DNA of 51,831 nt, counting the filler, from Jimgerdemannia flammicorona (Eukaryota), in NCBI GenBank assembly GCA_003990765.1. It is 2 parts of 2 records of this genome, joined end to end, with 100 filler letters (N's around TTAATTAATTAA, not from the genome) between each part and the next. Parts side by side here need not be neighbours in the genome. Positions count along the whole stretch, not along the records: positions 1 to 25,868 come from RBNJ01000780.1; 1 more part is not named here. One strand, given 5' to 3'. The notes beneath the pieces were generated by a model that was not told where the DNA came from, ran no database searches, and saw only the letters and a program-made list of their open reading frames with translations. Below are positions 1-51,831 of this stretch, one piece after another (positions within the stretch are counted from its first letter, which is position 1; every line of letters starts with the position of its first letter). Position numbers and translations under genes: made by a program.

Positions 1-281
1 CCGTCTTGCCCATGTCGCCCATCTTGCCCATGTCGCCCATCTTGCCGTCTTGCCCATGTTGCCCATCTTGCCCATTTTGCCCGTTTTGCCCGTCTTGCCC
101 GTCTTGCCCGTCTTGCCCGTCTTGCCTGTCTTGCCTGTGTCGTTTTGCCGGTTTTGCCTGTCTTGCCCATGTCATCCATCTTGCCATCTTGCCCATCTTG
201 CCCGTCTTGCCCATGTTGCCCGTGTTATCCGTGTTGCCCATATTGCCCATCTTGCTTGTGTCGTTTTGCCCGTCTTGCCCC
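1..281. repeat. 9-bp-unit minisatellite (CCRTCTTGC-like), runs off the window start
   Basis: Directly visible tandem ccgtcttgc/ccatcttgc/ccatgttgc units; these explain the Cys/Pro- and Leu/Pro-rich ORFs in the track. Confidence 0.95.
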
Positions 282-484
282 GAAATTCTTGAAATCCTTG
301 TAACTTGCTGAAACTAGAAGCTATGGCTACGCCGAAAAGACCAGGCGGGACTCCTATACCTAAGGAATGAGGTACACCTGTTGGTGCTCCTTGGAGCCTA
401 TATTTGTGGCCTCCAAAACTTGAGAAGCTCACCATCCTGGTGGCTTAGACGCGGAGCCAACTGTTTGGTCCGAGTGAAAGGTCC
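1..484. mobile_element. Probable end of an unidentified younger insertion interrupting the 3' LTR of element A
   Basis: Homology to the A 5' LTR (gtatactaattgttc..., 9566 onward) stops abruptly at 485. The sequence to the left is unrelated and retains many CpGs. Confidence 0.55.
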
Positions 485-548
485 GTATACTAATTGTTCA
501 TGTCATTTGGCTAAGTTATAATTCAGGTGGTACATTTTGGTCTGTTAC
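485..548 (-). repeat. Element A 3' LTR (only the first ~64 bp visible)
   Basis: Near-identical to 9566-9629; preceded on - by the purine-rich AGTGGGGGCTGA (PPT, 549-560). Confidence 0.92.
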
Positions 549-588
549 ATCAGCCCCCACTGAAGGGTAGTCTATCCCAGACTATTCT

Positions 589-1101
589 TCAGTCATCATC
601 CCAATAGGCATAAGCAGCTTTTGCATCTATACCTGTTCCATCATCATCATCTGAGCTGTGTTCACTCCATTCTAGAGGCTCTTTTTCTTCCTCAGGAAAT
701 AGGGTCTCCACTTGGTGAATAATGCTAAGGTAGGTGGGCAGTGTCATCCTTTGGAGGTCATTCAGGGAAAACTGGGTCTGGATTAAGGCAGAAGGATTTT
801 GTTTATATATTGCATATAGTCTGTCTGCAGCAGTAGTGTTTTTTCTGTTCAGGCCAGTGGTGTTTCGGACATAGGCTAGGTCTGAGAGAGGAAGGTTCTG
901 CAATTGTTCTTCGATTGCATAATATGCCTGCAGCTGGTAGACCTGGAGTAGCCTCTCAGCCAAAGTGAGGTTCTCTTGATGAACTCGGATTCTCTGAAGA
1001 TAAGTTCCATTGAGTTCCTGGAACTGAGGCAGGGGAACTGGTAAGACTTAGAGGGAACTGAGAATAAGAGTTTGGAGGCAGTTGTTAATTCTCTGATTCA
1101 T
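589..1101 (-). pseudogene. Element A post-integrase accessory ORF (~170 aa, one internal TAA), HTH-like, unknown function
   Basis: ORF 589-963 extends in frame to an ATG at 1101 (MNQRINNCLQ...) through one TAA at ~1048-1050; aligns by eye with the C and E accessory ORFs. Confidence 0.75.
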
Positions 1102-1104
1102 GAT

Positions 1105-2164
1105 GTGAGAAGAAATATATCTTGAGGCAATTGATGTGTACTGGTATTCTCAGAGTTCATCCATCCATGCTTCTTAAATAGATGCTGGTTCCTCTGATGT
1201 TGTATACAAGATAAGATCCTTCCCATTTTGGTTCCAGTTTGGTGGCAAAGTTTGTCTCAATCATGCTTCTCCAAACTTGAACTTGATCTCCAATCTTGAT
1301 CTTCAGATCCTTCTATTTTTGGTTATAATACTTTTTTTGTCTTTCCTGGGCTTTGATAATCTGTCCTTGGGCTTGATTTCATAACTGTTCTGTCTTTTTG
1401 AGGAGGTCTCCAAGATTCTCATGGTCAGCAGTTCTGGTTCTCTTGGCAAACATCATTTCGAATGGCTTTTGTTTGGTGGATGTGGCAGGGGTGTTCTAAA
1501 TTTCCCATAGGATCTCAGGCAAGCAGAGGCCCCAATTAGTAGGGTTGACTCGGGCAAGTCCTTTCTTGATGGTCTGGTTCATTCTTTCTATCATGCCATT
1601 GGTCTGGGGGTGGTATGATGTGGTCCTCTTGAGGTGGATCTTGTGAATTCAGGCATAACTTGTGATTATATTATTGATGAATTCTGTGCCTCGGTCAGAG
1701 ATAAGTTCTTCTGGGGGTCCATATCTGAGTGTGAGTCCATGGAGGAGGCCTATAATAGTTAAGGCATCTGCGATTTCCATTGGGAAAGCCTCGGGCCACT
1801 TAGTCAGATGTTCTACAAATACAAGGATGTATTTGTTTCTTCTTGGTGTAACTGGTAGAGGTCCAATTACATCTACTCTCCATCTTTGAAAGATGTGGTC
1901 AGGTGGGGGAATCGGTTGCAGAGGGGCTTGATAGTTCTTCTTTCCTTGATACTTCTGGCAAATGTCACATTTCTGAATGATGTCTTGGACTTGGGTTCTG
2001 AGGTGGGGCCAATGTTGATATTGTTTTCGAATCTTGTCTTCTATGCATGTTTGTCCTTGGTGGGCTTTCTGATGTTCTTGCCCGATGAGATTTTCTTGTT
2101 CCTTGATGGTCTGAGGAGCTTCCTTTAGAGTGTGGTTCCTTGGGACACCCTTCTTCTGGTTCAT
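1105..2164 (-). pseudogene. Element A integrase (HHCC, DDE core, GPY/F-like tail, no chromodomain)
   Basis: H..H..CDIC; VDVIGPLP; LISDRGTEF; YHPQTNGMIERMN at ~1580-1620; KLEPKWEG tail. Confidence 0.93.
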
Positions 2165-2169
2165 TGTGG

Positions 2170-2600
2170 CTAGCGGGAAAGTACATCAACATTGTTGTGG
2201 GCTTTTCCTGCTTTGTGGATGATGGTGATTTTGTAATCCTGAAGGATAAGGATCCAGCGGGCTAGGATTCCAGCTAGTTCCTTGTGGTTAAATAGCCATT
2301 TGAGGGCTGCATGGTCTGTGATCAGAGTGAACCTTTTTCTGATGAGATAATGCTTGAATAGGGTGACCGCCCATATGACTGCAAGGCATTCCAGTTTGGT
2401 GCTGCCATAGTTCATCTGCTGCTGGTTGGTAGCTCTGCTTGTATAAGCTATCATATGGTGCTGTTGGCCAGGTCCTTCTTGGGCTAGAACTGCTCCTAGG
2501 CCATCTTTGGAAGCATCTGTATACAAGATGAATGGCTTCTGTAGATTGGGGCACACAAGGATTGGTGCTGTAGTCATGTGGTTCTTGAGTTCTCTGAAGG
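2170..2600 (-). pseudogene. Element A RNase H
   Basis: [39 protein letters not shown]. Confidence 0.95.
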
Positions 2601-2619
2601 CTTTTTTCTGTGATTCTGT

Positions 2620-3576
2620 CTATTTGAATGTCATTCCTTTCTTAAGAAGGATTTGGATTGGGGCAGCAATTTGGGCAAAATCCTTGATAAACCTTCTGTA
2701 GTAGGATACTAGCATCAGGAATGATAGTGTTTCTTTTGGAGTCTTGGGTACTGGCCAATTGTTGATCTTCTCAGTTTTCTTTGGATCTGCATGAGTTCCT
2801 TCTTTTGAGACTACAAATCCCCGGAATTCGAGTTTCTGTTTTCCAAAGTAGCATTTCTTTGAATTTAGTCTCAAGTGGTTCTTACAGGTGAGCTTGAAGA
2901 ATTCCTCTAGGTAGTGCAGGTGTTCTTCGAAATTTGATGAATAGATGTTGGAATCATCCATGTATACAATCAGACAGTAGTGGATCAAGGGGGCATAGAC
3001 TGAATTCATCATCCTCTGGAAGGTGGGGGGTGCATTGCAAAGTCCAAAGGGCATTCAGAGGTATTCAAACAGTTTTCCTAGAGCAAGAAAGGCTGTCTTT
3101 TGAATGTCCTTAGGATCCATGGGGATCTCATGGAATCCTGCAAAGAGGTCCATACTGCTGAAGTATCTGGCATCTTGTAACTGGTCCAAAAGGTCATCGA
3201 TTCTGGGCAAAGGATAAGCATCCTTTTCAGTGACTGAGTTGAGTTTTCTGTAATCCATGCAGAGTCTCCATCCTCCTTTCTTTGGTACAATAAGTATAGG
3301 GCTGGCCCAGGGGCTGGTAGAGGGTCGGATGACTCCATTGTCTAAGAGTTCTTGGATGTGCTCCTTTTCGAATGTTTTCAAGTGATGGGATATTCTATAA
3401 GGTTTCTGCTGGATGGGTGTTGCACTTCCTGTATTTATGCTGTGGTGATATAATGGATTGTATGGCAGGTTGCCATAATCAGTGGTGAAGATATCTTGAT
3501 ATTTGTTGAGAAGTTCTACTAGTTGTTGCTGTTGTTGAGGTGTCAATTCTTCTCCAATGTTGGTGGAAGGCTTCAC
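2620..3576 (-). pseudogene. Element A reverse transcriptase
   Basis: SPWASP, RLCMDYRKLN, YPLPRIDDL, MPFGLCNAP, YMDD; in-frame stops. Confidence 0.97.
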
Positions 3577-3619
3577 TGTCTCCTGGGTCGCAGAGGTGCC
3601 TTTCCTTTCTTCTGAGACC

Positions 3620-3926
3620 TTTTGCCATTTCCCAATAGGTTTAGTTCATAAACTTCCCTATGAGTTCGGTTGAGAAAAGGCACCAGATGTCCTATAATGG
3701 TTCCTTTTGACAGGATGATGATCTCCCAACTTTGGTTGGTTGCTCGGGAGTGTACTGGGTTCATCTTGTCAGGGAATGTGTGTCCCTCTATGTCCAGGTG
3801 TGGGATATCTTCCTTAGGTTCAAAAAAAAGGTTTCTGGGGTCGGGTGGTGCAAAGATTTCGAAGGTAGTTTGTTCTCCAGGTTCCAGGATGAGATTCTTG
3901 TGCAGTCTGACTGACTGCCAGTACAC
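3620..3926 (-). pseudogene. Element A second, degenerate dUTPase-like beta segment
   Basis: LILEPGEQ...ATNQS.EIIILSKGTIIGHL echoes the dUTPase scaffold but lacks catalytic motifs (inference). Confidence 0.45.
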
Positions 3927-3984
3927 TTGCTGGGGAACATTCTTCTTGAGATAATTGACTTGAAGGAGATGTACCTCCTTTCTG

Positions 3985-4375
3985 TCTGAACTTCCAAATC
4001 CCTTGGCTTGTCTTGTTCCTTCAGTTAGTTCAGAGACTTCCTGTAACTGTGGGGTCTTGACCTTAATGAAGACTGCTTGGGCAATCTTCTGTCCTCTGAT
4101 GATTCAGTACCATTCTGCACTGCTATTGTGTAGGATAACCTTGATTTTGCCTGTATATCCAGGGTCAATGGTTCCTCCTTCTACAGTTATCCCTTGTCTG
4201 GCAAGTCCAGACCTTGAGGTCAGTTGAATATAAGCTCCTTGAGGTGGCTGCATGGCTAATCTAGTTCTGACCATGAAGGTTTTTCCAGGCTTGATAGATT
4301 CATCCTCCAGGCTGTGAAGATCATATCCTACATCCTCTGGGTGAGCTTTGGTCGGGGGTTTGGCCTTGGGGTGCA
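3985..4375 (-). pseudogene. Element A trimeric dUTPase
   Basis: VGYDL, RSGLA, GTIDPGYTG; past one stop, KIAQ and RQAKGFGSS (motifs 1-5). Confidence 0.93.
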
Positions 4376-5700
4376 GCAGGGCATACTGGGCAATATCCTT
4401 ACTGAGTTCAGGTTTTCCTAAGGCTGAAGCTCCACTGGCAGAAAGCCTCCAAGCTCTAAGGTTGAGGTGTGGCCATCTGGCTCCAGTAGAGGAATCTCGG
4501 AGGTAATTGATTCCCCTTCTTTCTGTAGGGTCAAGGGCTTCCATGAAGTTGGTGGCATCTTCTGCCCATCCTTGGTGGGTTGCATGTCTGATGAGAGCTA
4601 GGATGTCTTCTCCCAAATCATAGATCTTGAGAGTTCTTTTTCCAGGCTTCTTGGTCTGGCTTCTTTGATTCTGACTTTTGCAAATCTGGCTTCGGTTATC
4701 TCCTTTCTTCAAGGTGTGCACTGCAACATCATGACTGAGATGAATCTTCTGATGTCTGCAGTCTCGGCAATCAGGGTGTCTCCCATGGTTGCAATATTCC
4801 ATTGCTCGGAAATGATGTTCCTGGCTATTTATCTCTTGTTGTCTTGGGAATCAGTACCCATCTTGATCATAGGTTGGGAGAAGGGTAGACAAGGGGTATA
4901 TTTCTGTTTGGGTAAAGAAGCCTTGTCCTCTAAATCGACTTTGTAACCTTGTGGTGACTTCCTGAAAGGTGGTAGACTGTGCAAGAGTAGTTGGGGGTTC
5001 TGGTCTCTGGGGTCTCTGTCTTTCTTGTTGGTCCAACAGATGACACTGATAGCAATAGTCTCGGGGAGAATGGAAGGCCATTTGATGTGGACATCTTCCT
5101 AGCTGGAAAGCTTTCTCTTGGTGGGTTTCTTTCTTGGAGATTATGGTGATAGTACTGGGTCCTTCCTCTGTGTTCCAGGGGTCATTGTCTTCAGGTGGTG
5201 TCCAGTGAGGGTCATCCCAGGGGATGAGTTCAGGGACTTCTTCTTCATCAGGCGCTTCTTGTTCAGGAACTTCTTGGTCAGAAGTTTCTTCTTCCTTGGA
5301 TGATTCTTGACCCCAAATTGCTTGTACTTCTGCAGCTTCGGTTGCAGGTGTTTTTGGAACATGTCTGCATTTCTTCTTCTTTCTTCTACATTCTGGGCAG
5401 GCTACACCAGGCGATTTCCTTGTTCCCATGATCTTGGAGGAATGCTTGGGACACTTGTGTCTCTTGAGGCATATGGGACATCCTTTGGCTTCTCCTGCAA
5501 TGGCTCCAATGGTGATGGGAATGGTGTTCTTGGCCCATACATTGTCTTCTGGTCTGTCATCCACCAGGTTAATTCAAGGATTGAGTCTGGGATCATTTCC
5601 ATCTTCAGATTCTTCTTCCTCCTCTGTAGTAGACTCCTCACTGCTGGTATATTCTTCTTGGATAGTGACCTTCTTCTTCTTCCTTGATTGCTCATAGCTG
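4376..5700 (-). pseudogene. Element A long Cys/His-rich, acidic PR-dUTPase spacer
   Basis: ORFs 4104-4802 and 4851-5564: CPICLKRHKC, CPECRRKKKKCRH, GRCPH..CYQC, CNH..CRDC. Confidence 0.7.
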
Positions 5701-6536
5701 GTCACCTTAACTCTATACTTCTTGCCTCAGTAGTCAAACTTGAGTACTTGTTGGCCGATATCAACAACTGCATTCATTTCCTTCATCCAGTTGGTGCCAA
5801 GAATCATGTCATAGGTGACAGCTTCAGTGACAACAGCTTTAGGGATGGAGAACTGAATGTGTCCAAGGGAAATGGTGATATTTCATACTTCTCCAAGGGG
5901 TTGAGTTCGGGCTCCATCTGCTACTATGATGCTGAGGTTAGATGGTCCATCAATGGGCCATTGGAGGGTGTCCAAGAATTGTTTGGCAATGATACAGATG
6001 GCTGCTCCTGTATCTATGAGGATTTTTGCTTTTTGTCCTCCAATGTCTCCATATAAGTAGGTGCTGATATGTCTTTCAGCTGCTTGAACAGGAATAGGAG
6101 CTGGTTCTTGCCGTGGGATTGGAACTTGGCCAGTGCTAGACCTTGTAGTTCTCAGCAATTTGTTTCGAACTCCAGCTGGTGTCAATTGCAAGAACTGCAG
6201 GAGAGGAGCTTCCATCTTGGCTTCTTGAATCTTCTGCCAGGCTTCATTGTAAATGCCTCTAGGCATAGTCTTTGGAGTGTACTTTTTCTTAGACTTTGGA
6301 GCAGCAGGTTCCTGTTCTTCTTGTTCTATTTCTTCATCTTCTGGTGGCAATTCATTTGTCTCAGGCATGAAGGGTGAGGGGGTTCGGGGAGGTGTTTCAA
6401 CTTGTTCCTCCTCATGCTCTTCATCTTCTTCTTGAATAATTCTTCTGCTGATATTCCTGGATGGTCTTCCCACAGGTCTCTTTCTTTTTTCTGCTGGGTA
6501 GACTGTCTTTTGGGTGGTAACCTTGGTAGGGTACAA
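5700..6536 (-). pseudogene. Element A aspartic protease and upstream acidic linker
   Basis: KILIDTGA motif, IVADG..PLGEV; YDMILG at ~5795-5812. Confidence 0.92.
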
Positions 6537-6639
6537 GTCTAGGTCACTGTAGTCTTCACTGTTGCTTGCTTCCTCGAAATCTTCAACAGGATGGGCTTCA
6601 GTCTTCTTGTACTGGGTGTCATTCCTTCAGTTTGGTGGT

Positions 6640-7573
6640 TCTGAGTCCCTTCGGTCACTTCTTTTATTGTCACATTCAGTGACATATGTCCGAATTATCC
6701 ACAGTGGAAGCATTGGACTTGGGCTCTGTCTTGGACAGGGTACCTTCTTTCTTCTTGCTGGTAATTCCTGTTATCTCTTGGTGGATAATCTTGGCTCCTC
6801 TGTGGTGGATATCCTCTGTTGTCTTGGTAGCTCTGATTTTCACATATAGTAAGTTTTTCAATCTGGCCAACCAATTGGTCTAACTTGGAGCTAAGATCTT
6901 GAATTTCACTTCTGTTCTTCTTTCCTTTCTTGGCTGGCCTCCTTTCTTCGGATCTTTCTTGTCCTTGAAGGAGTCCTTGCAGGGCCTTGACCAGGATATC
7001 TTCTTTATCTTCCTTTTTGTCATGATTGCTCCAGGTGGTTCCTTGCCTGATATCAAAGAATCCTTGGGCTGCATCTACTTGCTCTTCAGACCTTCTGATG
7101 CCTAGGGTGCAGACATACTGGGCAATATTTGGAGGAATTCCATTCATGAAGGTTATTGGTCCTATGATGTCTTGGTTGGTGGCATTGAATCCAGCAGAAT
7201 GCATTCTCTTCTGGATTCTTGTAAAGAAGGCTCTGAGTGATTCTCCAAGATTCATCTTCATTCCCATGATAGATTCCTGAGCCTTGTGGTGGGTTTCATT
7301 TCCTGCATACTTTTCAATGAGCCAATGGACCATGGCTTCATACTCTAGCTCATCGGAGAAGGCTGCTTGTATCTGTCTTGCCAGTTCTGAATCTGGGTTG
7401 TTTGCTGTTTGGTGGAAAATTCCTCTAGCTGGTTCTCTGAGCTGGGCTTTGTAGATGGCGATTTTTCTTTCATCTGAGAGGTTTCTCAAGGCTGCGATTC
7501 CTTCAATTCCATCAAGGAATTCTCTAGGGTCCTCCTCCAGGTATCCTGCAAAAGTTGGCAATGAGGTGGCCAT
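6640..7573 (-). pseudogene. Element A Gag (capsid plus zinc knuckle)
   Basis: LPTFAG..EDPREFL, GESLRAFFTR, CFHCG*FGH knuckle; the N-terminus may extend toward 8100. Confidence 0.88.
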
Positions 7574-8120
7574 TTCATCGTCACTTTCTTCTGATTCTGG
7601 TTCAGGTTCGGATTTGATTCTGATTCACTTTCTGAACTGTCACCAGAAACAGGGATGCTTGGATATCTTGAAGATGGTGTTCTGGTCCTTGGGTGAGGTG
7701 GGATAGGTCTGGGTATTCTTGTAGGAGCTACTTCTGGTTCTGCAAGGGGTTGTAGTAGGGGTTCTATTGGTGAGATTGCTGGGACTGGTATGGGGTGTCT
7801 GGCTGTAAAGTGTTGGGTCCAGGTAATAAGGTCTTCTAGTTCTTATGCAAGTTCTCCAAAAACTCTATCAGGGCTGCCTGTATTGTCTGGTTGATCTGGT
7901 TGATCTGGTTGGGGATTTTGGGCTGTACTGCCTCCTGCTTCTGGTTGGGATCCTTCTGATGCTAGGTAGTTGGTGAGTCTTGAGGTGATTACTTCTCTTC
8001 CTGTCCAAATGCTAGTGATGACTGGTTCTCCTGTAGTGGCAGAGGTTGGTGTTGTATCAAATGTATCCAGTTTGACTGTGGGTTCTTGTGAGCTGAAAAG
8101 TCACATCGATTTTGAAATCT

Positions 8121-8137
8121 TCCCAGTTGAGCCTCCA
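8121..8137 (-). promoter_or_regulatory. Element A primer-binding site TGGAGGCTCAACTGGGA (tRNA-Thr-like)
   Basis: Lies 2 nt after the LTR end (...TTACA), starts with TGG; the TGGAGGC-N4-CTGGGA pattern fits a eukaryotic tRNA-Thr 3' end from memory. Confidence 0.75.
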
Positions 8138-8139
8138 AA

Positions 8140-9629
8140 TGTAATGTGCCGGCTCAATGGAGGCAAATTACAAGGTTGGGGGTTGATGTAGTTTGGCTTG
8201 AGCCCCCAGTTACTTTGTCAAAAAGCAACAAAATGTTCTAAGATTTCTGAGGTCCTTGGTGTTTAGTGGTATAATAGTCAAAGCTGGATATCTGCAAGTG
8301 ATTTCCTTATTGGGATGGTTCTCTGGGTATAGTGGTGATTTGTGTGTCTTTCCCTTCTTGGGTCAACTGGGAATGGCAGAATTTTGTATGTAGCATGAGC
8401 AGTTTTCTTCTTGAGTGACGATCTCTGATTTCTGTATGACAATCTGGCAATTTAGAGGTTCTCCTTATGCGGTTTCTGTGTGACGATATCCGTGTAGCAT
8501 GATGATTTCCAAAAGTATGCGATTTCTGGTAGATAGCTTGATTTGGCTCACTGGGAATGTATGGCATGGGTTCTTCTCGGGCTCACTGGGAATGATGAAC
8601 AACTCGGATGGCTCTTCTGGGAATGCGGATAACTCGAAAGTGGCAGATGATGTGGATTTGGCGGGCTTCTTGAAAACGGTGGCTTAACTGGGAATTAACT
8701 TGGATAGCACAGACTCTTGCTGAATCAGTTTCAACTGGGAATACGGTGGATAACTCAAAAATGGCAGGTGACACGGATTCTTCCTAAATCAGCAGCTTTA
8801 ACTGGGAATACGATGGTGCAGATTCTTCTAAATCAGCGGCTTCAACTGGGAATACGATGGTGCAGATTCTTCCTGAATCGGCAGCTTCGACTGGAAAATG
8901 GGATGGCAGCTTGGAAAGGGTCTCTTGGCAAAGTTGCATCAAAGACTGGCTTCGTTTGCACGAACGGATCACTGCAAAGTTACATCAGAAACTGGCTTGA
9001 GCAAAGTGGTTTTCTAATGTGGATAACTTGGAAATGGCAGCTTATTTCTTAAGTGGTGGGTTACTCAAAGGCGGTGAAGTTCTCCTTGAACTTAGGCAGC
9101 AAATCTTCAGGCTTATCTGGCAAGTGAACCAAAAATGTAACAAACTCTTCTTTGTATCGGAAAGTGGACTGGAGTGGGAATAAGGGGACCAATTGCTCAA
9201 TCTTTAGAGGCTTCTTTGGTTTGCACTTCAATTCAGACTGAGGTTTATTCACTCTCGCCTCTGGGGTAATTTATACAAGTTGGTTGCTATCTGGTTACTA
9301 TGTGGCTAACTATAGATTTGCCATCTTTGGTAATGTTTGGGTGTGTCCTCTGGGTACAGGTGTGTCCATAGGACATGAGTGTGTCCGCAGGACATGAGTG
9401 TGTCCACAGGACATGAGTGTGTCTGCAGGACATGAGTGTGTCCACAGGACATGAGTGTGTCCTCAGGACACAGGTAAACAATCCTGATCTGGTGTCTTGG
9501 CTAATTATAAGTGTGGTGGGTATGAGTAACTATGATATACTGGAAGTCACATCATGCTGAGTAAGTATACTAATTGTTCATGTCATTTGGCTAAGTTATA
9601 ATTCAGATGGTATGTTTTGGTCTGTTACA
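8140..9629 (-). repeat. Element A 5' LTR (~1490 bp)
   Basis: TGTAA...TTACA termini, adjacent PBS, TATAAAT at ~9269-9275 and AATAAA at 9244-9249 on -. Confidence 0.85.
9341..9474. repeat. 19-bp tandem palindromic repeat GGACATGAGTGTGTCCNCA in U3 of A
   Basis: Five near-perfect units at 9371, 9390, 9409, 9428 and 9447, plus degenerate flanking units. Confidence 0.95.
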
Positions 9630-12600
9630 CTATTTATTTTTCTATTGGTATATCTTGATGACATCCTGATCTTTAGTGCAACTAAAGAAGAACACCTCAA
9701 ATACATTTGAATAGTCCTGGAGATCCTGTGAAAACACAAGCTTTATACTAAGCTTAAGAAGTATGAATTCTTCAAGGAATAAGTCAAATATCTTGGCCAT
9801 ATTATCTCTGTATAAGAAATTCAAGTAGACCCATATAAGATAGAAGCAATTGAAGAATAGCCTATTCTATTAAATCTCACAGAACTCTAATTCTTCCTTG
9901 GTCTAGCTGGCTACTATCATTGCTTTGTCAGAAACTTCTATAGTATTGCCAAGCCACTGACTAACCTCATAAGAAAGACCCTGTACTCAGACCACTATAT
10001 ACCCTATACTTGAGATCTCTTTTGTCAATAAGCTTTTCAAGAACTCAAGAACCATCTGACTCATGCTCCAGTTCTATATAATGCAGATCAAGACTTAAAA
10101 TTCATAGTCACTACTGATATATTGAATTTTGCCATTGGAGCAGTCTTGTCACAAGATGATGGCAAAGGATACTGTCTTATTGCTTTTGAGTCCTATAAGT
10201 TGGCCTCAGCTGAACAAAAGCTAGCCACTTATGAGAAGGAACTACTGGCAATAATACATACACTAGACTACTGGTAATGCTATCTAGAAGGTATTGAGTT
10301 TGATGTCATTACTGATCATTAATCTCTCAAGTACATTAACACTCAACCTACTCTATCACATCTACAAGCCAAATAAAGCCTCAAGCTTCAAACCTTCAAT
10401 CTGATAATCATCTACAAGCCTGGCAAGATACTTGTAGTATCAGATGTCTTATTAAGATGCTCTGACCTTGCCACAATTATACAAGTCATCTTGGTATCAG
10501 AATTTCTAAAGCAAATCAGATAAGCTTATAAAGAAGATATAGTTACCACTAGAGTTTTCTCAAATGAGCTCAAGAATATATATACTGTTGAGAACAACCT
10601 GATCTATCATCAAGACCAAGTCTACTTACCTAAAAACATGAATCTATACTATAAGATTTTGCAAGAACACTATGACTCTCCTCTTGCTGGTCATCTGGAA
10701 ATTAAGAAGACTGTCAAGAACATTCAATGCTGCTACTATTGGTCAATTATGGTCATAGAAATCAAGAACTATGATGCCAGCTGTAATCTATACCAGTATA
10801 ATAAGTCTACCAACCAAGCATCAGCTGGTTTGCTACAACCACTGCCAATTCCTACTAAGAAATTTAAGTAAGTTACCATAGACTTTGTAACTCAACTACC
10901 ATGAACCCAATCTGATACTGATGCTATCATCATATTCATTGACTGCCTGACCAAGACTATGGTTACTGAATCAACCACTACCAATATTACTATACCTGAG
11001 ATTGCAAGAATCTTCTTCAAGTCCATCTTCTATCACTATGGCCTACCATGAGTAATTGTCAGTGATTATAACCCCAAGTTCACCAGTTACTTCTGGCAAA
11101 CTCTCCTTAAGACCCTGGAAACCCAATTGGCTATATCTATCACCTTTTACCTACAAACTAATGGAAAAACTGAGCATATAAACAGAATTCTAGAACAAAT
11201 GCTTAGAAACTATATTTCTTATGAGCAAGATGACTAGAACCACTATTTGACTTATGTGTAGTTCACATACAACAATGCTATCCAATCATCTACTGGTCTT
11301 TCTTCTTTTCAGTTACTCCACAGTCAAGATCCCAAGACCTCTGCAAGTTTATTCTCTTTCAAGAAAAGTAGTCAAATACATGTCCCTACTGCTAAGAGCC
11401 TTATAGATAAAATGAACAAACTACTCAAGATTGTTTTCATGAATCTTCAGAAGACTCAACAGCATCACACCAAGTATGCTGATAAGAAATACTGTAATAT
11501 CACTTATACTGTTGGAGTTCAAGTCTTACTATCTACTGAGAATCTCAAAATATAATTTCAAGTCAACCACCCTTCAAACAAGTTTCAACTCAAGTATATT
11601 GGACCTTTTGAGATTACTGAACAAGTCTCTGCATCTTCCTATTACCTTAAGCTACCTGAAACCATAAGAGTATACCCAGTCTTTTATGTGTCATATCTCA
11701 AGATCTGAAACCAGTCACTACCCTACTCTGGTCGAATTTCTAAGCTGTAATTATTGAAGACCATATCAAGTATGAAGCTGAGAAAATTCTTGACAAACAA
11801 ATCTGCTACCACTGTCCTGAATACCTAGTTAAGTGGATGGGCTACCCTGAATATGATGCTACCTGGAAACCACTAGTTTACCTCAAGAACTCTCAAGATC
11901 TAGTTCAAGACTTTGAGGCAAAATATATTGTCTAATCTCTGTAGTGACTTCCTTGGATTGTTGATAACCTATAGTAATAACCAGTATCTTATACATCAGA
12001 AGTTTACTTTGGAACTCTAGAATCAGCAGAACATTTAATGAATAAGAAGTCTACTAAAATAAAGCTACTAGCTGAGTTCAAACCCCTCCCAGTTGATTAG
12101 TCTGATAATAGGCCCTCTGCCCTATATAAGGATAGCAAATCCTCATCATTACACTAATATAAGTTTGAGAAATTTTGGTTAAGTATATCTAGTCTTGTGT
12201 TACCTAAGAACTCAATAAGGATATTGGTTCTTAAGGAGAGAGAGATGTAACAATTTCACAGTTATATTTAGTCTTAGTATATTTTTGTATCTTTTAGTTA
12301 GTCTTTTCTTGTCATTTCTTAAATATTTTACTATATTCCACCACCTTCTACTTGCTTAGAAACCTTCTCTCAGTACTCAGATATTACTAAAACACTCTTG
12401 TCTTTTCTTGGTATCAAGTATCTTGTCTTAGCTAGTCATAGAACCTTTTGGAACATTGTAAAACAGTATTAGTCATCTTTGCTAAGAATCTATTTCTTAG
12501 CATTTCTCTTTCTTTTTAAGATCCTTCTGGATCTTTCATCTTTCTTTCAGATCCTATATAAATATCCTTATTCTCTCTCTGAATAAAGCTCAGAATATTT

Positions 12601-12716
12601 TCTCTCAGAAATCCTTCAAGAATACTTGAACCTCTAAGTATCTCTTTAAGCTACTTTAGGTCAACTAGAACTTTCAGATTTAGCTGCTTTCTCTTAAAGA
12701 AACTAGAACCATTACA
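9630..12716 (+). mobile_element. Element B: 3' part of a decayed chromodomain Ty3/Gypsy element (RT C-term, RH, INT, chromodomain, PPT, 3' LTR); same family as D
   Basis: YLDDILIFS at ~9650; HYDSPLAGH; EYLVKWMGYPEYDATW at ~11815-11865; colinear with D 20290-23300. Confidence 0.93.
12246..12716 (+). repeat. Element B 3' LTR
   Basis: TGTAACA...ATTACA after the PPT AAGGAGAGAGAGA; similar to the D LTRs. Confidence 0.9.
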
Positions 12717-12877
12717 TCTTTCTTTTTTATATTATATATATATATATATATACTTTATTCTTTCAAACAAAGCTTTAAATATTTTTTCTTAAAAAGGGTT
12801 TAAAAACTATTTAGATTACTAGTACTTTCTAAAATATAGTTACTTTTTCTTATAAAAATTAAAATTATTATATATTC

Positions 12878-12908
<31 letters not shown>

Positions 12909-13349
12909 TTTTATATTAGTTAAAATATAGAATTGATTAAAACTATTAAAATTATTACTATTTTTATTATCTTAACTAGATCTTTATATATTTTTAAATT
13001 AATATAAATTTCAAAATTAATTATAATTTTATTTTACTAGTTATTAGTAATTAAATATATATATTACTATACTTATAATAACTTTAAATATAAATATAAT
13101 ATAAAAAAACTTTAATTTAATTATATATAATTTCTTATTTTTCTACAAATATTAAATCTATTTATAAATCTATTTTATTTAATTAGTATATTATTACTCT
13201 AGTTACTAATAAATTAAAGTTTTTTATTATTATATTAATAAAATTAAGAATTCTATTTTTTTAATTTATTTATAACTTGAGCAATTATATAAAATTCTAT
13301 TATTTAATTTACTATTTCATATATATTAATATTTACTATATATACATAT
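12717..13349. other. Extremely AT-rich decayed sequence with (TA)n and (AAT)n microsatellites
   Basis: Almost no G/C; no recoverable motif. Confidence 0.8.
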
Positions 13350-14880
13350 TGTTATATAGTGGGTACTGAGTTCTTCAAATATATCAGATTCTCTTCAAGA
13401 TATATCTCTTAGACTAACTATAAGTTTATTATAAGCAAGTTCTTATTAGAGTACCTTTTTAAGGTCTTATAGTTCTCAAACTTCTTATCTTTAAACTGTC
13501 TTGTTATCTCTTAGATTGCTTGTGTGGAATTGAGTATAAGTAAACTGAGGAAACTGACTTTATTTCAAAGAAAATGAGAGAGATATTTATATAAAATATA
13601 ATTCAATAGTTGCTAAGATATAAAACTAAATATAAATTCCAATAATCAAATAAAATACTGGAACATAGAAAACTTTGGTTGTAAGTACAAATTCAAGTAT
13701 CTGTACAAATGGTTATACAAGTTCAGGATACTGGTAGATTTCAGTTGTATAAGAAAAGAATGTCAGAAGAATTTCTGAGTTATATAAGATCAGAATATCA
13801 GAAGAATTATAGTTATATAAAGAACTCAGAGCAGAATGTTCAGGACCCTAGGGGCTTCATCTTCATCACTGCTAGAGATCAGGATATCTTCAAAGAAAAT
13901 GAGATTTATAAATATTTTATCTATTTTATATATGTCACTAATTAGCAGGATGATATCATTATATTTAGCAGTAAGAGTAAGAAGATCAGGGGCTCTCCAA
14001 TCTATGATATTCTCTTCTACAAAATATGGGACAAATGTGGAGTCTTAGAGAGGTCTAACCTGAATACTGGGGCCTTGAAATACTGAGATCAATCCTTATA
14101 GGAATTGGTCTGAATTGTTCTGGAGAATGAGATTTCAGAACTCTTCTACCTCATTACTATTGAGAGTAATAGTAGATTAGACTTATGTGGCCACTATGGC
14201 CTCTAGTACATTTATGTAGTAGGCTGACAATTACTTAAAGTCTGAGACTCTAGTATATTGGGAATTGAGTATAGTATATACTTAAAGATCTGATGAATCT
14301 TCTTAACTATTCTTATTTTATATACATCCATGGAGATGGTATCTTGAATCTCTTAGAGTCTAGCCTGAGGGAATTCCTGGCAAAGAATGTTTCTTATTTT
14401 GTATTTCTGTCACATCTAGAGGTATTCAGTAGTGATAGTGATCCTTGTTTCCATTTTATAGTAGTAGAGGATAAAGTGATAAGAGTCACTAGTACTCAGG
14501 TTAAGACTAGGAGTCCTTCTTATACAGATCCTTATGGCTCTTCTGATATCTTAGAATATTCTTTCTTAGACTGAGAATTTTTGGTGGTTCCTAGACCTTG
14601 AGGTTAGGTGGGCAGTAGACATTTTATTTATAGTGAGTCTTTGAGCTATTTTGGAGTTTGTGAGTCTTGTTTAAGTTGCTACTACTATAGTTCCTTAGTC
14701 CTTCTTTTATATTCCTTAAGATATCTATCTTATAGTCATGATGACTTATGGTTAGTCATTATTACTCATCTTATAGCCTAGGTAAGTCATGCTGTATAAT
14801 CTCCTTATACTCCAATCTGGTGGCTTGTAAGGAAAGACTGTCTTCTATAATTATATCACCATTCTGAGATCACTATTACA
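13350..14880 (-). repeat. Element C 3' LTR
   Basis: Colinear with 24202-25706; PPT-like TAGGAGAAAGA on - at 14881-14891. Confidence 0.92.
13826..14630 (-). pseudogene. Accessory ORF remnant inside the C 3' LTR (U3)
   Basis: Manual translation QKYKIRNILCQEFPQARL*EIQDTISMDVYKIRIVKKIHQIFKY; N-terminal limit approximate. Confidence 0.65.
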
Positions 14881-15299
14881 TCTTTCTCCTAAATAAGGAT
14901 CTTCTTTTGAACATTCTTATTCATTGATCTAGTCTGAAAAATTTGCTGATCCCATAATCTCTAGCAGAGGGTCAAAAAGTAGTATTTATGGGCTGGTATC
15001 TTTCTTATATATTTTGATATAATGTTGAAGAGTTGCTCTCTTTATATAGAGCAAGGGCCTGATTCTGATCTTAACCAATCAGTTGATAGTTCAAACTTCT
15101 CTGACTTCAAAAGTCTCATAGATGAGTAGTTACTAGTACTATATCTCTTAGAGAATGGTCCAGACAGATTGTCTGCTGGTCATAGGATATGCTGTTATGA
15201 TTTACAGATTAGAACCTCATGGATGGTCATCATATTTTACTTCTTTTATATAGATTCATAGTATTTTTTGAGTCTGTTCCTATATATTATGGTAGGTAG

Positions 15300-17293
15300 T
15301 ATAGTTCCTGAGAGTTTTCTAAGTTAGAAGATAGTTCTTTTGATATCTTATATATAGAAGGGTCCTTCCTATTTGGGCTCCATTTTTTGTAACCATGAGG
15401 CTTCTACCATATTTTGATATAGTAGAACCTTTTCTCTAATTTGAATAGGTTCTAGGGTCTTGTGATTCTTTTCCACATTCTTCCTTATCAGTACTTGTGA
15501 CTTGATGATGTAATTTTCTACCTTCTTCTTGATTTGGTATAGTCTCTGAATTTCTGAGTCAATCTATTGCCAAGTTAGGTCTAGATTTGTGGCTGAGGTT
15601 CCATCAGAATCTTCAGGATAAAGTGTGTACTCTGTGACTATATATCTCATAAGACAGAGAGGGCAGTTGGGAGGTAGTTATCCTAATTCTCATATGTTTC
15701 AGAGATCTTGGCCAGGATGTTCTTAAGGGTCTTATTGGTTCTTTCTGTCTGTCTATTTTCTTGAGGGTGATATATAGTAGTCTTGATGTGCTGAATCTTG
15801 TATTTCTGATATATTATCTTATAGAATCTGTTGACAAATTCTGTACCATAATCTGTAGTGATTTGTCTTGATGTCTTGTAGTGGTAGATGATTTCTTAGT
15901 ACAGGAAGTCAGCAATAGAGAGAGCATTGGCTTCTTGTAATGCTTCTACTTCTATCTGTTTAGTAAAGAAGTCTATAATAACATGATATAGTAGTTTCCT
16001 GATAGAGTTACTGGTAGTAGTTCTATGATATCTATTGTGATGTGGTGGAAGAGAATAGATTTGATTCTTGATGATCTGAGTACCTGGTCTTACTGATCTT
16101 GTTTCTGTTTTTGACACTTGTTACACTCTTTGACAAATTGGTATAGGTCTTTTTTCATCTTAGATCACTACATGGTTTTTCTTATCTTGTCATATATATT
16201 GATTCCTCCTAGATATTCTTGTTCATGTACTTCCTTCATTACTTGATACTTCTTATATTTAGGTATTATGAGCTTTCTTCCTTTTCTGAGTATGGTGTTA
16301 TCTAGTTTGAATTGTTTCTAAGTCCAGTTAATAATAGTAATAGTCCAGAGTTTAGGGTGGTTAGACATCTTCTACTATCCAAGGTAGCTGATTAATCCAT
16401 AGTATAGCTCCTTATTCATATTGAATAGTCTTGATGGAGGTATTTCAGAGTGTCCTTGAGAGTACATCAGCATTGGCATTGGTTCTTCCTGAGTGGTGTT
16501 TGATAGTATAGTTATACTCTTGTAGTCTGTAAATCCATCTGATATACATATATTCCTTTAGAGTTCAGAGTGTGAAATAGTCAGGCAAGAGCAGAATGAT
16601 CTGTTTGAATGATGAAGTATTTCCTAACTAGATAGTAGTAAAACTTGTCTACTGCCCAGACTACTGCTAAGTATTCTAGTTTGTATGACTTATAGTTCTG
16701 TTCTACTCTACAGATATCTCAGCTCATATAGGAGATGACATATTTATGTCCATCTTTCTTCTGAGCTAGTATAGCTCTAAGTTCTATAGTACTTATATCT
16801 GTCTACAGGATAAACTCTAGGTTCCAATCTAGTCTTCTAAGAATGGGTGCTTGGGTCAATCTAGTCTTGAGTTCATTTAAGGTTTCTTGCTATTCTTTAG
16901 TTTATTTGAACTTAGTCTCCTTCTTCAATAGCTCATAGATAGGTACTGTAATGTTGGAGTATCCTTTGATGAATCTTCTATAGTAGGAGGCCAGTCCAAG
17001 GAAGGCATGGACTTCTATAGTTGTTCTGGATCTTGGGTAGGCTGTAATAATCTCAATCTTTATAGGGTCTATATAAATTCCAGTCTGGTTGATAATGTGT
17101 TCTAGATAGGCAATTTCTTGAGCTACAAACTTACACTTCTTGGGCTTGATATAGAGGCCATACACCTTGAGCTTCTTGAGGGTTAGCTGTATATGGTTGA
17201 TATATTCCCATATAGTATTGCTGAAGATAATCACATCATTAATATAGATAAAGAGCCATTTTCTAATTTTATTACTGAAGACTCTATTCATTA
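15300..17293 (-). pseudogene. Element C RT C-term, RNase H and integrase remnants
   Basis: ORF 16902-17291 (FLGLASYYRRFI), ORF 15896-16117, WLQKMEPK*EGPFY tail. Confidence 0.9.
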
Positions 17294-17298
17294 TTTAC

Positions 17299-17702
17299 TG
17301 TAACATTTTAGCATAGTTTATTTCTTTTCTTTGTCTTTCTTTAATATTCTACAACTTTCCAGTACTTTCCAAATGCTTAGAAATCCTTTCTTGGTGCTGA
17401 GCATCCTCTAGTACTTATTTAGTTAGTCACTGATTGTCCTGGAAACTTGTAGAACTTTATTTGTCATCATTTGTCATCTTTGCTGAGAACTTTCCTCTTG
17501 GCATTTTTCCTTTGATTTCTTAGATCCTTCTAGATTCTTCTTTCAGATCTTGTATAAATATCCCCTTTGTTTTCATGAATAAAGTCTCAGAATATTTTCT
17601 CTCAGAAATCCTTCAAGAATACTTGACTCCTTAGTATCTCTTCGAGCTACTTAGGACCACCAGAATTAGTTGCTTCCTCATTTAGAAACCAGAACCATTA
17701 CA
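17299..17702 (+). repeat. Element D 5' LTR
   Basis: TGTAACA...ATTACA; 17 differences from the 3' LTR by manual count. Confidence 0.98.
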
Positions 17703-17770
17703 CTTGGTAGTAGTGGTGAAGTTATCCCTAGCCTTATCAAGACACCTCTCAAGATATCAGTCACAACACT

Positions 17771-20700
17771 ATGGAGGACAATGGGTGGAACCCTTCATAC
17801 AGTACCTATGATCCAGACAATGCCTCATATAATTAGTATAATTAGCAAGAAGAAGAGGAACAGCAAAACCCTACTCAGTCAAATGGGGCCATCGAGAGTC
17901 TTTTGTAGACCACATTAGCTCAGATTACTCAACTTCAAAAACACATAGAAAGAAAGGAAAGCAAGGCCCCCACTCATACCTCCACACCTCCACTGACATC
18001 AATACATCCAACAGCAGTTACTATCAAGTCTCAGAAGCCCGACACCTTTGATGGTCAAAGAGGAGGACTATCTACCAATACCTGGTTTTTCCAATTGGAG
18101 CAATATGGAGAACTGACTAATTTGGAAGAAGCAACACTAGTCTAATTTGCCACCACACTCCTCTGAGGGAATGCTGCAATCTGGTGATGAAATCATGTCC
18201 AGAATACTAGATTCTCTGGCCAAATCAAGACCTGGGGCAAATTCTCTGATGCTATTCAAGGCCAATTCAAACCAGTCAACAGCACCAAGACCACATGAGA
18301 CTGTCTGGCAAATGTCAAACAACTCAAGCATATAATATACAATTCCTGTCAATCCTGCTAGAATTACCACATGTCACTGAAGACAAGAAGGTCAACAAGT
18401 ACATCTGAGGCCTGAAAGGTCAAACCCAAGTTTATGTTGAACTAGAAGAACCCAAGGACCTAGATACAGCAATGAAAATTGCTAATAGGTTTGATGTCAT
18501 CACCTATGGTCACTGCTTTGAACAGAAGAGACCACCTTTCAATAACAACAACCACAGAAGGGAGGAACCCAAAGTCAGAACTATTGACACCATCAACAAG
18601 AGCAAGAAAGGCAAGCTTACACCCAAGGAAAAGGAGCACCTCAAGAAGGCTAGAGCCTGCTTCTTTTGCCATCTGCCTGGTCACATTACAACCAAATGTC
18701 CCAAGAAAACTGCCAAACCAAAGAGGATCCTGGTCCTGTCCAAAGACACTCAAGATCAACCAGTTGAACAAGAAGTTATACTCAATTTCATGCAAGTCAA
18801 CCCCAAGGCCCAGATCCCTCAAGTACAGTCAGAAGGAGCCATTGGTTTGGACCTTCAAGCAGTACAACAAGTCACTATTCTGGCACATGAGAGAAGGCTC
18901 ATTCCAACTGGTCTTTCAGTCAAAATCCCCAAGGAACATTATGTAAGAATTGTACCAAGATCTGGCCTCAGCTTCAAGCACTCATTGGATGTTGGTGCTG
19001 GAGTCATTGACTCTGACTTCTGAGGTAAAATGCAAGTCCTGCTAGTCAACCACAAGAACCAACCATATACCATCAATGAAGGTGACAGAATTGCATAGCT
19101 CATTCTAGAGCAAGCCACTCTACCAGTCATCAAAGAAGTCACCAAGCTGTCTTCCACCAAGTGAGATCAGAAAGGCTTTGGCAGTACTGACAAAGTTGCA
19201 AGTATAGCTGAGAACTGAGCCAATTCAATGCTCATCTTCAAAGGTCTAGTCAAGGGACAAGAGCTAGATGTTCTCATAGACAGTGGAGCTGTTGGGAACT
19301 TCATCAACAAGAACCTCATCGACAAGCTCAAGATTCTCACCAAACCAGCTGATAAGAATGGTAGAGTTGTCACTGCAGATGGCACCATCTTACCAATTGA
19401 CTCAATTGCTGCTAAACTTCCCCTCAAGATCCAGAAGTATTGGGAATATTTAGATTTCGAGGTAACACCACTAGGAGACCATGACCTGATCCTAGGTAAA
19501 TTCTGGTTTACATGGTACAACCCTCAGATTGATTGGACCAAGAATGAAGTCACCTTGATTCAGGATGGAGCCAACATTACCATCAAGCCAGACAAGACTC
19601 AGACCAGAACCCCAATTGCTACCCTTTCGGCAATTCAGTTCAAGAAGGCCCTCAAGAAAGCTACCTGTGCCTTTGTGGCACTGATCCAACCAAAGAAAGA
19701 AGACAAGAAGCTATCAATTAGTGAAAGCATCAAGTTACTGCTGAACAAGTACAAGGATGTCTTCCCGGACAAACTACCTGGTCTACTACCTTCAAGAGAC
19801 CATGACCACGAAATCAAGTTGGTACCTGATGCAGCTATACCTAAGAAGAAAATGTACTGCATGCCTTCACTCGAAATTGAAGCAGTCAAGAAGGAACTCA
19901 ATGAACTCATTGAGTGAGGAGCCATTCAACCAAGCAAGTCACCCTTTGGCTCCCCAGTCCTATTTGTCAAGAAAAAGGATGATACTCTGTGAATGTGCAT
20001 AGACTACTGTGCACTCAATAAGATCACAGTCAAGAACCATTATCCACTACTACTCATAGATCAATCTTTAATGCTCTCAAGAATGCCAAGTACTTCACCA
20101 AGATTGATCTCACCTCTGGATATCACCAAATTTGAATTAAGTCAGAAGACATACCCAAGACTGCCTTCATGACACTCTTTGAACTCTACAAATTTCTAGT
20201 CATGGCCTTTGATCTCACCAATGTGCCAGCAACCTTTCAAGACCTCATACAAACTGTCTTCAAGGATCAGCTCTATATCTTCATACTTGTATATATTGAT
20301 GACATCCTGATCTTCAGTAGCACTGAAGAAGAATACCTCAAGCATATCAAATAAGTCCTCAAGATCCTCCACAAGAATAAGCTCTATGCAAAGCTCAAGA
20401 AATGTGAATTTTTCAAGAATCAAGTCAAATATCTTAGACACATTGTATCAGCCAAAGGAATTCAAGTAGATCCAAGGAAAATACAAGCCATTGAACAGTG
20501 GCCTGTACCAGCAAACCTCACTGAACTCAGGTCAGTCCTTGGTCTGGCTGGATACTACCATCAATTTGTCAAGAACTTCTCTGGTATCACAGAATCTTTG
20601 ACAAATCTCCTGTGAAAGGAATCCAACTCTGACCTCTATGTCCCCTATATCTGAGATGCCTTCTATCAATAAGCCTTTCAAGAACTCAAGAACTGCTTGA

Positions 20701-22583
20701 CCTATACACCTGTCCTTAGAAACATGGACCCAAACTTGAAGTTCACAGTCACTACAGATATATCTAACTTTGCCATTGGTGCAGTCATTTCTCAAGATGA
20801 TGGTCAAGGACACTGACCTATTGCCTTTGAGTCAAGAAAATTGTCCCCAGCAGAACAAAAGCTGGCTACTCATGAAAAGGAACTCCTGGTAATCATGCAT
20901 GTCCTCAAGACCTAGCAATACTATCTAGAAGGAGTTGAGTTTGACATGATCACCAATTACAGGTTCCTTCAGTACATCAACACTCAACCAACCCTTTCTT
21001 GCCAACAAGCCAAGTGGAGTCAACTACTTCAGACTTTTACTCCAAACATCATCTACAAGCCTGGCAAAACTCTAGTTGTACCAGATGTACTTTCAAGGAG
21101 ACCTGACCTTGCCACAATTTTACAAGTCACCATGGTACCTGAATTCCTCAACCAGATCAAGAAGGCATATGAACAAGACTCTCTGGTTCTACAAAGGAAC
21201 ACCAAGGAATTCAAGGAAAAGTACACCATCAAGAACAACCTCATGTACTATTAAGACAAAGTATATATTCCTGCCAACCCTGAACTATGGTATAAGATTC
21301 TTCATGAACATCATGACTCCCCACTAGCTGGTCACCTTGGAACTGAAAAGACCATCAAGAATATCCAACAAGACTACTACTGGCCAAACATGCTCAAGGA
21401 AATCAAGGAGTATGTCCAAAGCTGTGATCTTTACCAAAGAAACAAGTCAAGCAACTAAGCACCTGCTGGTCTTCTACAACCCTTGTCAATTCTAACCAAG
21501 AAGTTCGAACAAGTCACAATGGACTTCATTGTACAACTCCCACAAACCAAAACAGGCTATGATGCCATTGTTGTATTTGTAGACCATCTCACTAAGATTA
21601 CAATCGCTGAGCCAACCACAACCAATGCCACTGCCCCAGAAATTGCAAGAATCTTCAAGACTGTCTTCTGCCATTATGGACTTCTCTGAGTAATTATCAG
21701 CAACCGCGACCCCAAGTTCACAAGTCACTTCTGGCAAGCACTCTTCAAGACCCTTGGAATCCAAATTGCTATATCCACTGCCTTTCATCCTCAAACTGAT
21801 GGACAGATAGAGTGAATGAATATAACACTTGAACAAATGCTCAGAAACTATGTGTCTTATGAGCAAGATGATTAGGACCACTATCTGACCTATGCCGAGT
21901 TTGCCTACAATAATGCCAACCAATCATCAACTGGTCTTTTCCCATTTCAGCTACTTCACAGTCAAAACTCTGAGACCCCTGCAAGTCTAGTCCAATTCCA
22001 GCAATCCAGTCACACTCAAGTCTCTACAGCCCAGAACCTTATCGACAAAATGGATTCCCTTCTCAAGATTACCACTATGAACCTACAAAAGGCTCAGCAA
22101 TATCAAGCTAAGTATGCAGATAAGAAGTGGCAAGATGTCATATACAACATTGGTGATATGGTTCTACTCAAAGCCAACAACATCAAGGCTCAATCTCAAG
22201 TCAACTGCCAGTCAGCCAAATTCCAGCCCAAGTACCTTGGACCCTTTGAGATCACCGAGCAAGTCTCTACCTGGTCTTACCATCTCAACTTGCCAACAAC
22301 CATGTGTATACACCCAGTATTCCATATGTCACAACTTAAGGCCTGGAACCAGTCACCCCCATACCCTGGCTGAATTCTGACACTATCAGCACCAGTCATA
22401 GTTGAAGACCACATTGAGTATAAAGTCAAGGAAATCTTAGACAAATGAGTCCGATACCATTGCACAGAATACCTAGTCAAGTAGATGGATTATCCTGAAT
22501 ATGATGCCACCTGAGAACCTGCCACCAATCCCAAGAACTCCCAAGACCTCATTCAAGAGTTTGAGCAAAAAGGAACTCATTGA
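17771..22583 (+). pseudogene. Element D gag-pol polyprotein, disrupted
   Basis: KPDTFDG; CFFCHLPGHITTKC; dUTPase; LIDSGA; YIDD; MDFIVQLP; KYLGPF; chromodomain ~22410-22565. Confidence 0.95.
18790..19190 (+). pseudogene. Element D trimeric dUTPase (between zinc knuckle and protease)
   Basis: IGLDL, PRSGLS, GAGVIDSDF*G, EGDRIA*L, GFGSTD. Confidence 0.95.
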
Positions 22584-22896
22584 CTACCTGTGAGATTCTC
22601 CTCTTAGATAGTAGATGACCTATTGTACTGATCAGGCACATTATGCATCAGGGCTCTCTAAGAGATACAGTATCAGAAGCAAGAGATACAGGAGAACCCT
22701 ATAAATCCTACAACCAATGAGGTTCAAACCAGTTCTCATCCAATCAAGATGATACTTTGGCCCTCACCTTATATAAGGACAGCCAATCCTTGTCAATGAG
22801 TTGATATATTTAATTTGAAGTTTCTTTTAGTCTTATTATTTATTATATATAACTTTGAGAATTCAATAAGGACATTGATTCTTAAGGAGGGGGAGA

Positions 22897-23300
22897 TGTA
22901 ACATTTTAGCATAGTTTATTTCTTTTCTTTGTCTTTCTTCAATATTCTACAACCTTCCAGTACTTTCCGAATGCTTAGAAATCCTTTCTTGGTACCAAGC
23001 ATCCTCTAGTACTTATTTAGTTAGTCACTGATTGTCCTGGAAACTTGTAGAACTTTATTTGTCATCATTTGTCATCTTTGCCGAGAACTTTCCTCTTGGC
23101 ATTTTTCCTTTGATTTCTCAGATCCTTCTGGATCCTTCTTTCAGATCTTGTATAAATATCCCCTTTGTTCTTATGAATAAAGTCTCAGAATATTTTCTCT
23201 CAGAAATCCTTCAAGAACACTTGACTCCTTAGTATCTCTTCGAGCTACTTAGGACTACCAGAATTAGTCACTTCCTCATTTAGAAACCAGAACTATTACA
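22897..23300 (+). repeat. Element D 3' LTR
   Basis: Direct repeat of 17299-17702. Confidence 0.98.
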
Positions 23301-23305
23301 TTTAC

Positions 23306-24080
23306 TGAAAACTTGCTGGGGCATTGTAAATTCTAAATGGTATTCACAGATAGATATAGGTGACAGATGTGATGAAGGCTGATTTCTCACTAGCATCTTG
23401 AGTGAGACCAATCTGATGGAAGTCTGAGAACAGATTCAGAGTGATAAAGTATTTGGCTTTGCTTCTAAGAGTGGTATGAATTTCTTGAATATTTGGTAAG
23501 GGCTGCCTATCCTTCTTAGTGATTGCATTGAGCTTCCTATAGTCAATACAGAGTCTTAAGACAAACTCTCCAGGCTTGCTTCCTTTTTATAATGAGTGAA
23601 GCCCAGGGGCTAATAGCTTGCTTGATGATACTGGCTTCTTCTATTTCTTGAGTTCTGCTTGCAGCTATTCTCTATAGGTAGATAATATAGATCTGACTTT
23701 CTGATAGATGGGCTTAGTATCATCAGTGTCAACTTTATAGTAGTATTTGAGTTCTTGATTATGGATGTCCCTAAAGTCTGTGGTAAGTACTCCTTCATTG
23801 TGATACAGGATCTTGAGAAGTTGTTCTTCTAGGGAAAAGTTTTCTCCAATAGTATATGTATACTTATTCTGGTTCTTGTCTTTGTGCTCAAGTTCAGTAA
23901 TTTTAGTAACAGCATAGGCTCCTCTTCTAGTAGATCCAAAGCCATATTCTCTCTCCTCTCTTAGTCTTAATGAGTTTGAAGGCTTCAGTGATCTTAGGCT
24001 TCTTGACTTCATGGATCAGCATCTGGCCAATTCTGTCATACTTCTTGACTTTGAATAGAGTAGTGGGGTTATAATTTCTT
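23306..24080 (-). pseudogene. Element C dUTPase C-terminal remnant and RT N-terminal part
   Basis: YDRIGQML..., GFGST, LCIDYRKLN; homologous to E 45300-46030. Confidence 0.88.
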
Positions 24081-24180
24081 TCTTGTCTTAAATTCTTGCA
24101 GGGGTGACTTTTGTAGTCAGGGTAGTTGTTGTGGTAGTTGTTTGTTTTTCAGCTTGAAAGTGAGGGATTTGTCTTGAATC

Positions 24181-24198
24181 ACCAGCCAATGGGTACCA
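24181..24198 (-). promoter_or_regulatory. Element C PBS TGGTACCCATTGGCTGGT
   Basis: 3 nt from the LTR end; one transition away from the E PBS; cognate tRNA not assigned. Confidence 0.8.
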
Positions 24199-24201
24199 AA
24201 T

Positions 24202-25706
24202 TGTCACATACATAGTGAGCACTGAGTCTTTCAAATATATCAGATTCTCTTCACTTAAACTAACTACAAGTTTGTTATAAGCAAGTTCTTATTGAAGTAT
24301 CTTCTCAAGATTTTATAGTTCTCAAACTTCTTATCTTTAAACTGTCTTGTTATCTCTTAGATTGCTTGTATGGAATTGAGTATAAGTGAACTGAGGGAAC
24401 TGACTTTATTTCAAAGAAAATGAGAGAGATATTTATACAAAATATAATTTAATAGTTGTTAAGATATAAAGCTAAATATAAATTCCAATAATCAAATAAA
24501 ATACTGAAACATAGAAAACTTTAGTTGTAAGTACAAATTTGAGTATTTGTATAAATAGTTATACAAGTTCAGAATGCTGATAGATTTTGGTTATATAAGA
24601 AAAGGATATCAGAAGAATTTCTGAGTTATGTAAGATCAGAATATCAGAAGAATTATAGTTATACAAAGAACTCAGAGCAGAATATTCAGGACCCTGGAGG
24701 CTTCATTTTTATCACTACTAGAGGTCAGGATGTCTTCAAAGAAAATGAGATCCATGAATATTTCATTCATTTTGCACATATTGCCAATTAGTAAGATGAT
24801 ATCATCATATTTGGCAGTAAGAGTAAGGAGATCAGGGGCTCTCCAATCTATGACATTCTCTTCTACAAAATATGGGACAAATGTGGAGTCTTGGGGAGGT
24901 CTAATCTGGATGCTGGAGCCTTAGAATACTGAGATCAATTCTTACAGAAATTGGTCTAAATTGTCCTAAAGGATGGGATTTCAGAACTCTTCTATCTTAT
25001 CACTATTGAGGGTATTAGTAGATTGGGCTTCTGTAACCATCATGACCTCCAGTGAATTTGTGTGGTGGGCTGACAATTCCTTGAAGTCTGAGACTTTAGT
25101 ATACTCTAAGTTGGGAATTGACTATAGTGTATATTTAAAGATCTGATGAATCTTCTTAGCTGTCCTTATTTCATATATATCTATAGGGGTAGTATCTTGA
25201 ATCTCTTGGAGACTAGCCTGAGAGAATTCTAGGTAGAGAAGGTTTCCTATTTCATATTTCTGCTATATCTAGAGGCATTCAGTAGCAATAGTGATCCTTG
25301 TTTTCATTTTATAGTAATAGAGAATAAAGTGATATATAAGGATCACTAGTATCCAGGTTGAGACTAGGAGTCCTTCTTGTATAAGTCCTCATAGCTCTTC
25401 TGATATCTTAGAATATCCTTTCTTAGACTAAAAACCCTTAGTGATTTCTAGATCTTGAGGTTTAGCAGGTGGTGGGTATTTCATTTATAGTGAGTTTTTA
25501 AACTATTTTAGAGTTTTGTAAGTCTTGTTTGAGTTGCTGCTGCTGTGATTCCTTAGTTCTTTTTTTATATTCCTTGAGATGTCTATCTTGTAGTTATGAT
25601 GACTCATAGTTAGTCATTATTGCTCATCTTATAGCCTGGATAAATCATACTATATAATCTTCTTACACTCCTATAATAATGTTACCATTCTGAAATCACT
25701 ATTACA
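24202..25706 (-). repeat. Element C 5' LTR
   Basis: TGTAAT...TGACA on -; TATAAAT 24431-24437, AATAAA 24405-24410. Confidence 0.92.
24672..25484 (-). pseudogene. Accessory ORF remnant inside the C 5' LTR (U3), up to ~270 codons
   Basis: Manual translation QKYEIGNLLYLEFSQASLQEIQDTTPIDIYEIRTAKKIHQIFKYTL*SIPNLEYTKVSDFKELS; stops are transition-revertible; start uncertain. Confidence 0.7.
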
Positions 25707-25868
25707 ATATATTATACAGTACTATTATAATAATTACTAAGTACTAAAACAACTATATACTAGGTTTTACACTATTGAAAAGATGATATAATCTTTGTAG
25801 AGATAATAAGTTTGGAATAAGATATATATATATATATATATAAGACTAGATATCAGAAATGAAAATAG

Positions 25869-25968
25869 NNNNNNNNNNNNNNNNNNNNNNNNNNNNNNNN
25901 NNNNNNNNNNNNTTAATTAATTAANNNNNNNNNNNNNNNNNNNNNNNNNNNNNNNNNNNNNNNNNNNN
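25869..25968. other. Artificial assembly linker N44-TTAATTAATTAA-N44
   Basis: Exactly 100 bp with a six-frame stop linker in the middle. Confidence 0.97.
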
Positions 25969-26061
25969 ACTTCCACTTTATTACCAACTAGTCTATATTA
26001 TACTAATATAGATGTGCCCCTCACCCAATCCCACAAGGAGCCCCCCCCCCCCTCTCCTCCT

Positions 26062-29000
26062 TAAGTAGAGGAGATCAGAGGTTAGAGAGACTGCTTAATT
26101 TGAAGAGAGTGATAGAGACCTGGGTGAGAGCTAATAGTTATCAGCTCTTGTTATTGTTCAGCAGTTAGAAGTAACTGAGTAGAGTAGATAGATATACTTA
26201 GTAAAGATTTCAATATAGTGCAAAAATACTATTGGATAGAACTAATGGAGAAAGGAGTACTGAGAGCCATAGTAGTGGTCTGAATATCTGAGAGAAAGTA
26301 GAGTATCTAAGTACTTTGGTAGATACTAATAGAGTAATATAGGAGAATAGAAGAGTTTACATCTATTGAGTAAATGAACTTGGGATGAGATTTGACTAGA
26401 TGCTGACTGCTGACTACTAGGGAATGAATATCTGGGTAGATCTGGAGGTTGAGTGGTATCTATAATCAGATCATTAGAGGTTATTAAAGTATGGTCAGTT
26501 TGGGGGAAGTAAGAATGGATCTGGACATTGATACTTCAATTTCTTCTTACTAGCAGAGATAGAGTTATGAGAGGCTTAGGTAGAGGATATTGGATTGAAA
26601 ATTATCTACTAGAACTATGAGGGGTCTACTGTAGGAGTCTATTGAGTGAAGTTGAAGAAGACTACTAGATTGTATTAAGATAAAACTGGCAGATTCAGAG
26701 AAGTATAGAGGAGATAAAGAATAAGATAGGCTTCTCATTAATTGGAGAGGTCATAGCTAGATTGGGCTGATTTATTAGACCAGAAGACTGTTGAGAATTG
26801 AAGACTAGAATGAGTCTAGATAGAGGTAAAGGAGTTGAAAAGAGTATTGAGAGAGGAGGAAAAGACTCAAATATAGAGTATGGTAGCTTGGTTATAGTGA
26901 TAGAGAACTTGAGAAAGATGAGAGATCTACTAAGTATCTGACTAGATATCTTCAGATAAGGAGAGTGAGATAGCAGTAAGATAGAGTATTAGATGAGAAG
27001 GGTATCCTAGTAAATGAGATATAGTAGATCTTAAGTTCTTTGAAAAGTTAGTAGAGAGGTCTATAGAGTGAGAAGAAAGGAAGTATAGATAAGAAGACTA
27101 TTGAGCACTCTCTAGAGGATTGGTACTCACTTTAGATTGATGATATCAAGGATTTGATTATACTGATTCAGGAGAATGAAATCTTGAGTATCTTATTAGC
27201 TATGAAATTGGGTACAGCTCCTGATAAGGATGGTCTACTCTATGACTTTGAAAAAAGTTAGTAGGAGTCTTGAGAGTATTGGGGAAGATAACAGTACTTT
27301 GTAACTTTATCCTCATATCTGGAGAGTAGATTGGGAGAGAGGATCTCAATCTGGTAATACTATTGTATAAGAATAAGAGCAGAAGGGAGAATTGAAAGAA
27401 TTGGAGACCAATTATGTTTCTGAATATAGACAGAAAGTTGGTCACTAAAGTAGTTGTTATGAGACTACAGAAGATAGTCCAACAGATATTAGAAGATGAG
27501 TAATGGGGCTTTGTTAGGGACAAACTGATTAAAGATAAGATAGTATGAGTATATAGAGTAATTAAAGGAGTAAGAACTAGTGGACTAAATAAAATATTAA
27601 TCTTTCTAGACCAGAAGAAGGCCTATGATCAGGTTTAGCAAGTTTGGCTAGAGAAGATATTAAAGAGGATTGGTGTCTTTCACTAGTTTTAGATATTAAT
27701 AATTAGTCTATTTGAGGGCAGCAGGGCAGTAATTCTACATAATAGCTATTATGATACTATATTCTCATTAAAGAGAGGAGTTCTACAGAAGGACCCACTG
27801 TTCTCTATCTTATATATTTTATTATTAGAGCTATTGATAAATAGAATTTATCATAAGGTATTAGGGCTTCAGTACTAGAAGTGGTCTGGAAGGTTGGGAC
27901 CTTTGCAGATAATATAGTAGTTAGACTTAGCTCAGTTGCTGAAATAAGTATGCTGAGAAGAGTAGTGAAATAATATAAGAAGTACTCTGGGGTAAAGTTT
28001 AACTAGTATAAGTATAAGATGATAGTGCTGAGAGATAGTTTAGTAGGTGGGAACATTATTGGAACTATTGTCTCTATAGAGGAGATGATATAGTATCTAG
28101 GTATATTTCTATCAATATATAGATATATTTTGTCCTAAGTTTAGTAAAAGAGAAAGATAGTAGAATAGAGAAATGTTCTTTAGGATTAGGGGGGGGGAGG
28201 AGTACTATATCTCTCTTACTGAGTGAGTGCTAATTCTGAATATTCACTTATTGCCAAATGACTAGTATCTAATATACTACTTGGACTTTCTAGTATAAGT
28301 GGTGAAGAGATTGCTAAAGATGGCTAAGAACTGAATTTGGACTAAAAGGAGAAGCTAAATAAGTTGAGAGATCCCAGTGACTCTGGTGAACAGAAGATAT
28401 ATGAGTCTGGTAGACTTTTTAAAAAGATTGCACTATCTTAGAGCTTAGTGGCTAAAGAGAGCTATCAAGCTATAAGGAAGAGAATAGATATCTTTAATAC
28501 AGTAAGTCTGAGAGATAAGGTTTTTCCTTAGAGAGTTCTCTGATAATTTACTGTCTATAGTTAAGCTATAAAATGGTTAGTACTTACAGTACTGGGGATT
28601 CTGGTGAGAGATAGTGGGGACTCACTACATTAGTTTCTAGTAGTGTAATAATAAGAGAAAAGTCCAATGGGGTCTTATAATATAGAGATAGGACAGACTT
28701 CTATTGAGCAGTTTTCTACTGATGAACTTTAATATTAATGCAGAAGTAGAGTATCAGTGAAGAGTAGGTCAGGATCTGTAGCTATTGGACTGATAGATGG
28801 TAGGTATTAGTAAAACTTAGGACTGAGCTAGAGATAGTCTTGGAGTGCTGAGATGTAGTAGTAGTTTTCTTCAAAGTTCGGAATAGTATAGTAGTATATC
28901 TTGAAGAGAAATGTCATATTGAACTTTAGATCAGAATACTTAGTAGTGGATAGTAGTTTTGAGTATAAGAATTGTCTTAATATAGAATAGGAAAGAGAGA

Positions 29001-30150
29001 TTGTACAGATATCTAAATATTGACTAGATGAGTATAAAGTACTTAGTAACTAGTACTCCTAACAAGTCAATTTAATCCAGATTGGATTCGGATCGATTTG
29101 GATTGAATCCCATCTGGATCAACTCAGATGAGATTTGAATCCCATCCAGATGGATTCAAATCAACCATTGTTTTGATTTCCAAATTAGATAATTAAATGT
29201 TTACATCAATAACTTGATGAATAATCCTCCAAATTTGATGATCTTGGTTTCATTCAAAAGCCCTTAATAAGGCCTATCTAATGATATCAAGAACATTGAA
29301 ATCGGATTATGCATTGCTGAGTTATGAAGGAAAACGTCTGAATCACTGATTTTGGAAATTTTGTCAAATAGAATGTTTTCCTTAATATATTAGCAACGCG
29401 TAATCCGATTTTAATGTTCTTGGTATCATTAGAACGGCCTTATTAAGGGCTTTCAAATGATACCAAGATCATCAAATTTAGATGATTATTCATCGAGTTA
29501 TTGATGTAAACATTTAATTGTCTAATTTGGAAATCAAAATAATGGTTGATTTGAATCCATCCAAATCCCATCCAGATTGATTTATTTGGAGCACTATTAG
29601 TAACTTCTATAAGAGAGTTGGAGACTATCTGAGAGTAAGATAATATATAGATAGAGAAGAGGGTAGATGAGATGACTTGAGGGAATAGTTGGTAGAGTGT
29701 ATTAATAATGAGTAGTTTACTATTGAGTGAGTATTAGTAGTATGGATAGAGTTGACTAGTTATTAGTTATATATATTTGAGGATAAGAGGCAGATAGTTA
29801 TAGGGAAAAAAGTAGTGAGATGAGAGAAGTTAATAGTGAATATACTGTCTAGTTGATAGAGAGAGTAGGGTTCTTAGAGTAGTTACTATTAGTATATAGT
29901 AAAAGGAATTTATAAGAAGAGTAGTAGATAGATTGTGATAATTAATGATATGTTTATTTTTAAGTAGATAGAAATAGGGGAGAGAGAGTGTATTGAGATA
30001 GAGTAAGGTAGAGTGGGTTGAATTGAGACTACTGATATAGTATGAGGACTATGTATTTATTATAGATTAGTTAATAAAGAAGCTTTATATCTGTAAAATA
30101 AAATAAAATAAAATAAAATAAAATAAAAATAAATATAGAAATAAATAAAA
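26062..30150 (+). mobile_element. LINE copy 1: 5'-truncated, heavily decayed L1/Tx1-like ORF2
   Basis: Colinear with 35790-39270; WRPIMFLNIDRKL, FLDQKKAYD, GVLQKDPL; (AAAAT)n tail 30095-30150. Confidence 0.9.
29051..29596. mobile_element. Non-autonomous hAT-type foldback MITE
   Basis: Imperfect ~20-bp TIRs (TAGTACTCCTAACAAGTCAA / TAGTGCTCCAAATAAATCAA); 8-bp TSD TTAGTAAC (29043-29050, 29597-29604); empty site in LINE copy 2 at ~38793-38800. Confidence 0.93.
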
Positions 30151-31354
30151 TCAACCTCTAAGCTATAGTGAGTATAGTTATTTTCTAAAATATAATTATC
30201 TAGTACTTCCATATTAATAACCTCATTTAATTAAAATTATTTAATTATATACTTTAGTAGAGTTTCAAAATTGACTTATTTATTAGATTATATATACAGA
30301 CCAACTATTTATAACTATTAAGAGTAATAAATTATATAGTATCTTTGGCCTTCTCAAGTATAATTTATATCTACCAAATACTGATACTATTCATAATGAT
30401 ATCCTAGAGATTTATAAAAAGGAGCATGACAATCTCTACTAAAAACTTCAGGTAAAATAAAAGTAATATCATGATATTGTGATCCCCCCCTCTCCTCTCA
30501 AAAAAAAAAGCTCAACAATCTAATCTTATATTAAATAAATAGAATTTGGCAGATAGAATTTCATTCATAATTAATATATAGATATCATCTAATATTATTT
30601 CATTTCTAAACAGTACAGATTATTGAATTAATATTAATTAGTGACTTCAATATCTTACTCTTAACTTTATCAAACTTGAGAGTCCTTATTTAGGGGAAAA
30701 TATTATAGATACTTTTATTAAATATATCTATAAGTTTAAAATTATAACTAAGATAAAGAGAGGGGGGGAAACTAAGTAAAAAACCTTTTTTTTTTTAATT
30801 GTTTGTTATTTTAAAACTATTTTTCCACAAAATTACCTTCTGAAAATTTTAAGGACAGATTTTGGTCATTATAATAGACAATGCTATAAACAATATAATA
30901 TTTTCTCACATTTTAGTAGTTAATCTTTAATATATATAAAAATGAGCTCTTCAATACTATATATTATCAGACCTATATACTGAACTTTGCTATATAGAAT
31001 TATCTCTTGTATATAAATAAAATATCTCAAGATAAAGATAGAATTGATAGTAAAAATTGAAGTATTGTTTCCAAATTATACAAACTAGTTATAATGATCT
31101 AATCATCTTTACAATAATAAGACAAATTTTCTGTATAGTATAGAGCTATCAGTTTAGTTCTGAAAGAGTTGATATTAGATATTTATATCTATTAAAACTT
31201 AACATTGAAATAATTGAATATGTACTGGAGTTTTCTATAGTTAGTACTTTTTGATTAGCTAATGCAAATCAGTTTTTAGTTAGCTGAGATATATTAATTA
31301 AATTCAAAAACAATAAAAAAAGCCAATAGATTCTATAGTTACTACTGATAAGGA

Positions 31355-31359
<5 letters not shown>

Positions 31360-31412
<53 letters not shown>

Positions 31413-32604
31413 TTTTTTTTTTTTTTTTTTTTTTTTAATGGACTCACAGTTCTGCAGATTTTTATTAGAAGGGAACCTAAACTATATAGGCCAAAATCCT
31501 CCCCCACCACCCACCAAACAATATCCCCCCATTAATCTAGACTACTAAACTGTCTAGCAGTCTCACTATTCCAGCTATATCTATCAAACACTAGCTATGT
31601 TGACCCCTATGATATAGACTAGACTTGTCTGCTCACTAGAGCTAGATAATCATTTATATACATATGAGAGCACACCTATGTATTTGATCTAGTAGTACTA
31701 GGACTGAATAAAGAATAGCCTCCCAAACCCCTAAAAAAAGTCTGAGATAAAAGAAAAACCTCCCAACCAACCAACAGAGAGCAAAGTAGATTCAAAGTGA
31801 GTGAGTAAAGGACTTACATATGGGCTAGGGCCAGAAAAGACTCCACTCCTACTCTCTAAGCCTGTGGGCCTCAATCATATTGCCATATCAGCTCCTGGTT
31901 CCAGTCAGGTATAGCCAAATGAGGAAGACCCCAATCCTCAAGCCTGTGGGCCTCAATCACATTATTGCATCAGCTTCTGATTCCAGTTGGGTACAGCCAG
32001 GATATCAGCCCCTGTACCACCCCACCCCCCACTAGTCAATTGAAAGGCTCTACCAAAATATTGTCTGCCCTAGCTCCAATGACTGCCCCTAGCCTAGCAC
32101 CCCACTAGTTCACCATTATCACCCTTCCTCCTATCTGTGATGGCCATCTCCCCTCCCATCCCAACAATACCTGAAAAACAGTCACCTACTCCAGAACTAT
32201 ACTTGCTGAGAAGCTTGCCAAAGCCAGAGGGTCCCACCACAGGCACTGAGGATCTGCAAGTAACCTATACTGGATACTTGATGCTCAAGGTCAGCCAACT
32301 CTCTTTGTAATCTATAATATACCAAGACAACATCATGTTGGTGATAGCAAAAGGAAGAAGGTGCTACACCAAAACAGGTACACTCCAGACACAGCTGAAG
32401 GTACCAGAAACTATGAAAAAGTGGAGAAGACACTGATCTGATACTGATAAAGAGGCAACTCATTACTATTGCCCTCCTCCCACTATGCTCATGCAGGCAT
32501 AGCAAATCAATCCAAGGTAGAGGGAGTAATAATAAGGGAAAGAGAACTCAGAAGATTGCCTACCAAACCTTGTAACTAGTAAGATAGCAGAGAAAGGAGT
32601 AGTA
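31360..32604 (-). mobile_element. Poly(A)-tailed retroposed insertion (truncated LINE 3' end or non-autonomous retroposon)
   Basis: Poly(T) 31377-31436; candidate TSD ATAAGGATATAT (31348-31359, 32605-32616); internal ~62-bp direct repeat at ~31857 and ~31937. Confidence 0.7.
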
Positions 32605-33600
32605 ATAAGGATATATGTGATGAGACTATTAATAAAGGTAAGTGAGATATATTGAGGAATATAGTCAGAGTTTTAGAAGTATATAAAAGACTACTTTGAC
32701 TCTATATTTATTTCAGCTATTCCCCCTCTCTCTTGTATAGTATTATAACTATTTGTTATTTTTATCTACTAGTGTTTTTAATAAATATATAAAGAAAATA
32801 GTCAAACAAGTTACCCCAATAGTAAGCTTTGCAATTCCAGTATATAATCTCTTAATTGATCAACTAGAGAATAAGTTAGAGAATAGTGATAAATTCTAAC
32901 TGAGTCTGGTTCAGAGATATGCTATAGAGGTTATCTTAAGCTTAGAAAATACTACTCTAAACAGATATCATCATTTTCTTAATTAGTACTAATAAGCCAG
33001 CATTGTTACTCTTTCTTTCTTAAAAAACTCTCTGCCAAACTCACTCTCTTTATATAATATTGAATTTATGTTTAAAAATTTAAATCTATAAAGATTAGAG
33101 CTGAGAGTAGTAGTATATTGAAGAAGCAAAGCAGGCTATAATTAAAACATATCAGAAGAACTATATACTACCAGAAGGTTCTGGCTAAAGTCTGGTCAAA
33201 TATACTAAAGAACCTCTTTTATTATATATTTACCTAATCAATAGACAAATTAACTATTTATCTAATCAGTAACTAGATAATTCTGCTAAAGAGTATAGAG
33301 ATATTCAACTAATAGAAGGTGAGTTATCTTTCTATGGATAGTTGGTGAGATTAGGCTGATAATCTTTAACTACTATCTATCTTAGAAGTATATAGTTACA
33401 GATATGATAAATGGACAAGCATCTCTCTCCAGTACCATTCAGGTTACACAACCTTTAGAAAGCACTTATAACATCATTTATTAGAGAAAGTGACTAGCAA
33501 CATAGTGACTGATCAGTAATCTGAGGTGCATACTGAGCAGGGTGGCCTAAGTGCATTCAACTGGCAGTATGTGGGGTGAGGCCCTAGGCTGGGGGGAGGT

Positions 33601-35524
33601 ATGAGGGAGCTGCTGGCAGGAGGATGTAGTAGAGGAGGGGGCAGTAGTGGAGGACCAGGGTCTGGGAGAGTGAGCTTCGCGGAGATGGTGAAGGGGAGAC
33701 AGCAGGCATCTGGGCTGGAGGGATGGCTGAGGAGAGGCAAGAAGGTGGGGAAGATGGCAGCACAGGAGAGAGTAGTCCTTAGTGGTAGGGGTGATAGAGC
33801 TAGGAGTATAGTGGCTGAGAGAAGTATGATGACTGATGGAGACAGAACTGCCAATCTGGAAAAAAATCCATTATGACTGCTGATGGTGTGGCTGAGCAGC
33901 AGGGGCTTGGAAGATCAGGGGATTTGGCAGATGGTGTAATAGGCCTGGCAGTGGCACCATTACTCAAGAAATTGATCTTGGTGTTTGCAGTTACTCTGTG
34001 CTTCTGGGGCCTAGTGGTGATAGCAAAAATGGTGCTGAGACTCATTACTAAACAGGTGGCTGAAGCAGTGTCTGTAAAGTTTTTGAAGGGATTGGAGAGA
34101 GTAGAGGTGGGATTTGAGGAGGCTGAGCCTTTGGAGGAGACACTGAAGGTAGAATTGATAGTTGGGAAGGTGTGTGTCCCAATAACATGCTGTCTGAGGT
34201 GGAATCTCTGAGTGGTACAACTATTAGTAAAAGGGGTACTTATAGTGATGGCAGCAGAGATGAGAAGGAGAGTTGAAGAGGTTATGGCAGAGTATGGTAA
34301 TGTAGTGGACATCAGCTTTAGAGTGTGGGAAGAGACCTCGCTCAGGACTAGAGATGTTGATGTGAGAATTTGGCTGACAGGGAAGAAAGCTACCAGGAAG
34401 GTGAGAGACTGGCCCTCAGTGATGATCTGGGGAGCAATCCTGTGCAAGGTGACGAGAGTGAAGAGAAGTGAGGAGGAGGAAGAGGACTTGTTGGAAGCAC
34501 TGAAAGAGCTGAGTGATATGGTGGAGTAGAGGGCAAAGGCTTGGAAGATATTTGTGGAGTCCATTTGCCAGGAGGTGGTGGATAGAAAGTGGATCTGAGT
34601 AGACAAGAGATAGTGGGAACAGACTCAGGAGTATAAGAGACAGAAGGAACTGCTGGTGAAGCTGGAGGGGAGATCACAGAAGAATGCAGGCAGGATGGTG
34701 GAGACAGCAGATGCTAAAGCAAGTGTCTGGGCCAGCAAGGGTGGTGGGAGTGCTAAGAAGGAGTCTGGAGAGGACAGAGAGGTGATGGGCAATGACCCCT
34801 ATGCTGATGGTATATTTGAGATCTGGGAGGAGGATGGGGAAGTCTCACCTACCTCTACCCTACTTATCAGATGTGGTCTAGCTTCATGAAGCAGGATGGA
34901 GGAGAATGTGCCTATGTGGGGGTCCAGTGAGTTCAATTTGGAGTTCCTGAGGTAGTGGATGGGGGACAAGGGGTTGCAGTTGGAGAGGAGGAACTGGTGG
35001 ACATCTCTGAGGTGTGGGATGAGTCTGTAAGTACTGAAGCTGATACCACAATGCTGGATAGAGGGAGGCCAGCGACTCCTGGAGGGAAGGAGGTGGGGAA
35101 CCTACTTTGGATGTATTGGATAATAAATAACCTAGTGGCTGATAAGTTGGGGGAGGTGGACTTGAGAGTTATGAGTGATGAGCATTAGGTGAGGATCCTG
35201 CAGGGGGATGGAGTGATGTTGGTATTGAAGGCAGAAATTCTTGCCATATACTTGGGGGAGGAAGGGTATGAGATGGATGAGGAGTGGGAGATAGAACTGG
35301 CAGGCATTGCTGGTGAGAGGACTGAATACTACTGGACCAAGCATCATGGATTGCAGCTCTGGCAGGAGGCCTGCCTGGAGTATCAGGAAGAGTTTGAGGA
35401 GAAGGCAGATGGGAAGATGAATGAGTTGCTGGCTGGATTGGAGGCTCAGAGGGCTGAGGAGGAAGTGGTGACTGTGGAACATAATCTGGACTTGGCACAG
35501 GAAGAGAGGGATATAGAGCAGTAG
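33601..35524 (+). pseudogene. LINE copy 2 ORF1
   Basis: Chain of + fragments before the endonuclease; SFAEMVK motif; RRM-like EEVMAEYGNVVDISFR; acidic coiled-coil tail. Confidence 0.7.
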
Positions 35525-35555
35525 AAATGGACTGGATAATATATCATATTTCACT

Positions 35556-38500
35556 ATGAATAGTATAACCAACATTTTTTCTTTAAATATGAATGGGCTG
35601 AGGAGTACCTTTCAATGTAGAAACATTTTTACTTGGCTGAAGGGATTGGAGGCCAATCTCTTCCTATTGCAGGATATTTGGTATGAAGATGATTTGGATA
35701 GGCTAGATTGGACAAAGAAATGGGGAGGAAAGGCAGTTTGGAAGGGCAAGATGGGAATTCTGGTTCAGAAAGGCAGAGGGAAGATATGGGACATGAGGAG
35801 CTGGGGGAATAGACTGATCTAGAGAGAATAGATATGTATAGGTTGGGAGCCAGTCATGGTGGGCTCTTGTTATTGTCCCATTATACAGGGTGAGCATGTG
35901 GATTGGGTGTGGGGTCTCTAGGAGAGTGGGGTTCTTGCAGAAGCTGGAGTGGATGTGCTTGGTAGAGATTTCAATATGGTCCAGAATATGTGGTTGGATA
36001 GAATGGATGGTGGCCAGGGAGCTGAGACTAAGAGTGGAGGGCTGGTGGTTTGGGAGGAAGTAGAAAGGCTTAGTACTTTGGTAGATGCAGGTAGGAAGTA
36101 CTGGGGAGATAGGAGAGTATACACACATTGGACAGAGGGTCTGGAGACAAGGATAGACTAGATTCTGATAGCTAGCTACTGGGGTTTCAATGTCTGGAAG
36201 TCACTGGAGGTGGAATGGTGTCCATGGTCAGATCATTGGGGGCTGTTAGGACAAGGTCATTTCAGGGGGAGTGGGGATGGGTCTGGACATTGGCACCTTA
36301 ATACCTCTTTACTAGATAATTAGATATAGTGGGATGAGTGGGCTGAAGACATATAACTGAGGGTGACAAACTGGAGACAGGAAGGTGTCCCTGTTGGTAT
36401 TTGGTAGATGAGGCTGAAAGAGAGGGCAAGGGTCTACTGGAGTGAGGCTGGCAAGGAGGTGGGGAAGCAGAGGAGGTGATAAGTGAGATGGGCCACTGGT
36501 AGGCTGTCTAGACTCTTAGAGGATTGGGCAGGCCTTGCAATATCAGTGGGAGGTGAGAACTGGAGGTTGAGGAGGGCTAAATTAGAAGTTGGTAAATTGC
36601 AACAGATATTGTGGGAAGAGGAGGAGGCCAGGGTACAGAGCTTGGCAGTGCGACTTCATTGGCAGGGTTTAGAGGAAGGGGAGAGGCCCTTGAAGTATCT
36701 CACAAGGGCCCTTCAGGTGAGAAGGGTGCAGCAATGATAGGAGGGAGTGATTGACTCCAATGGTATACTGGTACATAGTATACAAGACATTCTTGGATTG
36801 CTTAAGAAGTAGTGGAGTGAATTGTGGAGTGAGGAGGAGGGTGGAGCAGACCCTGATACCATTGATCAGACATTGGAGAATTGGCACCCCCCACAAGTGG
36901 ATGGGCTGGAGGACTTGGTGTGGCCAGTGCAAGAAGAAGAGATCTGCCAGGTTCTTGCAGCAACAATGCTGGGTACTATATCTGGGGAGGACAGTCTGCC
37001 CTGAGACTTCTGGAAGAAAATGGTGAGAGTTCCTAGAATACTGGGTGAGATGACAGCACTGTATAACTTTATCCTACAGACAGAGAGATGGGTAGGAGAG
37101 CAGGATCTGGGGCTGGTGATACTGCTTTATAAGAACAAAGGAAGGAGAGAGGACTGGAAGAACTGGTGGCTGATTATGCTACTGGATATGGACAGAAAAT
37201 TGATTATGAAGGTGGTTGTCATGAGGCTACAGAAGGTGGCCCAGCAAGTTTTAGGTGATGAGCAGAGGGGCTTTATAGGCAGCCAGCTCATTAGGGATGG
37301 CATGGCCTGGGTGCATGGAGTTATCAAAAAGGCACAAGCTTGTGGACTGGATGGAAGACTAGTCTTCTTGGATCAGGAGAAGGCTTATGACTGGGTGCAG
37401 CAAGTCTGGCTAGTAAAAGTATTAGACAGAACTGGAGTTCCACACCAGTTCCAGTTGGCAATGATCAGCCTATTGGAAGGGAGTAGGGCTGCACTCATTT
37501 GTAATGAACATAGAGGGGTATCATTCCCCCTGGGAAGGGGTGTTCCACAGAGAGACCCACTGTCCTCCATTCTGTATGCTCTTTCACTAGAACTCCTTGT
37601 GGATAAAATCCAGAGGAAGATAGAAGAGCTCACCATCTTTGGAATTGGGTGGAAAGTTGGAGCCTTTGCAGATGATATGATGGTTGGCCTAGAATCTATT
37701 ACTGATATTGAAGAGCTAAAGAAGACAGTGGAGTGGTATGAGATGAACTCAGGGGTCAAACTCAACTGACATAAGTGTGAGACAATGGTATTGGGTAATG
37801 GCCTGGTGGGGGGAGACATTATTGGAACTATTGTTCCTACTGGCGAGGCAGTATGGTACCTGGGCATTTACCTGTCAGTATATGGATCAGTACTTTCTAG
37901 GAACAGCGAATAGAAGTCTGGGGGGAGGCCCTGCAGAGCTGGGGAGGTTGCTATTTGTCTCTGGCAAGGCATATCTCAGTCTTGAATGTCTATTGGCTGC
38001 TGAAGTTGTGGTACCTGGCATAACATTTGGACTTTTCAGCCTGGGTGATAAAGAGACTATTGAAGCTGGCCAAAGGGTGGATCTGGGCTGGGAGAAGAAG
38101 TCAAATCAGTTGGAAGATCTTATCCTTACTAGTGGAAAGAGGAGGTCTTGGACTGGTTGACTTCCCGAAGAGGTTACATTATCTGAGAGCATAGTGGTTG
38201 AAGAGAGTGATGGAGCTGAGAGGGGGCAGTTGGGTTCTACTCTTGCAGAAAGTTTAGGAGTTGAGGTCTTTTCCAAGAGGCTTGACAGAAGATCTCCTAT
38301 CATTAATTGGGCTTCAGAACATTGCCCAATTATGCTATAAAGATTTCTGATAGGGTGTAGTAGAAGGGGCACACTATATTGGAATTCATTGGTAAGAAAA
38401 TGAAGGAGAAGAGGCTTGGGACCCAGCAATATGGAGATGAGATCGAGTGTTGCTGGGAGGTGTGCCCTTATTCGAGTTTGACATTGGTGATGAGATAGAT

Positions 38501-39200
38501 TGCCAACAAGGACCAGGCCAGGATCTGTGGCCTAGCGAATGGCAGGGGGTGGATATTGGAGAGGAGTGGGACTGGCATGGCATTTGAGCATGGAGTGCTG
38601 AGGTGCAGAAGTGGATGCCACTGAAGTACTGGGTGATCTGGTGGCATATGTTGAGGAGAAATGTCATGCTCAACTTCTGTTTGGGCCACCTTGTTGAGGG
38701 GGGTTGTTTTGACTATGAGGAGTGCCACAATATAGGGCAGATTAGGGGATATGTGTAGATACCTAAATATTGGCTAGGAGAGTGCAAGATACTTAGTGAC
38801 TTTTGGAGAGCTGTTGGGGATTATTTGAGAGTAGCTTATAGGAGACATGGTATATGGGACAGGTGGGAGGACTTGAGAGACAGACTGGTGGTGGGGGTGG
38901 GAAAGGAGTAGCTCACATTAGGTTGGGTTTTGGCAATTTGGGTGGGGTTGGCAGGTTACTGGTTGTTTGTTTTTAAAGGTAGGAGGTGACAGAGCCTGGA
39001 GGATCAGCTGCTGTGCTGGTATAGACTTATGGAAGACACTCTGACAGGCTGGTGGCTTGGTTGGAGATTGCAGAGTAGGTGAAAGTATTGCTTGGTAGAG
39101 AAGATTTGTGGGCAGAGTGGGGGTAGGGTGAGAGTGATAGGTACAAAGGTGACTTTTATTGATAATATTGTAGGGAGAGGTTCTCCCATGGGGATTGGGT
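35556..39200 (+). pseudogene. LINE copy 2 ORF2 (APE endonuclease, RT, C-terminal Cys/His)
   Basis: SLNMNGL, DFN, TRID, SDH; DQEKAYD, GVPQRDPLS, AFADD. Confidence 0.94.
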
Positions 39201-39264
39201 AGTGAGAGGTGATATTATATACTTATTTATAGAATGGTAATAAATGGCGAAGTCCAAGTAACTA

Positions 39265-39313
<49 letters not shown>

Positions 39314-40789
39314 TATAATAAATGGACTTCTCCAACTTAAATAGTATAGCATAGAACTATCTGATCATTTCTGCTACATATCAGTGCTCTAGTTGAGAGA
39401 ATGTTCTCTGATGAGAAGAATCTTGTTTTCTCTAAGAAGTATATACTCAATACTGAGACAATCTGGGCTTATATATACTTAAAGTCTTAGTAGAGTATAG
39501 ACTACTAATTTATATAATAATATGAAATAAATTATTTATAATAGAGTTTCTTCAGAAAAATATAGTTTTGGCAAATTAAGAGATATAAGAAATTGGTAGA
39601 GAGAGTATATTGAATTTGCAGCTCTCCACCTACTATGAGAAATAACTCCAAGTAGTCAGAAAGTAAAAAGAAGAATTAGTAGAGAGAGTATACAAATAAG
39701 CTCCTTTCTCTACTACTATACTAATTATAAGATTTTAGTAAGTAACCTTCTAAGTCTCTTTTCTATAACTTTTACTCTTTCTATCTTAGATTGATTTATT
39801 ATACTTATTACAGAATAGTAAGAGAGAGATAATGGTGATAAGTTACTCCTTTATTAGTATCAGATTAGTATTTATTTTACTTTTTCACAATTTCTGATAT
39901 CTCTGGCTATATCTGAGATATATCTGTTTTAGTACAGTACTTTCTTTCTTTTATTATTATTAATAAGATATCATCTCAGTATATTATAAATTATATAGAG
40001 AGTTAGCCAATCTTAGGTGACAAGTATCAGTAAAGTTTCTGACAGATTCTCAGTATCTATAGTGAGCTCTCTAAGTTTTGATAAACTTTCTAATATTATA
40101 GTTCTGGTATAGATAACTGCTTTTTGAGTAGTATCAGGATGGGAGAAAAGATAACTATTATAGATAAGTAGAAGAATAATTATAGTAGACCAGTTGAGTA
40201 CCAGACTAGTAAAAGTCATCAGAGCTGATGCAAGTGATATATCAGTGGGGCTTTCTGATTATATAGAGTAGTTAGATGATAGATATTACTCTCAGTAGCT
40301 CTTAGCAATATATAAGATTAAGCTTCAGTCATTTGGAGTTATTGGGGGGTCTGAGGCTATCTAGGTCAGATATTTAGACTATTCTTAAATTGAACTAAGA
40401 GCTAATATAGAGATATAATTAAGGCCTATAGACTTGAGTAGTGGGGTATTGGGAGTCTTCTCTCACTTTATATATAAGTTCTTCACTTATTTCATTAGAG
40501 AGAATAAGATCCTACCTATTATTTAGTATCTTTTTGAGGAGTTTTCTTTATCTGTTACTCTGTTTGAGGTAGTGAGAGCTTTGCTATCCAGCTCTGATAT
40601 AGTTTTGTATATATATTTTCAATTATTAGTATATAGTTATTTTTTCTTTGATAGTAGAGAGAGTATAATATATAGAATGAGATATGGGCTTTTAGCTCTA
40701 CTGTATCTGGTATAATAAAGCTACTAGACAATAGTAAGTCTAGATTAATAGAGGTATAGTGTTTAGGATAGGAGATAGAAGAGGGTTTT

Positions 40790-41150
40790 GGTCTATAACT
40801 CTTTACTTGTTATAAAGAGTAATCCCAAGCAGCTAGAAGAAAAAAAAGAAAAATTAGTAGAAAGAGTATGTAGAATTTATAATTCTTTGACTACTATAAA
40901 GAGTAACTCTAAGTAGTCAGAAGATAAAAAGAAGAATCAGCAGAGGAAGTATACAGAATTTACAGCTCTCTGCCTATTGTAAAGAGTAATCTCAAATAGC
41001 TAGAAGGTAAAAAGAAGAATCAGCAGAGAGAGCATACAGAATTTATGGCTCTCTGCCTACTATATAGAGTAATTCTAAGCAGCCAGAAGGTAAAAAAGGA
41101 GAATTGGCAGCCCTATTATCTATTGTAAGAAGCAGCTTCAAGTAGTTAGA
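40790..41150. repeat. ~83-bp tandem repeat, ~4 copies, with a related block at ~39585-39720
   Basis: AAGAGTAA..C.AAG.AG..AGAAG.TAAAAAGAAGAAT units starting ~40811, 40895, 40978, 41061. Confidence 0.88.
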
Positions 41151-42279
41151 ATCTGGTATAGTTTCAGATCTCATGAGTATTCTGGTCTTGTACAGAAGTA
41201 CTATATCAGTAGCATTCTATAGTAGGATCAAGAGATCAGTAGGACTTAGCAAGAAGGCTAAACTAATATTAAAAAAAATACATCCAAACTACTTATCTCT
41301 TATAAAACTGCTCTACTTACTATTTTTAAGCTATAATAAGTCTATTATCTATTATAAGTATGACAATAGCTATATCTGAGCTCTCTTAAAAGATAGTGAT
41401 ACTATGAAGATTATGTGGCTAAAATAAGACTACTGTATTGATCACAAATGATATCCTGAAGCTATAAGTGAGATTATATCAGATATTTCTACTGCTCTCA
41501 CAAGTGGGGTTCTTTTTTTCCAGAATATAGAATATTACTGGAGTAATATTATTATATATATATATAAATATAGAAATATTATATCTAATATAACTCAATA
41601 GAATATGAGTATATAGTTATATAAACTCTTGGTCCAGAATCTTATACTGCCAGATAGTACTGGAGGAGATTTGTCTTTTATTAAGTCTCAGGAGCTCTGG
41701 CTTGGATATCTGCCAAAACAGATTAGTATCTGATCAATTCTTTTATTCTATAAGTAACTCTCTCTCTCTATCATATAAATAGTCAAGTACTTATCTCATA
41801 CAGTATACTAAATTGTACTAAGAATATATATATATATAGCCATACTGAGAGTATTATCAAACTGGTCTACTGTTTACTCTAGTAATCTACTTAAAGATTT
41901 TCAGATCATAGCTGCTATTATTATATAGGTCATATCATACTTACTATAATATAGCAGATATATAACTAGAAAAATATAGCAGATTTCTATAACTCTTCTT
42001 GACTCCTCAGAGTTATAAGTAGTATCTGTCTGATCTTATTATCAGACTATCAGGATGAGGCTCAAACTCTTTTGATCTGAGGTTTATTCACTCTAGATAC
42101 TGGGATATTTATATAAGTTTACTAGCTATAAGATGGCTAAGTTATATCTATATTTCCTATAAGTTACTTTTTATAAGTATAGATCCTCTATATCTGTAAA
42201 ATCTTTATGATTGTGAAGATTTTATATCTATGAAATCTCTATATTTGTAAAATGACTACTATTTATAAGACTATATTAT

Positions 42280-42734
42280 TGTAATGTAGCAGATGCTAAA
42301 ATGGGCAAGTACATCAGATTTCTTTATCTTGAATTCTTGTCTTCTTGACTCCCAGAGTCAGTAGTTCCTTAAGGCCAAATGTGTTTAAGAGGTAATTCTG
42401 AAGGTCCTTTTATTGGTATACTTGTTCTTTTTCTAACACTTTTGATCTGAGGTTTATTCACTTGAAGATACTGGGTTATTTATACAAGTTTGCTAGCTAT
42501 GAGATGGCTTCTGAGTTATGTGGCTAAGTTATGAGTTATTTAGACAATATCTAGAAATTTAGACAATGTTGAAATACTATACTAAATCAGGGTATTCGAT
42601 TTGGACAATGTCTAGAAATTTAGACAATGTCGAAATTGGTGACTGCTAACTATAAAGCTATACTACTTTGGGAATAGGTGCTATCAAGTGTCTATTCCCT
42701 ATTTCCTTCTTCCTAATTCAGCTATACTGTCACA
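42280..42734 (-). repeat. Element E 3' LTR (455 bp)
   Basis: Direct repeat of 48442-48837 with an extra ~60-bp internal duplication. Confidence 0.96.
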
Positions 42735-42771
42735 ACTTCCTCCTGAATAGATGGTCTCATCCCTGAGGCAT

Positions 42772-43233
42772 CTATTCAAACTCCCAGGCTTCAACCATCT
42801 GTATGATCTTATACTGTGCAATTTGCTGCATGACTGTTTCCCAATGATGTCTTCTTACTTTCTCGAAGTTGGTAGGGGTTACTTCTCTCAGGTAGTCTAT
42901 TGCTGGTTCATCTTCTCAGAATAACTTGTGGATCCTTTTGGCAATAGTGATCTGTGAGTGGGAGAGCTGACACTTGGCAATCCAGTCCTCTTTGGTCTTT
43001 GCTGGATCCTGATTGAGCACCTGCTCAAGCTTGAAGTACTCTTGGAATTCTGCCTGATACTGATAGGCTCTAAAGTGTGAGATCTGAGAGAGATGAGTCT
43101 GCACAATACTCTGAATATCCTCATAGTATGCCTCTATGGTCAGAGGCTCAGTGGTGTGCCATTGTCTTTCGATGGCTCTTTGGGCAGCACTAGTGATCTT
43201 GAGTACCATCGTGGTGCTTCGGTTATTGGCCAT
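42772..43233 (-). pseudogene. Element E post-integrase accessory ORF (153 aa, one internal TGA), HTH-like
   Basis: ORF 42916-43233 continues in frame EDEPAIDYLREVTPTNFEKV...WEFE* to 42772. Confidence 0.78.
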
Positions 43234-43234
43234 G

Positions 43235-45841
43235 GTACTTCTTGAGTTAGTTTTGATGAATGGTAGTGGGGATTATTGTACCTGAGGGCTTTCATAGCCA
43301 GAAAGTAGTCCCTTTTATATCTTGTACCAGATAAGGTCCTTTCCACTTGAGCTCCAATTTTCGTGACCAAGAAGCTTCTACCATGTTCCGATATACTAGA
43401 ACTTCATCTCCTATCTTAATAATCTCCAGGGGCTTATGGGTTTTTTCCGCATTATTCTGTTGTAGTGCCTGCACCTTGATTATGTAATTCTCTGCCTTTT
43501 TCCTGATCTGGTGTAATCTCCATATCTCCATGTCCACATGCTTCCAAATTGTATTATTACTTGCTGACAAACTTCCACCAGAACTTTCTTTGCCAAATAG
43601 CATTTCTTGTAGTATAAAATGGGTGCTTTGTGATCATATATCCTGCAGAGTGGATAATGCTATTGGAAGATAGTGGTCCCAGTTTCCATATTCATTACAG
43701 ATCATAGCGATGATGTTCTTGAGGGTCTTGTTGGTTCTCTCTGCTTGTTCATTTCCTTGTAGGTGATACGCAGTGATCTTGATGTGTTGGATCTTGTACT
43801 TCTTGTAAAGAATCTCATGAAACTGGTTGACAAATTCTGTTCCTCTATCTGTGGTAACTTGCTTTGGGGTCTTGAATCAGCAGATGATTTCTCTGTGCAA
43901 GAAATTGGCAATTGACTGTGCATTGGCTTCCTTGAGTGGCCCAGCCTCTATCCATTTTGTAAACAGGTCTACTATTACAATGACATATTAGTTGCCAGTC
44001 AATGTCATGGGTAGAGGGCCAATTATATCCATTGCAATGTGGGCAAATGGTATTGGTTCGATGTCTGCTGATCCAGGGGCTTGATTCCATTGGTCTTGTT
44101 TCTGTTTCTGGCATTTGTCACAAGTTCTGACAAATTGTCTGATATCTTCTTCCATCCAGGCCACTACATGGTTCTTCTTGCTTTGTCATATGTATTTATT
44201 CCTCAGGATGACTAATTGTTGTCTTTTCTTGAGTATTTCTCCATTAGTTTCAAATTGTTTCCATGTCCGATTAATAATTGTTTTTGTCCATTCTTCCAGA
44301 TGCGAAGGCATCTTTCACTGCCCCAGATAGCTGATGATTCCATAGTACAGCTCCTTATTCATGGTGATTTTGTGGGGGTGGGGTCCTTCAGGATGTCCAT
44401 GAGAGGGTGTCAGCATTGGCGTTGGTTCTTCCAGGGTGGTGGGTGATTGTGGCATCATATGCTTGCAGCTTCATGATCCATCAGGCATAGATTCCTTTGG
44501 GCTCACTGGTAGTGAGCAACCAGGTGAGTGCCAAATGATCTGTCTGGATGGTAAAGTATCTGCCAGCCAGATAGTAGTGGAATTTCTCCACAGCCCAGAT
44601 GACTGCAAGGCATTCCAGCTTATAAGACTTATAGGACTGCTCTGCCCCATGAGTACCTCGGCTGAGATAGGCTACCACGTATTCGGCACCATTTTTCTTT
44701 TATGCAAGGACAGCTCCAAGTCCCATTGCACTGGCATCTATTTGCAGAATAAACTCCTGAGTCCAGTCAGGTCTTCTCAAGATTGGGGCCTGGGTCAATC
44801 TGATCTTAGCTCATCGAAGGCTAGTTGCTGCTGCTGAGTCCACTGGAACTTAACCTCTTTTCTGAACAGATCATAGATAGGGCTGGCGATGTGGGAGAAT
44901 CTTCTAATAAATCTTCTGTAGTAGGATGCAAGTCCCATGAAGGCTCGGGCTTCCATGATGCTGGTAGGTACTGGGTATGCTGCTACTGCTTTGATATTTG
45001 TGGGGTCTGTGTGTGTTTCTTCACGGTTGATAATGTATCCAAGATATGCGATCTCTTCTTCTCTGAACTTGCATTTCTTGGGCTTGATGTAGAGGCCATA
45101 TTTGTGAAGCCTTCTGAGGATTTCCTCAACATGTTCCAAGTGCTCCTTGGCTGTTCGGCTGAAGATGATCATATCATCTATATATACCATCATCCATTTT
45201 TCCATAACATCCCTGAAGATGCTATTCATCATTCACTGGAAGCTTGCTGGTGTATTGCACATTCCAAAGGGTATGCAAAGATAGACATAGATTCCATTAG
45301 AAGTGATGAATGCTGATCTTTTGCTGGCTTCAGGTGTAAGGCTGATTTGGTAGAATCCTGAGAACAGATCCAGGGTGGTGTAGAATCATGATTCATTCTC
45401 CAGTATAATAAGAATATCACTAATGTTTGGCAATGGTTGTCTGTCCTTCTCTGTGACCTCATTGAGTCTTCTATAGTCTGTGCAGAGTCTTGGTGTAAAT
45501 TCTCCTGGTTGGCTTCCTTTCTTTGGTGCAAGGATGATGGGAGAGAACTAAGGGCTGCTGGCTTCTTCAATGATACCAAATTCCTCCATTTCCTTGATCT
45601 CTGTCTTAAGCCATTCTCTGTATGCTGGTGGAATAGAGTGGGCCTTCTGATAGATTGGCTTTGCATCTCCAGTATTGACATCATGATAATACAAGGGTTT
45701 CTTAGTCTTGATGTCCTTGAAATCTATGGCCAGTACATCCTTGAATGTATGCAAGAGGCTCTGCAATTCTTCCCTGAGGGGGAAGTTTCTTCCGATTGTG
45801 TAGGTGTGTTTGTCTTGGCTTTCCTCCTTCTTGTGCTCCAA
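43235..45841 (-). pseudogene. Element E RT, RNase H, integrase
   Basis: [39 protein letters not shown]. Confidence 0.95.
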
Positions 45842-45869
45842 TTCGGTGATCTTAGTTGCTGTGAGGACT

Positions 45870-46275
45870 CCTCTTCCTATAGAGCCAAATCCAGCTCTCC
45901 CTTACTGAGTTTGTCTGATGTTTGCAACCTCCTTGATTCTTGGATTAAGGACAGGTAGGATGAGCATTTGTGCCAGCCAATCCTTCTTCCTTACTTCAAA
46001 TGGGATTGTTGGGTTGTGGTTCCTGGTGAGGAGAAGGATTTCTCCAGTATAATCTGAATCGATGACTCCTCCTTCTATAGATATTTCGCTTTTCGCCAGG
46101 CTACTCCTTGTCTTGAGAATTCCAACATGGTTTGGTGGGATGGTTTCTTTAATTCCTGTTCCTAGAATGGTAGTGGTCTGTGGTTCGAGTATTGTATGTA
46201 TAGTAGTAGATAGGTCTATTCCAGCTGCATTCTCCAACTTGTACTGTGGTATGACTGTATCAGGGTGAATCCTTC
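45870..46275 (-). pseudogene. Element E trimeric dUTPase
   Basis: AAGIDL, RSSLA, GGVIDSDYTGEI, LAQM, GFGS. Confidence 0.94.
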
Positions 46276-47068
46276 ATATCTGGACTGTAATATCTTCATC
46301 CTCATCATCACTGTCATCCAATAACTCTGGTGGTCCATCTTCTAGTTCCTCCTGGTTTTTCTTTGGCTTGTTGGTAATCTTCTTCATCTCAATGATACAA
46401 GAGTAGCAGTGATCTAAGTGCTGGGCACAGTACATTCTTTCACCATGGGGGCACCTTCCTAGTAGGGTATATCCATCTGTGATTCTTATATACCATTCTT
46501 CCTCTGTCAATTGCTTGTCTTTTCCTTTCTTTGTAGTAACCATGTAGGCTTCTTCTTCTTGGTCTTCCTCCATCTCAGGGCAGACTCCTTTGTGGACATT
46601 GATGGAAATTCTAATCTTCTTTCCCTGGTAGATGATCTGCATCTTCTATACACTGAGATCGATTATTGCCTTGGCTTTGTAAAGCCACTGATTGCCGATG
46701 AGAATATCGTAGTTGGTTGCATTGGTGACAATGACATCCACAGAGATAGTAGCTTCACCAAACTTGATTGGTACATCCCAGATCTTTCCCAAAGATGTTA
46801 CTTGTATTCCATTAGCTGTGACAAACACCAATTTGGTGGCTTCTTCTATCTCCCAGCCTAGGCAGTCTACTGCTTTTTTAGTGATGAGATATCCTCCAGC
46901 TCCTGTATCGATGATAGCTTCAAAGACTTGATCCTCAATCTGGCAGGTAGCATAGGCTGATGTTTTTCGATTATCTTCACTCTCTTCATCTGAATCTTCT
47001 TGTGCATTGTTGGCTTCAACTATTCTCCAACCTTGGTCCTTGCTGATGTCTGAAATTCCTATTCTCAT
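46274..47068 (-). pseudogene. Element E aspartic protease plus Cys/His spacer
   Basis: AIIDTGA, YDILIG; GRCPH..CYSC. Confidence 0.93.
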
Positions 47069-48343
47069 TTATTGTCTGAATGTGGGAATTTCTGCTAGTT
47101 GGCCAAAGGTTGCATTGACTTTTTGGTCCTTGAGGTCCTTGAAGATGTCATACTTGAAGGTCTTGCTTTTGCGCAATTTCTGCTCCTTCTTTCCTTCACT
47201 TGATAGGGTGGTATTTCAGATGATATCTTCTACTGCTTGATCAAGTTTGGCATCCTGTTCCAGCTCCATTTCTTGATCAGCTTCGCTCTCTGGGTCTCAT
47301 TTCTGATGACAACTTCTGGTTGCTTTGTTTGTGTCTGGGTCTTCTTAGGAGGTCTGCCTGGAGGTCTTTTGTAGGGGCTGGATCGGACATCCTTCTTGCT
47401 TGAGGTGGCAGGGTAAGCTTCTCATTCCTTCCTCTTTTCCTCGGATTCTCCAATCTCCTCGAAGGTGATAGTGTTTACTTGTTCACGGTTCCTGGTTGCA
47501 TTGCTTGGATTGGTCTTTTGCTTGGTTTCCATCATACATTCGGAGGCATAGTGGCCTTCTTCTCTGCAATTGTAGCACATTATTGATCATCTTGCATTTG
47601 TAGTGGCAAACTTCTATACTGGCTTCTTTTTGAATTCCTTGACTATATCACTGAGGTGTGCTGTCATTTCCGCAAACTGCTTGACCAGTTCCTCCATTGG
47701 GTTGACCCTTCTCTGGTCTTGTGATTGTGGTTGTTGTTGTGTATTTCGATTAACTATAGCAGCTGGGACTGTATTGGTAATTCTTAGTGCTTGTTCGATT
47801 TTGACTCCAGTTATCCTTTCCATTATATGGCCTTGAGGGTGTCTGGCAGTCCAGTATCTTTGGGCATAGGTAACTTTCTATCCCAGGTCCAGTAGTACTG
47901 GAGTAGATCAAATGGCTAAAGCAATTTCTTGGTAAATGTCTTTCATGAAGGTATTCTCAGCCACTTGGTCTTGAACTGCATCGGGGTAGTCAGCAAGGAC
48001 TATTTGATATCAGATTCTTGTATAGAATGTGTTTGGGTCTTCAGACATTCCTTGGCAGATAGTATTCAGTTGATCTTTGAGTGCCTGTTTGATTTCATCT
48101 GTATAGTAGGTTGCTCAGAGCCAGGTCTTGAAAGCTATAATTCTTGCTGGATCATTGGCTGCTTATACATTGGCTGCAGTAAATGTGGTTCTTGCTGGGC
48201 CTCAGAGACTTACAGAGAGTAGGGCTACTTGTTGTACTGCACTTAAGGTCCTTACAGCAGCATACTGCTTGAAATCATCAATGAAGGTGATGATTGATTC
48301 ATTGGACATATATCCATGGAATACAGGGGGTCTCATATCCATT
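47069..48343 (-). pseudogene. Element E Gag
   Basis: MRPPVFHG..ESIITFIDDF; zinc knuckle CYNCREEGHYASEC at 47536-47577. Confidence 0.88.
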
Positions 48344-48441
48344 CTGTCTGATTGTGTTGTGTGGGTTCTGGTTGCAGTTGTTCGTTGTTCAGCTTGAAAG
48401 TGAGGGATTCGTCTTGAATCACCAGCCAATGGGCACCAAGT

Positions 48442-48837
48442 TGTAATGTAGTAGATGCTAAGATGGGCAAGTATGTCAGATTTCTTTATCTTGAATTCTT
48501 ATCTTCTTGACTCCCAGAGTCAGTAGTTCCTTGAGGCCAAATATATTTAAGAGGTAATCCCAAAGGTCTTTTTATCAGTATACTTGTTCTTTTTCTAACA
48601 CTTTCGATCTGAGGTTTATTCACTCAGATACTGGGTTATTTATACAAGTTTGCTAGCTATAAGATGGCTACTGAGTTATGTGGCTAAGTTACATATGAGT
48701 CATTTAGACAATGTCTAGAAATTTAGACAATGTCAAAATTGGCAACTACTAACTATAAAGCTATACTACTTTGGAAATGGGTGCGATCAAGTATCTATTC
48801 CCTATTTTCTTCTTCCTAATTCGGCTATACTATCACA
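48442..48837 (-). repeat. Element E 5' LTR (396 bp)
   Basis: TGTGA...TTACA on -; adjacent PBS. Confidence 0.96.
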
Positions 48838-50439
48838 CTATATTTGAGAATTAGATTTAGGTATTGTAATTAAATATCTATTTCTTATTTCTATTTTATA
48901 CTATATATTATATTATATATAACTTGCTCTTTAACTTTACTTCTGAGATTTTAGTAAGAGTACAGTATTTTATATATCTCTGGATATTTCCAAAAAATTA
49001 TTAAGTATAAAAAATTTAGAAAAATCATAAAATCCACTCTTTGCTAATATTGCTATATACTTAATTCTCATCCAAACACTCCCTTCTTACTTATTATATC
49101 TCCTTTTCTCTGCTCTCTAATATTTGATACAATCCTTGCAAATCTCATTGATATAGTAGTAAAGTTCTTTACTATAGAGACTCCTTACTACTATTATAAC
49201 TATCTTTCTATATTTATTAATGATAATATAGTTCTTTTCATTATTGAAGACTTCTACTAGCCAATGTATTTCTTAATTAAGAATAATTAGTTTTGACTTA
49301 AATATTGACCCCCAGATCTTAATAGTCAAGCTGATATTACTTATACTTAATAACTTATTTTTAAACTTCTTTAATTCATCAGAAGCTAGATATGATCAAA
49401 CTTGAATTACTTTGAATTTTCCCCTATAGTAGAACTGAGTCTTGGAGGATAGATTGTAGTTTGAGTTATAAGTTATATCCCTTTGTCTGTAGATAAGATC
49501 ATCTTTTAAAATCATTTAGCAGACAAATTAAAGTTTGAAAAAAATGATTTTTGAAACATTGTTTTTCTGTTAAAAATATATCTCAATTTGTTTAAAAACA
49601 AAAAAAAAATTTTTTGTAAAATTTTTACCAAAGGTAGAATCATTATATAAAAAATTATTGGTAAATTTTTTTTTAAAAGCTATTATGATTTTAAAAGTTA
49701 TAAACTTTTAAAATCTTGCCTCTAAATATAGGTACAAAACAGTCAAAGGGATAAGAATACTTATGAAGACTTACTTTTATTTCTTTTGAGACCTCTACCA
49801 TATATGTAATATACTGACTCAATAGCTCAGTCACTAAAGATATATCTTAAATTATTCTTCAGTCTTTCTTTATCTCAATCAGATATTGTAAATAAAATTG
49901 GCAGATTTTACTATAGAGTTATAGACCCTAAGAAAGAAAGAAAAAAAAAAAAAAAAAAAAAAAAAAATCAGCTTGAAGTGAAATTGGTCATCTTGTAATA
50001 AAAATATATTATATAATTGCAACCTATATCTACTATCAGCAGCTCTACAAAGACTGTTACTCATATATATATATAAGTTTGATAAATTCTAGGGTCTAAA
50101 AGATCTTTATAATTTTTTACTAGAACTTCTCTCTACTATTATTACCATTATTACTATTATTACTATTATCACTATTATTACTATCATCATTGTCATTACT
50201 ATCTTTAATAAGTAGCTTACATACTATCTATATGAGAAAGAATTTAACATTATTAGCTAAAATTGCTTTTTTATCTCAAATATTCTCTCTTTTGACAATT
50301 ATTAAATAAGATAGAATAGGATAAAATATAATATATAGAAGATTAAGTATCACTATTTATTTATTTATAGACCCACTAGTAGATAATATAGAATATATAA
50401 GGTGAAATAATTAATATAAGTAAATTAATTAATTACTCT

Positions 50440-51580
50440 ACTAATTGATTAGATAGATAGAATGAGTAGTATAGTATTAAATGAGTAATATAATGAGATG
50501 AGATGAGGTTATATCAAATTTAAAAGAATTGAAAGATACTAGATTGAGTAATAAAGAGTGCTGAAATGAGTAGTAGAGGATACTGAAATGAGTAGTGATC
50601 TCTCTCTTCTTAAAAGAAGTATCAGAAAGACAAGAAGACTAGATGAGATTTTGAACTATATAATGAGAAGAATTCTAAAAGCTCTAAACTTTCTGTTTCT
50701 TTTTTTTTTCTTCTTTACTGATAGAATGAGTAGTAGAACAAGTAATGAGTTGAGATATATTGGAATGAGTAATAAATCAAGATATAGAGAAGTAAGTAAT
50801 AAGTTAAGATAATATTGAATAGCTGGAATAAGTGGTGAAAGGTACTAGAATAAGTGGTGGAAGATACCAAAATGAGTAGTAGAGAGTATATCAAGCATCA
50901 GACCCCTCTCTAAAAAAAGAACTTCAGATGATAGGAAGATTAAGTGAGATTTCAGACTATATAATAAGAAGAATTCTAAAAGCTCCAAATATTCTGTTTT
51001 ATTTTTTTTTCTTTTCTTCTCTATTAACTGGAATGAGTAGTGAGATATATTGAAATGAGTAATGAGTCAAAATATATTAAAATAAGTGATGAATTAAGAT
51101 ATATTGGAATAAGTAATAAATCAAGATATAGAGGAGTGAGTAGTAAGTTGAGATAATATCAAATCTCTGGAATAAGTAATAAAAGATACTAGAATAAGTA
51201 GTAGAAGATACTAGAATAAGTGATAGAGAGTATATCAAGCATTAGACCTCTTTCAAAAAAGAAGCTTTAGAAGGTAGAAAAGTAGAGTGAGTTTTTAGAC
51301 TATATAATAAGAACAATTCTAAAAACTCCAAATCTTTTATTTTTTATTTTTTTTTCTTCTCTACTAACTGAAATGAGTAGTATGATATATTAGAATAAGT
51401 GATAAGTTGAAATAAGTAATAAGTTGAGATATATTAGATTAAGTGATAAGTTAAGATATATTAGATTAATAATAAGTTAAGATAATGTCAAATGGCTGGA
51501 GTGAGTAGTAGAGAGTATGAGAATGAGTAATATATCAAGCAACAGTCTCTCTGAGAAGGAGAGAGAGTATGGTATTTTAA
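50440..51580. repeat. Higher-order tandem repeat (~300-345-bp units built of ~21-25-bp GAATRAGTARTRA subunits)
   Basis: GACTATATAATAAGAA.AATTCTAAAA.CTC.AAA plus T-tract landmark recurs near 50655, 50956 and 51298. Confidence 0.85.
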
Positions 51581-51799
51581 TAAAAGTAATAGATATAAAG
51601 TAATATATAGATACAAAGATAATAGATATAAAGATAGTAGATATAAAGGTAATAGATATAAAAGTGGTATATCAAATATATTCAAATATTTTCAAATATA
51701 TATAAAAAAAGAAATAATATTATTAAAGACTCAAATTCTAAAGATTTAAATTAATCTGAATTGATCCAGATTGAATTATAAGATAAATCTGATTCAAAT

Positions 51800-51831
<32 letters not shown>

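Follow-up and report, generated by a model that had tools for sequence, protein, structure and literature searches.

The question raised by element C of Jimgerdemannia flammicorona is whether a retrotransposon can hold a protein gene within its LTRs. Protein genes contained entirely in U3 characterize a few complex retroviruses, with sag of MMTV as the complete case; the lentiviral nef and the spumavirus bel/bet, which are 3' accessory genes, extend only partly into the U3 of the 3' LTR. For the window, the whole stretch of 51,831 nucleotides that was analyzed (filler included, assembly GCA_003990765.1), a sequence-only reading proposed that an accessory open reading frame (ORF) at 24672..25484 had been relocated into U3 and that both LTRs of C therefore carry a gene. 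Our follow-up indicates that both C LTRs probably hold in their U3, in sense orientation, a dead copy of an accessory gene, genuine and about 270 codons long. The proposal thus stands as far as a genuine gene, its orientation and its place are concerned, but since both copies here are dead, "carry a pseudogene" fits better than "carry a gene".

The repeats of C are the LTRs of a decayed Ty3/gypsy retrotransposon. They are 1.5-kb direct repeats, identical at 1286 of 1486 aligned columns (86.5-86.6%), and enclose a minus-strand pol remnant in the same orientation, with Pfam RVT_1 recognized on the minus strand between them at 23347-23586 and 16905-17294. The 5' LTR (24202..25706, minus strand) was delimited by repeat alignment and, at its end, by the junction of LTR and primer-binding site (PBS) in element E. 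Its first letters, TGTAATAG, stand at 25706, the position originally given for the LTR start, and its last, ..GTGACA, at 24202. The 3' LTR (13350..14880, minus strand), obtained by alignment with the 5' LTR, opens with the same letters at 14880; its end near 13350 is approximate, in a flank that is TA-rich. The termini of the C LTRs are TG..CA. The polypurine tract of C (TATTTAGGAGAAAGA, 14881..14895, minus strand), taken from the alignment, adjoins the 3' LTR on its 5' side, and the PBS (TGGTACCCATTGG, 24186..24198, minus strand), recognized by comparison with E, lies 3 nt past the 5' LTR. PBS and leader of C (24204-24125) and of E (48444-48365) are 88.75% identical. When the flanks of C were checked for a target-site duplication (..TATAT and ATATG..), the only letters in common were ATAT, in TA-rich mutated sequence.

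The interior of C survives in two parts. The 3' part (14896..17298, minus strand) comprises the end of RT, remnants of RNase H and IN, and a 377-nt spacer, and is 66% identical to E at 45236-43231; the 5' part (23304..24201, minus strand) contains the PBS and leader followed directly by the start of RT. The interior of C lacks gag, protease and dUTPase, which take up about 2.4 kb in E. A dUTPase is present in elements A, D and E of the window, which are relatives of C. The RT of C is split by nested element D (17299..23303, plus strand), a younger Ty3/gypsy element with LTRs of 407 nt that are 95.6% identical and a clean 5-bp target-site duplication, TTTAC.

The two copies of the accessory gene, copy 1 at 24672..25479 and copy 2 at 13826..14622, both on the minus strand, were defined by homology-guided translation and stop mapping. 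Homology supports the sense position between LTR start and TATA box, and the duplication that had been placed at 13826-14630 was recovered as the second copy, 14622-13826. The coding region covers 808 of the 1505 nt of the LTR (about 54%), in keeping with the view that it makes up much of the repeat. An open frame spanning 24672..25484 does not exist, however, as the frame originally read has nine internal stops in the standard code. Over the first 47 codons, those of the conserved N-terminus, its ATG at 25484 sets the wrong frame, and the true start lies at 25479-25477. That frame becomes correct only from about codon 50, where a 4-nt insertion (25338-25335) shifts reading into it, and the stop codon assigned to it at 24674-24672, a TGA, is indeed the natural stop of copy 1. 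The ciliate code (table 6) was considered and rejected, since two TGA stops remain in the frame and the neighbouring pol genes use the standard code.

In copy 1 the start codon at 25479-25477 is ATA, so the start has been lost; four stops fall within the first 24 codons and seven more follow the insertion, which makes 11 premature stops in all, next to a single frameshift. In copy 2 the ATG at 14622 is kept, 11 premature stops interrupt the gene, 7 nt are deleted between 14258 and 14257, and the natural stop lies at 13828-13826. The gene had been described as invisible in the ORF track, and rightly so: on the sense strand, in the standard code, an 82-codon piece at 24675-24920 is the only open stretch of copy 1, overlapped by ORFs on the plus strand (78 and 96 codons). 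Plus-strand shadow ORFs (24634-24921 and 14275-14571) differ in position between the two copies, belong to no family and were set aside as chance.

That these interrupted sequences derive from a protein gene is borne out by several comparisons. An X-masked translation searched with phmmer against 1.84 billion representatives found four at E <= 0.001 (1.2e-73, 7.2e-36, 1.5e-24 and 1.5e-20), the best of them an intact protein of 247 aa. The intact database proteins matched range from 138 to 342 aa and are all metagenome-derived, and additional intact relatives measure 87-271 aa. A profile of nine intact relatives matches copy 1 at 25337-24675 (E 1.2e-85) and, in another frame, at 25416-25330, and matches copy 2 in two frames, at 14559-14254 (E 7.4e-32) and 14278-13829 (E 1e-51). 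The nine proteins align collinearly over their full length with the window copies. Stops common to both copies within 24675-25484 number five in the frame originally read and 12-22 in the other five frames; together with the best protein match, this deficit points to a coding signal beyond chance. Within the window, searches with the X-masked translation (tblastn, blastp and phmmer) recovered the two LTR copies only, the next best match being the 3' region of E at E 0.3.

The differences between the two C LTRs, 190 transitions and 10 transversions, reveal how the copies decayed. Of the C/T sites, 58 of 111 have an A next in both copies (66 if an A in one copy suffices); among G/A sites, 38 of 79 have a T before in both copies (46 on the looser count). 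Private T/A states amount to 93 and 97 per LTR copy, and transitions to transversions stand at 18:0 and 21:1 in the LTR pairs of D and E. This near-exclusive C>T/G>A change in both repeat copies, with a preference for CpA>TpA, is a RIP-type pattern. CpG observed/expected is 0, a loss that deamination of methylated cytosine would also account for. Columns that have Q or W in close intact relatives account for all 11 stops of copy 1 and for 9 of the 11 stops of copy 2, the other two being GAA>TAA, and this 20 of 22 is what C>T/G>A hypermutation leads one to expect. By codon position the LTR copies differ at 45/35/50 sites, which shows no codon structure; decay after insertion predicts this outcome, and the comparison gives no support to coding. 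The codon-position check proposed earlier came out differently for the intact relatives on contigs L001 and L002, which over 279 aligned codons differ at 127, 100 and 168 first, second and third positions (pN 0.40, pS 0.75). The accessory gene is conserved as a protein in relatives and not in the window copies.

A non-coding U3 with a chance open stretch, in which the ORF would be spurious, a product of reading past stops, might have been suspected from the nine stops, the lack of a Pfam family and the absence of codon structure between the copies. It leaves unexplained the match to the intact 247-aa protein and the three further matches, the collinearity with nine intact proteins, the Q/W columns and the shared stops. 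The protein matches, the collinear alignment and the stop positions rule this reading out for practical purposes, and we give it next to no credence.

The accessory family consists of about 13 clusters of metagenome gene predictions, named "hypothetical protein" at most. Genomic context beyond the window comes from just two sequences, the two loci of a metagenome scan. Contig L001 has an intact ORF of 323 codons with 65% DNA identity to C, and contig L002, a more distant relative than L001, has an intact ORF of 291 codons. Scans of viral genomes and of prokaryote genomes for related loci found none.

The C LTR runs, in order, from TG through 137 nt to a first TATA box, a leader of about 90 nt, the ORF of about 270 codons, about 235 nt, a second TATA box, 27 nt, AATAAA and U5. 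The first box, TATA1 (TATAAAA, 25563..25569, minus strand; 14705-14711 in the 3' LTR), stands 90 nt before the start codon. The second, TATA2 (24431..24437, minus strand; 13585-13591 in the 3' LTR), reads TATAAAT and is the TATA box that had been noted before. Beside it lies an AATAAA poly(A) signal (24405..24410, minus strand; 13559-13564 in the 3' LTR), 27 nt past the start of TATA2. In coordinates, the LTR start at 25706 is followed by the ORF at 25479-24672, TATAAAT at 24437-24431 and AATAAA at 24410-24405, and the order is kept in the 3' LTR. TATA2 is presumed to be the promoter of the genomic RNA, and we infer that TATA1 may be a promoter as well; the U3/R boundary is provisionally placed by the TATA2/AATAAA motif pair alone. 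Neither a bacterial promoter/terminator scan nor TRF was informative for the LTR.

The two metagenome contigs bear on this layout to different degrees. L001, which begins at TATA1, has a single TATAAAA, the intact ORF, TATAAAT (position 1218), AATAAA and U5-like sequence in the same order as C, and has neither a polypurine tract nor an LTR start between ORF and TATA2. The spacing from TATA2 to AATAAA is 27 nt in both the 5' and the 3' LTR of C and 26 nt in L001. The leader of L001 aligns to C (z=4.1), and alignments of the L001 post-ORF region with the two C LTRs give z 5.6 and 4.2, with 0 of 300 shuffles reaching the score. TATAAAA stands 65 nt upstream of the ATG in L001 and 80 nt upstream in L002; the similarity of the TATA1 region between C and L002 is not significant (z 0.1), and TATA1 is a short AT-rich motif. 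In L002 the stop of the ORF touches GGAGGGAGGA+TTGTAATAAG, which resembles a polypurine tract and LTR start. Its post-ORF region compared with the C LTR start gave z 4.1 and 1.6, significant against one copy only, and its pre-ORF region shows no similarity to the C spacer or to the pol end of E (z 1.3 and 0.5). L002 also contains an internal 33-nt repeat (z 5.7) that is not collinear with a second repeat.

Elements E and A served as comparators. The internal accessory ORF of E (42772..43233, minus strand; profile E 4.8e-65) has 153 codons, is interrupted by a single premature TGA at codon 106, and sits between pol and the 3' LTR (42279-42575), outside the LTR of about 300 bp. For A, the comparator was an open stretch of 152 codons after pol (592..1047, minus strand), for which homology comparisons with the C-type gave only E 0.11 and 0.65. 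It had been claimed that the C ORF has an extra C-terminal region of about 130 aa absent from A and E. About 135 aa do extend beyond the similarity to E, but homology to A is not demonstrated, and the extra half is no speciality of C, as all full-length relatives have it too. In hhalign, residues 15-134 of the C-type protein aligned with 29-126 of the E-type (P0017 and relatives) at a probability of 48.8% (E 1.8e-4, 97 columns, 27% identity). Reciprocal HMM matches between the two types lie in the right frames and reach only E 0.44-0.81, and a profile match of similar strength at 22964-22794 appears spurious. The E-type may thus be related to the N-terminal half of the C-type, remotely and not securely. 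A sensitive blastn search of the C LTRs against the rest of the window, A and E included, found no DNA similarity over the ORF. For the RNase H of A, the nearest ESM Atlas cluster is mostly from Basidiomycota. Gypsy elements bearing dUTPase have been reported from basidiomycetes, Tuber and bdelloid rotifers.

These comparisons bear on how the gene may have come to lie in the LTR. The ORF of C stands downstream of the polypurine tract and LTR start, unlike that of E between pol and the tract, and the 377-nt spacer between pol end and polypurine tract of C (14881-15257) has no match to the accessory-gene profile. The LTRs of C and E are unrelated (z 1.6 and 0.7) although PBS and leader match, and the similarity of C and E at the 3' side ends exactly at the start of the ORF of E. 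Recombination, one of the two routes first suggested, is hinted at as the way the gene may have entered the C LTR. The other, a plain shift of the polypurine tract, misfits because 137 nt of LTR-start sequence separate the LTR start from TATA1.

Such a recombination or transduction could also have been a one-off event, which left the gene in the LTR of the dead C or its close kin only and produced no design of a lineage. The rearranged state of C, with its 2.4-kb internal deletion and nested insertion, would suit a chimera, as would a PBS and leader shared with E next to unrelated LTRs, and so would the tract-like sequence that adjoins the ORF stop of L002. L001 argues the other way, being independent of C at 65% DNA identity and having an intact ORF in the same order through U5-like sequence. 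Moreover, the presence of the gene in both C LTRs implies that at least one round of reverse transcription was passed with the gene in that position, and we consider a one-off chimera highly improbable.

The gene could alternatively belong to R. With TATA1 as the real promoter, R would span about 1.15 kb up to the poly(A) site; the genomic RNA would have the gene as its first ORF and would be accompanied by a short transcript ending in the 5' LTR. The occurrence of TATAAAA 65-90 nt before the start codon in both C LTRs, L001 and L002 agrees with this arrangement, but the spacing from TATA2 to AATAAA is fixed at 26-27 nt among sequences only 65% identical. A close TATA-AATAAA pair is a classic arrangement: it puts the cap site at or past the poly(A) signal, which is thereby active only in the 3' LTR. 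We know of no R longer than 1 kb with a gene inside, and regard this placement as improbable.

The protein itself resembles nothing characterized in the collections searched. Pfam has no family for the window copies at E <= 10 and gave nothing above chance level for sets of nine and eight intact relatives (E <= 1 for the nine); a PDB sequence search returned 0 matches, and no relative was found in the ESM Atlas. AlphaFold models are of poor confidence (pLDDT 40.5 for the C-type, 51.5 for the E-type). The maximum Kyte-Doolittle(19) value is 0.59-0.74, without a hydrophobic segment, and the net charge is -20 to -27. The N-terminus is basic (+8 over the first 45 residues of P0009), and the C-terminal half is strongly acidic with conserved hydrophobic-acidic motifs. 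By these predicted properties the accessory protein is soluble, not membrane-bound. From its composition one might guess that it acts in trans to regulate expression of the element that encodes it, a doubtful suggestion modelled on Tas, the foamy virus transactivator, which has an acidic activation domain. Foamy viruses have a separate internal promoter for bel/bet.

With the gene in U3, the preferred reading, copying of U3 to both ends in reverse transcription would place it twice in every integrated element. Genomic RNA starting past TATA2 in the 5' LTR would contain a single gene copy, in the 3' U3, as with MMTV sag. It is conceivable, if short of probable, that TATA1 drives an additional monocistronic mRNA of about 1.1 kb ending at the poly(A) signal of the same LTR. 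A bolder version, which we think unlikely, is that the LTR is a self-contained gene cassette made up of TATA1, the ORF and the poly(A) signal of the LTR: each LTR, solo LTRs included, would be expressible, and the protein, acting in trans, would boost the LTR promoter of the family or blunt silencing by the host.

The closest known system is MMTV, in which sag/naf is likewise a whole ORF (about 270-320 codons) in sense orientation inside the U3 of an LTR longer than 1 kb, present in both LTRs. According to PMC9412291, the U3 of MMTV contains a promoter P2 in addition to the classical promoter, and the virus encodes a dUTPase. In C, two TATA boxes flank the ORF, from which we infer promoter use, and the dUTPase is found in its relatives. 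The likeness does not extend to the proteins, as Sag has no sequence relation to the C-type protein (no Pfam family for the window copies and nine relatives). Sag is a membrane-anchored glycoprotein, whereas the C-type protein is without a hydrophobic segment that could correspond to the anchor. The carriers differ too, MMTV being a retrovirus and C a Ty3/gypsy retrotransposon in which no env was seen.

Among retrotransposons, sense accessory ORFs (aORFs) past pol have been described as family-specific, functionally uncharacterized and often without database relatives in a plant review (PMC7264820), which places them in the internal region and contains the phrase "in the LTR" 0 times. Additionally, other work reports ORF3s downstream of pol in rotifer elements (PMC5408684) and an "add. 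ORF" of fungal chromoviruses in a figure legend (PMC2864245). The aORF layout is shared by E, A and perhaps L002; C and L001 differ in having the ORF inside the LTR. LTRs with small-RNA genes are known from Cassandra, with 5S, and from Helenus and Ajax, according to PMC10886601. Like C, these elements have a gene-like unit in the LTR that is duplicated and dispersed along with it. Unlike C, they contain short RNA polymerase III genes, are non-autonomous and have no protein ORF. An LTR retrotransposon with a protein ORF within the LTR was not found among the titles and opening abstract lines of the literature matches listed, a coverage from which subscription journals are mostly absent.

Retrotransposons can now be linked to two orphan protein families, one of about 270-340 aa and the other of about 153 aa, which have so far been only "hypothetical" metagenome predictions. 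Annotation pipelines for transposable elements mask LTRs as non-coding, so such genes would be missed. If the arrangement in C is a true trait of a lineage, the layout with a gene in U3 arose outside the retroviruses, coding content can drive LTR length, and genes could travel in solo LTRs. Should the cassette version hold as well, a Ty3/gypsy element would have converged on the MMTV design of two LTR promoters for a gene in U3, and would be seeding helper genes.

The window is a pile of decayed Ty3/gypsy elements that use the standard code, as established by self-comparison and by running Pfam on 102 of the 173 stop-to-stop frames that reach 70 aa or more. Element A (about 1-9600, minus strand) retains IN, RNase H, RT and dUTPase, B is a fragment, and C spans 13350-25706 on the minus strand. 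The younger element D (17299-23303, plus strand) is nested in the RT of C, with LTRs that are 95.6% identical and a 5-bp target duplication, TTTAC, while E (42279-48739, minus strand) has LTRs of about 300 bp. The dUTPase precedes the protease in A and D and follows it in E (3576-4850, 18409-19020 and 45905-46273), and its placement is variable in basidiomycete elements too, according to PMC2864245. Gypsy elements bearing dUTPase are on record from basidiomycetes, Tuber and bdelloid rotifers. The Atlas cluster closest to the RNase H of A is mostly Basidiomycota, and the host is probably fungal. The 3' LTR of A lies outside the window, and a 21-nt tandem repeat that translates as GKT/GQD repeats (1-280) is found downstream of the accessory ORF of A at the window edge.

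The 1.5-kb repeats of C are real LTRs (5' copy 24202-25706, 3' copy 13350-14880). The pair is identical at 1286 of 1486 aligned columns, both members start TGTAATAG, at 25706 and 14880, and the purine tract TATTTAGGAGAAAGA immediately precedes the 3' copy. At 24202 the 5' copy closes with ..GTGACA, and three bases beyond it stands TGGTACCCATTGG, which together with the next 65 nt of C matches the PBS and leader of E at 88.75% identity (C 24125-24204, E 48365-48444). After a leader of 80 nt the interior of C opens directly on the start of RT, and about 2.4 kb of E, holding gag, protease and dUTPase, is absent. The target duplication of C is ambiguous in the flanks, and the upstream flank is uncertain because two runs of 44 N (25869-25912 and 25925-25968) lie 163 nt upstream of the 5' LTR.

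Each LTR of C holds a copy of an accessory gene, copy 1 in the 5' LTR (24672-25479) and copy 2 in the 3' LTR (13826-14622). The sequence-only reading had described an open frame at 25484-24672; this frame contains nine internal stops under the standard code and two under the ciliate code. When stops were masked as X, the translation matched four proteins among 1.84 billion representatives, of 247 aa (E-value 1.2e-73), 138 aa (7.2e-36), 214 aa (1.5e-24) and 342 aa (1.5e-20), and word-indexed searches added relatives of 271, 215, 174, 247, 161 and 87 aa. All are metagenome predictions annotated at most as 'hypothetical protein', in clusters of one to nine sequences and on contigs of 600-4848 nt; the alignment is collinear from the N-terminus through a common C-terminal ..LNFLL. 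A profile of nine intact relatives, compared with the six-frame translation of the window, was significant only at the two LTR copies of C. In copy 1 the profile is split by frame, its first 29 positions at 25416-25330 and the remainder at 25337-24675 (E-value 1.2e-85), owing to a 4-nt insertion at 25338-25335 where copy 2 and the intact relatives are uninterrupted. At the conserved start codon copy 2 keeps ATG (14622), whereas copy 1 reads ATA (25479-25477); the ATG first proposed, at 25484, spans two codons of the true frame. The substance of the earlier observation stands, and its start, its first 47 codons and its openness do not.

Both copies carry 11 premature stops (4 + 7 in copy 1, 5 + 6 in copy 2), and copy 2 also has a 7-nt deletion. 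The locus itself consists of two pseudogenes within a heavily damaged element. The columns of all 11 stops in copy 1, and of 9 of the 11 in copy 2, are occupied by Q or W in the close intact relatives, the remaining two being GAA>TAA. Over 24675-25484 the copies have five stops in common in the proposed frame, whereas each of the five remaining frames has 12-22. The LTRs of C are separated by 190 transitions and 10 transversions, with nearly equal numbers of private T/A states in each (93 and 97). An A follows the C/T site in both copies at 58 of 111 sites, a T precedes the G/A site in both at 38 of 79, and CpG is missing from both LTRs and depleted in every element (observed/expected 0-0.21). 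The decay of C is, on this substitution pattern, due either to hypermutation of a RIP-like kind or to methylated cytosines having been deaminated; C>T/G>A decay of this kind converts CAA, CAG and TGG codons to stops. The LTR pairs of D (17299-17705/22897-23303) and E (42279-42575/48441-48739) have transition to transversion counts of 18:0 and 21:1, which points to probable genome-wide decay of repeats by RIP-like or methylation-driven C>T change.

Differences between copies 1 and 2 fall at codon positions 1, 2 and 3 in 45/35/50 cases and show no codon structure, which is the prediction of decay after insertion and is uninformative on the ancestral gene. Codon-structured conservation, which the sequence-only reading had named as its own test, was found among the intact relatives. 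Two metagenome contigs, L001 and L002, carry intact C-type ORFs of 323 and 291 codons, whose products are identical at 120 of 279 aligned residues. Their differences are distributed 127/100/168 over codon positions (chi-square about 18, 2 df), with pN 0.40 and a saturated pS of 0.75, and the nine intact C-type proteins are 35-80% identical.

The order of signals on the minus strand is the same in both LTRs of C. From the LTR start there are 137 nt to a first TATA box (TATAAAA at 25569 and 14711), 90 nt from there to the start codon, about 235 nt from the ORF stop to a second box (TATAAAT at 24437 and 13591), 27 nt from the start of that box to AATAAA (24410 and 13564), and about 200 nt more before the LTR ends. 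In retroviral logic, a poly(A) signal so near a TATA box would fall at the cap site and work only in the 3' LTR, and the closeness of the second TATA box to AATAAA would therefore place the ORF in U3. L001, with 65% DNA identity to C over the ORF, has a single TATAAAA 65 nt before the ATG, a single TATAAAT and a single AATAAA 26 nt on. Its part after the ORF aligns with both LTRs of C (z 5.6 and 4.2; score reached by 0 of 300 shuffles), and its ORF is separated from the second TATA box by neither a purine tract nor an LTR start. L001 has the order of C, and the probable U3 position is therefore common to an intact, diverged relative. In the stretch from the ORF stop to the second TATA box (24440-24672, minus strand), motifs like TTGTATAAC and TTCTTCTGATAT are repeated two to four times; they resemble degenerate enhancer-type repeats and drew no TRF call.

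The gene had been read as that of E and A with some 130 extra C-terminal residues, captured from a 3' ORF into the LTR by a polypurine-tract shift or recombination, and this interpretation is partly supported. Element E has an ORF after pol (43233-42772, minus strand) with one premature TGA, and it shares about 10 nt with the end of pol. Together with eight metagenome proteins (107-153 aa, best E-value 5.9e-70) it forms a second orphan family, some 153 aa long, that has no Pfam family. For E, the reading of a shared gene with a C-terminal extension is plausible from a profile-profile alignment of C-type residues 15-134 with E-type residues 29-126 (97 columns, probability 48.8%, E-value 1.8e-4). 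Reciprocal HMM searches of the window recovered the expected ORFs and frames at marginal E-values of 0.44-1.1, with one spurious match equally strong. The ORF of A had no demonstrable relation to either type in the comparisons made. Weak matches of both accessory-ORF profiles (E-values 0.77 and about 8-20) at 51005-51187 (minus strand), inside tandem-like repeats at 50501-51532, may mark another decayed accessory ORF.

The L002 locus, with a C-type protein at 43% identity, suggests that the ORF may be internal in a distant relative, on a contig too short for proof. The stop codon of its ORF directly abuts GGAGGGAGGA and TTGTAATAAG.., like the polypurine tract and LTR start of C, and the downstream similarity to the LTR start (z 4.1 and 1.6) is significant for one C copy only. 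The contig (1-1535), which starts with a PBS-like TGGTAC and has a 33-nt repeat (170-202 and 1481-1513, 82% identical), could be a minimal LTR element with the ORF as sole gene, or the region of a full element from the end of pol through the ORF to the polypurine tract. A plain polypurine-tract shift does not fit the layout of C, since LTR-start sequence lies ahead of the ORF cassette there. A recombination between two families that would have exchanged LTRs and the 3' end is hinted at in the comparison of C with E: the PBS/leader identity of 88.75% is far above that of pol (66%), the LTRs of C (24202-25706) have no similarity to that of E (48442-48739), and similarity on the 3' side breaks off two bases from the start of the E ORF, at E 43231.

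The C-type protein had no relative in Pfam, PDB or Atlas, and AlphaFold models of the C-type and E-type proteins are helical but unreliable (pLDDT 40.5 and 51.5). The C-type proteins have no hydrophobic segment and a net charge of -20 to -27; their N-terminus is basic, their C-terminal half is acidic and includes conserved ..DLISFED.. and ..LNFLL, and they are therefore not Env-like or Sag-like. Foamy-virus Tas is the model for a regulator whose tail is an acidic activation region, and our best guess is that the C-type protein would be such a regulator. As described in PMC9412291, MMTV has a dUTPase gene, a sag/naf ORF within U3, and two LTR promoters, P1 and P2; Sag is expressed from P2, which sits in U3. 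For LTR retrotransposons, extra ORFs are placed in the internal region in a plant review (PMC7264820) and in a report on rotifer ORF3s (PMC5408684), and a fungal 'add. ORF' appears in a figure legend of PMC2864245. Among the papers listed by literature searches of incomplete coverage, none described a protein ORF within the LTR of an LTR retrotransposon. The locus reveals a lineage of retrotransposons with a probable MMTV-like U3 gene, together with two orphan protein families.
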